Shown one piece after another: positions 1-64,000 of a DNA stretch of 64,000 nt (positions are counted from its first letter, which is position 1; every line of letters begins with the position of its first letter). The position numbers and the translations under genes are program-made. The stretch spans positions 17,497 through 81,496 of the forward strand of contig CALRBA010000001.1 in the NCBI GenBank assembly GCA_943353835.1. Reading direction: 5' to 3'. Below the pieces are notes generated by a model. That model was not told the origin of the DNA. It saw only the letters and a program-made list of their open reading frames with translations, and made no database searches. The DNA is from Candidatus Nomurabacteria bacterium. Lineage in GTDB: Bacteria; Patescibacteriota; Minisyncoccia; Phycocordibacterales; Phycocordibacteraceae.

Positions 1-1
1 G

Positions 2-1609
2 ATACGTTTGGACGCGCCAATCGCCTTCACGCTCCCCGAGCGCGTGTGGAGGGAGAATGTGGATATACGAAAAATATTATCCATGTGTGACGGGTTCGGC
101 TTTAGAACGCTAAAAGAAAGAATCAAAATAGTTTTTAATAGCAAATCAGCCCCGACGTCAGAAGTCGGGGCTCCGACCGAAAGCGTCGGAGAAGAAAAAG
201 TAGATATTGTCCGACTCGCCGAGGCGAAGGCGATGCTCTGGCTCATCTCATCAGAATTCACGAATCCGTCGCTTGACGACATTCTCGCTTTCACTAAAGA
301 AAGGACTTTTGACGCCGCTTTCACGACTCTAGAGAAACAATTAAATGGACTCGGCAGAGTGAGAGACGTGTATGAGCAGATAGAGAAGCCACTTATACCG
401 GTTATAGAGAAAATGGGAGAGAGGGGAGTTCTCATAGACACAAAAATTCTATCAGGTCTCGCGAAGAAGTATCGTGCCGAGCTAAAGGATATTGAAAAGA
501 GTATTTATAAAAAGGTTGGACATGAATTTAATGTGAGCTCGCCAAAACAACTCGGCGAAGTGCTTTTTGACGAGCTGAAGATTGTTCCTGATAGAATGAA
601 GAAAACTGCTGGTGGACAACGCTCTACTCGCGAGAGTGAACTGGAGAAAATGCGTGATATGCATCCGATTATTGCCGATATTCTTGAATACCGAGAATTG
701 AAAAAATTACTCTCCACTTATATTGATAATCTACCCGTTATGCTTGATGTCGAGAATCGTCTCCATGCCGAATTTATTCAGACAGGCACTGTGACCGGCC
801 GTATGTCTTCACAGAATCCCAATCTTCAAAACATTCCACTGCGTAGCGAGCGCGGACGCGCGATACGCCACGCCTTCGTAGCATCAAATGGGTTCACACT
901 CGTCGGGCTGGACTATTCTCAAATAGAGCTTCGTCTCGCGGCAATACTCTCTGGCGACAAGAAGCTCTGTGACATATTTAAAAATGGGAGAGATGTACAC
1001 ACCGAGGTCGCGGCACAAGTCTTTGGGGTTGCTCCTGAAAAAGTTGATGCGGAGATGCGGCGCAGAGCAAAGATAATTAATTTTGGAATTCTGTATGGAA
1101 TGGGCGTCAATGCGCTCCGCGCACAGCTCGGAAGCACAACCGCCGAAGCCTACCAGTTCTTAGAAGAATATTTTTCTACGTTTAAAACACTTTCAGAATA
1201 TCTGGAGAGTACCAGAGGATTTGCAAGAAAAAATGGATATACAGAAACTTTGTTCGGGAGACGCAGACAATTCCCCGATATGAAATCGTCGCTCCCGTAT
1301 GTACGAGCACAAGCCGAGCGCATGGCGATTAATGCACCGATACAGGGCACGCAGGCGGACATCATCAAGCTCGCGATGGTGCGCGTGGACGAAATGCTGG
1401 CGAAAGAAAATGCCAATACAGATGCATATTTGCTACTGCAAGTACACGATGAATTGGTATATGAGATTTGCACCGAGCGTGTTGGCGAACTCGCGCCGAA
1501 AATACGCGCGATTATGGAGTCTGTTCTGGCGAACGATGACACGCGCGGCGTTCCCATCGTCGCGACGATGAAACAGGGTAACGATTGGGGCGCCATGGTT
1601 CCATTATGA
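2..1609 (+). CDS. polA: DNA polymerase I, C-terminal polymerase domain (5'-partial; gene continues upstream of the window)
   Basis: Family A polymerase motifs in the translation (RRxAKxxNFGxxYG, LLQVHDELVYE motif C). The frame is open from the window edge. The product carries the in-frame palindromic insert at nt 149-200. Confidence 0.85.
   Translation: MRLDAPIAFTLPERVWRENVDIRKILSMCDGFGFRTLKERIKIVFNSKSAPTSEVGAPTESVGEEKVDIVRLAEAKAMLWLISSEFTNPSLDDILAFTKERTFDAAFTTLEKQLNGLGRVRDVYEQIEKPLIPVIEKMGERGVLIDTKILSGLAKKYRAELKDIEKSIYKKVGHEFNVSSPKQLGEVLFDELKIVPDRMKKTAGGQRSTRESELEKMRDMHPIIADILEYRELKKLLSTYIDNLPVMLDVENRLHAEFIQTGTVTGRMSSQNPNLQNIPLRSERGRAIRHAFVASNGFTLVGLDYSQIELRLAAILSGDKKLCDIFKNGRDVHTEVAAQVFGVAPEKVDAEMRRRAKIINFGILYGMGVNALRAQLGSTTAEAYQFLEEYFSTFKTLSEYLESTRGFARKNGYTETLFGRRRQFPDMKSSLPYVRAQAERMAINAPIQGTQADIIKLAMVRVDEMLAKENANTDAYLLLQVHDELVYEICTERVGELAPKIRAIMESVLANDDTRGVPIVATMKQGNDWGAMVPL
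149..200 (+). repeat. Copy 1 of a ~52-nt double-hairpin palindromic element, in-frame within polA (translates SAPTSEVGAPTESVGEEK)
   Basis: ccccgacgtcagaagtcgggg + ctccgaccgaaagcgtcggag + gaagaaaaag; near-identical to 11487-11540. Confidence 0.7.
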
Positions 1610-2259
1610 TTTATCTCTTCCATGGTTCTGATGTGGAGAAAACGCGAACAAAAGCGTTTGAATGGGTCGCAAAAGCTAGAGCGAAAGAGCCGAACCTCGC
1701 CTATGTGCGCCTCGCGAGTGAGGAGCTCACGAGCGCGGCGCTAGAGGACGCTGCGCTTTCTGGCGGGTTGTTTGTAAAACGACTTTTGATACTTATTGAC
1801 GATCCATTTCAGGAGGAAATTTCCGGAGACCTTCTTGAAGAACATCTGTCTGCACTCGCAGACTCTGATAACGCCATTATTATTCTCACTCCGAAACTCA
1901 CGGCAGTAAAAGTAAAAAAGATTTCGGTGAAAGCGAAGATGGTGTACACCTATGACAAACCACCAGCGCTTGAGGACAAGCGAGGGTTTAATAGAAATTT
2001 AGTGGATGCACTCGGCGCACGCAATCGCGAGAAACTCTGGCTAGAGATTAATCGCGCACTTCGTGACGGCGACGCGACGGAGATGCTTCACGGCCTCCTT
2101 CACTGGAAAGCTCGTGATATGATGTCCAACGGAAGTCGTGTATGGACGCCACAAGAATCCCGCGCGCTCTCGCTCTCACTTATATCTCTCCTCCAATCCT
2201 CCCGCCGCGGCGGTATGAATTTGTCCCTTTCGTTAGAGAAGTTTGCACTCTCAATATAA
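1606..2259 (+). CDS. holA: DNA polymerase III delta subunit-like protein (short)
   Basis: The N-terminus (IYLFHGSD...LFVKRLLIL...IILTPKL) follows the HolA N-terminal domain pattern. The ATG overlaps the polA stop (ATGA). It is shorter than canonical delta subunits. Confidence 0.45.
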   Translation: MIYLFHGSDVEKTRTKAFEWVAKARAKEPNLAYVRLASEELTSAALEDAALSGGLFVKRLLILIDDPFQEEISGDLLEEHLSALADSDNAIIILTPKLTAVKVKKISVKAKMVYTYDKPPALEDKRGFNRNLVDALGARNREKLWLEINRALRDGDATEMLHGLLHWKARDMMSNGSRVWTPQESRALSLSLISLLQSSRRGGMNLSLSLEKFALSI

Positions 2260-2264
2260 ATTTG

Positions 2265-2337
2265 TGCGCCCGGTTGGAATCGGACCAACGACCTTGTCCT
2301 TAAAAGGGACCTGCTCTACCAACTGAGCTACGGGCGC
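2265..2337 (-). tRNA. tRNA-Lys (anticodon TTT)
   Basis: Hand-folded cloverleaf: acceptor stem GCGCCCG/CGGGCGC, anticodon loop CTTTTAA, T-arm GTTGG/CCAAC. Confidence 0.75.
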
Positions 2338-2464
2338 GAGCGAGGATGAGAAAATAGAGTTTACTCATATTTTCTCACTCCGAGCGAGCGCACAGTATGG
2401 TACCCCATACGGGCGCGAAGGGCTCTCCTCGTTTTTATAATCTACTCTTTTTTGCTCTTTTTTT

Positions 2465-3424
2465 CTAGTAGCTAAACGCATCTACCGTTTTACCGCTTGA
2501 ATCCAACAACTTCACGATTTCATATTTGGTGCGCCACAAGGGAGTTGTCCTTCCGAGATATATGCGCCACACATCGCCCTTGAAGTTGGAATCATTTTTG
2601 TGCGCCGTGACGCACCCGTTGTAGTTAAGATATTGAATCATGAAATTCTGGCACGCATTAGAAGCGGTGACGGGAGGAGATAATGCCACCTGACAACGTG
2701 ATATCTTATTCACATATTCAATGCACGAAGAATCGCGAATGTATCCGACACCGTAATAATTGGAAAGTTCATCAGACGGCACCGGACAGTTCTGCGGTAG
2801 AGGCGGATAAAATTGTTGGAATGTGCTGAAATAACCTATACATTTATTTTCCCTAAATGAGGCGCCGATAGGCGAACTTCCTGATACAAGAATCGCGCGC
2901 TTACCGGGAGTGATTACGATATCTTGAGACGCATTAACGATTCCAGATATCGGCACTTCCGTTCCTTTGGGTATCGTTATGGCACTTCCTGTTACATCGC
3001 TCGCTAGAGTCCAGCCTGATACGTTGACCGGAGCGCCGGCGTCCTGCGCCACATAGAGTTCTATGTATTCGTTCTTCGGGTCTGATGAACCGGCACCTGA
3101 AACGTAGCGATTCATTCTGACTATTCCACGGTATACAGAAGGCTGTCCGAATACACCACCGGTAATAATTGGAGTCGGCTGATTATTTGCATTGTTGCCA
3201 GTAACGTTGGAACCGTTTGATGAACCCGACAGAACGACGACTGAATCGCCGACGCTGAATGGCGCTCTTGGAAGTTGGAGGTATGTCCCTCCTCCGAGTA
3301 CTCCTGGCAGTGCGAGCCTCGGGCCGGTAAACGCGACAGGATGAAGAGGACCGCCTGTAGATATCCAGATAAGAAATATGAATACGAAAACACCTATAAA
3401 AAACCATGCATCGTGCATTTCCAT
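2465..3424 (-). CDS. Membrane-anchored extracytoplasmic protein with a lamin-tail-like domain and a Cys-rich C-terminal region
   Basis: N-terminal TM helix. LTD-like segment NEYIELYVAQDAGAPVNVSGWTL. Multiple Cys in the C-terminal third. Confidence 0.4.
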   Translation of the reverse strand: MEMHDAWFFIGVFVFIFLIWISTGGPLHPVAFTGPRLALPGVLGGGTYLQLPRAPFSVGDSVVVLSGSSNGSNVTGNNANNQPTPIITGGVFGQPSVYRGIVRMNRYVSGAGSSDPKNEYIELYVAQDAGAPVNVSGWTLASDVTGSAITIPKGTEVPISGIVNASQDIVITPGKRAILVSGSSPIGASFRENKCIGYFSTFQQFYPPLPQNCPVPSDELSNYYGVGYIRDSSCIEYVNKISRCQVALSPPVTASNACQNFMIQYLNYNGCVTAHKNDSNFKGDVWRIYLGRTTPLWRTKYEIVKLLDSSGKTVDAFSY

Positions 3425-3442
3425 AGAGATATAGTAACAAAC

Positions 3443-3988
3443 TTAGTGGCCGGACGAGAGAGCAGCTTTGAGTCTTGCCTCTTTTCCGACTGCACTGTCA
3501 GGGATAGCCTGCAGAGCCTTTCTCGCCTCGCGTTCTGTATAACCGAGCGCGACGAGTGTGTCAAACACTTCACCGTCTTCTCTCGAGTGTGAATGAGGAC
3601 CAATCTTGTCTGCGAGCTCCACGAGCATCTTCTCGGCGCTCTTCTTACCAAGCCCGACAACCTTGGTTAGATACGCCAGGTCGCGCGTTCCGATAGCTCC
3701 TTCGAGCGCCTCGCGAGGCGCTCGGCGCAATACTGAAAGAGCCGTCTTCGGGCCGACTCCAGACACAGACAGTATAAGCTCAAAGAAATCACGGTCGGCT
3801 GGATCGGAGAATCCATACAGTTCAAGACCATCCTGCTTCAGCGCCAGATGCGTCGCGAGGCTCGCCTCGCTCCCGACGGCGAGCATCTGAGGAGAACTCA
3901 TCCGCACCTCAATACCGAAGCCGGCGACCTCTATAACGGCGCTTACCAGCCCTATATTAAGCACCTTCCCGCGTATCTGCCGAATCAT
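3443..3988 (-). CDS. ruvA: Holliday junction branch-migration protein RuvA
   Basis: MIRQIRGKV...GFGIEV...LELILSVSGVGPKTAL...GYTEREARKAL is the canonical RuvA OB/HhH/domain III layout. The internal ATG at 3988 is chosen as the start. Confidence 0.85.
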   Translation of the reverse strand: MIRQIRGKVLNIGLVSAVIEVAGFGIEVRMSSPQMLAVGSEASLATHLALKQDGLELYGFSDPADRDFFELILSVSGVGPKTALSVLRRAPREALEGAIGTRDLAYLTKVVGLGKKSAEKMLVELADKIGPHSHSREDGEVFDTLVALGYTEREARKALQAIPDSAVGKEARLKAALSSGH

Positions 3989-4055
3989 GCTTACATAATA
4001 CATCCATTTGCATTTATTACTTAAACCTTGTAACTTACTGCTACAACCTAATTTT

Positions 4056-4325
4056 ATGGCTATCACCAGCTCGGCAAAGAAAGCGATTCGCTCATCGGCG
4101 AAGAAACATATCTTTAACATTCGCCGTAAAGAGGCTTTGACTAACGCGACTAAGTCGCTTCTAAAAGCTCTCTCCAAAAAAGATGTTTCAGGAGCCGAGA
4201 AACTTCTACCGACAGCCTACAAGGCGATAGACAAGGCGATGAAGCGCGGTGTTATTAAGAAAAACACGGCAGCCAACAAGAAGTCCCGCCTCGCTCTCGC
4301 CATCAAACGCGCGAAAGCGAAGTAG
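4056..4325 (+). CDS. rpsT: 30S ribosomal protein S20
   Basis: MAITSSAKKAIRSSAKKH...KAIDKAMKRGVIKKNTAANKKSRLA matches S20 throughout. It is divergent from ruvA. Confidence 0.85.
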   Translation: MAITSSAKKAIRSSAKKHIFNIRRKEALTNATKSLLKALSKKDVSGAEKLLPTAYKAIDKAMKRGVIKKNTAANKKSRLALAIKRAKAK

Positions 4326-4357
4326 CTTGCACCGAGCAAGTCTGCGAGTCGAAGTGT

Positions 4358-4429
4358 GCCCCCGGCCAGAATCGAACTGACATCGTCTCCTCCGCAAGGA
4401 GATGTCCTATCCATTGAACGACGGGGGCA
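4358..4429 (-). tRNA. tRNA, anticodon read as GCG (Arg)
   Basis: Acceptor GCCCCCG/CGGGGGC, D-stem GTTC/GGAC, anticodon stem TCTCC/GGAGA with loop TTGCGGA, T-arm GTCAG-TTCGATT-CTGGC. The GCG anticodon is unusual; confirm with tRNAscan-SE. Confidence 0.6.
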
Positions 4430-4443
4430 GTAGTGAATGTATA

Positions 4444-4917
4444 TCAGAACCCGAGCCACGCCGCCACCAGATCGTTGAAGGTATGGTGATGTTCATCCTC
4501 TTTCACGTAGTATAGGAAGTAATCGTACACTACGTCAACATCAACTCCGTTAAGAGGGATGATTAGATGCGGAGAGAACCAGCTCTCGGTCTTAATAGAG
4601 AGCATGGGAGATAATTCTCCTTTCACATCTTCCAGAACGGAGAAAGATATCATTCGTTCAAACGGATGCATATCGTCTCCTATCATTATGCCTTGTTCCA
4701 CGAGACGGAAGCGATGTACGGGAGGATGTTTAGATGCGTGAAGAGCGAATGCAGTTGTCGCAATAATAATAAGAACGGCGAGAAGATAATTGCCGAAGAG
4801 CACGGACGCGACCGTACCGGACACCGCGATGATACCAAGCGCCCAGTACCAGTCGGTACTCTTCGGATTATGGTCGTACTCTCTCCCTTCCCATTCTAAA
4901 ATAGAAGTGTTGAACAT
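4444..4917 (-). CDS. Hypothetical membrane protein
   Basis: Two predicted TM helices near the N-terminus; no recognisable motif. Confidence 0.4.
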   Translation of the reverse strand: MFNTSILEWEGREYDHNPKSTDWYWALGIIAVSGTVASVLFGNYLLAVLIIIATTAFALHASKHPPVHRFRLVEQGIMIGDDMHPFERMISFSVLEDVKGELSPMLSIKTESWFSPHLIIPLNGVDVDVVYDYFLYYVKEDEHHHTFNDLVAAWLGF

Positions 4918-4936
4918 AGGAAAATGATAACACGGG

Positions 4937-5023
4937 CGGAAGGGGTGAGATTCGAACTCACGGTCCCCGTAAGGAGACTCCGGTTTTCAAGACCGGTGCA
5001 TTAGACCGCTCTGCCACCCTTCC
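4937..5023 (-). tRNA. tRNA-Ser (anticodon TGA)
   Basis: Acceptor GGAAGGG/CCCTTCC, anticodon stem CCGGT/ACCGG with loop CTTGAAA, long variable arm, T-arm GTGAG-TTCGAAT-CTCAC. Confidence 0.75.
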
Positions 5024-5027
5024 ATAA

Positions 5028-5303
5028 CTACTGCGCCGGTGATGAGACGTTCACAGGCGTTTCAGAAACGATGTTTCCGACGTTTTTCGGGCGGAACCAG
5101 ATAAGATACACGATTTCCAGAATGCCGAACGTGTTTATGACCAGAAGCGCTATGAACCAATTCTTCTGGCCGGCACGTGCGGCGGCCCAGAGAGAGTATC
5201 CTTTCAAAACTATTGTCCAAAGTACTAAGACTAGAATAATCGGGACAAAAATACTCATAAATCCCGGCGTGAACGGAGAATAGAATGGAGTGTATGCTTG
5301 CAT
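5028..5303 (-). CDS. Small integral membrane protein (2 TM)
   Basis: Hydrophobic helices only. Confidence 0.35.
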   Translation of the reverse strand: MQAYTPFYSPFTPGFMSIFVPIILVLVLWTIVLKGYSLWAAARAGQKNWFIALLVINTFGILEIVYLIWFRPKNVGNIVSETPVNVSSPAQ

Positions 5304-5333
5304 ATGTGCGAATCATACCACACACTTCTTATT

Positions 5334-5747
5334 ATGCGATATCTAGGCATTGATTATGGGAGTAAAAAAGTCGGCCTCGCCTTATCTGACGAAGCGGGAG
5401 TTATGGGATTCCCGCACGGAATAATAGCGAACACTCCTCGTCTCGCCGATGAGCTCTATGCGCTTATCGCTAAAGAAAATATCGGGGCGGTCGTTATTGG
5501 GGAATCACGCACTCTTAGTGGAGAAGAGAATGCGATAGCCAAGTATGCGAAGGCGCTCGGCTCTCTGATTACTGAACACACGGGAACGCCAGTTTTCTAC
5601 GAATCAGAGGTGTATACGAGTGCGGAGGCGCGCAGGGCTCCAGAAAAAGAAATAAAATCACGCGCCGCGAAGCGGCGCGTGGATGTTGATGCTTCTGCTG
5701 CCGCACTCATCCTTACCAGCTACCTCTCACACGCCAATCATGGATAA
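5334..5747 (+). CDS. ruvX: Putative pre-16S rRNA nuclease / Holliday junction resolvase YqgF (RuvX)
   Basis: MRYLGIDYGSKKVGLALSD signature N-terminus; ~138 aa. Confidence 0.8.
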   Translation: MRYLGIDYGSKKVGLALSDEAGVMGFPHGIIANTPRLADELYALIAKENIGAVVIGESRTLSGEENAIAKYAKALGSLITEHTGTPVFYESEVYTSAEARRAPEKEIKSRAAKRRVDVDASAAALILTSYLSHANHG

Positions 5748-6081
5748 ATCGCGCATAACAATTGACGAGTTTAGTAAAATAGAAGTGAAGGTCGGCACAG
5801 TACGCCTTGCCGAACGCGTACCAGAGACCGACAAACTCTTTCGGCTTCTGGTCGATTTTAGTGAAGAAAGTGGCCCTCGTCAGATTGTTTCCGGTATCGC
5901 AATGTACGTATCTGAACCGGAATCATTGGTGGGTCGACAATTTGCATTTGTGACGAATCTTGAACCACGCACAATACGCGGACTTGAAAGCAATGGAATG
6001 CTTTTTGCTGTTGGGTCCGGAGACACCTTCGCGTTTCTTACTCCCGATAGAGACGTCCCGTCTGGTACTAGTGCACACTAG
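5740..6081 (+). CDS. Stand-alone tRNA-binding protein (CsaA/Trbp111-like; homologous to the MetRS C-terminal domain)
   Basis: IDEFSKIEVKVGTVRLAERVPETDKLFRLLVDFSEE...GIAMYV has the OB-fold Myf/EMAP pattern. The start overlaps the ruvX stop. Confidence 0.7.
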   Translation: MDKSRITIDEFSKIEVKVGTVRLAERVPETDKLFRLLVDFSEESGPRQIVSGIAMYVSEPESLVGRQFAFVTNLEPRTIRGLESNGMLFAVGSGDTFAFLTPDRDVPSGTSAH

Positions 6082-6119
6082 CGCGCGCGAACGCTCCGCG
6101 CCCGCGCTATAATTGATCT

Positions 6120-7217
6120 ATGACCTTCGTTCTTCGCGAACACATTCGTGCGGCCTTCGCTCCACCGAAATATCTTGCTCCCACTTTCGCTGGTATTGAC
6201 CTCTCAACAAGCGGAGTCAAGGCTGTGCATCTTATAGAAGGTACCCACGGTCTTACTCTCGCCGGATATTCTGAGATGCGTCTGCCTTCTGGAGCATTTG
6301 CCGATGGTGAAGTAGTTGACCATTCGGCGGTTATGGAGACACTTTCAAATGCTGCTAAATCTGCAGGCATTTCATCCGCTAATGTTGCTCTACCGGAATC
6401 AAAGTCCTATTTATTTGAGACAGTGGTTCCAGGAAAAAAGAAAGACGAATGGCGTATAGCGGTTGAACAGCATCTGGACGAGTTCGTTCCATTGCCTCCG
6501 CCTGACACAGTGTTTGATGTTATAAAAGTAGGTCAAGAAGAGAATGGTGGGGCTCTCGTTACAGGTGTCGGCTTCGCTCGTAGAATCGTTGATGAAACAC
6601 TTTCGGTTTTTGACGATGCCGGAATTAGGGTTCAATCTTTAGAAAGTGAAACATTCGCGTCGTCACGGGCTCTTCTTCCTTATGGAGATGAATCCACTTC
6701 TCTAATTATTGACGTCGGTAGGGCTACAACGAAGATATCAATAGTCTCAAAATGTGTTCCGCGATTTGCTACGACGATTGGTTTCGGCGGGCATTCTCTT
6801 ACTCTCGCCGTGCAGAAACATTTCGGTGTGACCGAAGCCGAGGCGCGTAAGATAAAGTACGAGCGCGGTATTGTACTCGGACCCGGAAACGAAGATTATC
6901 TGTCAGCGATGCTTTCAACAGTGTCCGCTATTCGTGACGAGATTTCCACAAGGCTTGAATATTGGCAGGAGAAGGCTAGAACCTCCAAAATGCATGTACC
7001 AGTGACGCACGCTATTCTTGTCGGTGGGAATGCATCTGTGCGTGGATTTACGGAATATCTGGAGGGGGTTCTTAAAATACCGGTTGTTTCTGGAGACGTG
7101 TTCACTAATCTCGCTTCACGCGATGATTGGATTCCAACGCTTGATTACACCGAGTCTCTCGCATATGCGACCGCAATCGGTCTCGCTTTACGCGATGATA
7201 TACAGCCTTATGAATAA
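6120..7217 (+). CDS. pilM: Type IV pilus assembly ATPase-like protein PilM
   Basis: GIDLSTSGVKAVHL N-terminus, actin-like fold, ~365 aa. Confidence 0.8.
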   Translation: MTFVLREHIRAAFAPPKYLAPTFAGIDLSTSGVKAVHLIEGTHGLTLAGYSEMRLPSGAFADGEVVDHSAVMETLSNAAKSAGISSANVALPESKSYLFETVVPGKKKDEWRIAVEQHLDEFVPLPPPDTVFDVIKVGQEENGGALVTGVGFARRIVDETLSVFDDAGIRVQSLESETFASSRALLPYGDESTSLIIDVGRATTKISIVSKCVPRFATTIGFGGHSLTLAVQKHFGVTEAEARKIKYERGIVLGPGNEDYLSAMLSTVSAIRDEISTRLEYWQEKARTSKMHVPVTHAILVGGNASVRGFTEYLEGVLKIPVVSGDVFTNLASRDDWIPTLDYTESLAYATAIGLALRDDIQPYE

Positions 7218-7764
7218 CGAACCTACAAATCTTCTTCCGCCGGAAAGACAAAGAACTCTATCCATAGATTATATTCTTCGCGTAGGAGTCATAATTGCCG
7301 TACTCGCGACCGCCTTGACTCTTTCATCATCGGTTCTATTAATTCCCACATACGTTTTTTTAAGCGGGAATGTAAGTGCAAAGAAAGTAAATCTCGCCAG
7401 CATAGAATCCTCTCTTTCTTCTGCAGATGAGATAGCTCTTTCAAATCGCCTGACTGCGCTTTCAGAAAATGCGGCGTCTCTCTCGGCTCTTTCAAACGTT
7501 CAGTCGGTTAGCGCAACGGTTCGTGAAATACTCTCCGTATCGCGCCCGGGGATTACTATCTCGGGAATTTCGTACACACCACATACGGAAAATAAGCCTG
7601 GAACGGTGATTATTTCCGGCTCGTCCGCAACGCGCGACTCACTGCGCGGTTATCAACTCGCATTGCAGGAGGTTCAATTTATACGTTCCGTCGTTTTACC
7701 GGTGTCTGCATATGCAAAGGACAGCGATATTGCATTCACAATTACAGTAACACTCGCGCCATGA
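7210..7764 (+). CDS. pilN: Type IV pilus assembly protein PilN-like
   Basis: Short cytoplasmic N-terminus (LLPPERQ), one TM helix and a coiled region. The start overlaps the pilM stop. Confidence 0.6.
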   Translation: MNNEPTNLLPPERQRTLSIDYILRVGVIIAVLATALTLSSSVLLIPTYVFLSGNVSAKKVNLASIESSLSSADEIALSNRLTALSENAASLSALSNVQSVSATVREILSVSRPGITISGISYTPHTENKPGTVIISGSSATRDSLRGYQLALQEVQFIRSVVLPVSAYAKDSDIAFTITVTLAP

Positions 7765-8327
7765 AATCCTCCGTCATTCATATGAGTATATGGGTTTCTA
7801 TATGTGTCGCGACTATCGTCGGACATGGATTTTGGTATGCCGTTATTTCAGAGAAGAGCGCTGAAGTGGCTAGTCTGCAGAATCAAATTGATACTAAGAC
7901 GGAAACGGCAGGTAGAGTCGCTGCCGCGCGGACGGCATTGAGTGAAATTGAGGGTAATGAATCGGAGATTCGAAATTATTTCGTACCGGAAACAGAGGTC
8001 GTATCGTTCATAGACGATATTGAAGGTCGCGCACTTACTCAGAAGACAACTATGAAGGTTCTTTCCGTGTCCGTGAATAATTCTTCAAAACAAACGTCTC
8101 TTGTCCTATCTCTCGTTGTTGGAGGAACATTTGACGCAGTTATGCGTACGGTCGGAGCAATTGAATTCGCTCCATACGATTTATCAATATCAAAACTTTC
8201 CATCAGGAATGAAGAAAAGAATGTATGGAAAGCACATTTTGAAATTGTCGTCGGTTCGATACCTGCAAGTACGGAACCAAGTACAAAGGCCGTTGAACAG
8301 AAAACGGTTTCTTTTATCTTTCCATGA
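7761..8327 (+). CDS. pilO: Type IV pilus assembly protein PilO-like
   Basis: N-terminal TM helix, coiled-coil and C-terminal beta region; operon position after pilMN. Confidence 0.5.
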   Translation: MKSSVIHMSIWVSICVATIVGHGFWYAVISEKSAEVASLQNQIDTKTETAGRVAAARTALSEIEGNESEIRNYFVPETEVVSFIDDIEGRALTQKTTMKVLSVSVNNSSKQTSLVLSLVVGGTFDAVMRTVGAIEFAPYDLSISKLSIRNEEKNVWKAHFEIVVGSIPASTEPSTKAVEQKTVSFIFP

Positions 8328-8632
8328 ATACCAATAACTCAATTCGTGCATTCTTGAACCGCATACATTCCGCGATGCATATAGATCCGGTACGCGACTG
8401 GCTGATACTACTCACTCTCTCTATACTCGCGTTTATCAGCATAGTCGTATGGAATGTGTTGGCATTTGATACCGTCGCGCGCGGAGGAGTCATCGGCACG
8501 GCCGTAACAAGTACAGAACCCGTATTTAACAGCTCATCTCTTGACGTGATTCATTCGGTATTCTCAAAGCGCGTTACCGAAGAGTCTAAGTATGTGACCG
8601 GTGTATACCGTTACGCCGACCCTTCGCAATAA
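8324..8632 (+). CDS. Hypothetical membrane-anchored protein, translationally coupled to pilO (ATGA overlap)
   Basis: Single TM helix; fourth gene of the pilMNO cluster. Confidence 0.35.
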   Translation: MNTNNSIRAFLNRIHSAMHIDPVRDWLILLTLSILAFISIVVWNVLAFDTVARGGVIGTAVTSTEPVFNSSSLDVIHSVFSKRVTEESKYVTGVYRYADPSQ

Positions 8633-8664
8633 GCAATATATAAGATAATGTAAAAGAGTGTTTC

Positions 8665-8737
8665 GCCCCCATAGCTTAATGGATAAAGTAGCGGACTTCT
8701 AAGCCGTTGATGTTGGTTCGATTCCAGCTGGGGGCAC
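8665..8737 (+). tRNA. tRNA-Arg (anticodon TCT)
   Basis: Acceptor GCCCCCA/TGGGGGC, anticodon loop CTTCTAA, T-arm GTTGG-TTCGATT-CCAGC. Confidence 0.7.
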
Positions 8738-8785
8738 ACTTCGACTCGCAGACTCGCTCAGTGTAAACTGAAAAGCGAGTGGGGA

Positions 8786-8866
8786 GGGCACGTGGCGGAA
8801 CGGTATACGCGTACGACTCAGAATCGTATGGGGCAACCCTTGAGAGTTCAAATCTCTCCGTGCCCA
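8786..8866 (+). tRNA. tRNA-Leu (anticodon CAG)
   Basis: Acceptor GGGCACG/CGTGCCC, anticodon stem TACGA/TCGTA with loop CTCAGAA, long variable arm. Confidence 0.75.
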
Positions 8867-9199
8867 CTAGTGCGTTAGTGTTAAAAATAATCCTTTCAGG
8901 ATTTCTCGCAGCTCTTCTCCAGAAATACGTCCAATATTTTTCGTGAGTCGCTTTTTGGACAAAGCGCGAATTTGAAATGGTATCGCTTCCGAATTTTTTG
9001 TTAGTCCGTTTGTTTTATTTGCAAGCAACATAACGCAGGTTGGATACGATTTTACTTTAGAAGTGACGGGGACAACGACGACAATTGGTAGCGTGTCATT
9101 AAGAGTATCGCCGGAAACAATCACAACTGGTCTTTTACCAGACTGCTCGGACCCTTTAGTAGGATTAAGATTAGCAAACCATATTTCGCCTTGGCGCAT
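8867..9199 (-). CDS. mazF: Type II toxin, MazF/PemK family mRNA interferase
   Basis: MRQGEIWFANLNPTKGSEQSGKRPVVIVS is the hallmark PemK/MazF N-terminus; 110 aa. Confidence 0.8.
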   Translation of the reverse strand: MRQGEIWFANLNPTKGSEQSGKRPVVIVSGDTLNDTLPIVVVVPVTSKVKSYPTCVMLLANKTNGLTKNSEAIPFQIRALSKKRLTKNIGRISGEELREILKGLFLTLTH

Positions 9200-9204
9200 C
9201 TTTA

Positions 9205-9447
9205 TTAGCGACTGACGAGCCGTTGATAATCATCCATACCCCATTCAACCATCTCAAGTATATCCGCATCGCGCGCCGCTCGCGCGAACCCTTCCTTAAG
9301 GATATTTTTCATAGTGTCACGCTGGTATCTTTTTAAAGCTTCTTCTAGGACTGAGCGGCGCGTTCGTTTCTGGGTTCGTGCGCTTCTGTCAACCCAAGCG
9401 ATAAGCTCTGGTGAAATGGTGCTGGTAAATGAAGCGGTGGTTTTCAT
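9205..9447 (-). CDS. mazE: Antitoxin (ribbon-helix-helix-like), partner of mazF
   Basis: 80-aa basic protein immediately upstream of mazF with a 5-nt gap; RHH-like SPELIAWVDRSA segment. Confidence 0.6.
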   Translation of the reverse strand: MKTTASFTSTISPELIAWVDRSARTQKRTRRSVLEEALKRYQRDTMKNILKEGFARAARDADILEMVEWGMDDYQRLVSR

Positions 9448-9516
9448 ATGTCTGATTATACGTATAATAGCATCATAGGGACATAGTGCAAGAGTTTCTG
9501 CTACTATGACAGCAAT

Positions 9517-9589
9517 GCACCCTTAGCTCAGTTGGTAGAGCAACGCATTTACACTGCGAAGGTCGTAGGTTCGAGTCCTACAGGGTGCA
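9517..9589 (+). tRNA. tRNA-Val (anticodon TAC)
   Basis: Acceptor GCACCCT/AGGGTGC, anticodon loop TTTACAC, T-arm GTAGG-TTCGAGT-CCTAC. Confidence 0.75.
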
Positions 9590-9628
9590 CTTGAAACCGA
9601 AAAGCATGTTATACAGGTTGATACATAT

Positions 9629-10300
9629 ATGAACGTTGAATGCGTTGGGATTATTCTGGACGGTAATCGCCGATGGGCGAAGGAAAACGGCGTATCAAAA
9701 CTGGAAGGGCATCGTGCGGGAATGGAGACATTGAAGAAGACCGTGCGATTTGTGCGTGATAATAGTATCAAACATCTCATAGTCTATGCGTTTTCAACGG
9801 AGAACTGGAATCGCGATACAGATGAAGTGTCATATCTTATGGACCTATTCCGCGAAGCGATACAGAAGGAGATGAGTGAATTGGGAAAAGAAAACGTTCG
9901 CGTACGCTTCATTGGTCAGCGTGAACGTTTCTCAGAAGATTTGCAAAAATCAATGAATATTACTGAAAAAGAAACAGTAAAGAACGAAGCGATAACATTG
10001 TGGATATGTCTCTCGTATGGCGGGAGAGCAGAGATAGTCGCGGCGGCGAATGCCGCCGCCGAGAAAAGTGTTTTGATAACTGAAGAATTATTGGCGAAAA
10101 ATTTGTGGACTTCGGAAATGCCAGACCCTGACATCATAATCCGCACCGGCGGAGAAAAAAGACTTTCCAATTTTCTACTCTGGCAATCTGCCTACAGCGA
10201 ACTCTTTTTTACCGATACGCTTTGTCCTGACTTCAACAAAGAAGAGTTTAATTCCATTCTCGCAGAATTCGCGTCTCGCGAGCGCCGTAACGGTAAATAA
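9629..10300 (+). CDS. uppS: Undecaprenyl diphosphate synthase
   Basis: GIILDGNRRWAKENG and RFIGQRE motifs of cis-prenyltransferases. Confidence 0.85.
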   Translation: MNVECVGIILDGNRRWAKENGVSKLEGHRAGMETLKKTVRFVRDNSIKHLIVYAFSTENWNRDTDEVSYLMDLFREAIQKEMSELGKENVRVRFIGQRERFSEDLQKSMNITEKETVKNEAITLWICLSYGGRAEIVAAANAAAEKSVLITEELLAKNLWTSEMPDPDIIIRTGGEKRLSNFLLWQSAYSELFFTDTLCPDFNKEEFNSILAEFASRERRNGK

Positions 10301-10302
10301 TA

Positions 10303-11040
10303 ATGGAACTCCAGATACTTTACGAAGATGCAGATGTGGTAGCAGTAGCGAAGCCAGCCGGACTGATTACGCATTCTGACGGGAGGACGAAAGAAGAAAC
10401 AGCAGAGGATTGGTTCAAAGAGAAATATGAGGGAGGGCTTGCCTCGCCGAAGCCATGCGGAGGCGGGTATGTGCATAGATTGGACCGTGATACCTCCGGC
10501 GTTCTAGTCTTCGCCAAGAACGCGTCGGCGTATGAATTCTTGCGCAAAGCATTTCACAATAGAGACATACAGAAAACTTATATAGCAATTGTCTATGGCG
10601 TTCCAAAAGCGAAAAAAGGCGTTATAGATTTTGACATTGGTCGCTCGCGCCAAGACTTCAGGCTCCGGAGCGCCCAACCGAAGGCGAAGGGCCGTCTTCG
10701 CGACGCGCTTACGCGTTATGAAGTAATAGGAGAAGTGGAAGGTTACGCGCTTATGAGGTTGAATCCGGAGACTGGCAGAACGCATCAGATTCGCGTGCAT
10801 CTGAAGGCCATTCATCACCCAATTGTTTGTGATTCTCTGTATGCTCCCGGTTTGTCCAAGAGCAAAGCGATTGGAAACAAACCGCAGTCCCTTGGGACGC
10901 CGAATCTAGGTCTCTCACGCCTCGCATTACATGCGAGTACGCTCAACATTCCACTCCCGAGTGGAGGTAGGACCACAATCGAGGCGCCAATACCAGAAGA
11001 TCTGTCGGTAGCACTCGCACATTTCCCTACAGCGTGTTAG
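10303..11040 (+). CDS. RluA-family pseudouridine synthase
   Basis: HRLDRDTSGVLVFAKN catalytic-Asp motif. Confidence 0.8.
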   Translation: MELQILYEDADVVAVAKPAGLITHSDGRTKEETAEDWFKEKYEGGLASPKPCGGGYVHRLDRDTSGVLVFAKNASAYEFLRKAFHNRDIQKTYIAIVYGVPKAKKGVIDFDIGRSRQDFRLRSAQPKAKGRLRDALTRYEVIGEVEGYALMRLNPETGRTHQIRVHLKAIHHPIVCDSLYAPGLSKSKAIGNKPQSLGTPNLGLSRLALHASTLNIPLPSGGRTTIEAPIPEDLSVALAHFPTAC

Positions 11041-11055
11041 AGTGTCGCGACACAT

Positions 11056-11559
11056 ATGAGAGTCATAACTACTGTCAATATAGAAGGGCGCGCGAAGCTC
11101 GGGATACGCCCTGGCGATACTGTGCGCGTCATTCAGAATATTGTTGAACTTAAGAAAGATCGCGGTACCGATAAGAAGGAAAAAACGATTAAGAATGCCC
11201 GTAAGCAGGCATTTGAAGGTCTCGTTCTTGCGGTCAAACACGGCGCCGAAGCAGGGGCGACTTTTACCGTCCGCGCGACTCTCTCTGGAGTCGGAGTGGA
11301 GAAGACATTTCCGCTCTATTCCCCGGTTATTGATTCAATTGAAATAGTAAAGCGCTCCAAAGTCCGTCGCGCGAAGCTCTACTTCATCCGTGAGAAGGCG
11401 GCCAAGGCGGTCCGCCGTCAGCTACGTAACGCACGCATGATGCATTTGAAGAGCGATGAAGCTGTCGCTGTTCCCGAGGAAATTGCAGCTCCGACGTCTG
11501 AAGTCGGAGCCCCGACCGAAAGCGTCGGGGAAGAGAAAAAAGAAGAAGCTGTAGTATAG
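11056..11559 (+). CDS. rplS: 50S ribosomal protein L19 with a ~50-aa C-terminal extension
   Basis: RPGDTVRV...AFEGLVLAVKHG...TFTVR...GVEKTFPLYSPVIDSIEIVKRSKVRRAKLYFIRE matches L19. The C-terminal tail contains the palindromic repeat at 11487-11540. Confidence 0.8.
   Translation: MRVITTVNIEGRAKLGIRPGDTVRVIQNIVELKKDRGTDKKEKTIKNARKQAFEGLVLAVKHGAEAGATFTVRATLSGVGVEKTFPLYSPVIDSIEIVKRSKVRRAKLYFIREKAAKAVRRQLRNARMMHLKSDEAVAVPEEIAAPTSEVGAPTESVGEEKKEEAVV
11487..11540 (+). repeat. Copy 2 of the ~52-nt double-hairpin palindromic element, in-frame in the rplS 3' extension (translates AAPTSEVGAPTESVGEEKK)
   Basis: ctccgacgtctgaagtcggag + ccccgaccgaaagcgtcgggg + aagagaaaaaag; the stems carry compensatory swaps relative to copy 1. 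Confidence 0.7.
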
Positions 11560-11580
11560 TGTTCCAACCTGCCCGGGTGG

Positions 11581-11662
11581 CGTAATTGGTAAACGCGTAA
11601 GATTGAGGTTCTTATGTCGCAAGACGTGGAGGTTCAAGTCCTCTCCCGGGCACAAAATATCA
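11581..11662 (+). tRNA. tRNA-Leu (anticodon GAG)
   Basis: Acceptor GCCCGGG/CCCGGGC, anticodon stem TAAGA/TCTTA with loop TTGAGGT, long variable arm. Confidence 0.75.
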
Positions 11663-11814
11663 AGAAAATACGGACTAACAAGGGGTAATGGGGACAGCCA
11701 CCATTGTTTCGTAAATAGTGTGGTATAATTTAATACATGCTACGGAGTGAAAGGTACCCTTTTTAATTTTCATGAAAAGTTTTGAAATTGATAAAAGAAG
11801 TCTTGAAATAGTAT

Positions 11815-11852
11815 AAAAAAACTCCCTTGACTGCACATGCAGTCAAGGGAGA
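11815..11852 (-). terminator. Intrinsic terminator for the minus-strand CDF gene
   Basis: Near-perfect palindrome cccttgactgca..tgcagtcaaggg followed on the minus strand by a T-run. Confidence 0.5.
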
Positions 11853-11900
11853 AGGCCTCGCTCCGAGAGGGGAGGAGAGCGAGAGAAGGGACTAAAACAA

Positions 11901-12536
11901 TCAGTCATCCAGTATTTCAAGGAACAAGACAACGGCGATGCTAATCATAGCAGGAGCTGCGATTAACGAAAGCACGGCATCTGCCCGTACCCACCCGAAG
12001 AGCCATCCGGTCAATCCCGAGATGACAACGATTCCGGAAAGTCCCATATCGCATAAGACATGCAGATTGGCTACTTTGTGAGAATGGCTTTGTTCGTGGC
12101 GAGGGATTTTTGAGAGGACTTTGTAGGCCCAAAAGTTTCCCAACCCGCCGATAAAGCCCACAACCATAAGCCACTCGTTTTTAATGGAGACGGGATTATC
12201 CAACCGTTCAAGCGCTTCGGAAAAGACAGATATCGCTCCGAGGATAAGGATGCCGATACCCGCATACGCGAACCACTTTTTTGCGGTACGGCCATTACTC
12301 CCGCTTGCTCTAATCGCGTAAGTGGCAACCAAGGTGGCTCCGAAGAGTATCAAGAAATCCGAAATACTATGAATAGTGTCGGACTTCAAGGTCGTGCTCG
12401 GCAGAATTTCCAAAACAAGAAAGAGCTGAGCAAAGAATATCGTAAGCGTGATCATGGCGGCTTGCCAAGTGAGCAACGCTTCTTTTTCAAGAACCCCCGG
12501 ATGATGTCCGAGACGGATTATTTTGTAGAGTGGCAT
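11901..12536 (-). CDS. Cation diffusion facilitator family transporter (membrane domain only, no cytoplasmic C-terminal domain)
   Basis: TM2 motif SDTIHSISD and TM5 motif HVLCDMGLS (HxxxD pairs); six TM helices. Confidence 0.65.
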   Translation of the reverse strand: MPLYKIIRLGHHPGVLEKEALLTWQAAMITLTIFFAQLFLVLEILPSTTLKSDTIHSISDFLILFGATLVATYAIRASGSNGRTAKKWFAYAGIGILILGAISVFSEALERLDNPVSIKNEWLMVVGFIGGLGNFWAYKVLSKIPRHEQSHSHKVANLHVLCDMGLSGIVVISGLTGWLFGWVRADAVLSLIAAPAMISIAVVLFLEILDD

Positions 12537-12664
12537 GGCACCCTCCTAGACAAGTCAAAGAAAAGAAATAACTGCTAACTGCGGAGCAGTATAACAAAAA
12601 ATAAGAGGAGAGGGAAGGGAGTTTTTGACTATATAATATACTGCTATACTACAATCACGCCGTT

Positions 12665-12922
12665 ATGACTATTCTGAAGTATTTGACACGAGTCTCTTTT
12701 ATTGGGATTTTTGTTATAGTCGTGCTTTTTTCAAATATCGTCGGCTTTGTGACCGATTGGTGGTGGTTTTCTTCAGTAGGCCATACACAAATCTTCATTA
12801 CCGCTCTGGTCGCTAAACTTGCATTGTTTTCTGGAGTGGGAATTTTTGCGGCAGTTTTTCGGTTGCGCGGTCATATATTTTTTGCGGGGCAGTCTGTATA
12901 TCGCGAGCTTGCAATTGCTTAA
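12665..12922 (+). CDS. Small hypothetical membrane protein
   Basis: Two hydrophobic helices; no other support. Confidence 0.3.
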   Translation: MTILKYLTRVSFIGIFVIVVLFSNIVGFVTDWWWFSSVGHTQIFITALVAKLALFSGVGIFAAVFRLRGHIFFAGQSVYRELAIA

Positions 12923-13154
12923 GCAAATGCGAATAGGGGCTGGTCAGCCCAAATGATTTCCAATCACAGAATACAGGGCTGTTGCCCCCAAACAGAATGC
13001 TATCCAATACGCAGTAGTTTCTAATCCATTACTCCTTTATAATCTTGACTGTAATGGGGTAGGTATTTTGCCGTCTATATACGGTGGCAAAAGAATTACC
13101 GAATTCTTGCTAGGTTCGCGCAACTGATAGAATTCTAGGGTAGTATTGATTGAA

Positions 13155-15866
13155 ATGCCGCCGCAACAAATTTCCTGGCACACAAAGACAGTCCTTCAGA
13201 TTTTCGACACGCTCCGTTCGCGTGAGCACGGCTTGACGAAAGAAGAAGCGATTGAACGTTTCCAAGAATACGGCTCTAATAAACTCCCTGAAGGGAAGGT
13301 GGATAATCTGTTCCTAATTTTCTTACGGCAATTCCAAAGTCCGTTGATTTATATTCTCTTTGTAGCGGCGGGTATTGTTCTTCTGATGGGAGAAACTGTT
13401 GACGCCCTGATCATCTTCGCCGTGCTTCTTTTCAATGCGGTCGTAGGGACCATTCAGGAAGGTAAAGCGCAAAACGCGCTCCTCGCGTTAAAAAAATTCT
13501 CCGAAACCTCGGCTACCGTACTACGAGACGGAAAAGAAATTATCGTCCTTGATACCGAGGTAATGCCAGGGGATATTATTATGTTGCAAGAAGGAGAAAA
13601 AGTTCCAGCAGACGCTCGAATTATTTTTGCCAATACACTGAAAGTTGATGAGGCGAGCCTCACTGGAGAGTCAGAGCCTATAATGAAGACCGATGCAGTA
13701 GTTCCAGCTCGCCTCGTCCCCGACTCGTCGGAGCGGGCTGATACATTGCCGGTAACAGAGCAGAAAAATATGATATTCAAGGGCACGCATGTGTTAAGCG
13801 GGAACGGCACCGCGATTGTTGTCGCCATTGGGTTCGCAACCGAGATTGGTAAGATTGCGCAGGAAATCTCCTCCATTGATACCGAAATTCCTCTGAAAAC
13901 AAATATTCGTTATCTCTCGCGCCTTATTATCGTCGTGGTAGCCGTTATCAATGTCGCGCTGATTGTTATCGGCGTTCTTTCAGGCAAATCGCTTAAAGAG
14001 ATGTTTACCACCGCAGTGGCGCTTTCGGTCTCCATCATCCCCGAAGGGCTCCCTATCGTTATGACGCTTGTTCTGGCAACTGGCGTATGGAGAATGTCAA
14101 AGCGCAACGTATTGGTAAAGCGGCTACAAGCAGTGGAAGCGTTGGGGCAGACGAAAATAATCGCGGTAGATAAGACCGGGACATTGACCAGAAACGAAAT
14201 GTTGCTCCAGCGCGTATACATTGACGGCAAAAATTTTGAAATCACAGGCAACGGGTACGAGCCGAAAGGAGAAGCAATTTTTGACGGTGAAGTCATTAAC
14301 CCCTTGAACCACCCGGAACTGCTTTTCAGCGGGAGGATCGCGGCGTTCTGTGCGAGCGCTCGGCTCTCTTTTTTTGAAGAAACGGGTATGTGGAAGATCG
14401 CGGGAGACCCAACCGAAGCGGCGATACTAGTGTTCTCTGAAAAAATTGGATTCCGCCACGACATGTTAGAAAAGGAAACACCGAAAATCTTTGAACTGCC
14501 GTTCGATTATCGGAGAAAATATCATGCCGTCATTCGCTCCGTTGACGAGAAAAATTTCCTTACTGTCGTCGGCGCACCGGAGAACGTGCTTAGGCTTTGC
14601 AAAAAATCCTGGCACAAGGAAGGAACAAAGACGCTTACCGAGGAAAAGAAAAAAGAGCTAGAGGCGGTATTCCACAGATTCGCGCGCAGCGGCTTCAGAG
14701 TAGTCGCGTACGCCGTCAATCTTGATACCGAACGGGTCGTAGACAAAGAAGCGCTACCTCCGCTCGCGTTCGTCGGGTTCTTCGGCATAAAGGATGCTCT
14801 CCGTGGTGAAGTGAAAGAAGCGATGCAGAGAGTAAGAGAGGCGGGTATGCGTGTGGTGATGATCACGGGCGATCATCGCCTCACTGCGCAGGCAATCGCG
14901 AAAGAGGCGGACATTTGGCGAGAAGGCGATTACATCCTCACCGGAGAAGACATTGATATTATGTCCGACGAGGAACTCGCAGAAAAACTCGCCCGCACCA
15001 CCGTCTTTGCGCGTGTTACTCCGGACCACAAGCTCCGCATCATTCAGGCATATCGCAAACGAGGAGAAATTGTGGCCATGACCGGAGACGGCGTGAATGA
15101 CGCCCCGTCGCTTGTCGCCGCCGACCTTGGCGTGGCAATGGGAAAAATTGGCACCGAGGTGGCGAAGGAGGCCGCTGATATCGTCCTTCTGGACGACAAT
15201 TTCGCCAGCATCGTCTCGGCCGCCGAGGAAGGTCGGAGTATTTATAAGACGGTTAAGAAGGTTCTTACATTCCTTTTCTCTACCAGTATAGGAGAGGTGA
15301 TTAATATCATGGGCGCACTCTTTTTACGTTGGCCGATCCCGCTCCTGCCGTCGCAGATTATCTGGCTCAATTTTGTCACCGGCGGATTCCTGACGGCAGC
15401 CCTTGCTATGGAGCCAAAGGAGCAAGGTCTTCTGCACGGAGCATTTGAAAAACAGAAGAAATGGATTATAGACGGCTTTATGACGCGGCGTATGTTGCTC
15501 TTGGCTCCTGTGATGGGGCTTGGAACGCTCTATCTCTTCAGCCTATATTTTGAAACTGACCTTACCAAAGCCTGGACTATGGCGCTCACGACTATGGCCG
15601 TCTTCCAGTGGTTTAATGCGTGGAATTGCAGGTCGGAGAGTAAATCTATTTTTCAGATGAATCCGTTTTCTAACAGATACCTCGTCGGCGCGACCACTCT
15701 CGTCGTTTTCCTGCAGTTGTTCGCAGTCTATAATCCGTTTATGCAGAAAGTCCTGCACACCACACCACTTTCGTTCTCAGAATGGAGCATACTTGTTTCA
15801 GTCGCCGCGTTAGTCATTTTGGTTGAGGAGATACGTAAATTCTTTTACCGAAGACAGTTAATTTAA
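13155..15866 (+). CDS. Cation-transporting P-type ATPase (P2-type, Ca2+/cation pump-like)
   Basis: DKTGTLT phosphorylation motif, TGDGVNDAPSL hinge, PEGLP motif, and an N-terminal Cation_ATPase_N-like segment. Confidence 0.9.
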   Translation: MPPQQISWHTKTVLQIFDTLRSREHGLTKEEAIERFQEYGSNKLPEGKVDNLFLIFLRQFQSPLIYILFVAAGIVLLMGETVDALIIFAVLLFNAVVGTIQEGKAQNALLALKKFSETSATVLRDGKEIIVLDTEVMPGDIIMLQEGEKVPADARIIFANTLKVDEASLTGESEPIMKTDAVVPARLVPDSSERADTLPVTEQKNMIFKGTHVLSGNGTAIVVAIGFATEIGKIAQEISSIDTEIPLKTNIRYLSRLIIVVVAVINVALIVIGVLSGKSLKEMFTTAVALSVSIIPEGLPIVMTLVLATGVWRMSKRNVLVKRLQAVEALGQTKIIAVDKTGTLTRNEMLLQRVYIDGKNFEITGNGYEPKGEAIFDGEVINPLNHPELLFSGRIAAFCASARLSFFEETGMWKIAGDPTEAAILVFSEKIGFRHDMLEKETPKIFELPFDYRRKYHAVIRSVDEKNFLTVVGAPENVLRLCKKSWHKEGTKTLTEEKKKELEAVFHRFARSGFRVVAYAVNLDTERVVDKEALPPLAFVGFFGIKDALRGEVKEAMQRVREAGMRVVMITGDHRLTAQAIAKEADIWREGDYILTGEDIDIMSDEELAEKLARTTVFARVTPDHKLRIIQAYRKRGEIVAMTGDGVNDAPSLVAADLGVAMGKIGTEVAKEAADIVLLDDNFASIVSAAEEGRSIYKTVKKVLTFLFSTSIGEVINIMGALFLRWPIPLLPSQIIWLNFVTGGFLTAALAMEPKEQGLLHGAFEKQKKWIIDGFMTRRMLLLAPVMGLGTLYLFSLYFETDLTKAWTMALTTMAVFQWFNAWNCRSESKSIFQMNPFSNRYLVGATTLVVFLQLFAVYNPFMQKVLHTTPLSFSEWSILVSVAALVILVEEIRKFFYRRQLI

Positions 15867-15918
15867 AAAGTTCCCTACATAGGCGCGCAAAGTGTATAAT
15901 TATGGCACAAAAGATAAG

Positions 15919-15946
15919 GGCTCGAACAACATGTTGTTCGAGCCCT
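15919..15946. terminator. Bidirectional intrinsic terminator
   Basis: Perfect palindrome ggctcgaacaacatgttgttcgagcc between the convergent ATPase gene and a small minus-strand ORF. Confidence 0.5.
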
Positions 15947-15963
15947 GTTTGGATCAGTGGAGC

Positions 15964-16137
15964 TCAGCGAGCCCCGAAGACCCAGTCCCAGTTAATCGGA
16001 AACATCAGACAGATTACGGCGAATACGAATCCTACCGCAAACCACATCAAATCATTGCGAGTTAAATTGCCTGCAAGCGGAACTCGCTCGCCCCACCAGT
16101 CCCGACGGAACTGGTTAATTCGGTAGTCCTTACTCAT
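15964..16137 (-). CDS. Small membrane peptide (57 aa) not present in the ORF track
   Basis: ATG preceded by GGAGA, hydrophobic core FAVGFVFAVICLMFP, and it ends at the palindrome. Confidence 0.35.
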   Translation of the reverse strand: MSKDYRINQFRRDWWGERVPLAGNLTRNDLMWFAVGFVFAVICLMFPINWDWVFGAR

Positions 16138-16227
16138 TTTTTTCTCCGGTTATGAACCTGTTAGTTAGTATAGCACCATTGCTCTAAAAAGTCAATAGAC
16201 GCTAAAAGTGATGTATAATAAGCCCAT

Positions 16228-16761
16228 ATGCTCTACACCGGCAAAGGGGATAAAGGAACAACGACGACATTTGGCTGTAATCAACAGCGAATATCAAAGT
16301 CGTCTGAATTACCCGAGGCGCTCGGCACGCTGGACGAACTAAATACTTTTATAGGGTTCGTGAAGATGCGCGCGATAGATTCTCCGCGCATTGCGATTAC
16401 GCTACGAAAAGTACAGGAGAATCTTTTCATTATTCAAGCGGAGACGGCAGGGGCAGATAAAAGATTGAAAGATGGTTCAGTAGAAGAGATTGGGAAAATA
16501 GTGAATGATATAGAAAAAGAAATTCCACCGATAAAGGGGTTCTCTATTGCCGGCGGGACGGAACTTTCTGCTCTCTTGGACGTCGCGCGGACGCTCTCGC
16601 GCCGAGCCGAGCGGCGCGTTATTGCGGTGAAAGAGCTTGGCTTGCGTGAACTCACTCCAGAGACGATGGCGTATATGAATCGTCTCTCCTCGCTCCTCTT
16701 CGCGCTCGCGCGCCTCGCCAATCACCTCGCTGGTGTGAAAGAAGAAAATCCGAAGTATTAG
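16228..16761 (+). CDS. PduO-type ATP:cob(I)alamin adenosyltransferase-like protein
   Basis: N-terminal YTGKGDKGTTTTFG signature of the PduO/MMAB family; ~177 aa. Confidence 0.75.
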   Translation: MLYTGKGDKGTTTTFGCNQQRISKSSELPEALGTLDELNTFIGFVKMRAIDSPRIAITLRKVQENLFIIQAETAGADKRLKDGSVEEIGKIVNDIEKEIPPIKGFSIAGGTELSALLDVARTLSRRAERRVIAVKELGLRELTPETMAYMNRLSSLLFALARLANHLAGVKEENPKY

Positions 16762-16800
16762 CGCGCGTCCCGCCAAGGCGGGACGCGCGTATTTCGTGTT
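16762..16800 (+). terminator. Intrinsic terminator (hairpin cgcgtcccgccaaggcgggacgcg + T-rich tail)
   Basis: GC-rich hairpin followed by tatttcgtgttttcg. Confidence 0.55.
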
Positions 16801-16856
16801 TTCGTGTTATAAAAAATATGTGCCCGCCTACGTTAAAACTACGGCGAGGCAAGCGT

Positions 16857-16933
16857 GGTGGTCGTAGCTCAATTGGTAGAGCATCTGCCTGTGGCGCAGA
16901 AGGTTGTGGGATCGTGACCCATCGACCACCCCA
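16857..16933 (+). tRNA. tRNA-His (anticodon GTG) with genomically encoded G-1 and 3' CCA
   Basis: Acceptor GTGGTCG/CGACCAC, extra 5' G opposite C73, anticodon loop CTGTGGC, and CCA present in the DNA. Confidence 0.8.
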
Positions 16934-16966
16934 GCAATTTTTATCGGCGAGTGATATCATTTACGA

Positions 16967-17608
16967 ATGAAAAGCTTATTTTTGGGCATACTATTCATCC
17001 TGTTCGTAGGCATAGGCGGATTTATGTATCGGAACGCCGTTGAATATCCGACACGTCCGATAGCGTGTCAGCTTGACGCGAAGGTGTGCCCAGACGGTAC
17101 AAGCGTTGCGCGCACAGGAAGCGACTGCTCGTTCCCAGTGTGTTCGTCTCCGAATGTTTCTCTCTCTGATATAGGTGTCGCATACGCTGTGCCTGACGGC
17201 TTCGTTCCCGCAGAATTGCCAGACTCTACGAGCGTTGTCGCATACGAGAAGCCGTCAGACGGTTTGAGCTCGGCTAGTATTATCGTCCGACGTTATTCAA
17301 TTGACGCATCTTCAACACCTCTCTCCGTCATTAAACAGACTGCAATCGGCGGAGCCTCCGGAGCTCCTGTGCCGACAACGGCATTTTCATCAACCGTTAT
17401 CGGGGGACATCGCTTCACGATTGTTTCTATAGAACGTTTTGAAGCTGTGATTAACACCGCGTATTATCTGGCGCGCGGTTCTGATGTACTGCGTTTTGAC
17501 GCGATTGACAGAGAGGTTATAAATTGGACGGAGCCGAATCTAGACGTATCAAAGCTCACTGCGCACTCTGCGCTAATGGGTCTTCTCACAACCCTGCAAG
17601 GGGGGTAA
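16967..17608 (+). CDS. Hypothetical secreted/membrane-anchored protein
   Basis: N-terminal hydrophobic helix; Cys-containing N-terminal region. Confidence 0.4.
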   Translation: MKSLFLGILFILFVGIGGFMYRNAVEYPTRPIACQLDAKVCPDGTSVARTGSDCSFPVCSSPNVSLSDIGVAYAVPDGFVPAELPDSTSVVAYEKPSDGLSSASIIVRRYSIDASSTPLSVIKQTAIGGASGAPVPTTAFSSTVIGGHRFTIVSIERFEAVINTAYYLARGSDVLRFDAIDREVINWTEPNLDVSKLTAHSALMGLLTTLQGG

Positions 17609-17619
17609 TATATACACAT

Positions 17620-18420
17620 ATGAACAACAATTCACTTTATGAAATATTTGACAATGGAGGCGTGCGCATAGCGATTATCGGTGCACTCTCTATCCTCGCT
17701 CTCTTTCTACTCGCAGAGACGATAAATATAGCAGCGAACTTCGGTCGGTCGGGAGTACCGGCGACAGACACGGTTACCGTTCAGGGCGACGGACAGGCGA
17801 CTCTACCGCCGGATGTCGCGAAAATCTCATTCACCGTGGATAATACTTCTGCGACGGTTGCACAGGCACAAGACGCGACTACGAAGCAGGCGAACGCTGT
17901 GATTGAGTTCGTTAAGAAACAGGGAGTTGACGATAAAGATGTGAAAACGCTCTCATATAACATCTCTCCGCAGTATTCGTACCCGAACCCGTGTCAACAG
18001 GGGATGATGTGTCCGGAGTATTATCGTGCACCGAAGATTACCGGATATCAAGTGTCAGAGACAATTCAGATAACTATACGCGATCTCTCAAAAGTCGGAG
18101 AGATGCTCGGCGGGCTGGGTTCGCTTGAAGTGCAGAATGTAAACGGTCCCGCATTCGCCCTAAATGATTCAACTGCCGGCTACAGTGCCGCACGCGCCGA
18201 TGCAATTAATAAAGCTAAGTCGCAGGCGAAAACGCTCGCCGACCAGCTCGGTGTTAAGCTTGGGAAAATCGTGAACTTCAACGAATCCTCTGGCGGCTAT
18301 CAATATCCGATGATGTACGGCCTCGGCGGAGACGCGTCTGAAAAGTCGGCTGTTCCTGACGTGCCGGCGGGCGAGAATACCTACAGCGCCTCCGTCTCTA
18401 TCACCTACGAGATCCGGTAG
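17620..18420 (+). CDS. SIMPL-domain (DUF541/BP26-like) periplasmic protein
   Basis: ISFTVDNTSATVAQAQDATTKQANAVIEFVKKQGV pattern; signal anchor; good SD (aaggggggt) before the ATG at 17620. Confidence 0.65.
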   Translation: MNNNSLYEIFDNGGVRIAIIGALSILALFLLAETINIAANFGRSGVPATDTVTVQGDGQATLPPDVAKISFTVDNTSATVAQAQDATTKQANAVIEFVKKQGVDDKDVKTLSYNISPQYSYPNPCQQGMMCPEYYRAPKITGYQVSETIQITIRDLSKVGEMLGGLGSLEVQNVNGPAFALNDSTAGYSAARADAINKAKSQAKTLADQLGVKLGKIVNFNESSGGYQYPMMYGLGGDASEKSAVPDVPAGENTYSASVSITYEIR

Positions 18421-18498
18421 TTGACTCCGGTACGGCGTCATAGTATGCTCTCTGTATTAGAGAGCCCGCAGGGCTTTTTTATTTAGTAACGCCCTTTT

Positions 18499-18681
18499 AT
18501 GACCTCACTATTCACCTATCTGAAGCATGTTCGCGAAGAGTTCACGCACATAGTCTGGCCGACGAATCGGACGGCGCTCGCACACACACTAGTTGTTATC
18601 GTTATCGGTATCGCGATTGCTCTCGTAGTAGCATTCTTTGATTACATCTTCGGTTCTGTAGTGAAGAGCATTGTCGGCTAA
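18499..18681 (+). CDS. secE: Preprotein translocase subunit SecE
   Basis: 60-aa single-TM protein directly upstream of nusG-rplK (conserved synteny). Confidence 0.75.
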   Translation: MTSLFTYLKHVREEFTHIVWPTNRTALAHTLVVIVIGIAIALVVAFFDYIFGSVVKSIVG

Positions 18682-18693
18682 TTCTCTCTATTT

Positions 18694-19320
18694 ATGGATA
18701 AAAACGAAACTCAGTATGAAAATGAAGTTCAACAGATGGCCGATATCGCGCCGATAGTGCGCAGTGAGATTCACGACGAGGTCACTCCGCGCGAAGAGGA
18801 TGCGCGCTGGTACACCATCCACACATATGCCGGCTATGAGAACGCAGTGGAACGCAACTTGAAACAGCGCATAGAATCGCTCGGAATGGATGGGAAAATA
18901 TTTAAGGTAATGGTGCCAACAGAAAAGAAAATAAGAGTGAAAAGTGGAAAAAGAATAGTAGAAGAAGAGAAGATTTATCCCGGCTATATTCTAGTTCGGA
19001 TGATAGTAGACGACGATTCATGGTTCGTGGTTCGCAACACCCCAAGGGTGACCGGCTTTGTCGGCTCTGGTAACACCCCCGTTCCGATGGAGGAGTCAGA
19101 AGTCGCCACACTGATGAAGCGTATGACGGCGGAGGCGCCGAAGCATCGCATAGACCTAGTGAAGGACGATCCTGTCGTCATCAGTGACGGCCCGTTCAAG
19201 GATTTGGAAGGGAAGGTGGGCGAGATAGACGAAGACCGCGGCAAGGTTAAAGTGATGGTCTCTATGTTCGGGCGCGAGACACCGGTAGAACTGGATTTCT
19301 TGCAGATACGCAAACTCTAG
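18694..19320 (+). CDS. nusG: Transcription termination/antitermination factor NusG (N-terminally extended)
   Basis: WYTIHTYAGYENAV NGN domain and a C-terminal KOW segment (PFKDLEGKVGEID...VKVMVSMFGRETPVELD). Confidence 0.85.
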   Translation: MDKNETQYENEVQQMADIAPIVRSEIHDEVTPREEDARWYTIHTYAGYENAVERNLKQRIESLGMDGKIFKVMVPTEKKIRVKSGKRIVEEEKIYPGYILVRMIVDDDSWFVVRNTPRVTGFVGSGNTPVPMEESEVATLMKRMTAEAPKHRIDLVKDDPVVISDGPFKDLEGKVGEIDEDRGKVKVMVSMFGRETPVELDFLQIRKL

Positions 19321-19338
19321 CGTAAAGTCACATTCACC

Positions 19339-19758
19339 ATGGCTACCGTTGTAAAAAAGATTAAATTACAAATCCCCGGCGGGGCGGCGACGCCCGCGCC
19401 TCCTGTCGGTACCGCGCTTGGCCCCGCTGGAGTAAATATCGGTCAATTCGTGACCCAGTTCAATGCCGCCACGCAGGACAAGAAGGGGACTATCATCCCG
19501 ATAGAACTTTCGGTCTATGACGACCGTACGTTCACGTTCATAATGAAGAATCCGCCAGCCTCGCGCCTGATCCTCAAGGCGCTCGGGCTGGAGAAGGGTT
19601 CTAGTAAGGCGAAGGAGGAGAAAGTGGGCACACTTACTTCAGCACAGATAGATAAAATTGTGGAAGAAAAAATGCCTGACTTGCGAGCGAATAGTAAAGA
19701 GGCCGCCGCGCGTGTCATCGCTGGAACTGCGCGCTCAATGGGCGTGGAAGTGAAGTAA
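19339..19758 (+). CDS. rplK: 50S ribosomal protein L11
   Basis: [29 protein letters not shown] canonical L11 N-terminal domain. Confidence 0.9.
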
Positions 19759-19970
19759 GAAAGGTCGATGGACCTTGTGACCCAATAGGTCAATGTATTC
19801 ATTGAGATAGTTTTAGAGTGAAGCGAATAACCTATCTCTCTATAACTTGACGGTCGGCACAAAATAAGAAATCGGTACGATAAAATCTTGTGCTTGCTTT
19901 TCAGTTTCCATGCGCGTACAGTGCGTCCTGGTAATTTGTTCCAAACAATTCAACCAAGAAGGAGAGAGTG

Positions 19971-20186
19971 ATGAACAAAAAAATAGTGGTAGGCAAATGG
20001 GGTAATAACCCCAACGAAGCAGAATATCTCAATGCACTATGCGACACTCTCGCGCGTGGCGACGTGAGAAAGACGCGGAATGGGTATACGCGGGCTATAT
20101 TCGCTCGGCAAGTGCATTTCAAGATGTCGGACGGTTTCCCCGCGCCTTCTACGAAACAACTTGCTTTCAAATCAATCCAGAAATAA
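19971..20186 (+). CDS. Hypothetical small protein; possibly the N-terminal part of a frameshifted gene continuing in ORF 20039..20269
   Basis: Strong SD (aaggagagagtg) 5 nt before the ATG at 19971. The ORF overlaps a second ORF in the -1 frame that runs to the terminator at 20293. Confidence 0.3.
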   Translation: MNKKIVVGKWGNNPNEAEYLNALCDTLARGDVRKTRNGYTRAIFARQVHFKMSDGFPAPSTKQLAFKSIQK

Positions 20187-20289
20187 AGAACATCGACGAC
20201 TTCGGCATGGATGATGTCAAATTGGTCAGCTACAAACATCAGGGACGTATCAAGGCAACACTGCTATGAGTCCAGTAGTAGGCAACAAA

Positions 20290-20320
20290 TTCGGCAGCAA
20301 CTTCGGTTGCTGTTTTTTAT
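20290..20320. terminator. Intrinsic terminator (gcagcaacttcggttgctg + T-run), usable by the convergent genes
   Basis: Hairpin followed by tttttatttctttttc. Confidence 0.5.
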
Positions 20321-20997
20321 TTCTTTTTCTTAATGTCGCGGTCGAGATAGAGGCGTGGGAGCATCATTTCTGGTTTCCATGCTTTCTTGAGCTGGCTGAC
20401 ATTTTTTGACGATTGATACTTGCCGCTCTTCGTATAATCAGAGCCGATGATTGGCCCAGTTTCAAAAAAAACTATCTGTGCGATGCGCCGCCCGACGACG
20501 AGCGGAATGATGTAGTTCTTTGAGTTGTTCGTTATCTCCATGGTCCAGCGATTCACATACCCCACGTCGCCCCAACCGGCACATTTGCATACTTCAATAA
20601 AATTACGTCCCATAGATGAGCGCGCTTTCATCATCGTCGTAACCGTGTCGCGCCCGCCTATAAATTCATTTGTGTGAGAGAGAATCGTCTCGCCAGGACG
20701 AAGCAGAATAACTTTGTCGTTCTGACTTATGCCGTCCCATTCAAATTGGTATTTCTTAAAAGCATCTTTTGCCCGTGTTGCACGCTCAACTTTGTTCGCG
20801 CCCCACACGTGCTTCATATGCTTCTCGCTCCAAATGTTGTACAGGCTATGATTGTACTTCGTTGGCTGTTCTCGGAAGAACCATTCGCCGAGCGTAACGT
20901 CGTAGCTTGATGTCGCGAGATTCTCCCGTTTGAACGGCTCAATAACAACCATACCTTTTTTCATCTGTTCCAGGATCTTTTTATCCGATAACGCCAT
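20317..20997 (-). CDS. dcd: dCTP deaminase (dUTPase superfamily)
   Basis: SYDVTLG and VGRRIAQIVF motifs of the Dcd family. Confidence 0.7.
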   Translation of the reverse strand: MALSDKKILEQMKKGMVVIEPFKRENLATSSYDVTLGEWFFREQPTKYNHSLYNIWSEKHMKHVWGANKVERATRAKDAFKKYQFEWDGISQNDKVILLRPGETILSHTNEFIGGRDTVTTMMKARSSMGRNFIEVCKCAGWGDVGYVNRWTMEITNNSKNYIIPLVVGRRIAQIVFFETGPIIGSDYTKSGKYQSSKNVSQLKKAWKPEMMLPRLYLDRDIKKKK

Positions 20998-21020
20998 GGC
21001 GAGGATTATACTCTCATTAA

Positions 21021-22634
21021 GTGCTCGGGTATACTAACTGGATGGAAGATAGGATACGAAAGGCGCTGGGAGAGAATGTAGTTATTCGGCGACCACCGAA
21101 TCCGGACTTCGGCGACTACGCCGTTTTTGTAGGGCCGGAAAAGGCGGAGTCGGCTGTGCAGGCGATTCGTAGCGAGCTTGGTGAGAAAGCATCAAAAATT
21201 GAAGTTGCCGGGAAGGGATTCGTGAATATCACTCTCACGCGGAGCGCAGTGACCTTCGCCGTTGCCGAGGCCGATGCGAAGGGCAATGATTGGGGGAAGG
21301 GAGTGGGTGAGGACGGGAAGCGTATTATTGTTGAATACTCAAACCCGAATGCATTTAAGGAAATGCACATCGGCCACTTGGTCGGTACGGTGGTCGGCGA
21401 ATCTTTGTCGCGACTAATAGAAAATTCCGGTGCAAAAGTTGCTCGTGATACATTCGGTGGCGACATAGGACCGAATGTGGCGAAGGCGCTCTGGGGATTA
21501 CAGAAGAGTGGCATCACTGAGCCGACGACCGCCGTGGAAGTGGGGGAGGCTTACAGCTCTGGATCAAATGCCTATGACAGTGACACGCTGGCGAAGACAG
21601 AGATAGACGCGCTGAATCAGGCGATATATGCCGGCACTGATAGAGCTCTTATGGAGCTCTGGCGCAAAGGGCGTGATGTTTCCATGGAGGAATTTCGCCG
21701 TATCTGGAAATTACTCGGCACGCATTTTGATTTTGAATTTTTTGACAGTGACACAACTGAAATTGGTCTGCGTGTCGTAAATGATGGACTCAACAAGAAT
21801 ATATTCCAAAAGAGCGACGGTGCGGTTATCTACAATGGCGAGAGAAAGGGCGTGCACACGCTCGTATTCATCACCTCGCATAACACCCCAACCTACGAAG
21901 CGAAGGATATCGGTCTCGCTTTCTTGAAGGAGGAACGGTGGCCGTCTGATAGGGTCATCATTGTTACGGGGAACGAGCAGGCAGGGCGTTTTAAGACTAT
22001 TCTAGCCGCACTCGGAGAGCTCGCGCCTCTGCTTGCGGAAAAAATAACACATGTAGCGACAGGCTTCTTGAAGCTCGCTTTTGGGAAGATGTCTTCGCGA
22101 GATGGGAATGTCATAACCGCTTCCGATTTCATTAAAGAAGTTATTGAGAAAGCGAGTGAGAAAAATGAGGACCCGCTCGTCGCCGAACAAGTCGCAGTCG
22201 GAGCGATTAAATATATGATCCTGCGCCAATCTCCGGGCTCGGACATTATTTTTGACGAAAAGAAATCACTCTCGCTTGAAGGCGACTCGGGTCCGTATCT
22301 GCAATACGCACTCGTTCGCGCCAAATCTATTGTCGCGAAAGCACCAAACACCAAACATCAAGCACCAAACAAAATGCCAGAAATTCTATATTCAATAGAG
22401 CGCATCATTTTGCATTTCCCAGAAGTGACTTCGCGCACAGCGCGCGAGCTCGCGCCCAATCTACTAGTGAACTATCTCACTGAGCTCGCGAGCGAGTGGA
22501 ATTCTTTTTATGCGCAAGAACGCATTATTGGTGGAGACGACGAAACGCACAAACTCCTCGTCGCCCGCGCATTTGTGAACACAATGACAAACGGTCTCAC
22601 CCTACTCGGCATCCCTGCGCCCGAAAAGATGTAA
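21021..22634 (+). CDS. argS: Arginyl-tRNA synthetase
   Basis: YSNPNAFKEMHIGHL HIGH motif, C-terminal anticodon-binding (DALR-type) region, and KMSSR. Confidence 0.9.
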   Translation: MLGYTNWMEDRIRKALGENVVIRRPPNPDFGDYAVFVGPEKAESAVQAIRSELGEKASKIEVAGKGFVNITLTRSAVTFAVAEADAKGNDWGKGVGEDGKRIIVEYSNPNAFKEMHIGHLVGTVVGESLSRLIENSGAKVARDTFGGDIGPNVAKALWGLQKSGITEPTTAVEVGEAYSSGSNAYDSDTLAKTEIDALNQAIYAGTDRALMELWRKGRDVSMEEFRRIWKLLGTHFDFEFFDSDTTEIGLRVVNDGLNKNIFQKSDGAVIYNGERKGVHTLVFITSHNTPTYEAKDIGLAFLKEERWPSDRVIIVTGNEQAGRFKTILAALGELAPLLAEKITHVATGFLKLAFGKMSSRDGNVITASDFIKEVIEKASEKNEDPLVAEQVAVGAIKYMILRQSPGSDIIFDEKKSLSLEGDSGPYLQYALVRAKSIVAKAPNTKHQAPNKMPEILYSIERIILHFPEVTSRTARELAPNLLVNYLTELASEWNSFYAQERIIGGDDETHKLLVARAFVNTMTNGLTLLGIPAPEKM

Positions 22635-22651
22635 TGTTAGGATAGCTAGAT

Positions 22652-25600
22652 ATGGCAGACGGAGAGAAATCAGAAGTGTCCAAGAGAGAGGAGGCGATAC
22701 TTGCCTTTTGGGAGCGCGAGCACATCTTTAAAAAATCACTCGCGAAGAAGTCTCCGAAGGGCGAATTCGTTTTCTACGAAGGTCCGCCGACAGCGAATGC
22801 AGCTCCTGCGCTCCACCACCTCGAGGCACGCGCTTTTAAAGATGCGATTCCGCGATATAAAACAATGCGCGGGTATCGAGTGAATCGTCGAGCGGGATGG
22901 GACACTCACGGTCTCCCAGTGGAATTACAGGTGGAAAAAGAATTGGGGTTTTCTGGGAAAAAAGACATTGAGAAATACGGAGTTGCGGAATTTAATAAAA
23001 AGTGTCGGGAGAGTGTGTTCACTTATATAGATGCATGGGAAAAATTCACTAAGCGCATCGGATACTGGGTAGACGAGAAGAAAGCGTATTTCACTTTTGA
23101 TAGTTCTTATATGGAAGTGCTCTGGCATCTCTTCGCGCAGACAGCGAAGGACGGACGTCTATATAAAGATTATAAAGTTTTACCATGGTGTCCCCGATGC
23201 GGGACCGCACTTTCATCGCACGAGCTCGCACAAGGGTATCAAGACGTCAAAGACCTCACGGTCACGGCGAAATTTGAGCTTCTTGATGAGCCTGGCACGT
23301 TCCTACTCGCGTGGACGACAACTCCGTGGACTCTGCCCGGCAATGTCGCTCTCGCTGTGGGGGCAGATATTGAATACGGGGTGTATGAGGTTGGTGAAGA
23401 GAAAATAATCCTCGCCACAAAGATCGCTACAGAAAAGTCCTCGGGTATCCTCGCTTCGCTCGGCCAGACTATTTCTTCGCGACATTCGCGGCTCATAAAA
23501 GGTAGCGAATTGGTAGGTAAAAAATATAAACCACTCTACGACTTCGCCAAGAATCTTGTGACGGAAAGCGAGAAAGCAAAATTTGATAAGGCGTTTCAGG
23601 TATACTCCGCAGACTTCGTCACGACTGAAGACGGCACCGGCATAGTGCACACGGCTGTGATGTACGGACAGGAAGACTTTGAATTAGGAAATAAAATCGG
23701 ATTGCCGAGGGTACCTCTCGTGAACCCAGAAGGTAAGTTCGTTGAGGGCGTTGGATTCCTCTCTGGACTCTCGGTGGTCGAAGAATCAACATCGGTGGAG
23801 ATCTTAAAAGATCTCCAGACCCGCGGTCTACTTTTCAAAAAGGAGTCGTATACGCATACGTATCCCTTCTGCTGGCGCTGTAAAACTAGACTTATCTACT
23901 ACGCGCGCGATTCGTGGTATATCCGCATGCATGATTTGCGCGGCAAGCTTGTTACGGAGAATAAAAAAATTCACTGGGAACCGGCCTATATCCGTGAGGG
24001 ACGCATGGGGGAATGGCTTGCCAATGCAAAAGATTGGGCGATAAGCCGCGAGCGCTACTGGGGTACTCCGTTGCCGATCTGGAGAAGCTCAGATGGAAGC
24101 GAGCAACTGATAATCGGCTCAATAGACGAACTTAAAAAACACACGAAGAAATCCGGCAACACGTATTTCGTCATGCGTCATGGTATGGCAGAAAGTAATG
24201 CTAATAATTTTTGTAGTACTGACCCAATTAAGCAAAAAGACAATCATTTAACCAAAGAGGGTAAAGAACAAGTATTGAGAAAAATACATGAGTTTAAGCG
24301 CAGTGGCGGAATAGATATTATTGTCGCGTCACCATTTGAGCGGACGACAGAGACGGCTCGCATTGTTTCAGACGTACTTGGGTATGATCCCGGTCAAATT
24401 ATTTTTGATGACAGATTACGTGAGATATCCACTGGTGTGCTTGATGGTCATCCGATAAGCGAATATCGCGCTTTTTATTCAAACCTGCAGGAAAGATTCT
24501 TTAAAGAACCATCTGGTGGGGAAAATCTCACTGAAGTTAGAAGACGTGTTGGTGAGCTACTCTATGATCTAGAGTCTAAACATAAAAATAAAAGAATACT
24601 AATCGTGTCACATGGAGATGCTCTATGGATGTTACAACTCGCTGCATCAGGGAAGCCGTCTACTTCAACAACAGAATTTTCAGAAATGTTATTGGCCGAA
24701 ATTTGTGAACTTGATTTCATATCACTTCCACACAACGAGGACTACGAACTGGATTTGCACAGGCCGTACATTGATGAGGTTGTTCTCGTTTCAAACAAAG
24801 GAACGGAATTGCGGAGAGTGAAGGAAGTTATGGATGTATGGTTTGATTCCGGAGCAATGCCCTTCGCACAGGCGGCGAAAGAACGCGGGCACGAATCACT
24901 TGAAGATTTCTTAAAAAAAGTTGCGTATCCGGCTGATTTCATTTCTGAAGCCATCGACCAGACACGAGGCTGGTTCTATACTCTGCTTGCGGTCGGCACG
25001 CTCGCGGGGCGCGGTGCCGCTTTCAAGAACGCCATCTCACTCGGGCATCTCCTTGATGCCGAAGGCCAGAAAATGAGTAAATCAAAAGGGAATGTCGTTG
25101 ACCCGTGGGTAGAAATTGAAAAGTGGGGCGTTGACGCCCTACGTTTCTGGATGTACAGCGTGACTGGCGCCGGTGATTCAAAGAATTATGACGAGAAAAC
25201 TGTAAAAGAATCCGCAAAAGTTCTGGCATGGCTAGATAACAGCACAAAATTCTACAAAATATTTAATCACGGCGAACTAAAAATAGGAAAGAAGACAGTA
25301 CTTGATAAATGGATATACGCGCGTGTAGAAGAAACAGTCTTGAGCGTTACCGATGCGATGGACAACTACAGTCCGTTTGAAGCGATACGCGCAATCTCCG
25401 TTTTGTGCGAAGATTTGTCGCAATGGTATGTACGACGCGCGAGAGACCGTATGCGCGACGGTGACACCTCTGCATTGGAAACACTGCGTTACACACTGCA
25501 GAACACTGCGCTCCTACTCGCGCCATTTGCGCCTTTTATTGCGGAGGATATATATTGGAAGGTGAGGAGTGAGAACGACCCGGAGAGCGTACATCTCGCA

Positions 25601-26038
25601 GATTGGCCGGAAATTAAAAAACACTGGAGCTTATTTGGCGATTCCGATAAACAACTTGTTGCAGAAATGAAAAAAGTTCGAGTGGTTGCTTCACAGGCAC
25701 TTCAGCTCCGACAAAAGGCGAATATAAAAGTCCGCCAGCCACTCGCGAGCCTAACTGTTCCTGAAAAAATTAGTGCCGAGCTCGCGATTATTCTCGCTGA
25801 AGAGGTGAATGTTAAAAAAATAATTACCGGTAAAGAGCTCTCTCTAGACACGACACTCACACCTGAACTAATCAAAGAAGGCGATGAACGAGAGCTCGCG
25901 CGTGCGGTCGCCGAAGCGAGGAAGACGGAGGGATTTTATCCGAAGGACAAAGTGAACATAGAAATGCATCAGGAAGGTAAGTATTCTGTAACACTTTCAT
26001 CAAGCGTCGTGCGTTTTAATCTTGTCCGTGAGGCATAA
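22652..26038 (+). CDS. ileS: Isoleucyl-tRNA synthetase carrying an inserted histidine-phosphatase (PGAM-superfamily) domain
   Basis: GPPTAN...WDTHGLPVE, editing-domain region, [21 protein letters not shown] and KMSKSKGN all fit IleRS. Residues ~505-700 (nt ~24161-24750) hold MRHGMAESN...RTTETA...SHGDAL, which are histidine phosphatase motifs. Confidence 0.9.
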
Positions 26039-26597
26039 GTACGAGACACGTGCTATCGTACTTTCCCGTTCTCCGGTCGGGGAGGCAAGCACTTTTATTG
26101 TTCTTCTTACCAACGAACTTGGGCTCGTGCGCACTCTCTCGCAAGGAGTTCGTAAGAGTGGCGCGAAGCTTGCTCACGCGCTGACCACTTTCGCCGAGAG
26201 CGACATAGTGCTCGTGCGCGGGAAGGACGGTTGGCGACTCGCCGGCGCCATTCTCTCGGAGAATTGGTTCGCGAGGCTCGGCAGAGCCTCGCCTCGCGAG
26301 AGAGCCGGACGCATTTGCAGTCTCTTATTACGACTTGTCGCAGGCGAAGTTAGTGACCAAAAGCTATTTCCGATTATCAGAGGATTTTTTGATGCGCTGT
26401 CCACGCTTAAAGACGAGATGCACGAAGCCTCTGAAATTCTTACTGCACTTCGCATACTCGCTGTGCTTGGATTTGACGATGGAGGCATCCGTGGAATCCC
26501 GTCTGATTTTACACAGCCATTGCTCGCTGAAATTTTGAAAAATCGTATTAGTTATATTGCTCGTATCAATAACGGCATTAACGCCTCAGGCCTTTGA
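26022..26597 (+). CDS. recO: DNA repair protein RecO-like
   Basis: N-terminal OB-fold pattern ([28 protein letters not shown]). It overlaps the ileS 3' end by 17 nt. Confidence 0.55.
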
Positions 26598-26610
26598 TAT
26601 ACTACATTTG

Positions 26611-28494
26611 ATGCCACCAAGACAAGATGATGATATCGGCTCTTTAGAGAAAGCCCGCAAACGGCTGTATGAGCCGGGAGCAGCTATGGATATACATCGT
26701 CCGCTTGTCGTTTCCGAAGGTCGTTCTATACCGCACGAATGGGAAAAAAATTCTCTTGATAACATACCACCTCAAGGGAAGCGGCATGTACGTTTCGCCG
26801 GCATATTCTTTGTATCGTCATTCATATTTTTCATTGCCGCGCTCGGAGTCGCCGGATACCTTTTCTATTTCGGAGTAAACTCGGTTTCGGTTAATAAAAT
26901 TACCATTGAGATCCTCGGTCCTACTACGATAGCCGGTGGCGACATCGTTCCGCTCTCAATCACGATAACGAACAGGAATCCTATTTCCGTTGAAAACGCA
27001 ACTGTAGAAATTAGTTTCCCTAACGGGACCGTCAGTGCGGACGGCTCTTTGAATGCGTACCCGCGCTATACGGAGAACTTCGGTACGTTAGAGAGCGGAG
27101 CAACCGTTACCAGGTCAATAAAGGCAATCATTTTCGGTGGAGCGGGACAGGCTCTTGTTCTACCTATATCCGTTTCTTTTGAGACTGCAGGCTCAAATTC
27201 TGTTTTTATAAAAAAGGACACATACGCTCTTGCCGTAACTTCAACCCCTCTCTCCGTATCGGTTGATACGATGACAGAAACCGTGTCCGGGAAGCCGATT
27301 ACGTTTACTCTTACTGTTCGTTCAAACGCGACAGTTCCTTTGAACAATGTACTATTGTCCGGTACGTTCCCGTTTGGATTTACCGTAAGCGATTCTTCAT
27401 TGCCTCTTAGTGGTTCAAATTTTATTCTTGGGACTATTCAGCCAGGCGCCATTAGTACAATAACGCTCACAGGAACGCTCTCCGGACAGAACAATGAACA
27501 GCGAGTTTTCCATTTCACCGTAGGCACTTCAAAATCTGCGAGCGACCAGACGCCCGCTGTCAATTATATGACGCAGGATGCAACCGTAACGATTACGGCG
27601 CCGTTTATCACGACGTCCATTTCAATCAACGGTGATACGGGGACGAATGTAGTTGTCTCCTCTGGAAGTTCTCATAATGTTACGGTTTCGTACGTAAACA
27701 CTCTTTCAACGTCAGTTACGAATGCGGAAGTTACAATAACGCTCTCTGGTTCAGCAATAGATTATGACAGCATCCAGACGACAAACGGTTTCTATCGTTC
27801 ACTAGACCGTACTATTGTCTTCAGTAGAGACACGGACCCATCTCTCTCGGCACTCGCTCCAGGCGCTTCCGGTATCGGCTCATTTACTTTTTCAACGCTC
27901 ACGGCTGGTTCTTTGGGCGGTACTCCTTCTATTACATTTACGACTTCCGTATCCGGTACTCGCGTCGGAGAAAGCAATGTACCGGAACAGATTAGCGCAT
28001 CAACCGTAAAGACTGTAAAAATTGCAACATCGGTCGTATTTTTATCATCTTCTCTGTACTCGTCCGGGTCTATAAGCAACAGCGGTCCTATACCTCCGCG
28101 AGTGGACAGAGCGACCACGTATACGATTCAGTGGAGTGCGCGTAACGGCGGTAGTACTATAGCTGACGGCATGGTCTCTGCGACACTACCTAGCTATGTG
28201 TCGTATACGGGCATAACTGCAGGCACCGGAGCGTTCTCGTATGACAAGGCGTCAAGAACCGTTTCGTGGAATATAGGTAATATAGCGCAAGAAGCAAATG
28301 TTGAAGGAGCATTCCAAGTCTCGCTCACTCCGTCAACCTCGCAGAAGGGAAGTGCGCCACAACTCACTGGCGCGGTGTCTTTTTCAGGGTATGACCGCTT
28401 TGCCGGAGTACAGGTTAAAGCATCCGCAGACCCGTCCACCACAGAAACAGTACGTGACCCCGGGTATACCAGTGCGAAGGCGACTGTGCAATAA
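26611..28494 (+). CDS. Large membrane-anchored Thr/Ser-rich surface protein with repeated beta-rich (DUF11/CARDB-like) modules
   Basis: N-terminal TM anchor FAGIFFVSSFIFFIAALGVAGYLFYF; repeated TLTGTLSG / VTITLSGS-type modules. Confidence 0.5.
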   Translation: MPPRQDDDIGSLEKARKRLYEPGAAMDIHRPLVVSEGRSIPHEWEKNSLDNIPPQGKRHVRFAGIFFVSSFIFFIAALGVAGYLFYFGVNSVSVNKITIEILGPTTIAGGDIVPLSITITNRNPISVENATVEISFPNGTVSADGSLNAYPRYTENFGTLESGATVTRSIKAIIFGGAGQALVLPISVSFETAGSNSVFIKKDTYALAVTSTPLSVSVDTMTETVSGKPITFTLTVRSNATVPLNNVLLSGTFPFGFTVSDSSLPLSGSNFILGTIQPGAISTITLTGTLSGQNNEQRVFHFTVGTSKSASDQTPAVNYMTQDATVTITAPFITTSISINGDTGTNVVVSSGSSHNVTVSYVNTLSTSVTNAEVTITLSGSAIDYDSIQTTNGFYRSLDRTIVFSRDTDPSLSALAPGASGIGSFTFSTLTAGSLGGTPSITFTTSVSGTRVGESNVPEQISASTVKTVKIATSVVFLSSSLYSSGSISNSGPIPPRVDRATTYTIQWSARNGGSTIADGMVSATLPSYVSYTGITAGTGAFSYDKASRTVSWNIGNIAQEANVEGAFQVSLTPSTSQKGSAPQLTGAVSFSGYDRFAGVQVKASADPSTTETVRDPGYTSAKATVQ

Positions 28495-28505
28495 TCTAAT
28501 CTTGT

Positions 28506-29744
28506 ATGACTGATATGAACTTAATGGAAAAAATTGTTTCTCTCTGTAAGCGCCGTGGATTCGTCTTCCCGGGCTCTGAGATATACGGCGGACTCGCCGG
28601 CACCTTCGACTACGGTCCGCTCGGCGTCATTCTGAAAGAAAATGTACAGAACCTATGGTTGTCGATGTTTCGCGATTCTCGCGACGATATGTACGGCATT
28701 GACGCGCGAATCTTAATGAATCCGAAGGTGTGGGAGGCTTCGGGTCATGTTTCAACGTTTGCTGATCCGCTCGAAGATGGAAAAATGTTCAATACGATGT
28801 TCAAAACCACCGTTGGCGTTGGTGAAGAAGCGACGAGTATTTATTTACGGCCGGAAACTGCGGGCGGGATATTCACGAACTTCAAGAATGTTGTGGACTC
28901 AATGCATCCGAAACTGCCGTTCGGTATCGCACAGATAGGAACAGCGTTCAGGAACGAGATTGCGCCACGCGATTTCATATTTCGCCTGCGCGAGCTCTCG
29001 CAGATGGAAGTGGAGTATTTCGTGAAGCCCTCCGACTGGGAACAGGCGTTTGAAGAATGGAGAAAGCAGATGCATCTTTTTGCAAAAATGATTGGCCTCC
29101 CACAAGAGATGCTTCACGAGCTTGAAGTAGGGGATGGCGACCGTGCGCATTACTCTAAGCGCACGATAGACTTCGAGTTCGATTATCCGTTCGGTCGCAA
29201 GGAGCTCTGGGGTCTAGCGTATCGTACTGATTTCGACCTCTCTGCTCACGCGAAGGCATCTACGGTTGAGCTGACCTATCTTGATGAAGAAACAAAAGAG
29301 AAATTTATCCCGCACGTTATTGAACCTTCGCTCGGCGTTGATCGCACCATACTTGCCATTTTTGTAAGTGCCTATCGCGAAGACCAAATGGGCGATGAGA
29401 CCCGCACGTATCTTGCGCTCGCACCGAAAGTAGCACCCGTAAAAGCGATGGTCTCGCCACTTCTAAAAAATAAACCTGAACTCGTCCTGAAGGCGCGAGA
29501 AGTACGCAAAGAACTTCAGAAGATTCATCCTGCTATCGCATGGGACGACAACGGCAACATCGGCAAGCGCTACCGTCGCCAAGACGAGATTGGTACGCCG
29601 TTCTGTATTACCATCGACTTTGATACGCTTGGCGAGACGCCCGAGCTGAAGGACACCGTCACCCTCCGTCACCGCGACAGCGGTACCCAAGAGCGCCTCA
29701 GCCTCAACGAAGTCGCCTCCCGCATCAAAACTGCAATAGAGTAA
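28506..29744 (+). CDS. glyQS: Glycyl-tRNA synthetase (dimeric class II type)
   Basis: MEKIVSLCKRRGFVFPGSEIYGGLAGTFDYGPLG N-terminus; class II motifs. Confidence 0.85.
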   Translation: MTDMNLMEKIVSLCKRRGFVFPGSEIYGGLAGTFDYGPLGVILKENVQNLWLSMFRDSRDDMYGIDARILMNPKVWEASGHVSTFADPLEDGKMFNTMFKTTVGVGEEATSIYLRPETAGGIFTNFKNVVDSMHPKLPFGIAQIGTAFRNEIAPRDFIFRLRELSQMEVEYFVKPSDWEQAFEEWRKQMHLFAKMIGLPQEMLHELEVGDGDRAHYSKRTIDFEFDYPFGRKELWGLAYRTDFDLSAHAKASTVELTYLDEETKEKFIPHVIEPSLGVDRTILAIFVSAYREDQMGDETRTYLALAPKVAPVKAMVSPLLKNKPELVLKAREVRKELQKIHPAIAWDDNGNIGKRYRRQDEIGTPFCITIDFDTLGETPELKDTVTLRHRDSGTQERLSLNEVASRIKTAIE

Positions 29745-29790
29745 GAAATACATACTGCACGCACAGCAGACTGTATGCTACGATGCCCGT

Positions 29791-30849
29791 ATGGACAAGG
29801 AGATACGGGTTTCTATCACCTCGGGCACTATCGTTACTGCCTTGGCTATTGTCGTTGGTGCGTATTTGCTCTGGATCCTGCGCGACCTGGCTCTCTTAGT
29901 GCTGACCGCCATCATCATCGCCTCGGCGATAGAGCCCGGGGTCGCCTTTTTCATCCGCTATAACGTTCCCCGATTTGTCTCCGCGCTTTTGGTATACGTG
30001 TTCGTCTTTGGTGGCATCTTTTCAATCCTCTATTTCTTCTTCCCACCTATAATTTCTGACGCGACGAGCTTCTTAACGGCGATGCCCAGATATCTGGATA
30101 CGATAAATATCACCGCGCCTCTTTCAAATATTACCAACACGGTAAGCGTTGTAAGCAGTCAGCCTCAAGCGCAGTCATATATACAAACGCTTCTCTCGCT
30201 TCAGTCCCTTTTCACATCAAGTTCAGGCAGTGTTCTGCAGTTATTAATTACATTTTTCGGCGGTATCTTCTCTCTTATGCTCGTTATTGTTCTTTCGTTC
30301 TATTTCGCGTTGCAGGACACGGGCGTTGACGACTTCATCCGTTTGGTTATGCCGGTTAAATATGAAGAATACTATGTTGACCTCTGGAAGCGCTCACAAA
30401 AGAAGATAGGGCTTTGGATGCAAGGGCAGATACTTCTTTCTGTAATTGTCGGTGTGCTTGTATATCTAGGTCTTCTCATCATAGGCGTACCGTACGCCCT
30501 TCTTCTCGCAGTTTTCACTGCGATGGTTGAGATTATTCCGGTCTTCGGCTCCATAATAGCCGGAGTAGTCGCAGTCATTGTCGGATACTCCGACGGAGGT
30601 GTGGCAATCGCGGCGATAGTTGCAGGTCTCTACATTGTTGTGAACCAGTTTGAGTCCAATCTCATCTACCCTCTAATCGTAAAAAAGATCGTCGGTATCC
30701 CACCGCTCCTGGTCATAGTCGCTCTTATCGCCGGGTATACTCTCGCTGGTTTTCTGGGTGCGATTCTCTCCGTGCCCGTCTCGGCCGTTTTGCTTGAATT
30801 CATCAACGACTTTGACAAGCGCAAGCGCCGTACCGGACACACTTCTTAA
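29791..30849 (+). CDS. AI-2E family (PerM/UPF0118) transporter
   Basis: Eight-TM layout with conserved MVEIIPVFGSIIAGVVAVIVG segment. Confidence 0.8.
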   Translation: MDKEIRVSITSGTIVTALAIVVGAYLLWILRDLALLVLTAIIIASAIEPGVAFFIRYNVPRFVSALLVYVFVFGGIFSILYFFFPPIISDATSFLTAMPRYLDTINITAPLSNITNTVSVVSSQPQAQSYIQTLLSLQSLFTSSSGSVLQLLITFFGGIFSLMLVIVLSFYFALQDTGVDDFIRLVMPVKYEEYYVDLWKRSQKKIGLWMQGQILLSVIVGVLVYLGLLIIGVPYALLLAVFTAMVEIIPVFGSIIAGVVAVIVGYSDGGVAIAAIVAGLYIVVNQFESNLIYPLIVKKIVGIPPLLVIVALIAGYTLAGFLGAILSVPVSAVLLEFINDFDKRKRRTGHTS

Positions 30850-30851
30850 GA

Positions 30852-32285
30852 ATGGCACGTTTCGTATCAACCGCAATTCCGTATGTGAACGCGAAGCCGC
30901 ACATAGGCCACGCACTTGAATATGTGCAGGCAGATGCGTATGTTCGGGCACTGCGCCTAGCCGGCGAGGACATATTTTTCTTGACCGGCACAGATGACAA
31001 CGCTCTAAAGAATGTTCAGGCTGCCGAATCGGCTGGCGTACCAATTCAGGATTATGTCGCCGAGAACGCGAAGCATTTCGTTGAACTGGACAAGAGACTT
31101 AATGTTGTATATGACGATTTTATTCGTACATCAGCTGACCCGAGACATCGCGCTGGCGTAGAGAAGCTTTGGCGCGAGACGAACAAGAAGGATATTTACA
31201 AGAAAAGCTACAGAGGATTTTATTGTATCGGATGCGAAGAATTCAAAACGGAGAAGAATCTGATAAACGACGAATGTCCGGAACACCCAGGTAAACGATT
31301 GGAAGAAATTGAAGAGGAGAATTATTTTTTCCGCCTGTCCGCGTATCAGAATGTCCTACTTGAATTAATAGATTCCGGCAAATTAAAAATTGTTCCGGAA
31401 AGCCGTAAAAATGAAATAACATCTTTTATTCGCGGAGGATTGGAGGATTTCAGCGTATCGCGTACTGCCGGTAGAGCGAAGGGCTGGGGAATACCGGTAC
31501 CGGATGATCCAGACCAATTTCTATACGTTTGGTATGACGCGCTAGCTAATTACATAACTGCGCTCGGGTATGCGAGCGACGATGATACATATAAAAAATA
31601 TTGGGTATCAGCGGAGAATAAAACGCACATAATAGGAAAGGGTATAAATCGCTTTCATACGGTGTACTGGCCTGCCATGTTGCTTTCAGCCGGCGTGCCA
31701 CTTCCAACGGAGGTGTTTGTGCACGGATACGTCACCTCCGGCGGTCAGAAAATGAGCAAGTCAGTCGGTAATGTAATAGATCCGAACGAACTTCTAGACC
31801 GCTACGGCACGGACGCTGTGCGTTACTTCCTACTGCGTCACGGGCACCCGACGGAGGATTTTGATCTTACAGACGAACGTTGTCACGAGTGGTATACAGC
31901 CAACCTGACGAACGGACTCGGCAATCTAGTCGCACGCGTAATGAAGCTTGCAGAAGATCACTTACCAAACCCAGTTGCTATTACAAAAGAAGACCAAAAA
32001 ATATCAGAAGAGTTTTTCAGAAAAATAGAAAAATTTAAATTCAATGAGGCGATGGATTTTATCTTTTCGAAAATCTCGGCCGCCGATTCATTTATGAACA
32101 CTAATGAACCGTATAAAAAAATAAAGACGGACGCTAATATCGCACGCAATGATATTGAACATCTTGTGCGAGAATTAGTGAGCATAGCCTCGCACCTCGT
32201 TACAATGATGCCACGCACAGCGGAAATTATTACGACTGCAGTGCGCACCAACAAAAAGCCAGACAATCTTTTCCCCAGGTTATGA
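30852..32285 (+). CDS. metG: Methionyl-tRNA synthetase (core enzyme without the C-terminal tRNA-binding domain)
   Basis: PYVNAKPHIGHALE HIGH motif, CxxC...CPEH zinc knuckle and KMSKSVGN. It ends right after the anticodon-binding domain. Confidence 0.9.
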   Translation: MARFVSTAIPYVNAKPHIGHALEYVQADAYVRALRLAGEDIFFLTGTDDNALKNVQAAESAGVPIQDYVAENAKHFVELDKRLNVVYDDFIRTSADPRHRAGVEKLWRETNKKDIYKKSYRGFYCIGCEEFKTEKNLINDECPEHPGKRLEEIEEENYFFRLSAYQNVLLELIDSGKLKIVPESRKNEITSFIRGGLEDFSVSRTAGRAKGWGIPVPDDPDQFLYVWYDALANYITALGYASDDDTYKKYWVSAENKTHIIGKGINRFHTVYWPAMLLSAGVPLPTEVFVHGYVTSGGQKMSKSVGNVIDPNELLDRYGTDAVRYFLLRHGHPTEDFDLTDERCHEWYTANLTNGLGNLVARVMKLAEDHLPNPVAITKEDQKISEEFFRKIEKFKFNEAMDFIFSKISAADSFMNTNEPYKKIKTDANIARNDIEHLVRELVSIASHLVTMMPRTAEIITTAVRTNKKPDNLFPRL

Positions 32286-33133
32286 CTGTTAAGTATGTAG
32301 ACGCACACTGCCACATACAGTTTGAGCAATATGCCGAGGACGATGTGGAGCTGATCGGACGTATGAAAGAAGATGGCGTCGCGGGAATTGTTGTCGGTGT
32401 TGACCATGAATCTTCAAAAAAAGCGGTTGTACTCGCGCAGAAACATGAACATTTGTTCGTATCTGTCGGCCTGCATCCAAACCGTGTCACCGAAGAAATT
32501 TTTGATATAGAAGCGTTTCGTGATTTGGCGAAGAATAATAAAGTTGTCGCGATAGGGGAGTGCGGGTTAGATTATTATCGGTTACCTACTAACGAAACAG
32601 CCTACTCCGCTGAAGCTACGAAGGCCAAGCAAAAAGAAATTTTACAAAAACACATAGAGCTTGCAGTAGAAATAGATAAACCGCTCGTAATCCATGCGCG
32701 CCCGAGTAAGGGCACACAGCACCCCGTCGGGTATCCCGCTGCGGGAGATGCGTATCACGACCTGATAGAAATTCTGAAAAAAGCGAAATCAAAATATAAA
32801 AACTTGCGTGGTGACATACACTTTTTCGTCGGTGGAATTACGGAAGCTGAAGCGCTCATAGAGCTTGGGTTCACTATCTCGTTCACAGCCGTCATAACGT
32901 TCGCTCGCGATTATGATGAGGTAATTAGAAATGTGCCACTTGCGAGCATTTTATCAGAGACCGATTCGCCATACATTGCTCCTATCAGTCGTCGCGGTAA
33001 GCGCAATGACCCGCTCGCTGTCGTAGATGTCGTAGGTAAAATCTCAGAGATTAGGAACGAACATTTAGAAACCGTCAGATCCGCTATTTTCTCAAATGCA
33101 AAACGCCTATTTGCTCTACCAGAACTATCGTGA
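32282..33133 (+). CDS. tatD: TatD-family deoxyribonuclease
   Basis: YVDAHCHIQ N-terminus, conserved His/Glu/Asp metal ligands. Confidence 0.85.
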   Translation: MTVKYVDAHCHIQFEQYAEDDVELIGRMKEDGVAGIVVGVDHESSKKAVVLAQKHEHLFVSVGLHPNRVTEEIFDIEAFRDLAKNNKVVAIGECGLDYYRLPTNETAYSAEATKAKQKEILQKHIELAVEIDKPLVIHARPSKGTQHPVGYPAAGDAYHDLIEILKKAKSKYKNLRGDIHFFVGGITEAEALIELGFTISFTAVITFARDYDEVIRNVPLASILSETDSPYIAPISRRGKRNDPLAVVDVVGKISEIRNEHLETVRSAIFSNAKRLFALPELS

Positions 33134-33148
33134 TAGGATTCTGCCATT

Positions 33149-33637
33149 ATGGCGAAGCAGGATATGGATATGATAGTAGACGAAACGTTTGACGGCGACG
33201 GATCTGAACCGCGTGTATACGAGCTTGGCTTTCACTTGGACCCCGAATTACCCACAGAAGAGGTGAAGAGGAAATATAATGAAGTACGTGAATTTATTGC
33301 TGGTAAAGGTACTGTTGTCGCTGAAGGGGAACCGCAGAAGATTCAGCTCGCGTATACCATTTCTCGCCAAGAGACTTCCGGCAGACGCGATTTTGATTCT
33401 GCATATTTCGCGTGGGTTGTGTACGAAGTCGTAGCTTCTGACCACGCAGAAATTCTCACGATGGCATCTGCGAATAAGCGCATCATCCGCTTTATTGATT
33501 TGCTCACGACGAAGGATTCGGCTCGGCATTCTGCAGAGATGCGCGAAATTTCTATGAAAACTCAAGAGCGCATGGAAGATCCGGAAGAGGTCGCCGGCGC
33601 AGAGCTGGATGCCGCGCTTGAAAACGTTGTTGTATAA
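33149..33637 (+). CDS. rpsF: 30S ribosomal protein S6 (with N- and C-terminal extensions)
   Basis: RVYELGFHLDPEL...QKIQLAYTI...RIIRF core plus the conserved rpsF-ssb-rpsR synteny. Confidence 0.7.
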   Translation: MAKQDMDMIVDETFDGDGSEPRVYELGFHLDPELPTEEVKRKYNEVREFIAGKGTVVAEGEPQKIQLAYTISRQETSGRRDFDSAYFAWVVYEVVASDHAEILTMASANKRIIRFIDLLTTKDSARHSAEMREISMKTQERMEDPEEVAGAELDAALENVVV

Positions 33638-33647
33638 TAAAAAATAT

Positions 33648-34103
33648 ATGTACCTAAACAAAGTATTCCTCTACGGTAACTTAACCCGCGACCCGGAGCT
33701 GAAGGCGCTTCCGTCCGGAAGCAACGTTGCGAACTTCGGTCTCGCGACGAACCGCACCTATAAGGATAAGAGCGGAGCGAAGCAGGAGACGACAGAGTTT
33801 CATAACATTGTCGCATTCGGACGTACCGCAGAAGTTATCGCACAGTATTGCAAGAAAGGTCGCCCGATCTTCGTAGAGGGGCGCATCCAGACTCGTTCGT
33901 GGGAGGGGAAGGAGGATGGGAAGAAGCAGTATCGAACTGAGATTGTCGTGGACAATTTCCAGTTCGGTTCGGACGGTAGCAAAGGCGAATCTGGTGCCGG
34001 TGCCTCGCGCGCCGGACAAGAAGAACATCCGTCTCCTAAAGATGACGGCGAGGCGATCAAGTATCCAGACGAAGAAATTAATCCAGAGGACATCCCGTTT
34101 TAG
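33648..34103 (+). CDS. ssb: Single-stranded DNA-binding protein
   Basis: OB fold (NKVFLYGNLTRDPEL...TEFHNIVAFGRTAEV...GRIQTRSWE) and a C-terminal acidic tail ending DIPF. Confidence 0.85.
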   Translation: MYLNKVFLYGNLTRDPELKALPSGSNVANFGLATNRTYKDKSGAKQETTEFHNIVAFGRTAEVIAQYCKKGRPIFVEGRIQTRSWEGKEDGKKQYRTEIVVDNFQFGSDGSKGESGAGASRAGQEEHPSPKDDGEAIKYPDEEINPEDIPF

Positions 34104-34138
34104 TATTTTCTTAAATCTTACAACTTAAACCTGTATTT

Positions 34139-34345
34139 ATGGCATACCAAGCTGAAAGAGAAGAAGTAGAAATCAAGAAGTTTATAGACTACAAGGATGT
34201 TGCGTACTTGAAGCTCTTCACCAATCCGCACGCGAAGATGCTCTCCAAGAAGCGCACAGGCATCCCCGCCGGGAAACAGCGCGACATTATGCAGGCCATC
34301 AAACGCGCCCGTTATATGGCGCTCCTCCCGTACGTCTCCGCATAA
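34139..34345 (+). CDS. rpsR: 30S ribosomal protein S18
   Basis: IDYKDVAYLKLFTNPHAKMLSKKRTGIPAGKQRDIMQAIKRARYMALLPY. Confidence 0.85.
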   Translation: MAYQAEREEVEIKKFIDYKDVAYLKLFTNPHAKMLSKKRTGIPAGKQRDIMQAIKRARYMALLPYVSA

Positions 34346-34351
34346 AAGTCT

Positions 34352-34927
34352 CTAAGCCTTGTTGACACGTTCGGTATAATCGCCCGTGTCGGTGTTGATG
34401 CGGATGATGTCGCCCGTGTTTATGAAGAGAGGGACATTTACTTTTGCGCCCGTAATGAGCTCCACGAGCTTTGTCCCGCCACTGACCGTATTTCCCTTTA
34501 CTGCCGGTGGGGCGTCTTTAACTACGAGCTCAACTTTGATAGGTATCTTTATCGTCATTGGCTTGTCCTCGTAAGTAAGTACTTCAACGATGCTGTTCGG
34601 TGTGAGCCATTGCACTCTGTCGTGAACAACATTGTCAGGGAATGCGAATCGATTCTTTGCATTATCTTCTTCCGCGAACCAGCTCTCGCCCTTGTTTGTG
34701 TAGAGATAGCGCGCGGGCATGTTGCTAATGTCCGCCTCGGTAACGGTTTCGTTCTGATGAAATGATATTTCAATAACCTTACCGGAAACGAGATGACGCA
34801 ATTTCGTCTGATTCACCGGTTTTCTCTGTTGCATACGGAAGACATGCGACGAGAGCACCTCATAGGGCTCGTTGCTGTGATTAATAATGCACTTCGGGAG
34901 GATTTCGTTGTAGGAGAGTACGGCCAT
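34352..34927 (-). CDS. efp: Elongation factor P
   Basis: KOW-like N-terminus and KGNTVSGGTKLVELITGAKVNVPLFINTGDIIRINTDTGDYTERV matching the EF-P C-terminal domains. Confidence 0.85.
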   Translation of the reverse strand: MAVLSYNEILPKCIINHSNEPYEVLSSHVFRMQQRKPVNQTKLRHLVSGKVIEISFHQNETVTEADISNMPARYLYTNKGESWFAEEDNAKNRFAFPDNVVHDRVQWLTPNSIVEVLTYEDKPMTIKIPIKVELVVKDAPPAVKGNTVSGGTKLVELITGAKVNVPLFINTGDIIRINTDTGDYTERVNKA

Positions 34928-34966
34928 GGTTTTGAAACTAAAGACGGATAAAAATCGTTATAAAAA

Positions 34967-35584
34967 GTGCCCGATAGTGGCTATTCGTGTATGCTAGCAG
35001 ACATAATGAGTTTTACAACCACAGACCTCTCTACGCTCACCGATGCCGAGGTTCTCGCGCGTTCACAGAAGGAACCGGAGCTCTTCGCAATTCTGGTACG
35101 CCGATATGAGGCAGCTCTCCTGCGCCGTGCGCGGAAAATACTATTCTCTCCGGAAGATGCCGAAGAGGCGGTGCAGGACGCCTTCACCAAGATGTATCTC
35201 TACGCCGATAAGTATCATGCCCAAGAAGGGGCGAGCTTCTCTTCGTGGATGTACACCATCCTCAATCGTGTCGCGTACACCAAGTATGTCGCGAGGCGCA
35301 AGGAGAGTGGACAAAGAGCAGACCTAGAACCGGAGCACTACGAGTCACTGCCGGACGCTCGGGCAGAATTTATTGAAGACTTATCTATTCGTAATGAAGT
35401 CATCTCGGCACTCGCGAAACTGCCCGAGACAGCGTCAAAGATTCTGCGACTGCAATTTATAGAAGGGAAGACCCAAGAAGAAATCGCTGAGTCAGAACGG
35501 CTTTCCATTCCTGCCGTGAAGACGCGCGTGCATCGTGCGAAAAAACTTTTCAAACAAGCTTATGATGAACAACATTACTCGTAG
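34967..35584 (+). CDS. Sigma-70 family (ECF-like) RNA polymerase sigma factor
   Basis: Region 2 pattern (LVRRYEAALLRRARKIL...DAFTKMY) and a region 4 HTH (EIAESERLSIPAVKTRVHRAKKL). Confidence 0.75.
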   Translation: MPDSGYSCMLADIMSFTTTDLSTLTDAEVLARSQKEPELFAILVRRYEAALLRRARKILFSPEDAEEAVQDAFTKMYLYADKYHAQEGASFSSWMYTILNRVAYTKYVARRKESGQRADLEPEHYESLPDARAEFIEDLSIRNEVISALAKLPETASKILRLQFIEGKTQEEIAESERLSIPAVKTRVHRAKKLFKQAYDEQHYS

Positions 35585-35591
35585 TGACAAT

Positions 35592-35924
35592 ATGGAACCT
35601 ATGGATAACCAATCTTCAATTGAACGTGCGGTGATGCGCCGTATTCACATCATTCGCATATTGGGTCTTGTTATTTCAACGGCAACGTTGGCAATAATTA
35701 CTCTAGTTCTTGCTTTGTGGGGAATAGGGAAGGAGGTATGGGTAGAGCGCGTATTTCAAAATGCTCCGAAAGATTTTGTAAATATTCCGAATTTCCTCGT
35801 CTCCGCGTTCGGCAACACCAGACTCGTTGTTCAAATACTTGCGATTCTCACGTTCACATCCTTCATCTATCTCGCCCGCGCGACCGCTCGCGCAATTTCT
35901 TCAGTTTTCCGCACCCGCGTCTAA
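35592..35924 (+). CDS. Putative anti-sigma factor / small membrane protein downstream of the sigma factor
   Basis: Starts 8 nt after the sigma stop; two TM helices. Assigned by context only. Confidence 0.35.
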
Positions 35925-36970
35925 CTCTCCGCGAGTTTTAGTTTAATCTGTTTGAGAAGCTCTTTGGCGACGTCCTTATTATCGTGTAGGAATGTGCGCG
36001 AGGCATCGTAGCCGACGGCAAGTTTCTCGTCGCCGAATTTATAGGTTGCACCGGCTTTTTCAACAATGCCGAATTTCTCGCCAAGAGCGATAAGCTCACC
36101 CTCGCGACTTATACCCTCATTGTAAAGAAGGTCAAATTCTGTTGTTTTAAATGGTGCGGCTACTTTATTCTTTACCACCTTTACGCGCACTCTGCCTCCA
36201 ACGACCTCTTCACCCTTCTTAATTGAGGCGATACGGCGGATATCCAAGCGCACGGATGTGTAGAACTTCAGTGCCTTGCCTCCCGGTGTTGTCTCCGGAT
36301 TGCCGAACATTACGCCAATCTGCATTCGGATTTGATTAATGAAAACGACTATCGTCTTGCTCCTCGAGACTATTGCCGTGAGCTTACGAAGCGCTTGGCT
36401 CATAAGGCGTGCCTGCTTACCGACATGCTGTTGACCCATCTCTCCTTCAATCTCGTCTTTAGGAGTTAACGCCGCGACGGAGTCTATTACTATGATATCA
36501 ACATTTCCACTTCTAACTAAAGATTCCACAATATCCAGCGCCTGCTCGCCAGTGTCCGGCTGAGAGATGAGAAGCTCTTGTAGCTTTACGCCGATTCTGC
36601 GTGCATACTCTGGGTCTAATGCGTGTTCTGCGTCAACGAACGCCGCGATGCCACCGGCTTTTTGAGCTTCGGCTATGATGTGCAGAGCGAGTGTGGTCTT
36701 ACCGGATGATTCTGGGCCAAATATTTCTATGATTCGCCCGCGCGGGAGGCCTCCGACTCCTAGAGCTGCGTCTAGCCCGATGGATCCAGTTTGTATAACC
36801 GGAATCTTCTGTGGAACACCGACGCCGTAGGTCATAATGGCTTCGTCACCGAACTTGGTTCTGATCTCCTTTAGCGCCTGGTCAATAGACTTCTGCCGTT
36901 CGCTTTTATCAGTGCTAGCCACATTTAGTGTCTTCAATATTTTTTCTTTTTTTGGTTTTCCGAAGGCCAT
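35921..36970 (-). CDS. recA: Recombinase RecA
   Basis: [35 protein letters not shown] Walker A and the full RecA core; ~18-aa N-terminal extension. Confidence 0.9.
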
Positions 36971-37020
36971 ATATAAGTGCAGGGTTAAGTATTAAGTATA
37001 AGGTATAAAGTATAGGAAAA

Positions 37021-37353
37021 TCAGGGAACGAAGATAGAGCGAGCTTCAGTCACAGTTCTGCCGAAGCGGTCGGTGACTGTGAATGTAAGTATAGACCCTC
37101 CGCGAGGGAAGGTAAGAGTTGACGAGAAGTCGCCGTTCTGGTCATGAAGCATGGTCGCTCCGTTAAGCGTAATTGCTGACGCCCGTTCCGCTCTTCCTAT
37201 TATGCTCACTATCCCGCCCGGGAACGGTGCGCCATCAGTCGGAGAAGTAATAGATAGTGTAGGACCGGCTAAAAGTGGCCACGCCTCTACAAGACCGTAA
37301 ACTATTAAAACGAACAGAATCGCACCGATAAGATATTTAGTCATTTTTATCAA
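37021..37353 (-). CDS. Small secreted hypothetical protein
   Basis: N-terminal signal-anchor helix; coupled to ftsK (overlap). Confidence 0.35.
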   Translation of the reverse strand: MIKMTKYLIGAILFVLIVYGLVEAWPLLAGPTLSITSPTDGAPFPGGIVSIIGRAERASAITLNGATMLHDQNGDFSSTLTFPRGGSILTFTVTDRFGRTVTEARSIFVP

Positions 37354-39611
37354 AACATTTTGTCTTCAGCTTCGTTTACGTTTCCGCCAAAGGCGGACCC
37401 GCCTACGGCAGGCGCAGTACGCGTTAGCACCTCGCGCGGTTTAGACCCGTCTGCTTGGCCGATGACACCCCTAGCCTCAAGAACGTCCATAAGTCGCGCG
37501 GCTCGCGAATAACCTATTTTTAATTTGCGTTGGAGATAGGAGGTAGAAGCGCGTCCGGCTGCCTCTACAGTCACACGCGCTTCTTCATACAAATCGTCAT
37601 CTATCTCATCGTCCAGGTCGCCGTTCACGAGCCCGATAACATCGTTCGGTTCGGTACTCGTACCGCCGCCTCCGAAGTCTATGCTGGATAGGTCGCCGGC
37701 ATTATGACTCTTTATATAACTCACCACCTTTCTCACTTCGTTCTCGCTGATAAAGGCTGTTTGTATGCGCACTGGCTTACCCATATCGCTTGATAGGTAG
37801 AGCATATCGCCGGCTCCAAGTAGTGTTTCTGCCCCCGACCCGTCAAGAATGGTGCGAGAATCTATCTGCGAAGCTACCTGAAGCGCCATACGCGTCGGCA
37901 CGTTTGCCTTAATGAGTCCCGTGATGACGTTCACCGAGGGGCGCTGTGTGGAGAGTATCAAATGAATTCCGGTCGCCCGTGACATCTGTGCGAGTCGGAC
38001 TATTGAAGCCTCTAGCTCTCGCGGATAGCTGTGCATGATGTCAGCGAGCTCGTCTATGACTATAACGATGAAGGGGAGCGCCTCGGGCATATCTTCACTC
38101 GACTTCGCTCGTGACAAGCCTGCCGCCTTTTTTGCAGGTTCAAATATAGTTGTGTGATATGAGTCAATATCGCGCACATGCTCTGCTTCAAGAATGTTAT
38201 AACGACGTTCCATCTCCTTGGCGGCCCACTTGAGAGAGAATATGGTTTTCTTCGGGTCGGTGATGACCGGCGTGAGTAGATGCGGAATGCCGTTGTAGGC
38301 AGTTAGCTCTACGCGCTTCGGGTCAATCATTATAAAGCGTAGTTGGTTCGGGCCGTTTCGGTAGAGAAGAGAAGTAATGAGTGCGTGTATTGCCACGCTT
38401 TTCCCGGAACCAGTAGCGCCGGCGACAAGCGCGTGAGGCATCTTCGCGATGTTTACATAGTGAGGGGCGCCGGTGATGTCGCGACCGAGTGCGGCTAAGA
38501 GCGGTTTCGTACTCTGCGACCACTCGGGTGTGGAGAGTAAACCGCCGAGTCCGACCATCGCCTTGGTCGTATTCGGCACCTCAATGCCGACGAGCGATTT
38601 CCCAGGGATTGGCGCTTCAATCCTTACCGGGTGTGCGGCGAGCGCGAGCTCCAGATTATTAGCGAGTGAGACAATCTTTGAGAGGCGCACTCCCTCGGCT
38701 GGCTTCACTGCGTAGCGCGTGACTGTGGGGCCGACAGAGACCTCGTCCATCTCCAAGTGAATGCCGAAGTTCTGGAATGTGCGTTTGATAATATTTGCAT
38801 TCGCCTTAATATCGCCGACACCCGGTTTACCGCGGTCAGCGCCGAGGATGGAGAGAGGAGGCGCTTCGTATTCGGCGTCAAAGTTCACTATGCCGGAGCC
38901 CTGTCTGCTCGCCTCGCTGGAGCTATGGCGAAGCGGGCCCGTTGTGCGATTGAAGACGTTTATGACTGGGTCGCTCTCCTGTGTCTCATATATGTCATCA
39001 TTTTCAGATTCATAATTTTCATCCCCAGACTCCGGTACCCCGACAACATCAGTGAATTCTTCTGACAATTCTTCACCATCTCTGCGCGAGCGGATACGTC
39101 CCCAAACGGAGGAGACATTCTCGCTCATAAGCGCCCACAGCATTTCTATGTCGCTTACGATGGCTATGCCTACAGCGATAGTAGCGACAAGTAACACAAA
39201 TGCTCCCCAGAAGCCGAAGAATCCTGTAAGAGCTCCGCCGAGTAAAGTGCCAGCCTTCCCGCCGAAATCTGCACCATGGAATAGACCGGCGAATGCCAGA
39301 ACAGAAGCGAGAATAATAACAATTCCTGAAGCAGTAAGCGGTTCTAGAATAGTACGACGGAATCCCGCATAAACTCCAACTGCTATTAATGCGAATGGCA
39401 GTAGAAATGCTCCTATACCGACTACCGCATAACTCGCTGTGAAAATGGTTGTGCCTACCGGTCCAGCGGCGCCAAATATCGCAAGAGTAAATAAAACGCC
39501 AACTGCCAACAAAACAATAGCAGAGGCATAACGAATTAATGTGTCGTATCCCCTCACGTCTTCATCGCGTACACGCCCTCTCCGTGTACCGTTATCATTT
39601 CTGCGACTCAT
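37350..39611 (-). CDS. ftsK: DNA translocase FtsK/SpoIIIE
   Basis: N-terminal 4-TM domain, linker, and motor domain with GATGSGKSV Walker A. Confidence 0.85.
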   Translation of the reverse strand: MSRRNDNGTRRGRVRDEDVRGYDTLIRYASAIVLLAVGVLFTLAIFGAAGPVGTTIFTASYAVVGIGAFLLPFALIAVGVYAGFRRTILEPLTASGIVIILASVLAFAGLFHGADFGGKAGTLLGGALTGFFGFWGAFVLLVATIAVGIAIVSDIEMLWALMSENVSSVWGRIRSRRDGEELSEEFTDVVGVPESGDENYESENDDIYETQESDPVINVFNRTTGPLRHSSSEASRQGSGIVNFDAEYEAPPLSILGADRGKPGVGDIKANANIIKRTFQNFGIHLEMDEVSVGPTVTRYAVKPAEGVRLSKIVSLANNLELALAAHPVRIEAPIPGKSLVGIEVPNTTKAMVGLGGLLSTPEWSQSTKPLLAALGRDITGAPHYVNIAKMPHALVAGATGSGKSVAIHALITSLLYRNGPNQLRFIMIDPKRVELTAYNGIPHLLTPVITDPKKTIFSLKWAAKEMERRYNILEAEHVRDIDSYHTTIFEPAKKAAGLSRAKSSEDMPEALPFIVIVIDELADIMHSYPRELEASIVRLAQMSRATGIHLILSTQRPSVNVITGLIKANVPTRMALQVASQIDSRTILDGSGAETLLGAGDMLYLSSDMGKPVRIQTAFISENEVRKVVSYIKSHNAGDLSSIDFGGGGTSTEPNDVIGLVNGDLDDEIDDDLYEEARVTVEAAGRASTSYLQRKLKIGYSRAARLMDVLEARGVIGQADGSKPREVLTRTAPAVGGSAFGGNVNEAEDKMF

Positions 39612-39711
39612 AATATGTATATTGTAGCATCATGCGATACATTCCGAATACGCAACCCACTTAAAACAACTTGCATCCTATTCTATAAGACATATACTTC
39701 TTAAATAGCGT

Positions 39712-40488
39712 ATGCAAAAAAGACAAGATATAGGACAGAATACAGAAATACAACAAATCCAAGCGAAAGGCAGAAGTAGCTATTCAGAAGACTTTGTCCT
39801 AGAAAAAAACATATTTAATAACATATTTGAAAAAGACATACGCAGAGTATTTATCTATAAAAAGGCTGAAAGGCTCGCGAAAGCGATTCATCTTATCACT
39901 CCCGCGTTCGCCGAATCTGTGTCTCTCCGAAACCGTATTGACGCTATTTCTATAGGGCTTGTTGATGCGGCTATACTTCCATCCGGCACGGCCCGTACGG
40001 CTCTCTCACGCGAGCTTCTGGCACTTTCAAGTGTGCTCGGGATCGCGCGAACTGGTGGGCTACTTTCGTCTATGAATGCAGAAATTATCGTTCGTGAAGC
40101 CCGTATTTTACTTCAAGAAGTTGCCGCTTATGAAGAGCCGAGACTTTTTTTAGACGATGCTCCGACACTTTCAGAAATCGCGAAACTTCAAAACTCAAAT
40201 CAAAAGGAACCAAAAAAACAAGCCACTAAACTTATTACACGTGCACATCCCTCCGAAGGCGGAAAAGTGCACATTAAGGACATTAAGGACACAAAGAGTA
40301 TAAAGGACAGAAGTGACGCCGTATTGTCCGTTATAAGGAACAAAGGGGAGGCGAGCATAAAGGACATTTCTACGCTAATTCGCGGAGTATCAGAGAAGAC
40401 TATTCAGCGCGAGCTCTCGGCCCTTATCAGCTCGGGGGTAGTGTTGAAAAGAGGAGAGCGTCGTTGGAGCACTTATTCCCTGCGGTGA
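39712..40488 (+). CDS. Hypothetical protein with a C-terminal winged-helix DNA-binding domain
   Basis: C-terminal IKDISTLIRGVSEKTIQRELSALISSGVVLKRGE resembles a DeoR/ArsR-type wHTH. Confidence 0.4.
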   Translation: MQKRQDIGQNTEIQQIQAKGRSSYSEDFVLEKNIFNNIFEKDIRRVFIYKKAERLAKAIHLITPAFAESVSLRNRIDAISIGLVDAAILPSGTARTALSRELLALSSVLGIARTGGLLSSMNAEIIVREARILLQEVAAYEEPRLFLDDAPTLSEIAKLQNSNQKEPKKQATKLITRAHPSEGGKVHIKDIKDTKSIKDRSDAVLSVIRNKGEASIKDISTLIRGVSEKTIQRELSALISSGVVLKRGERRWSTYSLR

Positions 40489-40723
40489 GCGAAGTCGAAT
40501 CGTTTGACTTCGTAACCTGTATTTGCTAGAGTTATCCACATCCTAGTAATAGGAGCCAATTGTTCTTAGTTATATACTATGCAAGTCCTTATGGGGACTT
40601 TTTCAACCCTTGCCAACTAACCCATGGCTCACTGGTCGATACCGTGCGCTGTGGGATAGTGTGAAATTAAAAGTGCTCAATCACCTTACTTATTATGTGC
40701 TTCTTAAATTCTTAACAATTGTT

Positions 40724-43700
40724 ATGCAAATGATAACTACAAAAGCGAATGTGAAAGTTGCGGTAGTAGCAACAGGACTCGCCCTCGCGATGTCAGTACT
40801 CTCGTTCGCGCCTATGGCGCAGGCGGCTCTGACTAGCACGCAAGTCTCGGCTATCGTCGCACTTCTCACTTCGTTCGGTGCTGACGCATCAACTATCGCA
40901 AACGTTCAGGCATCGCTCACGGGCGGTACGCCTTCGGTTCCTTCAACGCCAGCTTCTACAACCTTTACGAGAGACCTAAAGGTCGGCTCGACGGGTGCAG
41001 ATGTAACGGCGCTTCAGAATGCGCTTAAGGCTGGTGGATATATGTCGTCTAGCGCGACGGGCTACTTCGGTGCCCTCACGAAGGCTGGCGTTATGGCGTG
41101 GCAGACGGCGATGAAAGTCACCCCTGCAACCGGCTACTTCGGCGCGAAGTCTCGTGCAGCATTCGGCGGCGCAGTCGCGACGACTCCGGGAGATCCGATA
41201 ACGGGCAACGGCCTTAAGGTCATGCTCGCGACGGACTCTCCGAACAATGTCGCACTCGTAGCAGGTCAGGCGATTGGTGCTCTCGCGAAGTACACCTTCT
41301 CGAACCCGACCGCGACTGAGATCAAGGTTACGAACCTTGCCTTCAAGCGTATCGGTGTCAGCAATGATTCCACACTTGCAAACGTCTACCTCTACAGCAC
41401 GACAAAGCGTCTCACTGATTCGGCAGGCGTGAGCAATTCGGCGTTCAGCTTCAACGACCCGACAGGACTCTTCACGGTACCGGCAGGAACGACCTACACG
41501 GTCTCCGTTCTTGCTGATATCGCGGGTTCTACGTCCGGTCAGCAAGTTGGCGTCCAGCTCACTGCGGTGACATCAACGGGCACGCTTGATTCTTCTGTAT
41601 CGTTCCCAGTCAATGGGTACACGCAGACAGTCTCTGCCGCGACTCTCGCAACCGCTGACTTCAACACAACGACGAATCCGGCGGTTGCTACAGCGGCCGC
41701 ACAGAACGATTACACGGTCTGGAGCAACTCAACCACCATCGGCACGCGAGCGGTGAAGCTTGAGTCATTACAGCTTCGCAATATCGGTTCTGTCGACCGC
41801 GCCGACATCAAGAACTTCCGTCTCTATGTGAAGGGAGTTATGGTGGGCTCGGCGGTTGCTTCTATTGCCTCCGATGACACAATCACCTTCGATCTCTCGG
41901 CAAGTTCGGCTCGCATTGAGACCGGCACAGCTGAAATAAAGGTCGTCGGCGATATCATCTCCGGCTCGGGCAACACCTTCCAGTTCTCACTGCGAAGGGC
42001 ATCTGACGCACGCATTGTCGACACTGACCTGAACCAGCCAATCCTCGCGACGGCAAACGGTTCTACCTTCAGCGCTCGCTCGGCGACGTCCGCTACTGTT
42101 GATTCGGGTACGGTATCGACGGTCAAGGCGAACAGCTCACAGTCCTCAAACGTCGCGCTCGGCGCAATGGGTGTGAGGTGGGCGACCTTCGAGCTCCGCG
42201 CCGCTGGCGAGGATGTGAAGATTGAAAGCCTCGATGTCCAAGCGAACACCACGCTCGACCGCGGTCTCGATAACGGTAAAGTCTTCCTCAACGGCGTGCA
42301 GGTCGGTTCTACCAAGGACCTTACCGACGCTACGGATGTGAACTTCACCTTCGGTTCGTCTATGATCTTGAAGGCGGGTACGACGGCTATTGTTGAAATC
42401 TACGCTGACGCGAAGTCCACGACCGGTGCGACGTTCGTTACGGGTGAAACCGCGGCGATTACGCTCGGCACTGGCGCCTCAAACGCCCAGGGTCAGAAGT
42501 CGCTCACCAGCATCAACACACCGACGGCTGACGTAACGGCAAACACGGTTACCATCTCGTCTTCTACGCTCACGCTGACGAAGTTCTCGGGCTATGGTAA
42601 TCAGACGATGATTGCCGGTACGAACAACGTAAAACTCGGTTCCTTCACGCTCTCAACCGGCGCTACGGAAGGTGTCAATATAAACACTCTTACCGTCGCG
42701 CTTTCTTCAGACGAGTCCGCGACTATCACGGACCTCATTCTGAAGGACGGCAACGCGCAAATCGGCACCACGAAATCCGCGCCGTCTACCAGCAACGCGT
42801 TCTCGGTGAATGTCACTATGGGTACTTCGGTAACGAAGACCATCGACATCTACGGGAACATTAAGTCCGGTAGCAATGTCGGCTCGTGGATTGCGAACAT
42901 CGACGCAACAGCGACTGGTTCAGTAACCGGAAGCACCGTTGATGCAGACGCAGTTGACCTGCAGACCATCACGCTCAGCACTGCGGTGCTCACCGCGGCG
43001 AACAACACGGGTTCCACACCTGATTCTACGAACGTTATCGCGGGCACTGCAGAAGTGAAGGTCGGCTCGTTCCGCTTCACCGCGCAGTACTCGCCGTACA
43101 CGGTTCAGGAAATCAGGGTAAAAATCCCGGCGAATGCCGCAACGAGCGTTACGGCTGTTACCCTCAAGTGGGCAGGCGGTTCTGCTACGCAGGCCCTTAC
43201 CCTCTCGAGCGGTGCACTACAGACCCACGCAACGTCAACCTTCACAGGTCTCTCGTTCGTGGTACCGGAGAACTCCGATGCTGACCTCGATGTCTTCGTC
43301 GGTATTCCGACGGTAGCTTCGGGTGCAAGCTCGGGCTCGGCGATCTCGGCCATTCTTGACTTCAACGAAGGATTCAAGGCGGTTGACTCGTCTGGCACAT
43401 CTGACACATCGCTTTCAGGTGCCGACCTTACTTCGGCGTCAACTGGCAAGGGTACGATGTTTGTAAGAAAGTCTATCGCGACGCTCTCTGCTGTCGCGCT
43501 TGACACCACGAACCTCGCGGCAGGATCCGATCAGGTCCTTGCTCGTGTGAAACTCACTGCTGGCGCATCAGGCGATATCGGCTGGAAGAAGCTCGCCTTC
43601 ACGGTCAACAAGACCGCGGCGATAACGCTTGGCGCTACGACGACTATTGCTCTCTACAACACCGCGAATACCCAGATAACGGGTACAATCGCGACGACGA

Positions 43701-44068
43701 CGGGCAGTCAAACGACGAAAACACAGGCCTTCGGTTCTGAAACCTCCGGCATCCTCGTATTCGAAGCGACCAGCGAACAGCAGATTTCTGCCGGTTCCTC
43801 GGTCACCTACGAACTTCGCGGTACGGTTGGCGGTATAGCCTCAGGTGCTAACTCTGTGAGCGTCTCTATCGCGGCTCCGAACACTTCGGAGACGACGGTT
43901 GCATACGCGACGATTCACACAGCAGTTGGAGACACCGGCGAGTCGTTCGTCTGGTCTGATAGGTCTTCTATCAGCACCGTGCACAGCGAAGCCACGCTTG
44001 ACTGGACTCATGACTACCTGATTAAGACCCTCCCTCTTACGGTGGGTAGCCGGTCAGTCAACTTCTAA
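40724..44068 (+). CDS. Giant secreted Thr/Ser/Ala/Gly-rich surface protein with an N-terminal peptidoglycan-binding (PG_binding_1-like) domain
   Basis: Signal peptide ending AQA; DLKVGSTGADVTALQNALKAGGY...GYFGALTKAGVMAWQ PG-binding repeat; >1000 aa of low-complexity beta-rich sequence; GC-rich third positions. Confidence 0.55.
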   Translation: MQMITTKANVKVAVVATGLALAMSVLSFAPMAQAALTSTQVSAIVALLTSFGADASTIANVQASLTGGTPSVPSTPASTTFTRDLKVGSTGADVTALQNALKAGGYMSSSATGYFGALTKAGVMAWQTAMKVTPATGYFGAKSRAAFGGAVATTPGDPITGNGLKVMLATDSPNNVALVAGQAIGALAKYTFSNPTATEIKVTNLAFKRIGVSNDSTLANVYLYSTTKRLTDSAGVSNSAFSFNDPTGLFTVPAGTTYTVSVLADIAGSTSGQQVGVQLTAVTSTGTLDSSVSFPVNGYTQTVSAATLATADFNTTTNPAVATAAAQNDYTVWSNSTTIGTRAVKLESLQLRNIGSVDRADIKNFRLYVKGVMVGSAVASIASDDTITFDLSASSARIETGTAEIKVVGDIISGSGNTFQFSLRRASDARIVDTDLNQPILATANGSTFSARSATSATVDSGTVSTVKANSSQSSNVALGAMGVRWATFELRAAGEDVKIESLDVQANTTLDRGLDNGKVFLNGVQVGSTKDLTDATDVNFTFGSSMILKAGTTAIVEIYADAKSTTGATFVTGETAAITLGTGASNAQGQKSLTSINTPTADVTANTVTISSSTLTLTKFSGYGNQTMIAGTNNVKLGSFTLSTGATEGVNINTLTVALSSDESATITDLILKDGNAQIGTTKSAPSTSNAFSVNVTMGTSVTKTIDIYGNIKSGSNVGSWIANIDATATGSVTGSTVDADAVDLQTITLSTAVLTAANNTGSTPDSTNVIAGTAEVKVGSFRFTAQYSPYTVQEIRVKIPANAATSVTAVTLKWAGGSATQALTLSSGALQTHATSTFTGLSFVVPENSDADLDVFVGIPTVASGASSGSAISAILDFNEGFKAVDSSGTSDTSLSGADLTSASTGKGTMFVRKSIATLSAVALDTTNLAAGSDQVLARVKLTAGASGDIGWKKLAFTVNKTAAITLGATTTIALYNTANTQITGTIATTTGSQTTKTQAFGSETSGILVFEATSEQQISAGSSVTYELRGTVGGIASGANSVSVSIAAPNTSETTVAYATIHTAVGDTGESFVWSDRSSISTVHSEATLDWTHDYLIKTLPLTVGSRSVNF

Positions 44069-44169
44069 TCTCGCTTACGGTAGCTCTCTCGCGCTTCTAC
44101 GCGCTAGAAACTCTAGCTAGGACATTGGCACCCCTACGGGTACGATGTAACATCGCCTAGCAAAACAAA

Positions 44170-44200
44170 AAACACCTCAATAAGAGGTGTTTTTTGTTAT
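44170..44200 (+). terminator. Intrinsic terminator (cacctcaataagaggtg + T-run)
   Basis: Hairpin followed by ttttttgtt. Confidence 0.55.
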
Positions 44201-44280
44201 CCACAGGTCTTTGTTTAGGTCTGACCTTCACAACAACCTACTGCTGGGGCGATTTTGTGTTTTCTCATTAATGTTCCGTT

Positions 44281-44997
44281 ATGATATGCTCCAATCATAT
44301 GCGCAAAACACAGATGTTCGTCATTGGCGGTGTCCTGATTATCCTCATCATCGGAGCCGTGCAGTTCTTATACCCGCGTTCTGCCGTTTCTCCAACTACA
44401 TCCACCGCGACATCTACTACTGAACAAAACGTCAGCACCACGACAATTCCTGTTACTTCTGTAACAAATGTGAAAATTACACAGAAAAGTCCGACGGCGT
44501 ATTCTATTTCACTATCAGAAGGAGATACTGTCGTCTCGTGGGACTTCAAAGGCGCGTACACTGGTAATCCGGAGCTCGTGACGAAAGCGCAGGATGAAAT
44601 TAAGCGTTTGTCTGGACTTTTAGCTACCGCTACCTCCTCTAAAATGATTCTCTCGGTTAGTGTAGCGAACCAGTATGAGCTTCTCGGCGACGGGAAAAAT
44701 CAATATGACTATCTAAAGCGCGCGATACAGGCGAATACTGAAAACGGACTGCCGTGGCACAATCTCGGTGTCTTGATGGAGCGACTAGGCGCTTTTAATA
44801 CTGCGCGCGTCGCATATGAAAAATCAACACATCTTCAGCCGCAATTCCAGTTCTATCATTTTGCGTATCTTGAATTCCTCACATCACGAATGAAAGACGA
44901 CACGGCCGTTATTGAAAATGCGTTTGCATTTGCAGAAGAAAACATAGGCAAGACTCCCTATCTCTCCGAGCTTCGCACAGAGTGGATGAAGCCATGA
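44281..44997 (+). CDS. Membrane-anchored hypothetical protein with TPR-like C-terminus
   Basis: TM anchor, Thr-rich linker, and a C-terminal helical-repeat region. Confidence 0.4.
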   Translation: MICSNHMRKTQMFVIGGVLIILIIGAVQFLYPRSAVSPTTSTATSTTEQNVSTTTIPVTSVTNVKITQKSPTAYSISLSEGDTVVSWDFKGAYTGNPELVTKAQDEIKRLSGLLATATSSKMILSVSVANQYELLGDGKNQYDYLKRAIQANTENGLPWHNLGVLMERLGAFNTARVAYEKSTHLQPQFQFYHFAYLEFLTSRMKDDTAVIENAFAFAEENIGKTPYLSELRTEWMKP

Positions 44998-47231
44998 CCG
45001 ACCGGCTCGCCAGAATATTTCCGTATCTTCTTATCGCGTCAGCGATCCTACCACTCGTCTATGTAAGCGGTCTGGTGTATCCGTATGTCGCGCCAAAGAC
45101 GTTTCTTCTTCAGAGTATCGGTATTATCGCGCTCGCAATATTTGCATATTTGGCTCTTTCAGGACGACCATTCTTTTATGGACGTTTGCAAAATTGGTTC
45201 AGTTGGATTCCTCTTGCACTTCTAACAGTTGCGTATGTGTCGTCCGTTTTCGGCGTTGATTTCTATCGCAGTTTCTGGGGCCTTTTTGACCGCGGAGACA
45301 GCCTTCTGACATCCACGGTCATCACCATATTCTTCTACCTCATTCTTATTTCTGCCGACCGTCAATTATTAGAACGTCTCGTGAAAACAATCGCCGTAGT
45401 CGCCGGAATAGTTGCCGGCATTGCCGTTCTCCAATGGTTTACAACAACACTTGGAGGAAAAGCACTTTTCTTGCCACCGGTTACGGGGCGTATCGGCAGT
45501 ACACTCGGCAACGCTGCATTCCTCGCCGGATACCTCAGTATGTCTCTTTTCATAATCCTTCTCGTACTCCGAGATGCTGTAGGTGTATGGCGTAACGTTT
45601 TTAAAATAGCGGCAGTCCTCTCTGTTCTGGCGATACTCTTCGCCGCGACGCGCGGGACAATCCTCGCTCTTATAGTCACCGGTATCGTCGCACTCGCGTA
45701 TGTTGCTCGGAGTGGAGAAGAAAAAGTTAGGCGAGGCGCGCGATACGGGCTTCTGGCGCTCGCCGTGTTCGCAGGCATCTTTTTTGTATTTCGGGCCGAG
45801 CTCGCACAGGTTCAATTTGAGCCCGTTAGCCGTATTGCCTCCATTTCGATTTCTGACGGGACGGTCGCGAGCCGTCTCTTCGTCTGGCAGAATGTAGGTA
45901 CAGAAGCACTTCAACGTCCGTGGCAGGGTTACGGTGCCGAGCATATCGCACATCTTTTTAATAAAATCTACGACCCAAGCAATATCGTGGAGCAGTGGTT
46001 TGACCGTTCGCATAATGCTTTCTTGGATTATTTCGTACAGTACGGAATATTCGGTCTTGGACTGTATCTGGCGCTCATCGGCGCATTTGCAGTTTCTGCT
46101 TGGCGACTATACCGTAACGAGGCGCCAAGCATTCTGAATTACGGATTCCTTTTTCTTCTTTTTATAACGACATATTCTGTTCAGAACTTTTTCGTCTTTG
46201 ATACACCGCATTCACTCTGGCTCTTATATGCAATGTTCGCCTCACTGCTCGTATTACTGGACGATTCTGCTGAATCTGCACTTCAAATACGCACACCGCT
46301 GTTCGTTTCTGTTTCTGCGAGTGTCGTAATACTCCTAGCCGTCATTCCGACTATTGTGTTTCCTCTTTATTCAAATATTCTACTTACGAAAGGATATCTA
46401 CTCCATCTCGTTGATGTAAAAAAAGCGAATGCATATTTTGAACGCGGACTCGCTGTCAACACATATGCAGACTTGGAATACGGGTATCAGGCATACGATA
46501 TGTACACGGCGCATCAGGCTGTACAGCTTAAAGGCGACGACCTCGTTTCTGCATACCAGTATGCATTGTCATTGTTGACTGCGAATTTCAAGAAATATCC
46601 GTATGATGCGCGAACTGCCACCTATCTCGGGCACGTTATGGACACGGCCCCGCCGAAGATTAAAATTGATGACGCGTTTGATAGAGAAGTGCTCGCGCGG
46701 GCGATAGAACTCTCGCCTCTGCGCGCGCAGGCTTGGTATATGACGGCGAACATTTCGCTCCGAAAGGCAGATGTGCTTCCTGTGGGTTCAAAAGAAAGAG
46801 AATCGTACTATCGTGAGGCCGTTAGGGTTCTGGAAACATATTCAGAAAAAGAACCCACACTTCCTGTACCTAAATATATACTCGCGACTCTGTATTACGC
46901 ACTCGGGGATAAAGTGACAGCGAAGAAGTGGGCAGATGAAGCGTTACCGCTATACACGGAAATTGATATCGCGGCCGCGAGACCGGCAGTTAAGTATTAT
47001 ATAGCGATAGGTGACTGGCGCAGTGCGGTGCGTTTCTTAGCGGACTTGGTTGAAGATAATCCGTCTGATTATGATGTATTATATGACTTAGCGAAGGTGA
47101 CATATCTCGCGGGAGACCCGACCGTCGCACTCCGGATTGTGGAGAAACTTCGAAAAGAAAATCCGGCATTGCTCGAGACCGACCAGAATTTCCTTAATGC
47201 CATTACCGCCTATGAACAATCAAAAAAATAA
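44982..47231 (+). CDS. Wzy_C-family (O-antigen ligase / O-oligosaccharyltransferase-like) polytopic membrane protein with C-terminal TPR repeats
   Basis: ~12 TM helices, a large periplasmic loop and a C-terminal TPR array. Confidence 0.6.
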   Translation: MDEAMTDRLARIFPYLLIASAILPLVYVSGLVYPYVAPKTFLLQSIGIIALAIFAYLALSGRPFFYGRLQNWFSWIPLALLTVAYVSSVFGVDFYRSFWGLFDRGDSLLTSTVITIFFYLILISADRQLLERLVKTIAVVAGIVAGIAVLQWFTTTLGGKALFLPPVTGRIGSTLGNAAFLAGYLSMSLFIILLVLRDAVGVWRNVFKIAAVLSVLAILFAATRGTILALIVTGIVALAYVARSGEEKVRRGARYGLLALAVFAGIFFVFRAELAQVQFEPVSRIASISISDGTVASRLFVWQNVGTEALQRPWQGYGAEHIAHLFNKIYDPSNIVEQWFDRSHNAFLDYFVQYGIFGLGLYLALIGAFAVSAWRLYRNEAPSILNYGFLFLLFITTYSVQNFFVFDTPHSLWLLYAMFASLLVLLDDSAESALQIRTPLFVSVSASVVILLAVIPTIVFPLYSNILLTKGYLLHLVDVKKANAYFERGLAVNTYADLEYGYQAYDMYTAHQAVQLKGDDLVSAYQYALSLLTANFKKYPYDARTATYLGHVMDTAPPKIKIDDAFDREVLARAIELSPLRAQAWYMTANISLRKADVLPVGSKERESYYREAVRVLETYSEKEPTLPVPKYILATLYYALGDKVTAKKWADEALPLYTEIDIAAARPAVKYYIAIGDWRSAVRFLADLVEDNPSDYDVLYDLAKVTYLAGDPTVALRIVEKLRKENPALLETDQNFLNAITAYEQSKK

Positions 47232-47399
47232 CAATTCGCGCCTGCCTGACAGTCGGCAGGATACTGAGAGGCGGATACTTCCGTTTTTTATTGAGTTCGT
47301 GAAGTTCACCACCGGCTTCGCCGTTATCGTGGCGGCCGCGCTCCTCATGCTGAACGTCGCCACCGCTACTATGTGATGCCCCATCAAGCTATCGAGTAA

Positions 47400-47545
47400 A
47401 TTGATAATTTTGTGTGATTCTGATAGAGTAGTCACTGTACGAACCGAAGACCGTAGGCGTTTATAAGTCCTACGCAGGGAGACCTCTCGAATTCCTCGAG
47501 GTAAACCAGGTCGACTCTCCTTTATTTCGTTCGTGCAGAAAACAT
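47400..47545 (+). promoter_or_regulatory. Structured 5' leader of rplJ-rplL (candidate L10(L12)4 autoregulatory leader)
   Basis: Two perfect stem-loops (cgtagg...cctacg and cctcga...tcgagg) directly upstream of rplJ. Confidence 0.3.
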
Positions 47546-48040
47546 ATGGCAATATCAAAAGATAAGAAGCGCGCGATAATCGCGAAGCTCACAGACGCTT
47601 TTAAAGAAGCGTCTTCAGTCGCGTTTGTCAGTTTTTCAAAGCTCACTGTGAAGGATGCGTCTAGAGTTCGTAAAGAGCTTGCAGACGCGGGTGTGCGCTA
47701 CTACGTCGCCAAGAAGACACTACTTCTCATTGCTCTAAAGCAGCAAGGCTACGAAGGGCAAGCTCCTGACCTGCCGGGAGAAATTGCAGTCGCGTGGACT
47801 GCTACAGACACAGACACAACTGCACCAGCGCGTGGTGTGTATGACCTCGGTGAGAAACTGAAGGGCGCGATAGCGCTTGTCGGAGGAGTGTTTGAAGGTG
47901 TATTCGCGGACGCGACTAAGATGCTCGGCATCGCGACTATTCCGCCTATGCAAGTTCTTCGCGGAATGTTTGTAAATGTGCTCAACAGCCCGATACAGGG
48001 GTTGGTTATCGCGTTGAATGAAATTAGCAAAAAGAAATAA
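47546..48040 (+). CDS. rplJ: 50S ribosomal protein L10
   Basis: [37 protein letters not shown]. Confidence 0.9.
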
Positions 48041-48048
48041 AATTATTT

Positions 48049-48480
48049 ATGGATGAAAATAAAATTGTAGAAGCAGAAGTTCCAACCAAAAACGAAGTTG
48101 AGATGGAAGTACCGAGCAAGTTCAAAAAACTTGTTGAAGAAGTAGAAACAATGACCGTCATTGAGCTCTCCGAGCTCGTGAAGGTTTTGGAAAAGAAGTT
48201 CGGAGTGAGCGCCTCCGCAGTCGCTGTCGCTGGTCCTGCCTCGGCAGGAGCTGCTGAAGAGGAAGTGAAATCAACAGCCGATGTTGAACTAACCGAAGTC
48301 GGTGCTAGCAAGATTGCCGTTATCAAGGCGGTAAAGGAGGCTCTCGGTCTCGGTCTTAAGGAAGCGAAGGATCTCGTAGATGGAGCCCCATCTATGTTGA
48401 AACAAGGAATGAAGAAAGAAGATGCGGCCGAGCTCGCCAAGAAGCTCACGGACGCCGGTGCGAAAGTCACTTTGAAGTAA
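48049..48480 (+). CDS. rplL: 50S ribosomal protein L7/L12
   Basis: Ala-rich hinge and C-terminal domain [27 protein letters not shown]. Confidence 0.9.
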
Positions 48481-48493
48481 TACGCTCACAGAA

Positions 48494-48530
48494 ACCGCGT
48501 CCCGCCAGAGGTGGGACGCGGTTTTGCGTT
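48494..48530 (+). terminator. Intrinsic terminator (ccgcgtcccgccagaggtgggacgcgg + ttttgcgtttt)
   Basis: Same hairpin family as 16762-16800. Confidence 0.55.
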
Positions 48531-48561
48531 TTATCGCCCGACACATTACACTACCGACATT

Positions 48562-49170
48562 ATGGAACCCGCTTCGACTCGTCGTAATTCGTTTCAGCGA
48601 GGCGAGCCTCTCGCGAAAATCTTCGGCTCTCCAGCCCGTTTGAAAACAATCCGTTTTTTCGTATTCAACAAGAGTCAAACATTTACTCTCACCGAGATTG
48701 CACAGAAGACAAAACTCTCTAACGATGTAGCACACAGGGAACTCTCCGACCTTATTTCATCAGACCTTGTGCGGAAGAAGGGAACAGGTGTTCCTGTCCA
48801 CTATCAGACGAACCATAATTTTGAACATCTGGACGCTCTGGACTTATTCATTCGCGATACGACCAATGTGCGACCGAAGAGCTTGATAACTTCTCTGCGC
48901 CGAGCGGGAGTACTACGATTAGTCGTTTTATCAGGATTCTTCATGGGAGTACTTGAATCGCAGATTGACCTGCTTGTTGTAGGGGACCGTCTTGAAGAAA
49001 AAGTTCTCGCTGCTGTCGTGCGTTCTCTAGAAGCCGAGTTGGGACGTGAGATTCGCTATGCTTCTTTCATAACGGAGGACTTCCGCTATCGTCTGGGCGT
49101 ATACGACCGCCTTTTAAGGGATGTTTTTGACTATCCACACCGTCTTCTTGTGGATAAAATAGGGATTTAA
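48562..49170 (+). CDS. Hypothetical wHTH protein with a C-terminal minimal-nucleotidyltransferase-like segment
   Basis: N-terminal ArsR-like wHTH (FTLTEIAQKTKLSNDVAHRELSDL); C-terminal GS..D.D-like VLSGFFMGVLESQIDLLVVGD. Confidence 0.4.
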   Translation: MEPASTRRNSFQRGEPLAKIFGSPARLKTIRFFVFNKSQTFTLTEIAQKTKLSNDVAHRELSDLISSDLVRKKGTGVPVHYQTNHNFEHLDALDLFIRDTTNVRPKSLITSLRRAGVLRLVVLSGFFMGVLESQIDLLVVGDRLEEKVLAAVVRSLEAELGREIRYASFITEDFRYRLGVYDRLLRDVFDYPHRLLVDKIGI

Positions 49171-49273
49171 AAATGATACACTTATAGGCAGATGCTCCGC
49201 ATGTCCCGCATCGGGACGTCCGAAGGGACGCATGCGAGAGCAAATTAATCACATAAACAAAGCGTTATTCACT

Positions 49274-49957
49274 ATGGTATTCACTACTTGGGCGGATGTG
49301 CTTAGCCAATCTTTTCAGAACTTGTTCTACGGTTTGGTCGCATTCATCCCGAATCTGGTTGTAGCAGTCGTTATATTTATCGTCGGCTGGCTCGTAGGAG
49401 TCGGTCTCGGTCGTGTTGTCAAGCAGGTAGTAGACGCTCTTCGTGTTGACAATGCTCTTCGGTCAACAGGCATCGAGCGACTGCTCTCTCGCTCCGGCTT
49501 TGAGCTCTCATCCGGCAAGTTCCTAGGCTTTCTCGTTGAATGGTTCTTCATTATCGTCTTCTTGAAAGCGTCTCTGGACGTACTCGGCCTGACGAAAGTG
49601 AATCTCTTCATTAGCGAGGTTGTTCTCGGATACCTCCCGCAAGTGATTGTCGCAGTTCTCATCCTGCTCGTCGCGGCAGTTGTCGCAGAGGCGGCAGAAC
49701 GCGTTGTTGTTGGCTCGGCAAAAGCGGCATCTCTGCGCGCAGCCGGATTCATCGGCAAGGTGACACGATATTCAATCTGGATATTCGCGCTTCTCGCGGC
49801 ACTCGCACAGCTAAATGTGGCTACGGCGTTTGTACAGACGCTCTTCACGGGCGTTGTCATCGCTGTGTCGCTCGCGATAGGACTCTCCTTCGGTCTCGGT
49901 GGTCAATCGTCAGCGGCTCGCTATCTGGACAAACTTCAATCAGAAATCAGGGATTAA
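49274..49957 (+). CDS. Polytopic membrane protein with three internally repeated TM-helix modules (MscS N-terminal 'TM helix'-like)
   Basis: Repeats of the type hydrophobic helix + ...GLG/AA...L; start chosen at the internal ATG. Confidence 0.4.
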   Translation: MVFTTWADVLSQSFQNLFYGLVAFIPNLVVAVVIFIVGWLVGVGLGRVVKQVVDALRVDNALRSTGIERLLSRSGFELSSGKFLGFLVEWFFIIVFLKASLDVLGLTKVNLFISEVVLGYLPQVIVAVLILLVAAVVAEAAERVVVGSAKAASLRAAGFIGKVTRYSIWIFALLAALAQLNVATAFVQTLFTGVVIAVSLAIGLSFGLGGQSSAARYLDKLQSEIRD

Positions 49958-49971
49958 TGGAATATTCTCGA

Positions 49972-50008
49972 AAAACCGCCCCGCTCTCGCGGGGCGGTTT
50001 TCGTTTAC
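49972..50008 (+). terminator. Intrinsic terminator (aaaaccgcccc..ggggcggttttcgttt)
   Basis: Arms identical to the hairpin at 51056-51090. Confidence 0.55.
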
Positions 50009-50145
50009 AGGCATTTATCATCTCCTTAAGTATGACCGGTCGGTCAAAGATAAGAATATTTACAGATGACCCATTTTGCTCTGCGCACTACAGGCACTTG
50101 CGTATCTTCTACAGGGGGGTAAAATCGGGGCATTAGAAATTTACT

Positions 50146-50730
50146 TTGAATATGTTCGAAAAATCCACAGCAAAAAATAAAGATTCATTACCAAATTCAA
50201 GTAGCGAAAACACAGGCGAAGCTACATTGGCGATTCTCAAGTCACAAGCAGTGAATGTCGACGGGGTCTATTTTAAAGGAATAGCAAACAGAGAACGAAG
50301 GGATGGGAAGTTAGTTAATGGTTTGTCCGAAGTAAAGTACAACCCCCTTACGTGGAACGAAAATTCTGGAGTTATCATGTTCGCGGATAGTGAGGGAAAA
50401 CAGTTTGCTACACCGAGCAATAACAGGGTCCGAGAAATGCTTTTTAAAGATCAGGCGTTCAAACGTGCTGAGGGGATGGGTGTATTAAACCTGAGCGATG
50501 TAGAAGGAACTTGGGGCGACAAAGAAAATGCAGAAAACAACTCGACTTTTCGAGGATGGAGAGAGATTGCTCTTCAGAATCGAGCTGTTCAGGAACGTGA
50601 GTCGGCAGCAATGCGAGCGGAACAAGATGCAGCAACAGCCGCGTCCACTAAGGAGTTAGCCGACAGGGGAGAAGCGCAGAAACTTGCGGCCGAAATGCAG
50701 ACCAAATATGGCAGGGCTGATAAGCAGTAG
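50146..50730 (+). CDS. Hypothetical protein
   Basis: 194-aa ORF with a coiled/charged C-terminus; no recognisable motif. Confidence 0.35.
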   Translation: MNMFEKSTAKNKDSLPNSSSENTGEATLAILKSQAVNVDGVYFKGIANRERRDGKLVNGLSEVKYNPLTWNENSGVIMFADSEGKQFATPSNNRVREMLFKDQAFKRAEGMGVLNLSDVEGTWGDKENAENNSTFRGWREIALQNRAVQERESAAMRAEQDAATAASTKELADRGEAQKLAAEMQTKYGRADKQ

Positions 50731-50946
50731 CATTTGTTTAATAGTAAGTTTTATAAACTAAAATAGTAAAATAATGCAAATTTATGCCGATCTTGAAGTG
50801 GAAGAAGGGGAAAAGAGTGAGAAAAATAATGATGGGCCAACTCCAAAAGATCCAGAAACGGAACAGCACCAAGGAGATGAACCAGATTCAGAAGAAACGC
50901 AATTAGCGTAAAACCGTTTAAAGAGCAAATGATGGCATACAAGCTT

Positions 50947-50975
50947 GTTGACAGGGATTTGCGCCTACCCTATAC
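50947..50975 (+). promoter_or_regulatory. Near-consensus sigma-70 promoter (TTGACA-17 nt-TATACT) upstream of 23S rRNA
   Basis: ttgacagggatttgcgcctaccctatact. Confidence 0.6.
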
Positions 50976-51055
50976 TCCCTCTACGTGTCTACGAACCGAA
51001 AAACTTACTTTTTAGGAGCGGATAGGCCGTAAGGCCTCGGGTGCACAGAGCACAC

Positions 51056-51090
51056 GAAAACCGCCCCTTGGGGCGGTTTTCGTTTCGGAT
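51056..51090 (+). terminator. Intrinsic-terminator-like hairpin between the promoter and 23S (attenuator or sRNA 3' end)
   Basis: cgaaaaccgcccc tt ggggcggttttcgttt. Confidence 0.45.
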
Positions 51091-51778
51091 GATGACACTG
51101 ATTTTTGACATACGAATATGCATTGGTGAATCGCCCCTGAAAAGGCGATTCATGCCCGCGGCTTGCCGCGGGCGAATTGAAATTAAAGTGTGAATAAAAG
51201 AATGTGCTATGTAGGTCTCCGTACGAGAGACATAAGAGTACACGGTGGATGCCTTGGCCTAGGACGGCTATGAAGGACGCGACTAACCTGCGAAAAGCTT
51301 CGGGGAGGCGGTTTGTAGCCTTTGATCCGGAGATATCCGAATGGGGAAACCCTACAGTTTTGAACTGTAATCTACGAGGTAACTCTTGTATGATGCGAAC
51401 CCTGGGAAGTGAAACATCTCAGTACCAGGAGGAAAAGAGAACAATAGGTGTTGCGTTCCGTCGGCGCGTATGTTCGTGCTGATGGAACGCAACACTCGTG
51501 ATACCCTAAGTAGCGGCGAGCGAAAAGGGAAAAGCCCAAACCGTTTTCTTCGGAAAGCGGGGTTGTAAGATGCGAACGTCCAATTTATTGGAAAAGAGTT
51601 ACAAAATGTCTATATAACAGAAGCTGCTGGGAAGCAGCGCCCCAGAGGGTAATGGCCCCGTATGTGAAATATATGACGACTCTTGTTTGTATTCTTGAGT
51701 AGCTCCAGACACGAATAGCTGGAGTGAATCTGCCGGAACTAACCGGTAAGGCTAAATACGTCCTATGACCGATAGTGA

Positions 51779-51812
<34 letters not shown>

Positions 51813-52382
51813 GAGAGGGGAGTGAAATAGACCTGAAACCGTGTACTTACAAGGGGTCGGAGCGGAATTTATTCCGTGACGGCATGCCTATTGAAGAATG
51901 AGCCGGCGAGTGTATATATCTTGCGTAGCTAAGCCCTTCCGGGGCGGAGCTTAAGGGAAACCGAGCGTGAATAGCGCATTAGTAGGATATATACGACCCG
52001 AAGCCAGATGAGCTTGCCATGAGCAGGGTGAAGTTTGTCGAAAGACAGATGGAGGCCCGAACCCGTAGGTCGTACAACGCCTTGGGATGACTTGTGGTAA
52101 GGAGTGAAAAGCTAATCGAATCTGGGAATAGCTGGTTCTCTCCGAAACAGCTTTTGGGCTGGCGTTGCCATAACGTGCGTGTGGGGGTAGAGCACTGGAA
52201 GGGACCAACAGGGAGAAATCTCGTGGTTCCTATCAAACTCCGAATACCATACGCTCCGGGCAGCAGTTAGAAGGTGGGGGCGAAGCTCCATCGATCGAGA
52301 GGGGAAGAGCCCTGATCGCCAATTAAGGCCCCAAAATCGACGCTCAGTACATCACAAGGAAGTGAGGACTCATTGACAGTGA

Positions 52383-52414
<32 letters not shown>

Positions 52415-53826
52415 GAAAGCGTAACAGCTCACTCATCGAGAGTCCTTGCGCCGAAGATGATCGGGGTTAAGCGTCGTGCCGAAATTGCGGGTGTGCGATT
52501 TTTTAGAAAGTCGTACGCGGTAGGAGAGCGTTGTGTTCGCACTGAAGCTTAAGGGGTAACCCAAGGTGGAGCGTACACAAGTGAGAATGCCGGTACAAGT
52601 AACCACAATGCGGGTGAGAACCCCGCACGTCGAAAGACCAAGGTTTCCTCAGCTATGGTGATCAACTGAGGGTTAGTCGGGCCTAAGGGGATGGCGAGAG
52701 CCGCACCCGATGGACACACGGTTAATATTCCGTGACCGTTTATAAAGGCAATGGAGTGACGAACTGCTGTATGTGTTGCCCATTATTGGATTTGGGTCTG
52801 CGCAGTGAGGGCGTGTATTAGGTAAATCCGGTACACATTACCCCAAGCTGTGACGCAATTTCCTTCTACGGAGGGAGAGAGAGTGCAAAGCGCGGTTTCA
52901 AGAAAATCTTCTACGCATCAACTTTATAGACGACCGTACCGCAAACCGACACAGGTGGTCAGCTCGAGTAGAGTAAGACGAACGAGTAAGATGTCCTCAA
53001 GGAACTCGGCAAACAAGCGGCCGTAAGTTAGCGATAAGGCCTGCCCCTTTCTCGCAAGAGAGAGGGGCCGCAGTGAAAGTTTTCCTGGCAACTGTTTACC
53101 AAAAACACAGCTCCCTGCAAACTCGTAAGAGGAAGTATAGGGGGTGACACCTGACCAATGCCGGAAGGTCAACCATGGTGGGTACACATACTTCGGTGTG
53201 TGTGCTGGACTATGTAAGCCCCGGTGAATGTCGGCGATAACTATAATCGTCCTAAGGTAGCGTAATTCCTTGTCGGGTAAGTTCCGACGTGCACGAATGG
53301 TGTAATGACTGGGAAACTGTCTCGAGGACTCGCTCGGTGAAAATGCACTTCCGGTGAAGATGCCGGATACCTGTAGTTAGACGAAAAGACCCCAGGAGCT
53401 TTACTACAGCTTCGTATTGGCGTTACGTGCTGCATGCGTAGTATAGAGGTCAGACTTTGAAGCATCGGTTTCGGCTGGTGTGGAGTCAACAATGAAATAG
53501 CCTTCTTGCTGTGTGTAACGTCTAACCCCGTTGGGATCCAACGGGGGACCGTGCGTGGCGGGTAGTTTTGGTGGGGCGCTATCCTCCTAAAAAGTAACGG
53601 AGGAGTCTATTAAGGTTCTCTAGGCGCGAATGGAAACCGTGCCGATAGTGTAATGGCATAAGAGAGCTTAACTGCAAGGGGTACATCCCAAGCAGATGCG
53701 AAAGCAGAGCATAGTGAACCGATGGTACGCCTTAGATGCGGCCAGAGATTAACGGATATAAGTTACCCTGGGGATAACAGGCTAGTTCCGCCCAAGCGTC
53801 CTTAGCGACGGCGGAGTTCGGCACCT

Positions 53827-54650
53827 TAACGAATCGGGGTGCCATGCGAGTAATCGCATGAGTCTGGCTGGTACGGTTGGCTCTCGCGCCAACCGCCAGT
53901 GTGCAAAATATGGCTTATAACGGTGAAATCCATTGTAAAATGGACAATACCGTGGGAAGTCTAACGCAATTACAGCGATCAATAATTATCGGAACCATTC
54001 TTGGTGACGGATATTTACGGATCATTTCAGGAAAGAAAAATGCACTTCTCGAAATCAATCACTCTTTCTCACAGAAAGACTATGTTGATTGGAAATACAA
54101 AATGTTAGAAACATTATGTAAGAGTGCGCCAAAGGCTCGCAAAAGTAACGGGACGCGAATAGCGTATCGCTTTACGACGAGACAACATCCTGAAATGACA
54201 AAGCTCTATACACGCTTCTATGGAGAAGGTAAAAAGAGTATTCCAAAGTATTTAGCACTGAATCCGATAATGCTGGCTGTATGGTTCATGGATGATGGAA
54301 GTCGGTGTCGAGCATCTGACGTGTATCTCAATACACAACAGTTTACTCGTACAGATCAAGAGAAGTTGAGAGCGATGCTTTCTTCTCTCGGTATCGAGAG
54401 TAGTCTGAATAAAGATAAAGAATATTCAAGAATTCGAATCAAAAAATCTTCAATATCGAATTTCTTTCAGATAATTTCTCCGTACGTGGTTCCATCAATG
54501 ACATACAAGATTGGGTTATGACCCCGTAGAGACTTGTTCTTAACTGAACAGAGCCGCCAATTGGCGGCTAACACGCCATCTCCTTTTGTGTGATCGAAAG
54601 GATGAAGATATAGTCCGATCCTTCCAGTAATGGAAGAGTAATTTCGACAG
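53827..54650 (+). mobile_element. Group I intron 1 in 23S (inserted between GGCACCT and CGATGTCGGCTC) carrying a LAGLIDADG homing-endonuclease ORF
   Basis: Exon continuity is restored by removing 53827-54650. The intron ends in G, and its P9-like 3' region is similar to that of intron 2. Confidence 0.7.
53877..54521 (+). CDS. LAGLIDADG homing endonuclease (double-motif)
   Basis: [11 protein letters not shown] and [10 protein letters not shown] motifs; start codon uncertain (M at 53877, 53910 or 53940). Confidence 0.8.
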
Positions 54651-54743
54651 CGATGTCGGCTCACCATAGCGCGGGGGTGGAGAAGCTCCCAAGCGTTTGG
54701 CTGTTCGCCAATTAAAATGGTACGCGAGCTGGGTTCAAACCGT

Positions 54744-55082
54744 GCAGAACGTCATAGCAAGGCCTCGCCTTGCTATGGTAGATTGCACGGTTTGAACCCA
54801 CGAGGAATTGTTAGGTGCGTGGAGACGCACTGTGCGAAGACATACTTACGGCGGTCGCGCGCAGGAATGCACGCGAAGAAATCAACTTATATCGGTGAAA
54901 TCCAATCGCGTTGTGTACGCGAGGACAACACCGAGGGAAGAGTGGAGTCAGTGTTCGCTTGGCCGAGATTATTCGGCATAAGTGTTCGCTTCGCTCCCTT
55001 ACCCCTAGAGACTGAATGTTGATCAGCGAGAACCGCTGAAGTTACAGTCCGATCCTCCGAGTAATCGGAGTAAACGTAGATG
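54744..55082 (+). mobile_element. Group I intron 2 in 23S (ORF-less) at the GGGTTCAAACCGT|CGTGAGACAG site (I-CreI-type site region)
   Basis: The internal guide acggtttgaaccc pairs with the 5' exon end. The intron ends in G, and removing it restores the conserved 23S sequence. Confidence 0.6.
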
Positions 55083-55520
55083 CGTGAGACAGGTTGGTCT
55101 CCTATCTACTACAGGCGTTGATTCTTGAGGAGGGTCGTCCCTAGTACGAGAGGACCGGGATGAACTGACCTCTGGTCTACCAGCTGTCCTGCCAAGGGCA
55201 CCGCTGGGTAGCTATGTCGGGTTGCGATAACCGCTGAAAGCATATAAGCGGGAAACGTGCTCCAAGATTAGGAATCGTTATGAGACTCGTGAGAGATTAT
55301 CACGTTGATAGGCTCTAGGTGGAAGTGCCGTAAGGCATGGAGCCGAGGAGTACTAATATGTCCAGTCTCTCGTGCGGAACTCTGTATAGCACTTCATTTT
55401 GTTTTCACTTTGTTTTAAATACCAATGCACGTGCCCTGCGTAGCTTCAGCGAAGCAGGGTATTCGTATACCGACACCGTGCCCTTCGTAGCTTTATGCGA
55501 AGTAGGGCTTCGAGTGTTCG

Positions 55521-55638
55521 GTTCTGGTGGTTTGGCGGGAGGGTCATACCCGTTCTCATTCCGAACACGGCAGTCAAGCCTCCTAGCGGCGATGGTACTC
55601 ATCGTTTCAGATGGGGAGAGTAGCTAACCGCCAGAACC
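55521..55638 (+). rRNA. rrf: 5S ribosomal RNA
   Basis: CCGAACACGGCAGTCAAGCC...GGGAGAGTAGC conserved 5S helices, ~150 nt after 23S. Confidence 0.8.
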
Positions 55639-55697
55639 GAGCATTTGAAGCAAATGCCACGCAGGCATCCTGCGCGGCGTTTTGTTATACTATCGGC

Positions 55698-56462
55698 ATG
55701 AGTTGGGCCGCACGGAGGAGGTTTATTATTCTGCTGATTGTCGGCGCGGTTTTTGTTGCGTTTCTGACGACGGTAGGTATTGCGACTTTTTATAAAGCGC
55801 CGTCGTGTTCTGACGGTAAACAGAATCAGAACGAAACCGGCGTAGATTGCGGGGGAGCGTGCCAATACCTATGTATTGAACAGCAATATCCGCCGACAGT
55901 ATTATTTACAAAAGCGATTAAAAACGGCGAAGGGCGCGTTGACGTAATTGCAAAAGTAGAAAATAAAAACGCAGATGCGGCCGCAAAAAACGTTCGGTAT
56001 AAAATTACACTCTACGGCTCCGACCAGTCTCTTATTCAGGAAATGACCGGAATTCTTGACTTGCCACCAAGTGCGAGCGTTCCTGTATTCGTACCAAACA
56101 TACCGTCTGGTAAACAGACCATAGTAAACGCCTTTCTTGATATAAATCAGTCTTCACTGCAATGGTTTTCTATGTCGTCTAATACCAGCATTGTGCCGAC
56201 TGTCTCTAATGTAAAACAAATTGGAACAACATCGGCACCGCGCATTGAAGCTATTCTCACGAATACAAGCGTTTCTACTCTCACTAACGTGAAGGCGATT
56301 GTTCTGGTGCGTAACGATAAAGGAGACGTTATTGCCACATCATCCACAATTATTCCTACGATACCGGCACAAGGCAGGGCGACCGCCACGTTTACTTGGA
56401 ATAGTGAGTTTCCAGAAGTACCTGCTTCTATAGAAGTTGTGCCGATTGTTCCACTTCTCTAA
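55698..56462 (+). CDS. Membrane-anchored extracytoplasmic hypothetical protein upstream of ftsW/rodA
   Basis: N-terminal TM helix and a CxxxxxxGxDCGGxC motif. Confidence 0.4.
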   Translation: MSWAARRRFIILLIVGAVFVAFLTTVGIATFYKAPSCSDGKQNQNETGVDCGGACQYLCIEQQYPPTVLFTKAIKNGEGRVDVIAKVENKNADAAAKNVRYKITLYGSDQSLIQEMTGILDLPPSASVPVFVPNIPSGKQTIVNAFLDINQSSLQWFSMSSNTSIVPTVSNVKQIGTTSAPRIEAILTNTSVSTLTNVKAIVLVRNDKGDVIATSSTIIPTIPAQGRATATFTWNSEFPEVPASIEVVPIVPLL

Positions 56463-56464
56463 TA

Positions 56465-57598
56465 ATGTTTTCCTTATTGCCGTTGCGTCCGCGTTTATTC
56501 ATTGATTGGACACTGCTTCTTCCTGCACTTACCATCTCACTTTTGGGTATTCTAACCATAAGCACATTCGGAGAGGGTGCGTCGTTCGCTCCGCGTCAGA
56601 TGCTCTGGCTCGCGATTTCATTATGTGTGTATCTTGGAATGTCAAAATTAGACATGAGTTTTATTCGCCGTACTCCAGTGGTGATGGCGATGTATGCACT
56701 CGCACTCGCACTTCTCGCGTCCCTTCTTTTATTTGCCGACCCCGTTCAGGGCGCACGTGCGTGGTTCTCGTTCGGACCAATATCTTTTCAACCGGCGGAT
56801 TTCGCCAAGCTCACTCTCATCGCACTTCTCGCGAAGTATCTGTCGCGACGACATGTAGAGATAGGAGATTTTCGCCACATCATTGTTTCAGGTATATATT
56901 CACTCGCTCTTATCCTTCTTATTCTAGTAGAACCGGACATGGGGAATGCAATTATACTCGGCACTATCTGGCTCGGTATGATGCTTGTCTCCGGTATTTC
57001 AAAAAAGCATCTCATCATACTTGGGCTTATCGGTCTCGTGGTGGCATCTCTCCTATGGTTTGAAGGTCTAAAGCCGTATCAGCGTACACGGATTATTTCT
57101 TTCGTTAATCCGGCAGCCGATATTCAAGGCTCCGGTTATAATGCGTATCAGGCCAAGATTGCGGTAGGTTCAGGAGAATTGTTCGGCAAAGGTATCGGCT
57201 ACGGTACTCAATCCAAACTGCGTTTCCTGCCAGAGTATCAGACCGATTTCATTTTCGCTGCGTTCGCGGAGGAGTGGGGTTTCATAGGTGTTGCACTACT
57301 GCTATCCATGTACGCACTTCTTTTCGCAAGACTCGCGCAGATCGCTAGAGAGTCGGCAACTAACTTTGACGCCTTCTTTACGCTCGGCGTGCTCATTCTC
57401 TTTGCATCACATGTTGCGATACATGCAGGAATCAATATCGGTCTTCTTCCCGTAACGGGAACCACGATACCTTTTATGAGTTCTGGAGGATCGCATCTCG
57501 TACTTGAATTTGCCGCACTCGGTATCGTCACCTCGCTTGCGCGCCACGGCAGAGCGACCGTACGCGATATAAGTGCGAACGAATACTTTGGCGGTTAA
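56465..57598 (+). CDS. FtsW/RodA/SpoVE-family peptidoglycan glycosyltransferase
   Basis: 10-TM SEDS layout with conserved C-terminal GGSHLVLEF-type segment. Confidence 0.85.
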   Translation: MFSLLPLRPRLFIDWTLLLPALTISLLGILTISTFGEGASFAPRQMLWLAISLCVYLGMSKLDMSFIRRTPVVMAMYALALALLASLLLFADPVQGARAWFSFGPISFQPADFAKLTLIALLAKYLSRRHVEIGDFRHIIVSGIYSLALILLILVEPDMGNAIILGTIWLGMMLVSGISKKHLIILGLIGLVVASLLWFEGLKPYQRTRIISFVNPAADIQGSGYNAYQAKIAVGSGELFGKGIGYGTQSKLRFLPEYQTDFIFAAFAEEWGFIGVALLLSMYALLFARLAQIARESATNFDAFFTLGVLILFASHVAIHAGINIGLLPVTGTTIPFMSSGGSHLVLEFAALGIVTSLARHGRATVRDISANEYFGG

Positions 57599-58572
57599 CC
57601 GTACAGATTCACAGTTTTCTTAACCATTTGCTCCAGAGAGAACCCGCTCATATTTTTAGCATCAAGAATCTCACCAACGCCACCAATACGATTAGCGAGG
57701 ATGGGAATACCCGCAAGCTTTGCCTCTAGAAGTACATATGGAAGACCTTCTTTTATGGAAGGTAGTGCGAATACGTCAAAACCCTTTAGAACATCTCTTG
57801 CGGGAATGAATCCAAATAACTTCACGCGGTCCCCAAGACTATATTTTCTTATTTTATCTTCTAGGTTTTGTTTCTTTTCACCCTCGCCAACTATTGCCAC
57901 ATACATGTCGTGATTATTTTTTGCCTCTTCAATAAGCGCTATCTGGTTTTTATTTTTATTCAGCTCGCCGATAGTGCCAGTGATAGTTACGCTATCTGGG
58001 AAAGCGTTGCGAATTTCTTCTCCTGAACCGAATTGCATGTCTAGGTCAATACCGTTGTAGACTCTGACAGTTTTTTGGCCGACAAAAGGCATTCGACTGG
58101 CGACACGCAGGTCATAATCGGAGATGCAAATGGTCGTGTGAGCCAAAAGCACTGTTGCCCATGAAGCAAACCAAATCGCGCTTCGCGCGGATATGTTTCT
58201 CTGTTCCCAAAACGGCCAGCCATGCGCCGTAAAAACTATTCTTTTAACGCCCGCGCATCGCGCCGCCAGCGCCCCGATACCTCCGGCTTTAGAACTGTTT
58301 AGATGTACGATGTCCGGTTTTTCCGAGCGAAACAGTCGTAGCAATTCAAAAAAGCTTTTTATATCTGCAGTTATTGAGACGTCTCGTTGCAGAGCCCGGA
58401 TTGGAAAAGTAGCGATGCCAACTCCATGCAGTTTTTTTGCGAGTAGTCCTTCCTGCCCGAACGCTACACCTACTTCAAACTCATCTTTTGGCAATGCCAT
58501 AGCGAGGTCGTAGACATACCGCTGGGCGCCGCCCCAGTTACTTTTTGTTATTACAAATAAGATTTTTTTCAT
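57595..58572 (-). CDS. Family 1 (GT4) glycosyltransferase
   Basis: MKKILFVITKSNWGGAQRYVYDL N-terminus and C-terminal E-x7-E-type region. Confidence 0.8.
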   Translation of the reverse strand: MKKILFVITKSNWGGAQRYVYDLAMALPKDEFEVGVAFGQEGLLAKKLHGVGIATFPIRALQRDVSITADIKSFFELLRLFRSEKPDIVHLNSSKAGGIGALAARCAGVKRIVFTAHGWPFWEQRNISARSAIWFASWATVLLAHTTICISDYDLRVASRMPFVGQKTVRVYNGIDLDMQFGSGEEIRNAFPDSVTITGTIGELNKNKNQIALIEEAKNNHDMYVAIVGEGEKKQNLEDKIRKYSLGDRVKLFGFIPARDVLKGFDVFALPSIKEGLPYVLLEAKLAGIPILANRIGGVGEILDAKNMSGFSLEQMVKKTVNLYG

Positions 58573-58617
58573 ACATGCAACTGTACAATACATTTTCACG
58601 TTATAGTATCCATACGT

Positions 58618-59856
58618 ATGGCATTCGACCGGCGTGAGACAGCAATTCTTATTATAGGAGATTTCTTCATATTGGTAGCGTCTCTTTGGGTCGCGCTTCT
58701 TCTCCGTAACCTTGCTCTACCTCCTCTCGGTTACTTTGAGGCGAATCTTATCCCGTTCCTCCCGATGTTCTTTGTATCACTCATTGTCTTCTATATCGCA
58801 GGTTTATATGAGAAACAAACCAGACCTATTAGGAGTGTGATGGGTGTACGTATTTTCGGAGCGCAGGTCGCTACTGTTATGATTGCCTCCGTACTTTTCT
58901 TTATACTACCTCTCTCTATAGCCCCGAAGACGATTCTGGTGCTGTATCTGATAGTCTCGGTAGTCGCCGAGAGTGCGTGGCGTTTTTATCGTATGAACAG
59001 TGAGATCGCAGAAGGCAGTCGTACACCGGCAATATTAGTCGGCCACGGTCATGCGGTCAATGAGCTTTACGACGAAGTGAGCGGGAACAACCGGTATCTT
59101 ATTCGGTTTATTAAGCGCGTAGAAACGAACGATTCGCCGGCAGAAGTCGTATTGGTGAACGGTAAGAATACCGTCATGAGTTTTACATCTTTGTATGAAG
59201 AGATTTTTGACCGTGTACCTCTAGAACATTTAGATTCTAAACAACTCCTGCAATCTATGTCTAAGTATCGTGTGTTGTACGACATCAGCAAACGCATTTT
59301 TGACATCGCTCTAGCCACTATGTTATCTATTATTGCGATTCCGTTTATAACAGTTGCGGCCGCCGTTCTTTCAATAGAAAGTGGCGCGCCTTTTATTCAC
59401 CCTGAACGTATTGGGAAAAATGGTCGCATAATCAAACTCCATAAACTCCGTACGATGCTTTTTAATGATAACGGCGACCCGGAACTGCAGAAAAAAAATC
59501 GCGTAACATCATTTGGCCGCGCACTTCGTAAATCGCGCATTGATGAATTACCACAACTCTGGAACGTATTAGCCGGCGACCTGTCTTTCATCGGTCCGCG
59601 ACCTGAATTTCCAAAAATCGCCGAAGTGTATGAACGTGAGATACCACAGTACGTGATGCGTCATCTGATAACTCCTGGCCTCTCAGGCTGGGCGCAAATT
59701 CACGACTATGATGCGCCGCGCGGACCGGCCGATGTCGTCCGGACGCGGCGCAAAGTCTCGTATGACCTGTACTATCTGAAGCACAGGTCGTTCGGGCTGG
59801 ACCTCGCCATTGCCATCAAAACGCTCCGCACATTATTCGCTTTTTCTGGAACATGA
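58618..59856 (+). CDS. Polyprenyl-phosphate hexose-1-phosphate transferase (WbaP/bacterial sugar transferase family)
   Basis: N-terminal TM block and a C-terminal catalytic domain with DELPQLWNVLAGDLSFIGPRPE. Confidence 0.85.
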   Translation: MAFDRRETAILIIGDFFILVASLWVALLLRNLALPPLGYFEANLIPFLPMFFVSLIVFYIAGLYEKQTRPIRSVMGVRIFGAQVATVMIASVLFFILPLSIAPKTILVLYLIVSVVAESAWRFYRMNSEIAEGSRTPAILVGHGHAVNELYDEVSGNNRYLIRFIKRVETNDSPAEVVLVNGKNTVMSFTSLYEEIFDRVPLEHLDSKQLLQSMSKYRVLYDISKRIFDIALATMLSIIAIPFITVAAAVLSIESGAPFIHPERIGKNGRIIKLHKLRTMLFNDNGDPELQKKNRVTSFGRALRKSRIDELPQLWNVLAGDLSFIGPRPEFPKIAEVYEREIPQYVMRHLITPGLSGWAQIHDYDAPRGPADVVRTRRKVSYDLYYLKHRSFGLDLAIAIKTLRTLFAFSGT

Positions 59857-60773
59857 TACAAAACAAAAAAAAGAAGGTAGTCGTTACTGGCGGCGCAGGA
59901 TTCATAGGCTCGCATCTCGCCACCGCATTACTGGCGGGAGGGTATGTCGTAGCGGTAGTCGATAACTTATCGGGCGGAAAGAAAGAGAAAATCCCGAAAG
60001 GGGCGGAATTCTTTGAGCAAGATGTGAACGATACCGCAGCACTTACTAAGGTGATGGCTGGCGCGGAATTCGTCTTCCATCTCGCTGCGCTGCCGCGCGT
60101 GCAGTTTTCTATAGAGCACCCGATAGAAACCAATAGGGCGAATGTTGACGGCACAGTCTCGGTGCTGAAGGCCTCACAGGACGCTAGTGTCAAGCGCGTG
60201 ATCTACTCGGCCTCAAGCTCGGCGTATGGCGACCAAGTAGTCATGCCGCTTACTGAAGATATGCCGGCAAACCCAAAAAGCCCGTACGGCCTCCATAAAT
60301 ATATCGGCGAGTTGTATTGTCGCGTCTTCAGTGAAGTGTATGGTCTTCCGACGGTTTCGCTGCGTTATTTTAATGTGTACGGTCCTGGCGCGGACCCTGA
60401 GGGCGCATATGCGCTGGTCATCGCGAAATTCTTGAAACAGCGTGCACTCGGCGGACCAATGACCATCACCGGAGATGGAAAACAAACGCGAGATTTCACC
60501 CACGTGCGCGATGTGGTGCGGGCGAATATATTGGCGGCGCAGTCGGAACAGGTAGGAAAGGGAGAAGTCATAAATATCGGTGCAGGACAGAATGCGTCAG
60601 TCGTGCGCATTGCAGAACTTATCGGGGGGGCGGTTGAACATATCGCGCCGCGCCTTGAGCCGCACGACACGCTCGCGGATAACTCTCTCGCACAAAAATT
60701 GCTCGGATGGGAGCCCACCGTTTCATTAGAGGAAGGAATTGCGGAGCTGAAGCGCGAATGGAACATCGTATGA
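59853..60773 (+). CDS. NAD-dependent sugar epimerase/dehydratase (UDP-glucose 4-epimerase-like SDR)
   Basis: VTGGAGFIGSHL Rossmann motif and YxxxK. Confidence 0.85.
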   Translation: MIQNKKKKVVVTGGAGFIGSHLATALLAGGYVVAVVDNLSGGKKEKIPKGAEFFEQDVNDTAALTKVMAGAEFVFHLAALPRVQFSIEHPIETNRANVDGTVSVLKASQDASVKRVIYSASSSAYGDQVVMPLTEDMPANPKSPYGLHKYIGELYCRVFSEVYGLPTVSLRYFNVYGPGADPEGAYALVIAKFLKQRALGGPMTITGDGKQTRDFTHVRDVVRANILAAQSEQVGKGEVINIGAGQNASVVRIAELIGGAVEHIAPRLEPHDTLADNSLAQKLLGWEPTVSLEEGIAELKREWNIV

Positions 60774-60825
60774 TTATTGACGGCCGCGCGCTTGCCGAAC
60801 AAAAGAATTCGTCTATACTCTCTGA

Positions 60826-62142
60826 ATGACTCGGTTTAGAGTGTCTGCTGTTGTTGCCCTGCTTATAGGGCTTTTACTTGCCTATTTCGTTTGGTCTACT
60901 CAAGCGAATCCAGATAGCAAATATCGTTTCAAGCTAGGGTTAGACCTAGCCGGAGGCACAGAACTCGTCTATAAGGCCGATATGAGCCAGATACCGTCTG
61001 GTGAGCGCTCTGATGCTTTATCGGCGCTTCATGGCGTCATTGAGCGCAGAGTGAACCTTTTCGGCGTTGCGGAGCCATTAGTCCAGACGGAAAGAGCGAA
61101 CACTCTTTATGGAATTACCGATGATCGTCTAATTGTTGAACTCCCGGGCGTAACCGATATTAAAGCGGCAGTGAAGGCTCTTGGTGAGACACCCACACTC
61201 GACTTCAGGCTTCCAGAGATAGGGATTGTCGGCACGACCACTCAAATCATTGGGTTCGTCTCAACCGGTCTTACTGGACGCTATGTATCAAGTGCGACGC
61301 TCGGGTTCGGCTCTGGGGCGACATCTGGTCTTACAGCGCCCGAAGTAATTCTCAATTTTAACAGTGAGGGCGCGCAGCTCTTTGAAAAAATTACGAGAGA
61401 GAATATAGGCAAACAGCTAGCGATATTCTTAGATGGTCAGCCGATTTCAGCACCGGTTATCCAAGAAGTAATCTCAGGCGGTCAAGCGACTATCACTGGA
61501 CAATTCACTTCGCTTGAGGCGCGCGATCTTGTTCGTAATCTTAATTTCGGCGCGCTCCCGGTGCCCATTGAACTAGAAAGCAGTTCGGCAGTCGGTCCCA
61601 CTCTCGGAGTCGAGGCTATTAGCGCTGGCGTCGTCGCCGGTATCATAGGTTTCGCCATCGTCGCGTTCTTTATGATTGCGTGGTATCGTCTCCCCGGCCT
61701 TGTTGCGGTTATCGCTCTTACCGAATATCTCGTTCTTATGCTCGCAGTTATAAAGGTTATTCCGGTTACGCTCACAGCCTCTGGTATCGCAGCTCTCATT
61801 ATCACACTTGGTATGGCCGTGGACGCGAACGTTCTTATATCTGAACGCATGAAAGAAGAATTGCGTGCTGGTAAGAATCCTCGTGAGGCGGTACATATTG
61901 GTTTCGCGCGCGCATGGACGGCGATCAGAGATGGCCATCTCACGATGATCATCTCAGGTGCTATTCTCTTCTGGCTTGGGACGAGTATCATACAGGGTTT
62001 CGCATTCGTCTTTGTGCTCGGCATACTCGCGTCCTTCATCTCTGCCGTAACGCTCTCTCGCGTCTTTCTACTCGCGATTGTTCCCGAAGAGGAACGTGGC
62101 GCGTTGAAATTCCTGCTCGGTTCAGGATTTCGTAAAAATTAA
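60826..62142 (+). CDS. secD: Protein translocase subunit SecD
   Basis: N-terminal TM helix, a large periplasmic domain and a C-terminal 5-TM block, immediately followed by secF. Confidence 0.85.
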   Translation: MTRFRVSAVVALLIGLLLAYFVWSTQANPDSKYRFKLGLDLAGGTELVYKADMSQIPSGERSDALSALHGVIERRVNLFGVAEPLVQTERANTLYGITDDRLIVELPGVTDIKAAVKALGETPTLDFRLPEIGIVGTTTQIIGFVSTGLTGRYVSSATLGFGSGATSGLTAPEVILNFNSEGAQLFEKITRENIGKQLAIFLDGQPISAPVIQEVISGGQATITGQFTSLEARDLVRNLNFGALPVPIELESSSAVGPTLGVEAISAGVVAGIIGFAIVAFFMIAWYRLPGLVAVIALTEYLVLMLAVIKVIPVTLTASGIAALIITLGMAVDANVLISERMKEELRAGKNPREAVHIGFARAWTAIRDGHLTMIISGAILFWLGTSIIQGFAFVFVLGILASFISAVTLSRVFLLAIVPEEERGALKFLLGSGFRKN

Positions 62143-62144
62143 TT

Positions 62145-63044
62145 ATGTTTATCATAGCTCATCGCAAATTCTTCTTCTGGCTTACTGGTCTCATTTTGGC
62201 GGCGGCTATCGGTGCGATTATGTTCTTCGGCTTGCCGCTCGGCATTGATTTTACCGGTGGTTCTATGATGAAGGTTGATTATCCTGGCGGACGCCCGGCG
62301 ATTGAAGATATCCAAAAACAAGTCGCCATTGTTCCCAATATAGGGAATGTCTCGGTCCGCGCGTTTGGTGAAAACGCAATTTCTATCCGTACACGCGCCA
62401 TGACGTTGGAAGAATATAATGTAATGCTCGGCGCCGTGTCATCTCTAGGAGAGACGGTTGAACTCTCTTACACTTCAGTAGGCTCGGCGCTCGGGAGCCA
62501 ATTCGCCAATAAAGCGCTCTGGGCTATTTTTGCTGTGGCTCTCGCCATAGTGTTTTACATTGCTATCGCATTCCGCAGAGTATCGCGACCGGTGCCTTCG
62601 TGGGGATACGGGCTTGTAGTTGTTGCAATGCTCGCCATAGACATTATCGTTCCTGTCGGGTTCTATGCGGCGTACGCACACTTCACAGGAGCAGAGGTGG
62701 ACTCTCTTTTTATCGTCGCTCTGCTCGCACTTATCGGATACGTCGTAAACGATATTATTGTCGTCTTTGACCGCATACGCGAACACCTTGTTAAAAACGA
62801 AAAGACAGGGTTCAAAGAGTCATTTGAAGACACGATAGGAAAATCGATTGATGAGGTAATGGCGCGTTCCATCAACACCTCTCTCACCACGTCGCTCGTA
62901 CTGCTCGCCCTTATATTCTTCGGCGCCGAGGCGACTCGCAATTTCGCACTCGTGATTCTTGTCGGCGTTATCGTTGGCACATTCTCCTCTATTTGTCGCT
63001 CCGCCCCGCTCCTTATCCCACTCGCGAATTGGTTTAAGAAATAA
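62145..63044 (+). CDS. secF: Protein translocase subunit SecF
   Basis: GIDFTGGSMMKV N-terminal periplasmic segment + 5-TM block. Confidence 0.85.
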   Translation: MFIIAHRKFFFWLTGLILAAAIGAIMFFGLPLGIDFTGGSMMKVDYPGGRPAIEDIQKQVAIVPNIGNVSVRAFGENAISIRTRAMTLEEYNVMLGAVSSLGETVELSYTSVGSALGSQFANKALWAIFAVALAIVFYIAIAFRRVSRPVPSWGYGLVVVAMLAIDIIVPVGFYAAYAHFTGAEVDSLFIVALLALIGYVVNDIIVVFDRIREHLVKNEKTGFKESFEDTIGKSIDEVMARSINTSLTTSLVLLALIFFGAEATRNFALVILVGVIVGTFSSICRSAPLLIPLANWFKK

Positions 63045-63150
63045 AACATCTAACTATAGAAATAGTTTGTATCTGTACTAAAAATACTAAGCAAGGGTGA
63101 CGGCTCACTCCACTATAGCGCTTTGTTCGTCTCGCGCAACTTGTACTCGT

Positions 63151-63591
63151 TTATTTTTGTGCTGCCTTAGCGATAAGCCAAGAAGAAGATTGCACCTTCC
63201 CGCCAGCGCCCACGTTGTAGAGCATTTTTATACCGAGCTCTTTGCAGAGTTCAACCTCGGGAATAGGGTCGCCGTCGGGGTGCCGGTCACCACCGTTCGC
63301 GAAAATGTCGGGCTTAACCGAGCGCAGAGCGCGACACACGCTCCTGTCGGGGTCGCCCGGCGCGTGATCGGTTAGGAAGACGCGGTCAACGCCCTTAATC
63401 GCGCCAACAATCTCCTCGCGCTCTACGCCAGGCATAAAAGGTTTGCCCTTTTTATCGGCGAGCCAGTTGTCGTTATTCAGAATCACGACGAGCTCGTCCC
63501 CCAGCTTCTTCGCTTCTTGGAACATCCTGATGTGCCCGATGTGAAGCGGGTCAAACCCGCCCGATACCGCTACGACAATCGGCTTTTTCAT
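63151..63591 (-). CDS. Cytidylyltransferase-like nucleotidyltransferase (RfaE domain II / glycerol-3-phosphate cytidylyltransferase-like)
   Basis: VSGGFDPLHIGHIRMF (H/T)xGH motif. Confidence 0.6.
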   Translation of the reverse strand: MKKPIVVAVSGGFDPLHIGHIRMFQEAKKLGDELVVILNNDNWLADKKGKPFMPGVEREEIVGAIKGVDRVFLTDHAPGDPDRSVCRALRSVKPDIFANGGDRHPDGDPIPEVELCKELGIKMLYNVGAGGKVQSSSWLIAKAAQK

Positions 63592-63608
63592 GGCACTAGT
63601 ATATCAGC

Positions 63609-63637
63609 TTGACGCCCCTAGGGCAGTCATATAGTAT
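63609..63637 (+). promoter_or_regulatory. Candidate sigma-70 promoter for 16S rRNA (TTGACG-17 nt-TAGTAT)
   Basis: ttgacgcccctagggcagtcatatagtat, ~190 nt upstream of 16S. Confidence 0.35.
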
Positions 63638-63830
63638 GACCATACTGCCACTCGGTTCATGAGTAGGTAGGGGAAGTCTAGAAAATGAACTCGAAGGGGT
63701 TCATTGTGCGTTCTAGCGCTGTTATTTGACAACCCACATACGTGCTAAATGTGAAATGAAAAGCCCCCGCCAACATCTGCGAAGTTGTTGCGGGGGAGTG
63801 TGAATTCTTTTGTTCCGCCTATTCTTAATG

Positions 63831-64000
63831 AGAGTTTGATCCTAGCTCAGGGTGAATGCTGGCGGCGTGGATAAGTCATGCAAGTAGAACGCCCCGCAAG
63901 GGGAGTTGCGAACGAGGTAGTAACACGTAGGTAGATCCCCCGAAGTCGGGCATAGCCAGTCGAAAGACTGGGTAATTCCCGATAGCGTGGAGACACTAAA
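63831..64000 (+). rRNA. rrs: 16S ribosomal RNA, 5' end (3'-partial, continues beyond the window)
   Basis: AGAGTTTGATCCTAGCTCAG...GCGGCGTGGATAAGTCATGCAAGT. Confidence 0.85.

What the first reader, a model, noticed from the sequence alone, without database searches (positions are those of the whole stretch)
149..200. A ~52-nt double-hairpin palindromic element sits in-frame inside two unrelated genes (polA and rplS)
Nucleotides 149-200 (inside polA) and 11487-11540 (the C-terminal tail of L19) are near-identical. Each copy consists of two adjacent stem-loops (ccccgac-gtcagaa-gtcgggg and ctccgac-cgaaagc-gtcggag) followed by gaagaaaaag. Both copies are in-frame and translate to ~APTSEVGAPTESVGEEK. 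Between the copies the two stems carry reciprocal compensatory changes (CC..GG versus CT..AG), which argues that the hairpin structure itself is under selection. An in-frame insertion of a short palindromic repeat into conserved housekeeping genes is the hallmark of Rickettsia palindromic elements (RPE). Such elements have, to my knowledge, not been characterised in CPR-type genomes. In polA the insert lies in the linker before the polymerase domain. In rplS it creates or extends a C-terminal tail that canonical L19 lacks.
Basis: seen in the sequence. Interest (0 to 1): 0.7.

Follow-up and report, generated by a model that had tools for sequence, protein, structure and literature searches.

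The report
In-frame tandem-hairpin DNA repeat of Patescibacteria
Two housekeeping genes of this tiny-genome (CPR) bacterium carry the same 42-base double-hairpin DNA repeat, which occurs inside many unrelated genes across the whole group, is translated as a floppy linker, and is conserved at the DNA level far more tightly than the genes around it.

Summary
Window 150-191 (polA) and 11489-11530 (rplS) are two copies of a 42-nt module made of two adjacent 7-bp-stem hairpins. Both are in frame (APTSEVGAPTESVG) and carry reciprocal compensatory stem changes. No other copy lies in about 74 kb of this genome.

The module is not a protein motif. Scans found it in about 30 Patescibacteria genome loci and 71 of 120 metagenome loci, inside more than 25 unrelated genes (topA, gyrB, dnaG, infB, nusG, rpsE, rplL, def and others). 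It sits in linkers, tails and loops and is read in at least four frames. The CCGAC/GTCGG stem core never changes, and the outer stem pairs covary.

Orthologous polA and rplS copies found by protein homology are 41-42/42 nt identical. Elsewhere in the same genes only 41-55% of same-residue codons match. Each gene keeps its own subtype. Close relatives differ in presence or absence, and one unrelated gene holds an exact copy.

Best reading: an old, low-copy palindromic repeat that works like Rickettsia RPEs and intragenic REPs, spread by copy-and-paste, now held by selection on the hairpins themselves. Its dispersal enzyme and function are unknown. I found no description of it. Verdict: new variant of a known kind.

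The parts
150..170 (+). polA copy, hairpin 1: CCCCGAC-GTCAGAA-GTCGGGG (encodes PTSEVG)
   Evidence: 7-bp stem (8 bp counting G149/C171).
171..191 (+). polA copy, hairpin 2: CTCCGAC-CGAAAGC-GTCGGAG (encodes PTESVG). The loop can close into C-GAAA-G with a bulged C.
147..204 (+). Full extent of similarity between the two window copies. It includes the family-wide conserved flanks: 5' CAG, and 3' GAAGA followed by an A-rich run.
   Evidence: D2, 58 nt, 86%; over 87 flank pairs the 5' flank is C 70%, A 62%, G/A 91%, and the 3' flank has G 76% at +3 and A 59% at +4.
11489..11509 (+). rplS copy, hairpin 1: CTCCGAC-GTCTGAA-GTCGGAG
11510..11530 (+). rplS copy, hairpin 2: CCCCGAC-CGAAAGC-GTCGGGG
11486..11543 (+). 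Full extent of the rplS copy with shared flanks
   Evidence: The same copy, with its 5' AATTGCA and 3' AAGAGA flanks, is present in the unrelated gene of locus L162.
2..1609 (+). Host gene 1: polA, 3' part (full protein P0121, 798 aa). The element is residues 313-326, between the 5'-3' exonuclease domain (ends at 278) and the polymerase domain (starts at 412).
   Evidence: AlphaFold model: residues 310-326 have pLDDT below 50, and 308-331 are coil.
11056..11559 (+). Host gene 2: rplS (L19, 167 aa). The Pfam domain covers residues 17-120 and the element is residues 145-158, inside a lineage-wide acidic C-terminal tail.

Best explanation
Both sites are copies of a dispersed, GC-rich, tandem-hairpin palindromic DNA repeat that is specific to Patescibacteria (CPR).

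The unit is nnCCGAC-loop-GTCGGn'n' twice, head to tail: 42 nt, or about 49 nt with its conserved CAR and NWGA flanks. Hairpin 2 has a C-NNAA-GC loop (GNRA-like in most copies). Hairpin 1 has a variable apical part.

The unit is defined at the nucleic-acid level. It was copied non-homologously into many genes (inferred). It survived where extra residues are tolerated: interdomain linkers, terminal extensions and surface loops. It is translated in whatever frame it landed in, most often the frame giving APTSEVGAPTESVG.

Most copies seen today are old. They are inherited at fixed orthologous sites with gene-specific subtypes (shown). Their stems and loop 2 are held by purifying selection on the hairpin rather than on the peptide (shown as a pattern; the cause is inferred).

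I favour a role or constraint as a structured element in the transcript, because about 85% of copies lie in sense orientation. A single-stranded-DNA hairpin recognised by a protein is not excluded. The enzyme that dispersed the repeat is unknown.
For: 1. Dispersed family. A genome scan that left all third-codon positions and both loops free returned 49 loci. About 30 are Patescibacteria loci carrying the same module, with up to 5 copies on different contigs of one genome.

2. Not a peptide motif.
- With confident host ORFs the frames are F1 36, F0 8, R1 4, F2 3, R2 3, R0 1.
- The variable loop-2 positions change the residue (E to G, A, K, R or I), while the neighbouring synonymous positions never change.

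3. Hairpin constraint. Across 43 distinct copies 99.7% of cells are paired. The outer two pairs of both stems covary (34 double-sided changes; 0 of 500 shuffles reach this). Every slid control drops to at most 49% paired. The inner 5 bp are invariant. The apical stem of hairpin 1 also covaries (CCC/GGG, TCC/GGA, CAC/GTG).

4. Unbiased orthologue test. Five polA and three rplS orthologues were chosen by protein homology. They carry 41-42/42 identical nucleotides, against 41-55% same-codon identity elsewhere in the gene (binomial P about 1e-4 to 4e-6 per pair). Three topA loci from the synonym-free scan show the same pattern.

5. Gene-specific subtypes. The outer stem pairs of hairpin 1|hairpin 2 are CC|CT in polA, CT|CC with loop GTCTGAA in rplS, and always CG in hairpin 2 for S5 and NusG.

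6. Gain, loss and copying.
- L178 (element present) and L179 (element absent) are each other's closest relatives (85% nt, 90% aa), yet one has the 42-mer where the other has an unrelated 30 nt.
- The element is patchy on a polA tree, with at least 11 changes.
- In assembly GCA_030688065.1, rplS has the element and polA does not.
- L162, an unrelated HTH gene, has an exact copy of the rplS subtype including its flanks.

7. Tolerant positions. Pfam places copies in linkers, tails and loops of S5, NusG, L7/L12, S16, IF2, TopA, GyrB, DnaG, GatB, PDF, TsaD, the CCA-adding enzyme, RNase R, TrmD and others. The polA insert is a low-confidence coil.

8. The frame that contains TGA is used only by copies whose loop lacks the stop.
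Against: - No transposase, target-site duplication or terminal inverted repeat was found.
- Copy number is low: 2 copies in about 74 kb here.
- Gene-specific subtypes mean most copies descend from single old insertions, so ongoing mobility is not demonstrated.
- Patchiness in polA could come from homologous allele exchange rather than transposition. The 3' flank of L178 (EEEID) resembles the P0151 clade rather than its sister.
- The sense bias may reflect peptide tolerance rather than RNA function.
- Host-ORF calls used a longest-ORF heuristic, and at least one call is wrong (L118).
- The metagenome set was selected for an exact hairpin 2.
- The NJ tree is unsupported by resampling.
Confidence: 0.65

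Rival explanations
1. A purely selfish, neutrally evolving RPE-like insert. It transposed into tolerant sites and has been decaying since, with no constraint on the hairpins beyond their recent origin.
For: Decayed and half copies exist in L19 and polA orthologues: APAESVV, APIESVG, SAPMSENNIFGENVAEE. Placement is in tolerant linkers. Close relatives differ in presence or absence.
Against: Orthologous copies in species whose synonymous sites are near saturation (third-position identity 0.41-0.55) are 41-42/42 identical. The few changes are mostly non-synonymous loop changes. Subtypes are stable per gene across species, so the identity is not explained by recent re-insertion from a common master.
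Confidence: 0.15
2. The identity of orthologous copies reflects recent spread of short gene-specific alleles by homologous recombination (natural transformation) among co-occurring Kaiserbacteria, not purifying selection.
For: The element is patchy on the polA tree. L178 shares its 3' flank (EEEID) with the distant P0151 clade rather than with its sister L179.
Against: The 5' flanks of element-bearing polA genes differ right up to the junction: AAT AGC AAA TCA, CGG AGC GAA TCG, TTG AAG GAG CCG and others. A homologous conversion tract should carry flanking markers on both sides. The same module is also conserved across classes and in different genes.
Confidence: 0.1
3. A double-stranded-DNA protein-binding site embedded in genes (parS- or operator-like tandem palindromes 21 bp apart), conserved because a dimeric protein reads it.
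For: The CCGAC/GTCGG half-sites are invariant, the two units are spaced 21 bp apart, copy number is low, and sequence is conserved at the nucleotide level inside genes. The window lies about 8-22 kb from dnaA.
Against: The outer stem positions and the apical stem covary to keep complementarity rather than a fixed sequence. The spacer of hairpin 1 varies from 5 to 25 nt. There is no enrichment near dnaA/dnaN: apart from the polA locus used as the query source, only 1 fetched locus matched. Orientation is biased with respect to the host gene.
Confidence: 0.05
4. A conserved protein linker module (APTSEVG repeats) selected at the peptide level, or a one-off duplication between polA and rplS.
For: The peptide is identical in both genes. 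The F1 frame dominates (36 of 55).
Against: The same DNA is read in other frames inside long, Pfam-supported ORFs (SRRPSGSGLRPKASGK in RNase R, LRRQESGLRPEASEK in a VirD4-like protein) and, in a PKD/HHH-domain protein, on the opposite strand (PTLSVGAPTSDVG). Synonymous sites are invariant while residues at loop positions vary. Dozens of other genes and genomes carry it.
Confidence: 0.03

Closest known systems
Rickettsia palindromic elements (RPE-1 to RPE-10; reviewed in PMC10969869, and treated as CGTC REPs for RPE-4/6 in PMC3733652)
   Same: A palindromic repeat inserted in frame into unrelated housekeeping genes of a reduced-genome, host-dependent bacterium. It is read through as extra residues at positions compatible with the fold. 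No associated transposase is known.
   Different: It is 42 nt rather than about 100-150 nt. It is two head-to-tail hairpins rather than one long palindrome. It is spread across a whole superphylum with near-identical sequence. Only a few copies occur per genome. Orthologous copies are more conserved than their host genes. Sequence similarity to RPEs was not tested.
Intragenic REP elements and REP dimers (GTAG- and CGTC-tagged superfamilies; Di Nocera et al. 2013, PMC3733652)
   Same: Short (20-40 bp) GC-rich hairpins, sometimes inside ORFs, including DNA polymerase I and other replication and repair genes. Dimers encode 20-30 residues. CGTC REPs have no dedicated transposase.
   Different: There is no unpaired GTAG or CGTC tag and no CCA tail. 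Stems are 7 bp with a CCGAC core. Dimers are head-to-tail, an arrangement that paper calls negligible for CGTC REPs. Copies are mostly intragenic rather than extragenic, and number tens at most rather than hundreds per genome.
MITEs and IS200/IS605-derived miniature elements (palindrome-associated transposable elements); comparison from my own knowledge
   Same: Short, non-coding and hairpin-forming. Two similar hairpins could serve as left-end and right-end binding sites for a single-strand-DNA transposase. There is no target-site duplication.
   Different: No terminal inverted repeats and no linked tnpA/tnpB were seen. There is no orientation bias relative to GC skew. A conserved 5' CAR flank is the only hint of a target preference.
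PARCELs (palindromic amphipathic repeat coding elements of Mollicutes); comparison from my own knowledge, not checked here
   Same: A palindromic repeat whose two strands encode similar peptides, so it is tolerated in ORFs in either orientation. Here GCNCCGAC/GTCGGNGC reads A-P-T ... V-G-A on both strands.
   Different: PARCELs are longer (about 100 nt or more), encode amphipathic segments, and occur mainly in surface or hypothetical proteins.

Membership tests
Rickettsia palindromic elements (RPE) | Palindromic repeat able to fold into a stable hairpin | tested here: met
Rickettsia palindromic elements (RPE) | In-frame insertion into unrelated protein-coding genes, with the ORF continuing through the element | tested here: met
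   and Pfam: more than 25 different host genes.
Rickettsia palindromic elements (RPE) | Insert lies where it does not disturb the fold (surface, loop or linker) | tested here: met
   polA model: residues 310-326 have pLDDT below 50 and are coil. The L19 copy is in the tail beyond the Pfam domain. Other hosts carry it between or at the edges of Pfam domains. Structure was modelled for polA only.
Rickettsia palindromic elements (RPE) | Length about 100-150 bp and sequence homology to one of the RPE families; genus Rickettsia | tested here: not met
   The unit is 42 nt (45-61 nt with longer hairpin-1 loops). The host is Candidatus Kaiserbacteria / Patescibacteria. Direct sequence comparison with RPE consensus sequences was not done.
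REP (GTAG/CGTC-tagged repetitive extragenic palindromes) | Single 20-40 bp imperfect palindrome with an unpaired GTAG or CGTC tag at one end | tested here: not met
   Each hairpin is 21 nt and fully paired at both ends. The flanks are CAR and NWGA. The feature is taken from PMC3733652.
REP (GTAG/CGTC-tagged repetitive extragenic palindromes) | High copy number, predominantly extragenic, downstream of ORFs | tested here: not met
   There are 2 copies in about 74 kb of this genome and at most 5 strict copies per representative genome. All 88 tandem modules lie within an open frame, 55 of them in a confidently called host ORF; among all hairpin-2 hits only a few lie outside any ORF of 60 aa or more.
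REP (GTAG/CGTC-tagged repetitive extragenic palindromes) | Association with a RAYT (REP-associated tyrosine transposase) | not tested
   Whole genomes were not available, and no systematic search for Y1/HUH transposases was made.
MITE | Terminal inverted repeats and target-site duplication | tested here: not met
   The distribution of flanking direct repeats equals that of shuffled partners. The two hairpins are direct, not inverted, repeats of each other.
IS200/IS605-type single-strand-DNA elements | Insertion next to a fixed short target sequence, and orientation tied to the replication direction | tested here: inconclusive
   The 5' flank CAR is conserved (C 70%, A 62%, G/A 91%). GC skew on the element-forward strand is positive in 20 loci and negative in 19. 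Skew measured over 5-14-kb loci is a weak proxy for replication direction.

The most novel reading that the evidence does not exclude
The module is not merely a tolerated selfish insert. It is a superphylum-wide functional nucleic-acid signal embedded inside coding sequences: a tandem pair of hairpins with an invariant CCGAC/GTCGG core and a GNRA-like loop. It would be read in the mRNA (or in transiently single-stranded DNA) by a Patescibacteria-specific factor and kept under stronger selection than the residues it encodes. One possibility is a device for pausing, stabilisation or recognition at domain boundaries of core information-processing genes.
Probability: 0.3. Interest if true: 0.8.

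Novelty: new variant of a known kind. Interest (0 to 1): 0.6.

Why it matters
Patescibacteria (CPR) make up a large share of bacterial diversity. Their genomes are tiny and reported to be poor in repeats, and their proteins are known for unexplained insertions and extensions.

This result shows that some of those extra segments in ribosomal proteins, polymerases, topoisomerases and translation factors come from one DNA-level hairpin repeat. That gives a concrete source for lineage-specific linkers.

It also provides a sharp 42-nt marker for CPR sequence in metagenomes.

Finally, it poses a testable question: why is a translated hairpin pair kept nucleotide-perfect across species whose synonymous sites are saturated? 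Answering it could reveal a new RNA- or DNA-binding activity in organisms that cannot yet be studied genetically.

Tried and rejected
- **Known RNA family.** Rfam at E up to 1 over window 1-12500 gave only tRNAs and chance hits, and nothing at the element.
- **Phage origin.** There were 0 matches in viral contigs.
- **parS or origin-proximal centromere idea.** The window has no parS consensus beyond chance. Apart from the polA locus used as the query source, only 1 fetched locus lies next to dnaA/dnaN. This is so even though the window itself starts about 8 kb from dnaA.
- **Replication-strand orientation, as for IS200/IS605.** GC skew was positive in 20 loci and negative in 19.
- **Target-site duplication or extension of the palindrome into the flanks.** Neither exceeds shuffled controls.
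- **TIGR-Tas stem-loop arrays.** Considered after a literature hit. Rejected because there are no box C/D motifs, spacers or arrays.
- **Concerted evolution between the polA and rplS copies.** Rejected for the canonical form because each gene keeps its own subtype across species. A nested 51-nt variant shared by polA and rplS of related lineages remains unexplained.
- **Literature.** Searches for the sequence, the peptide, and palindromic or in-frame repeats in CPR found nothing.
- **High-GC hits.** The high-GC hits of the genome scan (Actinomycetota, Myxococcota and others) are unrelated tandem repeats.
Full report
**Observation**

The two stretches exist as described. Window 149-195 (inside the polA frame) and 11488-11534 (inside rplS) match one degenerate 47-nt consensus without mismatch. 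That gives two hits against none in 100 shuffles. The ungapped similarity runs over 58 nt at 86% identity.

Each copy consists of two adjacent 21-nt hairpins with 7-bp stems:
- polA: CCCCGAC-GTCAGAA-GTCGGGG followed by CTCCGAC-CGAAAGC-GTCGGAG.
- rplS: CTCCGAC-GTCTGAA-GTCGGAG followed by CCCCGAC-CGAAAGC-GTCGGGG.

Four of the five core differences are therefore two reciprocal, fully compensated stem changes.

Both copies are in frame and read APTSEVGAPTESVGEEK. Both fold far better than shuffles, as RNA (z = -4.2 to -5.8) and as DNA.

A covariance model built later finds no further copy in the window or in the 10 kb upstream of polA.

The organism is a Candidatus Kaiserbacteria (Patescibacteria) metagenome-assembled genome.

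**Anatomy of the family**

Two collection scans were run:
- A scan of one genome per species left every third-codon position and both loops free (GCNCCNAC-N7-GTNGGNGCNCCNAC-N7-GTNGG). It returned 49 loci. About 30 are Patescibacteria loci (Paceibacteria, Kaiser-, Yanofsky- and Zambryskibacteria, Minisyncoccia, Saccharibacteria) carrying the same module. The rest are unrelated high-GC tandem repeats. Several genomes have 2-5 copies on different contigs.
Of those loci, 71 carry the tandem module, at locus GC 0.31-0.60.

Features of the module:
- The two outer stem pairs take the forms CC/GG, CT/AG, CG/CG, TC/GA and AG/CT.
- Loop 2 is C-NN-AAGC, and most NNAA variants fit GNRA.
- Hairpin 1 has a bulged G and a variable apex (5-25 nt). 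Its own 3-bp apical stem covaries (CCC/GGG, TCC/GGA, CAC/GTG).
- On 43 distinct 42-mers, 99.7% of pair cells are paired. There are 34 double-sided changes, no shuffle reaches the observed covariation, and every slid control collapses.
- The flanks are also non-random: 5' CAR and 3' NWGA. There is no target-site duplication.

**A DNA/RNA unit, not a peptide**

With confidently called host ORFs the module is read in these frames:

| Frame | Copies | Peptide |
|---|---|---|
| F1 | 36 | APTSEVGAPTESVG |
| F0 | 8 | e.g. SRRPSGSGLRPKASGK in RNase R |
| F2 | 3 | not listed |
| R1 | 4 | PTLSVGAPTSDVG (antisense) |
| R2 | 3 | only copies whose loop lacks the TGA; one call, L118, is a false ORF call |
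| R0 | 1 | not listed |

GCNCCGAC/GTCGGNGC is palindromic in codon register, so both strands encode A-P-T...V-G-A.

Positions that vary in loop 2 change the residue (E to G, A, K, R or I). The adjacent synonymous positions never vary.

**Hosts**

Pfam places copies in the following:
- ribosomal proteins S5 (N-terminal extension), S16 and L19 (C-terminal tails), and the L7/L12 hinge;
- the NusG N-terminus and IF2;
- TopA, GyrB, DnaG and PolA;
- GatB, TsaD, TrmD, the CCA-adding enzyme, RNase R and peptide deformylase;
- glutamate racemase, RseP, a VirD4-like coupling protein (two copies in two frames), surface proteins and others.

In PolA the element is residues 313-326, between the 5'-3' exonuclease domain (ends at 278) and the polymerase domain (starts at 412). 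An AlphaFold model built on 55 homologues gives pLDDT below 50 for residues 310-326 and coil for 308-331.

In L19 the element lies in an acidic tail that all Kaiserbacteria L19 possess, with or without it. So it decorates the tail rather than creating it.

**Evolutionary behaviour**

*Conservation.* Five polA orthologues were picked by protein homology, so they are unbiased at the DNA level. They carry the identical 42-mer, with one non-synonymous G-to-A change. Elsewhere in the gene, only 41-53% of same-residue codons match (P about 1e-4 to 4e-6 per pair). Three rplS orthologues behave the same way, as do topA loci from the synonym-free scan.

*Gene-specific subtypes.* Written as the outer stem pairs of hairpin 1|hairpin 2, polA is always CC|CT, rplS is CT|CC with loop GTCTGAA, and the S5 and NusG copies have CG in hairpin 2. 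Orthologous copies therefore descend from single old insertions and are not homogenised within a genome.

*Turnover.*
- About 20 of 120 polA and about 25 of 120 L19 relatives have the peptide. Some have decayed or half copies.
- The element is patchy on a rough polA tree, with at least 11 changes.
- L178 and L179 are each other's closest relatives (85% nt, 90% aa). One has the 42-mer where the other has an unrelated 30 nt.
- In one assembly, rplS has the element and polA does not.

*Copying between genes.*
- L162, an unrelated HTH gene, holds an exact copy of the rplS subtype with about 7 nt of flank on each side.
- A nested 51-nt variant occurs in both polA and rplS of related lineages.

*DNA-level palindrome activity.* Near-identical loci differ by an exact flip of the hairpin-1 loop.

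**Mechanism: shown and inferred**

Shown:
- It is a discrete nucleic-acid unit with exact boundaries.
- It is dispersed among genes and genomes and read through in several frames.
- It sits at tolerant positions.
- It keeps its hairpin complementarity.
- It is conserved well beyond the surrounding synonymous rate.

Inferred:
- It originally spread by a non-homologous copy-and-paste process, as REP, RPE and MITE elements are thought to. No enzyme was identified.
- It is retained by selection on the folded strand.

The 85% sense orientation favours a transcript-level constraint. Peptide tolerance could also produce that bias. Single-stranded-DNA recognition is not excluded.

**Alternatives tested and not supported**
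- parS or an origin-proximal site.
- Replication-strand bias.
- A known Rfam family.
- Phage origin.
- TIGR arrays.

**Comparison and novelty**

The closest known systems are the Rickettsia palindromic elements and the intragenic REP dimers catalogued by Di Nocera et al. (PMC3733652). That paper also reports such dimers in DNA polymerase I and other replication and repair genes. RPEs are reviewed in PMC10969869.

The present family works like them but fails their membership criteria on size, tags, copy number, dimer arrangement and taxon.

It differs in three notable ways:
- its head-to-tail hairpin architecture;
- its near-identical sequence across a superphylum;
- its stronger-than-synonymous conservation at orthologous sites.

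Full-text searches for the sequence, the peptide, or palindromic or in-frame repeats in CPR found nothing.

I rate it a new variant of a known kind, of moderate-to-high interest. The open question is what keeps the hairpins intact.

**Limits**
- Host ORFs were called by a longest-ORF heuristic.
- The metagenome set is conditioned on an exact hairpin 2.
- The polA tree is a simple NJ tree without support values.
- No whole-genome copy counts were possible.
- Covariance-model E-values are rough.

Noticed in passing
L065 7048-7090 and L145 versus L076 8624-8666: Loci with identical 30-nt flanks, in an ADP-forming acetyl-CoA synthetase gene, differ only by an exact inversion of the 8-nt loop of hairpin 1 (CCTTTGGC versus GCCAAAGG). 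This is a flip between the stem arms, so the palindrome is recombinationally active as DNA.
   Followed up: partly
L055, L061, L062, L066, L067, L071, L075, L078, L082, L089, L093, L122, L140, L146, L154, L159, L168: A different, longer palindromic repeat from GC-0.61 peat and soil contigs, not CPR-like. Its form is ...GATCCCTCACCGCCAT-CCCCGACCGAAAGCGTCGGGG-CTGGGTTCGGGATGAC..., with the identical 21-nt hairpin 2 at its tip. Whether this is common descent or convergence on a stable GAAA-capped hairpin is unknown.
   Followed up: no
L175 10932-10982, L176 (polA) and L172 9136-9186 (rplS): A 51-nt nested variant (outer CCGAC...GTCGG enclosing a full inner hairpin with loop GCAGCCC; peptide PTSE[A/V]PTQPVG[A/T]ESVG) occurs in both polA and rplS of related Kaiserbacteria. 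It folds as one long hairpin. A derived form shared by two genes hints at exchange between copies, but I could not show that both come from one genome.
   Followed up: partly
L185 (rplS) and L177 (polA), both from assembly GCA_030688065.1: In the same assembly, rplS carries the canonical element while polA has the element-free linker (EIGETFELIPEE). The two insertions are therefore independent characters.
   Followed up: yes
L180 883-3520, which is upstream of window position 1: dnaA and dnaN lie about 8-9 kb upstream of the window start, next to yidC, so the window begins close to the likely replication origin. No general link between the element and the origin was found.
   Followed up: partly
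L010 4559-4600 and 4635-4676; L043 3170-3270: The C-terminal tail of a VirD4/TraG-like coupling protein carries two copies 76 nt apart, read in two different frames (LRRQESGLRPEASEK and APTSEVGVPTGSVGK).
   Followed up: partly
polA linker of relatives (P0133, P0136, P0139 and many others): Most element-free Kaiserbacteria PolA share a conserved linker motif, G-E-T-x-E-L-I-P-E-E. It aligns without gaps to the second half of the element peptide (SEIGETFELIPEEKVD versus SEVGAPTESVGEEKVD). Whether this is an old decayed copy or the ancestral target is unresolved.
   Followed up: partly
window 2265-11652: Seven tRNA genes lie in the first 12 kb. One (11571-11652) starts 12 nt after the rplS stop codon. 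A PemK-type toxin gene with a small upstream partner sits at about 8867-9447 on the minus strand.
   Followed up: no
window 25059-25105 and 31738-31784: A 47-nt direct repeat at 72% identity encodes a KMSKS-type motif (QKMSKSKGN), presumably in two class I aminoacyl-tRNA synthetase genes. It is ordinary paralogue similarity.
   Followed up: no

Follow-up and report, generated by a model that had tools for sequence, protein, structure and literature searches.

The question raised by this locus is what a histidine phosphatase domain is doing within the isoleucyl-tRNA synthetase (IleRS) of an ultra-small bacterium of the Patescibacteria. In the window, by which we mean the whole 64,000-nucleotide stretch of DNA that was analysed, the product of ileS is divided into two synthetase parts by a segment that, almost certainly, is a whole PhoE/PspA-like histidine phosphatase of about 190 residues. 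The host enzyme is of type 2, and the nesting is in-frame, at the tip of its last connective-peptide hairpin. The features referred to below are as follows.

21021–22634, forward strand: argS, an open reading frame and the upstream synteny partner of ileS (Pfam tRNA-synt_1d/DALR_1 in locus L001)
22652–26038, forward strand: ileS, an open reading frame of 1128 residues encoding a type-2 (eukaryote-like) IleRS with a nested phosphatase
22652–24151, forward strand: IleRS part 1, residues 1–500
22808–22819, forward strand: class-I signature motif in the non-canonical form ALHH, residues 53–56, from the sequence
24152–24748, forward strand: nested histidine-phosphatase cassette, residues ~501–699, from alignment to canonical IleRS
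24158–24724, forward strand: phosphatase proper, residues ~503–691, delimited by comparison with free-standing proteins
24167–24715, forward strand: Pfam His_Phos_1 (PF00300) match, residues 506–688
24176–24184, forward strand: RHG motif, with R509 and the nucleophilic H510 at 24176–24181, followed by G511
24341–24343, forward strand: R564, second phosphate-binding Arg, in the SPxxRTxETA motif (within a 10-residue peptide quoted previously)
24422–24424, forward strand: E591, proton-donor Glu of the RLRE motif (REISTG), from the sequence
24611–24613, forward strand: H654, second catalytic His of the VSHG motif (ILIVSHGD), from the sequence
24749–26038, forward strand: IleRS part 2, residues 700–1128
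26022–26597, forward strand: recO (Pfam RecO_N), the downstream synteny partner, whose reading frame overlaps the end of ileS

The ileS product scores 811 bits against the equivalog model TIGR00392, which has a cut-off of 621, and the match is broken into two stretches. Part 1 runs from the first Rossmann half through the CP1 editing domain and CP2 into the last connective-peptide hairpin, of which it includes the first arm, and it ends in a peptide of 12 residues. The CP1 editing motifs, WTTTPWT and GTGIVH, are both found in part 1, within an 11-residue peptide and DGTGIVH, respectively. Part 2 comprises the second hairpin arm (LDLHRPYID), DVWFDSG, DQTRGWF, KMSKS at residues 807–811, and the anticodon-binding and C-terminal domains, with Pfam matches to Anticodon_1 at 885–1031 and to DUF5915 at 1006–1110. 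The profile score, class-I signature, KMSKS, CP1 editing motifs and type-2 C-terminal domains all point to a type-2 IleRS, and the nearest solved structures, 1ILE and 8C8U, are both of type-2 enzymes. The ALHH signature corresponds to the G/AXHH form of the class-I motif (PMC10485003). No histidine-phosphatase domain of the nested kind was found in the three other aminoacyl-tRNA synthetase genes within the window, and the presence of recO 3' of ileS is kept in related loci.

An earlier note on this DNA had proposed that the extra segment is a complete, in-frame phosphatase domain of branch 1 with all of its catalytic motifs, and profile searches bear this out. PF00300 matches residues 506–688 of the full ORF product with an E-value of 2.6e-30, and the interval 24161–24750, translated alone, reaches 110.9 bits where the cut-off is 21.7, with an E-value of 8.3e-32 and a match to positions 2–180 of the 194 in the profile. 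The peptides quoted in that note are present in the translation where it placed them, the 13-residue peptide beginning at 24161 (T504). The catalytic core is complete, with the RHG motif, the second Arg, the second His and the acidic donor all present. Across the 120 closest homologues R509, H510, R564 and H654 are 100% conserved and E591 98%, and among 94 sequences of cluster representatives, where IleRS identity to the query drops to ~37%, the corresponding counts are 93, 94, 92 and 93, with Glu at the position of E591 in 89 and Asp in 4 more. The short linkers, with K499, S501, N503 and Y505 on the N-terminal side of the domain and P693-H694-N695 on its C-terminal side, are 97–100% conserved in the same 120 homologues. 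The segment has the alpha/beta PGAM-like fold, and the full-length AF2 model is confident over the insert, with the Rossmann core poorly modelled. The cassette is an autonomous alpha/beta domain that retains every catalytic residue, and it is apparently active as an enzyme. It is also under purifying selection, with dN/dS of 0.08–0.11 in same-allele pairs as compared with 0.04–0.07 for the IleRS body.

The position of the insert was defined by alignment with T. thermophilus IleRS (1ILE). Query residues 9–500 correspond to residues 10–482 of the T. thermophilus enzyme and residues 700–1023 to 488–819, so that ~199 residues replace only 5 (483–487), inside the catalytic domain and 5' of DVWFDSG and KMSKS, as had been suggested. 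The arms of the T. thermophilus hairpin carry Cys 461/464 and Cys 502/504, with the insertion point at the tip. We infer that the host hairpin is CP3, which forms a Zn-knuckle in T. thermophilus; the Zn-knuckle cysteines are gone from the hairpin of the window IleRS.

The insert was not assigned to any named phosphatase. Its top NCBIfam model, NF005567, gives 82.8 bits against a cut-off of 326, and the scores for PspA (58.9 against 350), CobC (58.6 against 162.9), SixA (35.7 against 74.5) and PRK13463 (52.3 against 277) are likewise below their cut-offs. A cofactor-dependent phosphoglycerate mutase (dPGM) function is ruled out by sub-cut-off scores of 67.6 against 225 bits for dPGM_arch, 19.2 against 81.7 for pgm_1 and 57 against 261 for GpmB, and what we take to be the dPGM substrate-binding motifs are not evident in the insert. 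The segment is not an intein, in agreement with the earlier note: no Hint or intein Pfam match was found, the insert begins SGN-TYF, Glu comes after H694-N695, and relatives without the insert have partly similar motifs (LPKN, LPRN) ahead of DLHRP. Nor is it a mobile element of IS or MITE type, as only short, chance-level repeats occur in 23950–24950 and none flanks both ends of the insert. At 299 bits, the window IleRS falls short of the 1999 required by NF040702, the model for GNAT-containing IleRS, and lies outside that family. A PADLOC-DB 2.0 scan returned no defence family for the insert or for P0271, a distant free-standing relative. No NCBIfam model covers a phosphatase within IleRS, and we found no curated family and no publication linking a histidine phosphatase, PGAM or phosphatase domain with IleRS or another aminoacyl-tRNA synthetase; a 2026 preprint on IleRS phylogenomics (bioRxiv 10.64898/2026.02.03.703510) does not mention the insertion. 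The architecture therefore appears to be undescribed so far, as the earlier note had supposed.

The insertion is present in all 120 of the closest homologues of the window IleRS, in 93 of the best 150 representatives of 50%-identity clusters, and in all 80 of the GTDB species loci that were kept out of 451. Contigs of two or more assemblies, among them ENA ERZ27280223 and Logan ERR3719144, carry the identical protein. Misassembly was rejected, given this recurrence and an uninterrupted reading frame; since hundreds of independent metagenome-assembled genomes share the nested architecture, chimeric junctions are very unlikely. The nesting is ancient and common to a large part of the Patescibacteria/Paceibacteria. 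Some lineages (P0128/L087, and many tips in the IleRS tree) have no copy, nested or adjacent, and in a neighbour-joining tree of IleRS bodies, which is too rough for counting gains and losses, the nested, adjacent and absent states are interleaved.

The insert is AT-rich, as had been noticed, with a GC content of 0.36–0.41 over 24100–24800 as compared with ~0.50 in the flanks, and GC3 of 0.312 as compared with 0.503 for the remainder of ileS. This had been taken as a sign that the insertion was acquired horizontally in relatively recent time, a proposal that fails because the insertion occurs so broadly, in IleRSs with identity down to ~37%. The composition is better explained by replacement of one cassette allele by another. 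In pairs with IleRS bodies at least 90% identical, the identity of the inserts is either 83–96% or 37–44%, with sharp breakpoints, and the nearest relative of the window protein by its body (83%) has an insert only 37.5% identical. For the pair L027/L030, third-position identity at conserved residues is 0.41–0.78 (mostly 0.5–0.75) in the flanks and 0.24–0.45 inside the insert, with 0.62–0.67 in the windows that span the junctions. In different-allele pairs the dS of the insert is saturated and its dN is 0.56–0.64, whereas the dS of the body is ~1.3. Rapid point evolution of the insert was rejected, as synonymous sites are saturated inside it and not in the flanks, and its identity is bimodal at a fixed identity of the body. 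Cassette alleles move between lineages through homologous recombination, for which the highly conserved flanks serve as anchors. The recent event is probably replacement of a resident allele, though it is recent only by comparison with how old the insertion is, flank dS being already ~1.3.

In order to find free-standing relatives, we built a profile from 41 inserts, which retrieved proteins of 180–200 residues at 185–220 bits. When the window insert alone was used to search a word-indexed protein database, only two free-standing matches were returned and the parent protein itself was missed. The phosphatase is a separate gene in many Patescibacteria: in all seven genomic contexts examined, a free-standing phosphatase gene of ~190 codons lies between argS and an ileS that has no insert. 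In six of these it is directly upstream of ileS; four have a gap of at most 5 nt, one has a gap of 193 nt, and in one the two genes overlap by 10 nt. In the seventh, one gene intervenes. No second His_Phos reading frame was found within 4 kb in the 80 nested loci, and nested and adjacent copies never occur together in any sampled locus. Nesting occurs at four different IleRS loops, and two proteins carry the phosphatase twice. Because relatives carry the same phosphatase gene directly 5' of ileS, the phosphatase and IleRS probably work together in an undescribed way, and the alternation of nested and separate states is a Rosetta-stone signal for an activity connected with IleRS.

The two forms differ in charge. 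Most free-standing copies are very basic, resembling RNA-binding proteins (n=116; median charge +16.5 net, median pI 9.9), whereas the nested copies are acidic (n=213; medians −4 and 5.75), and the difference holds at every GC level. In loci L094–L097 the free-standing protein carries +9 to +18 charges per 100 residues, like SmpB and IF3 of the same loci, as compared with 0.4–2.8 for IleRS, 1.7–4.3 for RecO, 1.9–6.9 for ArgRS and −0.7 to 6.8 for NUDIX.

Our tentative reading is that the cassette is an active phosphomonoesterase that acts with IleRS on a phosphate borne by RNA, the best guess being one on tRNA(Ile). The target would be a 2'/3'-terminal phosphate or pyrophosphate that blocks aminoacylation. 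In the split form the phosphatase itself would bind RNA, and its extreme positive charge would be explained in this way; once nested, it would rely on IleRS for tRNA binding and be held beside the catalytic domain, leaving the cassette free to lose its charge. As elsewhere in the superfamily, H510 would attack the phosphate, R509, R564 and H654 would bind it, and E591 would serve as the acid. The earlier note had put forward tRNA 3' ends, signalling nucleotides and the aminoacyl-adenylate as candidate substrates. The last of these is not a phosphomonoester, the established substrate chemistry of this superfamily, and is therefore an unlikely substrate. More specifically, the domain may be a tRNA-end phosphatase, and the first histidine phosphatase directed at nucleic acid, which clears such ends from tRNA(Ile) for charging, is widespread in Patescibacteria and has its alleles shuffled between lineages; in this full form we regard the proposal as rather doubtful. 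It would amount to a repair or quality-control step located inside the synthetase when nested and encoded just 5' of its gene when free-standing. We know of no member of the superfamily that acts on RNA ends, and a search of the literature for a role of histidine phosphatases in repairing RNA brought up no relevant work. Repair confined to tRNA(Ile) would also need a lesion specific to tRNA(Ile), and none is known to us. Pyrophosphorylation of the 3'-CCA end does block aminoacylation and can be tRNA-specific (PMC11559606; bioRxiv 10.1101/2021.04.30.441581). Several observations weigh against the tRNA reading. The closest solved relatives hydrolyse small molecules (phosphoserine, glucosyl-3-phosphoglycerate and a riboflavin intermediate), and some free-standing copies adjacent to ileS are not basic (L088, −6; L092, −1; L090, +2). 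One of the four nesting sites, where the anticodon-binding domain begins, is probably distant from the 3' end of the tRNA. Adjacency alone is weak evidence of functional coupling because the whole argS-ileS-recO order is conserved in the clade, and a long-standing neighbour of ileS is simply the gene likeliest to be inserted into it by illegitimate recombination. The phosphatase function must also be dispensable for IleRS, since several lineages have no nested or adjacent copy.

A somewhat unlikely but substantial alternative is an autonomous, broad-specificity housekeeping phosphomonoesterase of PhoE/PspA type that acts on small molecules, unlinked to aminoacylation, with a role for example in sugar-phosphate, phospho-amino-acid or nucleotide salvage. 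It would sit in the argS-ileS operon for co-expression and, being next to ileS, would have been captured repeatedly into permissive surface loops as a neutral fusion. The nearest structures and NCBIfam models are all of small-molecule phosphatases, although none of the models reaches its cut-off, and 'broad specificity phosphatase PhoE' is the JGI name for the free-standing relatives. Ordered by similarity, nested copies interleave with free ones, within one allele nested copies diverge about twice as fast as the IleRS body at the protein level, and P0271 is located elsewhere in its own genome; the absence of the domain from some lineages and the general conservation of synteny in the clade are also as expected of such an enzyme. 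However, the four independent nesting sites and the duplications all lie in IleRS, in searches that were seeded with IleRS, and the free-standing gene tightly abuts or overlaps ileS, without ever accompanying a nested copy in the sampled loci. A charge like that of RNA-binding proteins is needless for a metabolic enzyme, its loss on nesting is unexpected, and so are linkers as conserved as those described above.

It is improbable that the domain is a regulatory module or protein phosphatase that dephosphorylates IleRS or another phospho-protein (cf. SixA, PGAM5, Sts), or senses a phospho-metabolite via phospho-histidine, and so tunes aminoacylation, for example by reversing inhibitory phosphorylation of IleRS by a HipA-like kinase. 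Kinase toxins do inactivate aminoacyl-tRNA synthetases (HipA acting on GltX and HipT on TrpS), the domain is within the catalytic domain on short conserved linkers, and in one lineage (P0254) a P-loop kinase-like domain occupies a neighbouring loop of the same IleRS. That domain, however, occurs in a single cluster representative, and its matches, to APS/shikimate kinase and Pnkp1, are weak and non-specific (E ~0.02–0.06), so that no specific family was assigned, and no kinase partner was found in the window or the conserved neighbourhood. In sequence and fold the domain is closest to phosphatases of metabolites, not to SixA or PGAM5, and this reading leaves unexplained why the free-standing forms are so extremely basic, because the IleRSs of those genomes are also basic.

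Less probable still is a conflict module that defends IleRS or tRNA(Ile) against a toxin or inhibitor, be it for example an antibiotic, a factor from a phage or an effector of a competitor, with the divergent old alleles reflecting diversifying or balancing selection. Anciently diverged alleles are indeed swapped between near-identical IleRS bodies, presence is polymorphic, and acquisition was repeated at different sites. The ALHH motif in the same IleRS, a form tied to mupirocin hyper-resistance, would suggest a history of chemical attack on IleRS in the lineage, and NF040702 shows that other enzyme domains have been fused to IleRS. On the other hand, no PADLOC defence family was matched, within-allele dN/dS is low (~0.1) with no positive selection detected, and a neutral account of the exchange suffices, with divergent cassettes lying between extremely conserved recombination anchors. 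No IleRS inhibitor is known to us to carry a phosphomonoester.

It is very improbable that the domain is a pseudo-enzyme, kept for its structure or for contacts with tRNA, despite the loss of the Zn-knuckle cysteines and the fact that subdomains inserted in IleRS can bind tRNA (e.g. INS in ARD2, bioRxiv 10.64898/2026.02.03.703510). All five catalytic residues are almost invariant in very divergent carriers, which would not be expected of a pseudo-enzyme, and the nested copies are acidic. The hundreds of independent assemblies, together with the unbroken frame, exclude an error of assembly or gene calling.

Aminoacyl-tRNA synthetases are among the best-studied enzymes, yet here a second enzyme of an unrelated class, with a seemingly intact active site, sits inside the catalytic domain of IleRS, in an architecture conserved across much of a major bacterial radiation that is uncultivated. 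Should the substrate be RNA, a new step of tRNA maintenance would come to light, and histidine phosphatases would gain a new class of substrate; should it be a metabolite, the locus would still offer a striking natural nesting of domains in an essential enzyme, with cassette-like exchange of alleles. Automated annotation demotes such genes to 'class I tRNA ligase family protein'. The split and nested states are natural, ready-made experimental constructs, and the nesting sites point to permissive loops for IleRS engineering.

Among known systems, the small branch-1 phosphatases are represented by PhoE of B. stearothermophilus (1H2E/1EBB), the phosphoserine phosphatase PspA of H. thermophilus (4IJ5), mycobacterial glucosyl-3-phosphoglycerate phosphatase (6S2Q) and the riboflavin-pathway HFP (9MMH), and their identity to the window insert is only 21–29%. 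These are stand-alone enzymes of small metabolites, whereas the type described here lies inside IleRS or just 5' of ileS, with a free form that is usually extremely basic. Type-2 IleRSs are represented by 1ILE of T. thermophilus, IleRS2 of P. megaterium (8C8U) and IleRS2 of D. radiodurans, and 1ILE has 5 residues where the window enzyme has its ~199. The RNase H/acid phosphatase (NF005567/PRK07238, the type of M. tuberculosis Rv2228c) likewise fuses a CobC/PhoE-like phosphatase to a nucleic-acid enzyme, but its fusion with RNase HI is end-to-end and has no link to a synthetase, whereas the window phosphatase is nested. As regards 6-phosphofructo-2-kinase/fructose-2,6-bisphosphatase and the RNA end-healing kinase-phosphatases (Pnkp), the kinase-like domain of P0254 gives no more than the weak, non-specific matches named above, and Pnkp phosphatases have other folds. 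Acquisition of the CAAD domain by synthetases was reportedly convergent, at different positions in different enzymes. The CAAD membrane anchor inserted in cyanobacterial ValRS, LeuRS, IleRS and GluRS (PMC4893482), the GNAT-containing IleRS (NF040702) and the MetRS of M. penetrans with its N-terminal ancillary domains (PMC13215547) are all cases in which a housekeeping synthetase has likewise gained a foreign domain. The window IleRS differs from them in that its guest is a complete and, to all appearances, catalytically intact enzyme nested in the catalytic domain, and in that this guest alternates with an adjacent gene and its alleles are exchanged by recombination.

The window contains an ileS gene whose product carries a histidine phosphatase domain inside the synthetase:

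22652-26038, + strand: ileS with the nested phosphatase, an uninterrupted ORF of 1128 aa
24176-24184, + strand: the R509-H510-G511 motif, located in the sequence

The protein scores 811 bits against the NCBIfam ileS equivalog TIGR00392 (cut-off 621), with the match divided into two pieces, and among the NCBIfam models it resembles the type-2, MupA/MupB-like enzymes. Pfam places His_Phos_1 (PF00300) at residues 506–688 (E 2.6e-30), and the interval 24161-24750 translated by itself matches the same profile at positions 2–180 of 194 with E 8.3e-32. The phosphatase motifs quoted in the earlier note, which had proposed a PGAM-superfamily insert, were all found, with R564, E591 and H654 present in addition to the RHG triplet. 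Alignment to T. thermophilus IleRS (1ILE) pairs residues 9–500 with Tth 10–482 and residues 700–1023 with Tth 488–819, so that about 199 residues stand in place of 5, and this maps the insertion point (site 1) to a hairpin tip between WGTPLPIW and DVWFDSG. From the order along the chain, the host hairpin would be the last connective peptide, CP3 (nomenclature of PMC11685878). In T. thermophilus IleRS, CxxC pairs on both hairpin arms form a Zn knuckle, whereas the arms of the window protein, RSSDGSEQ (24080-24100, aa ~477–484) and VSNKGTEL (24785-24810, aa ~712–720), have lost these cysteines, which are retained in many other carriers of the insert. The class-I signature of the window protein is ALHH, not HxGH (22808-22819, aa 53–56); GIHH is the consensus in its close homologues, and canonical HYGH is present in two more distant database relatives that carry the phosphatase, P0230 and P0254. 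The non-canonical G/AXHH motif leads to mupirocin hyper-resistance of IleRS2, and D. radiodurans IleRS2 has the same ALHH with a Ki of 6.6 mM (PMC10485003).

By every criterion applied to its sequence, the nested domain appears to be a working enzyme. R509, H510, R564 and H654 are invariant among 120 homologues and E591 is kept in 98% of them, while the catalytic residues are retained in 89–94 of 94 sequences of cluster representatives. Within allele lineages, dN/dS is 0.08–0.11 for the insert versus 0.04–0.07 for the IleRS body, and pLDDT is 90–97 throughout the insert in the AF2 model. None of the NCBIfam equivalog cut-offs, those of the dPGM models included, is reached by the insert, which is classified from its sequence as a phosphatase-type and not a mutase-type member of the superfamily. 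In AF2 model mccb1bba05b6d the phosphatase, editing and C-terminal domains are confident, and the Rossmann core at residues 38–83 and 761–814 (the signature-motif and KMSKS regions) has pLDDT below 50, likely because of a shallow alignment in which all rows are ≥63% identical.

The architecture is widespread among relatives. IleRS and PF00300 domains occur together in all of the best 120 database matches (63–74% identity, 1086–1152 aa), and an exhaustive HMMER search across 1.84 billion cluster representatives found the domain in 93 of the top 150 IleRS relatives. The insertion site is the same in all 77 aligned near-full-length carriers except P0168 and P0230, with IleRS identity to the query as low as 37%. 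A GTDB scan using one genome per species gave 451 related stretches, and the 80 loci kept were all from Patescibacteria with the insert (Kaiserbacteria, Parcubacteria, Paceibacterota, Nomurabacteria and Minisyncoccia). In a rough NJ distance tree of IleRS bodies, carriers are mixed with non-carriers inside Patescibacteria-type clades and a large outgroup clade is without the insert; this makes the architecture old, with losses, regains or both. The NCBI pipeline labels the synthetases that carry the insert "class I tRNA ligase family protein", not isoleucine–tRNA ligase, and many third-party MAG titles read "uncultured Candidatus Saccharibacteria", while the IleRS and synteny place these entries with Kaiserbacteria/Paceibacteria-type genomes.

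Three other origins of the segment were rejected. An assembly artefact is contradicted by the identical protein on contigs of two assemblies and by the same domain pair in the best 120 homologues. The segment is not an intein, as the earlier note had already held: a Hint domain is absent, H694-N695 is followed by Glu, and the partly similar motifs LPKN and LPRN stand before DLHRP in insert-less IleRS relatives. No repeats bracketing the insert were found, and a mobile element was discarded.

Three positions in IleRS other than site 1 also hold the phosphatase. In P0230, from the cluster representatives, it follows CWFESGSMPYAQ (site 2), and in P0168 the sequences FFVTYANID and LDxWI flank it where the anticodon-binding domain begins (site 3). 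Two proteins carry it twice: P0210 at sites 1 and 3, and P0253 at site 1 and again on the second arm of the site-1 hairpin. In P0254 (1395 aa) a site-1 phosphatase is accompanied at residues ~737–869, after CWFESGSMPYA, by a P-loop domain resembling NMP kinases (AAA_18/AAA_33 in Pfam, with a weak Zeta_toxin match) in the site-2 loop that holds the phosphatase of P0230; the matches of this domain to APS/shikimate kinases, Pnkp1 and PezT are weak and unspecific, and the presence of a kinase and a phosphatase within one synthetase is odd. The ArgRS, MetRS and class-II aaRS of the window have no phosphatase domain.

The same phosphatase also exists as a separate gene. A search with a profile (A2) of 41 diverse inserts retrieves a large Patescibacteria family of free-standing proteins of 180–200 aa at 185–220 bits, level with genuine inserts. 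Genomic contexts were obtained for seven of these genes, a non-random sample picked from top-scoring proteins on long contigs, and in all seven the gene lies between argS and an insert-less ileS (931–980 aa) in the order argS-[hisphos]-ileS-recO-(CLIPPER/DUF7619-like protein)-class II aaRS. The window has this same synteny less the separate phosphatase gene. In four contexts at most 5 nt separate the phosphatase gene from ileS; in one the two genes overlap by 10 nt, another has a 193-nt gap, and in the last a PALP-family gene stands between them. This pyridoxal-phosphate enzyme gene (338 aa) occupies 8584-9600 in locus L090 and 6413-7429 in L091, which represent one lineage; PALP family members include threonine/serine dehydratases and cysteine/threonine synthases. 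The ends of the free-standing proteins, MNN(K/Q)YFLLRHGE and GE(F/V)RKL(T/K)(F/W)(K/N), both have counterparts at the ends of the window insert, so the nested unit is an essentially complete ORF. By similarity, nested and free forms interleave, and the IleRSs with an adjacent gene fall in at least two IleRS lineages whose closest relatives include nested forms. A second His_Phos ORF within 4 kb was found at none of the 80 nested loci. Other lineages, such as that of P0128 (locus L087), lack both forms, with the synteny unchanged. P0271, a more distant and acidic free-standing relative 38% identical to the window insert, sits away from ileS in L083, in the vicinity of a pilin-like gene and a long homologue of RelA/SpoT, and thus the wider family is not wholly ileS-linked.

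Identity of the insert and of the body is nearly uncorrelated (r = 0.11), with means of 43% and 75%, respectively. Among pairs whose bodies are ≥90% identical, insert identity is bimodal, either 83–96% or 37–44%, and the breakpoints are sharp, at residues ~495–505 and ~685–695. For the pair of loci L027 and L030, third-position identity at conserved residues is 0.41–0.78 in the flanks (mostly 0.5–0.75) versus 0.24–0.45 in the insert, and 0.62–0.67 in the two junction-spanning windows. Different-allele pairs have an insert dN of 0.56–0.64 with dS saturated, compared with a body dS of ~1.3; accelerated substitution in the insert was rejected on these dS values and the bimodal identity. The pattern is that of an insert exchanged for a distantly related allele. 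The window protein is closest in body to P0004 (83%), yet the two inserts share just 37.5% identity; its closest insert, at 64% identity, is that of P0003. The insert is AT-rich, as had been noticed earlier, with GC dropping to 0.36–0.41 across 24100-24800 and a GC3 of 0.312 versus 0.503 in the remaining ileS, and cassette exchange would explain this. Insert GC3 is lower than that of the rest in 64 of 82 loci (means 0.46 and 0.51, Wilcoxon p = 1e-7), with a gap that is very uneven among the lineages of L003–L082 (0.40 versus 0.67 in L046, 0.48 versus 0.72 in L026) and reversed in L059 (0.60 versus 0.35) and L071 (0.53 versus 0.42), consistent with imports from donors of differing base composition. 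The horizontal acquisition proposed in the earlier note therefore holds for the allele but not for the architecture, which is old and widespread. Taken together, the results show a fusion in which an ileS-associated phosphatase is nested; it is ancient and catalytically intact, has been nested repeatedly and is shuffled by recombination.

The free-standing copies are mostly very basic (median net charge +16.5, pI 9.9, n = 116), whereas nested copies are acidic (median −4, pI 5.75, n = 213). Nested copies in loci of 29–40% GC still carry about −3 charges per 100 aa, so the contrast is not due to GC. The free-standing, ileS-adjacent proteins at L094 6001-6567, L095 6001-6543, L096 6001-6570 and L097 6001-6597 (180–198 aa, net +17 to +34, pI 10.1–10.5) have +9 to +18 charges per 100 aa, comparable to SmpB and IF3 of the same loci; the corresponding values are 0.4–2.8 for IleRS, 1.7–4.3 for RecO, 1.9–6.9 for ArgRS and −0.7 to 6.8 for NUDIX. 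The surplus positive charge is distributed across the whole domain. The adjacent copies in L088, L090 and L092 are not basic.

Since phosphatase and IleRS are juxtaposed or built into one protein, and never both in the loci sampled, they probably act together. The free form resembles an RNA-binding protein and the nested form loses that character, which suggests an RNA-borne phosphomonoester as the likeliest class of substrate; the stand-alone enzyme may bind RNA by itself and dispense with this once tethered to a tRNA-binding synthetase. The most economical candidate, put forward tentatively, would be a phosphate or pyrophosphate at the 2'/3' end of tRNA(Ile). The toxSAS enzymes show that terminal tRNA modifications are real, stop aminoacylation and can be tRNA-specific (PMC11559606; bioRxiv 10.1101/2021.04.30.441581). 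The main rival reading, nearly as probable, is that the domain is instead an autonomous small-molecule phosphatase that only shares the operon and was captured neutrally into the neighbouring ileS: its close structural relatives are all metabolite phosphatases, the entire neighbourhood is syntenic regardless, and the domain is absent in some lineages. A regulatory or protein-phosphatase role is improbable, a conflict-related role still more so, and there is very little likelihood of a pseudo-enzyme or an artefact.

The remaining window is typical of a small Patescibacteria genome, with a PolA fragment, RuvA, PilM, UppS, a P-type ATPase, FtsK and a Wzy_C/TPR protein. Positions 1-20000 contain eight tRNA genes (Lys-TTT, Arg-GCG, Ser-TGA, Arg-TCT, Leu-CAG, Val-TAC, Leu-GAG and His-GTG), with tRNA-Ile absent. 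The window annotation also includes:

40610-44068, strand not given: a protein of 1152 aa that has a peptidoglycan-binding domain

The earlier note had called the architecture undescribed, and in the literature on IleRS or aaRSs with histidine phosphatases we found no paper mentioning a nested phosphatase; a 2026 preprint that treats the domain evolution of IleRS by phylogenomics and structure (bioRxiv 10.64898/2026.02.03.703510) leaves it unmentioned. NCBIfam has a model for GNAT-containing IleRS and none for a phosphatase within IleRS. Domain acquisition by aaRSs in general is already known; what is unusual here is that the guest is an intact enzyme, that it lies inside the catalytic domain, that the nested form alternates with a gene-pair state, and that it behaves as an exchangeable cassette.

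What the first reader, a model, noticed from the sequence alone, without database searches (positions are those of the whole stretch)
22796..22825. The HIGH signature position of this IleRS reads P-A-L-H-H
By hand alignment to the canonical GPP(Y/F)ANGxxHxGH block, this protein has [13 protein letters not shown]. The first His of HIGH is replaced by Ala and the Gly by His, whereas the KMSKS motif (KMSKSKGN) is intact. ArgRS and MetRS in the same window have normal HIGH motifs (MHIGHL, PHIGHAL). This points either to an unusual catalytic-site variant or, together with the phosphatase insertion, to a diverged or paralogous IleRS.
Basis: seen in the sequence. Interest (0 to 1): 0.5.

Follow-up and report, generated by a model that had tools for sequence, protein, structure and literature searches.

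The report
Known swapped HIGH motif in IleRS
The isoleucyl-tRNA synthetase here really does read A-L-H-H where class I synthetases normally read H-I-G-H, but this is the published "swapped" motif of type-2 IleRS, which leaves the enzyme active and makes it highly resistant to mupirocin, and it is the normal state in this bacterial lineage.

Summary
Residues 53-56 of the 1128-aa IleRS (nt 22808-22819) are A-L-H-H. They align without gaps to HVGH of T. thermophilus IleRS and to GVHH of an engineered P. megaterium IleRS2. There is no HxGH anywhere in the protein, and KMSKS is intact.

This is the non-canonical G/AXHH signature of type-2 IleRS described by Brkic et al. 2023. The exact motif ALHH occurs naturally in D. 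radiodurans IleRS2, which is fully active (kcat about 45 s-1) and has a mupirocin Ki of 6.6 mM.

In this Patescibacteria (Paceibacterota) lineage the swapped motif is the norm: 118 of 120 nearest protein clusters and 74 of 75 motifs read from the fetched loci carry it. Gly and Ala at motif position 1 interchange repeatedly.

The gene sits in a conserved argS-ileS-recO cluster, and all editing and catalytic motifs are conserved. Nothing points to a degenerate or paralogous enzyme.

The embedded histidine phosphatase is independent of the motif, because it also occurs in IleRS with canonical HxGH. It is the more interesting feature. Its catalytic residues are invariant. Stand-alone orthologues lie directly upstream of insertion-less ileS in 6 of 6 contigs checked. 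I found no description of it in the literature searched.

The parts
22652..26038 (+). ileS: type-2 isoleucyl-tRNA synthetase, 1128 aa, with an internal His_Phos_1 domain
   Evidence: ORF. TIGR00392 scores 811.4 bits against a cutoff of 621.4. Pfam finds tRNA-synt_1, His_Phos_1, Anticodon_1 and DUF5915. The best solved relatives are 1ILE (E 9e-210) and 8C8U/8C8W.
22808..22819 (+). HIGH-equivalent signature A53-L54-H55-H56, the non-canonical G/AXHH form
   Evidence: Gap-free alignment to HVGH of 1ILE/8C8U and GVHH of 8C8W. Coordinates. Column counts in 120 homologues: position 1 is G 106, A 12, H 2; position 3 is H 118, G 2; position 4 is H 120.
22799..22801 (+). A50: the Gly of the conserved 'GPPTANG' block replaced by Ala (ANG becomes ANA)
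   Evidence: Column counts are G 109, A 11. In the 193-sequence set, A50 is found only together with A53: 23 of 27 A53 sequences have it, and none of the 166 others do.
25070..25084 (+). KMSKS loop (residues 807-811), intact
   Evidence: KMSKS is present in 120 of 120 homologues.
23312..23650 (+). CP1 editing-domain core, between the motifs [11 protein letters not shown] (221-231) and GTGIVH (328-333)
   Evidence: Both motifs are present and nearly invariant in the 120 homologues. This region aligns to the T. thermophilus editing-domain structures 1WK8/1UE0.
24152..24748 (+). Histidine phosphatase (His_Phos_1) domain inserted in the CP2 region (residues ~501-699), between WGTPLP (470-475) and HRPYID (703-708). 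Catalytic residues are R509, H510, R564, E591 and H654.
   Evidence: Pfam PF00300 covers 506-688 with E 2.6e-30. About 199 residues replace a linker of about 5 residues in 1ILE (482 to 488) and in 8C8U (478 to 480). The catalytic residues are at least 98% conserved although the domain averages only 42% identity, against 76% for the rest of the protein.
21021..22634 (+). argS (ArgRS, canonical HIGH), directly upstream with a 17-nt gap
   Evidence: It lies upstream of ileS in 74 of 82 fetched loci.
26022..26597 (+). recO-like gene overlapping the end of ileS
   Evidence: RecO_N. It lies downstream of ileS in 76 of 82 fetched loci.

Best explanation
This is the lineage's ordinary, working type-2 isoleucyl-tRNA synthetase. 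It carries the known non-canonical class I signature G/AXHH, here ALHH, in which positions 1 and 3 of HxGH are in effect swapped.

The mechanism is taken from the published structures and kinetics, not shown here. [quoted passage not shown] A His at position 3 therefore fits without clashing with the adenine, and its N-epsilon-2 takes the place of the first His that normally stabilises the transition state of amino-acid activation. Position 1 then only needs a small residue (Gly or Ala). Activation stays efficient, while mupirocin, whose binding pushes the motif back towards the ligand, clashes with the position-3 His. This gives Ki values in the millimolar range.

In this Patescibacteria clade the swapped motif is inherited vertically. 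It was not recently acquired. Ala versus Gly at position 1 is a recurrent, apparently near-neutral toggle.

Shown here: the motif identity, the homology-based placement, the type-2 membership, the conservation and the synteny. Inferred: catalytic competence and mupirocin hyper-resistance of this particular enzyme.
For: The placement of ALHH on the HIGH position is unambiguous, and no alternative HxGH exists.

Type-2 IleRS identity rests on several results. TIGR00392 is above its cutoff. The closest models and structures are MupA/MupB, T. thermophilus IleRS2 and P. megaterium IleRS2. The type-2 C-terminal DUF5915 domain is present. Trp129 aligns with PmIleRS2 Trp130.

The literature supports the mechanism. 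G/AXHH was found in 86 of 163 bacterial IleRS2 and never in IleRS1. Wild-type ALHH D. radiodurans IleRS2 has kcat 45.5 s-1 and Ki(mupirocin) 6.6 mM, which falls 823-fold on reversion to HVGH. GVHH mutants of Tt and Pm IleRS2 gain about 200-fold in Ki. Crystal structures show the position-3 His N-epsilon-2 at the position of the canonical first His. A 2026 preprint survey of 96,219 IleRS again treats [A/G]XHH as characteristic of IleRS2.

The motif is the lineage norm: 118 of 120 nearest 90%-identity clusters are G/AxHH, as are 74 of 75 motifs read from the fetched loci, which are GTDB species representatives plus the window's own contigs.

KMSKS and the editing motifs are conserved. The argS-ileS-recO synteny is conserved. 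The GC content of ileS (0.44-0.49) is like that of its flanks. No other IleRS-like ORF is present in the window.
Against: No enzyme from this clade has been assayed, so activity and resistance are extrapolated from Deinococcus, Thermus, Priestia and Streptomyces enzymes.

The additional G50A change (ANG to ANA), which accompanies A53 in this clade, has not been studied.

The roughly 200-residue phosphatase domain in CP2 has no counterpart in any characterised IleRS and could modify the kinetics.

Only 64 kb of the genome is available, so a second ileS cannot be excluded.
Confidence: 0.9

Rival explanations
1. The protein is a degenerate or neofunctionalised IleRS paralogue. It would have lost catalytic His1, gained a phosphatase domain and no longer serve as the housekeeping synthetase, with a canonical ileS elsewhere in the genome.
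For: The canonical first His and the Gly of HIGH are both missing. A foreign enzymatic domain sits inside the catalytic region. The rest of the genome was not available.
Against: The same ALHH motif supports wild-type catalysis in D. radiodurans IleRS2. KMSKS, the editing motifs and the anticodon-binding domains are all conserved under strong constraint, with 76% mean identity outside the insert. The gene occupies the conserved argS-ileS-recO slot that holds the insertion-less ileS in sister lineages. Each of the 80 fetched GTDB loci comes from a different assembly. There is no second IleRS in the window.
Confidence: 0.04
2. The gene is a recently acquired, mobile antibiotic-resistance ileS2 of the mupA/mupB kind, not the native gene.
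For: The NCBIfam MupB and MupA models are the next-best hits (720 and 675 bits). The G/AXHH motif is associated with hyper-resistance.
Against: Both scores are far below the 1900-bit cutoffs of those models. The motif and the gene order are shared by relatives down to about 52% identity across Paceibacterota. There is no compositional break. The neighbours are housekeeping genes: L11, argS, recO and a class II aaRS.
Confidence: 0.03
3. The reading results from a misalignment or a sequence error. The true signature would lie elsewhere or be corrupted by an assembly error.
For: None beyond the a priori rarity of non-HxGH class I enzymes.
Against: The alignment is gap-free and high-confidence across residues 9-214. 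There is no other HxGH in the protein. The identical protein is on record on 6 contigs. The motif is shared by dozens of related genomes.
Confidence: 0.01

Closest known systems
Deinococcus radiodurans IleRS2 (natural ALHH motif; Brkic et al. 2023, Nat Commun 14:5498)
   Same: It is a type-2 IleRS with the identical tetrapeptide A-L-H-H at the HIGH position and an intact KMSKS. It is a housekeeping enzyme. Published values: kcat 45.5 s-1 and Ki(mupirocin) 6.6 mM.
   Different: It comes from a different phylum and is not reported to carry an internal histidine phosphatase domain. Whether it has the accompanying ANG to ANA change was not checked here. The window's enzyme has not been assayed.
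GXHH IleRS2 enzymes: Streptomyces griseus IleRS2 and the engineered mut-GVHH P. megaterium (PDB 8C8W) and T. thermophilus IleRS2
   Same: The same swap of positions 1 and 3. 8C8W is the second-best solved match to the window protein (E 5e-209) and aligns GVHH to ALHH. This is the majority form (GIHH/GVHH) among the window protein's own relatives.
   Different: Position 1 is Gly where the window protein has Ala, and there is no phosphatase insertion.
Thermus thermophilus IleRS (PDB 1ILE), canonical HVGH type-2 enzyme
   Same: It is the best solved homologue (E 9e-210). The flanking sequence is nearly identical (GPPTAN..P....[17 protein letters not shown]).
   Different: It has canonical HVGH, interpreted by Brkic et al. 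as a natural reversion in Deinococcus-Thermus. Its linker at residues 482-488 is where the window protein has about 199 extra residues.
MupA / MupB plasmid-borne mupirocin-resistant IleRS2 (NCBIfam NF000257 / NF000258)
   Same: Type-2 IleRS with strong overall similarity (675 and 720 bits).
   Different: The scores are far below the family cutoffs (1900 bits). The window gene is chromosomal, syntenic and vertically inherited.
PhoE / PspA / CobC-type branch-1 histidine phosphatases (e.g. PDB 9MMH, 4IJ5, 1H2E), for the inserted domain only
   Same: Pfam His_Phos_1 fold with the RHG, R, E and H catalytic set.
   Different: No NCBIfam equivalog cutoff is reached: dPGM_arch 66 of 225, PspA 55 of 350, CobC 54 of 163 bits. 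The domain is embedded inside an aaRS. Its substrate is unknown.
ileS_w_GNAT (NCBIfam NF040702): IleRS carrying an extra N-acetyltransferase domain
   Same: A precedent for an IleRS that carries an additional enzymatic domain.
   Different: The extra domain is different. The score is 299 bits against a cutoff of 1999, so the window protein is not a member.

Membership tests
Isoleucyl-tRNA synthetase (TIGR00392 ileS equivalog) | Whole-protein score above the curated cutoff | tested here: met
   811.4 bits against a cutoff of 621.4, in two stretches split by the insert.
Isoleucyl-tRNA synthetase (TIGR00392 ileS equivalog) | KMSKS loop and CP1 editing-domain motifs (T-rich WTTTPWTLP; GTGxVH) | tested here: met
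   KMSKS at residues 807-811, [11 protein letters not shown] at 221-231 and GTGIVH at 328-333. All are nearly invariant in the 120 homologues.
Isoleucyl-tRNA synthetase (TIGR00392 ileS equivalog) | Ile activation and tRNA-Ile charging activity | not testable with these tools
   This needs ATP-PPi exchange and aminoacylation assays.
Type-2 IleRS (IleRS2 / HUP-2) | Closest to IleRS2 and not IleRS1; type-2 C-terminal domains (ARD3/DUF5915) and no IleRS1 zinc-binding domain | tested here: met
   IleRS2 structures 1ILE and 8C8U score about 700 bits, against about 298 bits for IleRS1 structures 1FFY and 8C9F. PF19302 DUF5915 is present and no Zn-finger family is reported. Trp129 aligns with PmIleRS2 Trp130.
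Non-canonical G/AXHH signature subclass of IleRS2 (Brkic et al. 2023) | At the HIGH position: Gly or Ala at position 1, a hydrophobic residue at position 2, His at positions 3 and 4 | tested here: met
   A53-L54-H55-H56 aligns to HVGH and GVHH of solved IleRS2.
Non-canonical G/AXHH signature subclass of IleRS2 (Brkic et al. 2023) | Retained catalytic efficiency and millimolar Ki for mupirocin | not testable with these tools
   Inferred only from DrIleRS2 (ALHH), SgIleRS2 and the engineered mutants.
MupA / MupB acquired mupirocin-resistance IleRS | Score above the NCBIfam 'exception' cutoff (1900 bits) | tested here: not met
   719.7 bits (MupB) and 674.9 bits (MupA).
Histidine phosphatase superfamily branch 1 (PF00300), inserted domain | Pfam gathering score, and the catalytic RHG His plus two Arg, a Glu and a second His | tested here: met
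   106 bits against a cutoff of 21.7. R509, H510, R564, E591 and H654 are present and at least 98% conserved in the 120 homologues.
Specific phosphatase/mutase equivalogs (dPGM, PspA, CobC, GpmB, SixA) | Score above the curated equivalog cutoff | tested here: not met
   All are far below their cutoffs: for example dPGM_arch 65.8 of 225, PspA 54.8 of 350, CobC 54 of 162.9, SixA 31.6 of 74.5.

The most novel reading that the evidence does not exclude
The HIGH variant itself is known. The most novel reading left open concerns the enzyme as a whole. It may be a bifunctional IleRS in which a catalytically active histidine phosphatase works together with the synthetase. Stand-alone orthologues of that phosphatase are encoded immediately upstream of ileS in sister Patescibacteria lineages, so the domain would have been captured from the neighbouring gene into the CP2 region. 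The same phosphatase clade is also found fused to Sua5/TsaC and to ATP sulfurylase. All three partners convert ATP to an adenylate plus pyrophosphate. The domain might therefore remove PPi to pull adenylation forward. Alternatively it might dephosphorylate an adenosine-linked substrate such as pAp or a 3'-phosphorylated tRNA end. I found no description of this association in the literature searched.
Probability: 0.25. Interest if true: 0.6.

Novelty: new member of a known kind. Interest (0 to 1): 0.2.

Why it matters
For the finding as written, the result is mostly a clarification. A missing HIGH motif in an IleRS is not a sign of decay when the enzyme is type 2. It is the published G/AXHH signature, and ALHH is a biochemically validated instance.

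The census here adds that the swapped motif is near-universal in a large uncultivated radiation (Paceibacterota/Kaiserbacteria/Nomurabacteria-type Patescibacteria). These organisms are therefore predicted to be intrinsically hyper-resistant to mupirocin-like inhibitors. The census also shows that Gly and Ala at position 1 interchange freely, and that occasional reversions to HMGH occur, as in Deinococcus-Thermus.

There is a practical point for annotation. Many of these proteins are named only 'class I tRNA ligase family protein' in NCBI records, although they pass the IleRS equivalog model.

The phosphatase-IleRS association, seen either as a neighbouring gene or as an inserted domain, is the part that could repay experimental work.

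Tried and rejected
1. I looked for an alternative HxGH or HxGN in the protein. There is none.

2. I looked for a second IleRS in the window by running phmmer against all ORFs of at least 80 aa. Only the gene itself and a weak MetRS hit (E 2e-8) were found.

3. I tested whether the motif swap and the phosphatase insertion are linked. This is rejected. Insertion-bearing IleRS representatives carry HYGH, HIGH, HMGH, HPGH or HFGH as well as G/AxHH. Insertion-less neighbours carry HYGH or GVHH.

4. I tested for signs of recent horizontal acquisition (composition, synteny). None were found.

5. I tried to assign the inserted phosphatase to a specific equivalog (dPGM, PspA, CobC, SixA, GpmB). All scores are below their cutoffs. 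PDB matches are generic.

6. Four literature searches looked for an IleRS or aaRS with a histidine phosphatase domain, or for pyrophosphatase activity in this superfamily branch. A term search inside the 2026 IleRS survey preprint found 0 occurrences of 'phosphatase'. Nothing relevant turned up.

7. I considered a structure prediction and did not run it. The tool returns no coordinates, so it could not show how the position-3 His or the phosphatase active site sits relative to the synthetic site.

8. The context of the Sua5-phosphatase fusion was uninformative because the contig is only 3.7 kb.
Full report
**Observation.**
The ORF at 22652..26038 (+) encodes a 1128-aa protein. The finding's coordinates 22796-22825 translate to N49-A-A-P-A-L-H-H-L-E58. 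The block [13 protein letters not shown] is residues 44-56, and the HIGH-equivalent tetrapeptide A53-L54-H55-H56 is nt 22808-22819.

The phmmer alignments to solved structures are gap-free here. The query ...[21 protein letters not shown] lies over [21 protein letters not shown] of T. thermophilus IleRS (1ILE, E 9e-210). It also lies over [17 protein letters not shown] of P. megaterium IleRS2 (8C8U) and over [17 protein letters not shown] of its engineered mutant (8C8W).

There is no H.GH or H.G[HN] anywhere in the protein, and only one [GA].HH, at residue 53.

KMSKS is intact at residues 807-811. A 100% identical protein is on record on six contigs, from the ENA, Logan and NCBI sources, so this is not an assembly error.

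**What the protein is.**
It passes the IleRS equivalog model TIGR00392 (811 bits against a cutoff of 621). Pfam finds tRNA-synt_1 (split in two), Anticodon_1 and the type-2 C-terminal DUF5915. It is much closer to type-2 IleRS structures (about 700 bits) than to type-1 structures (about 298 bits).

The MupA and MupB models are strong but sub-threshold hits (675 and 720 bits against a cutoff of 1900). The editing motifs [11 protein letters not shown] and GTGIVH and the CPRC/CWRC cysteines are present and nearly invariant among relatives.

**What the motif is.**
Brkic et al. (Nat Commun 2023, PMC10485003) described exactly this. Of 163 bacterial IleRS2 in their set, 86 lack HxGH and instead carry G/AXHH, 'Gly or rarely Ala' at position 1 and His at position 3. 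No IleRS1 does.

Their natural example, D. radiodurans IleRS2, is ALHH, the same tetrapeptide as here. It has kcat 45.5 s-1 and a mupirocin Ki of 6.6 mM. Reverting it to HVGH lowers Ki 823-fold. Introducing GVHH into the T. thermophilus and P. megaterium enzymes raises Ki about 200-fold at little catalytic cost.

Their structures show two things. In IleRS2 the helix alpha-1 tip is shifted, so a His at position 3 does not clash with adenine. The N-epsilon-2 of that His then occupies the place of the canonical first His. The same swap inactivates IleRS1.

They infer at least two independent origins of the motif and a natural reversion in Deinococcus-Thermus. A 2026 preprint that surveyed 96,219 IleRS again treats [A/G]XHH as a hallmark of IleRS2.

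**How ordinary it is in this lineage.**
The 120 best protein clusters (63-100% identity) all carry the phosphatase insertion, and every one that a source names is from Patescibacteria, Paceibacterota or Kaiserbacteria or is labelled only 'bacterium'. Their motifs are GxHH in 106, AxHH in 12 and HMGH in 2. KMSKS is present in 120 of 120.

A scan of one genome per GTDB species found 451 related loci. Reading the motif in the fetched loci (the best 80 plus the window's own two contigs, L001 and L002) gives GxHH 57, AxHH 17 and HMGH 1. ALHH accounts for 14 of these, or 12 without L001/L002, and it reaches down to Nomurabacteria-type relatives at about 52% identity.

On a rough NJ tree of 193 sequences, position 53 needs about 13 state changes and position 50 about 10, with Gly at the root. 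The tree is crude, so these counts are only an order of magnitude. They still show that Gly and Ala at position 1 interchange repeatedly.

In this set the second substitution (A50, ANG to ANA) occurs only together with A53: 23 of 27 A53 sequences have it, against 0 of 166 others. In more distant insertion-bearing representatives, ANA also occurs with GxHH.

**Paralogue or housekeeping gene?**
The gene lies 17 nt downstream of argS and overlaps a recO-like gene. ArgS is found upstream in 74 of 82 fetched loci, recO downstream in 76, and the following large ORF in 75.

GC content across ileS (0.44-0.49) matches that of the flanks. No other IleRS-like ORF is in the window. All 80 GTDB loci come from different assemblies.

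These results favour a vertically inherited, sole housekeeping ileS. The absence of a second copy elsewhere in the genome could not be tested.

**The phosphatase insertion (outside the finding's coordinates).**
Residues ~501-699 (nt 24152-24748) replace a five-residue linker of 1ILE (482-488) and 8C8U (478-480). That places the insertion in the CP2 region, before the second half of the catalytic HUP domain, which starts at residue 513 in PmIleRS2. Pfam assigns it to His_Phos_1 (E 2.6e-30). No specific phosphatase or mutase equivalog cutoff is reached.

The domain averages only 42% identity among the 120 homologues, against 76% for the rest of the protein. Even so, R509, H510, R564, E591 and H654 are at least 98% conserved, which argues for an active enzyme.

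A search of the 50%-identity representative library with the insert alone finds 758 proteins at E<=1e-10. Several groups stand out.
- IleRS proteins with the insertion at the same site, carrying HYGH, HIGH, HMGH, HPGH or HFGH as well as G/AxHH. The insertion is therefore independent of the motif swap.
- Stand-alone proteins of about 190 aa.
- Two proteins fused C-terminally to Sua5/YrdC.
- One protein fused N-terminally to PUA_2 plus ATP sulfurylase. This fusion sits next to a sulfotransferase gene.

A profile built from the non-IleRS members retrieves 2645 proteins at E<=1e-10. Of the 120 listed, 119 are stand-alone proteins of about 190 aa (one other hit also carries tRNA-synt_1), and those that a source names are mostly from Patescibacteria.

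In 6 of 6 contigs looked up for such stand-alone genes, the phosphatase gene lies directly upstream of an insertion-less ileS (930-986 aa). A NUDIX gene intervenes in one of them. The cluster is the same argS-[phosphatase]-ileS-x-recO arrangement. Three of those ileS genes were checked and read HYGH, HYGH and GVHH.

The simplest history is that a neighbouring, functionally linked gene was captured as an internal domain. This is an inference, and the direction of the event was not tested.

All three fusion partners convert ATP to an adenylate plus PPi. This suggests, but does not show, a role in PPi removal. A role on an adenosine-phosphate substrate is an alternative.

Four literature searches and a term search in the 2026 IleRS survey found no description of this association.

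**Verdict.**
The 'unusual catalytic-site variant' reading is right, but the variant is already known and mechanistically explained. The 'diverged or paralogous IleRS' reading is not supported. The finding is ordinary for a type-2 IleRS and normal for this lineage, so its interest is low. The embedded phosphatase deserves its own follow-up.

Noticed in passing
window 24152-24748 (IleRS residues ~501-699); related loci L083, L085, L087-L090: A His_Phos_1 domain with invariant catalytic residues is inserted in the CP2 region of IleRS. Stand-alone orthologues of about 190 aa lie directly upstream of an insertion-less ileS in 6 of 6 Patescibacteria contigs checked, in the same argS-ileS-recO cluster. 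I found no description of this in the literature searched.
   Followed up: partly
proteins P0184, P0265 (Sua5/YrdC + His_Phos_1) and P0232 (His_Phos_1 + PUA_2 + ATP sulfurylase; locus L092 5001-6707): The same phosphatase clade (38-44% identical to the insert) is also fused to two other enzymes that convert ATP to an adenylate plus PPi. The ATP-sulfurylase fusion sits next to a sulfotransferase gene. This hints at PPi or an adenosine-phosphate as the substrate.
   Followed up: partly
proteins P0127, P0234, P0258: These gene products start at the His_Phos_1 domain and continue with only the C-terminal half of IleRS (tRNA-synt_1 second half, Anticodon_1, DUF5915). They could be ileS genes split at the insertion site, or truncated gene calls.
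   Followed up: no
proteins P0155 (HVGN), P0253 (HYGN), P0124 (HSGS): Some insertion-bearing IleRS representatives lack the fourth His of the signature (HxGN, HSGS). This variant is different from G/AXHH. I did not check it against the literature.
   Followed up: no
window 22799-22801 (A50): The Gly of the conserved GPPTANG block is Ala. Within this clade, ANA occurs only together with Ala at motif position 1 (23 of 27 against 0 of 166). This suggests a coupled or permissive substitution whose effect is unknown.
   Followed up: partly
loci L022 and proteins P0057, P0075: There are rare natural reversions to canonical HMGH inside the otherwise G/AxHH clade. They are accompanied by GPPG(A/T)N where the clade normally has GPPTAN. 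This parallels the reversion reported for Deinococcus-Thermus.
   Followed up: no
window 51222-53890 (23S), 53877-54521 (ORF), 55523-55636 (5S), 63824-64000 (16S start): The rRNA genes are in an unusual order (23S, 5S, then 16S about 8 kb downstream). The 23S match spans only 2669 nt of a 2925-position model. An ORF with LAGLIDADG-like motifs (ILGDGYL, WFMDDGS) starts at its 3' end, suggesting an intron or homing-endonuclease insertion. This reading rests on my inspection of the translation only.
   Followed up: no
name column: Many of these IleRS are named only 'class I tRNA ligase family protein' in NCBI records, although the window protein passes the TIGR00392 equivalog cutoff. This may be an annotation side-effect of the internal domain.
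   Followed up: no
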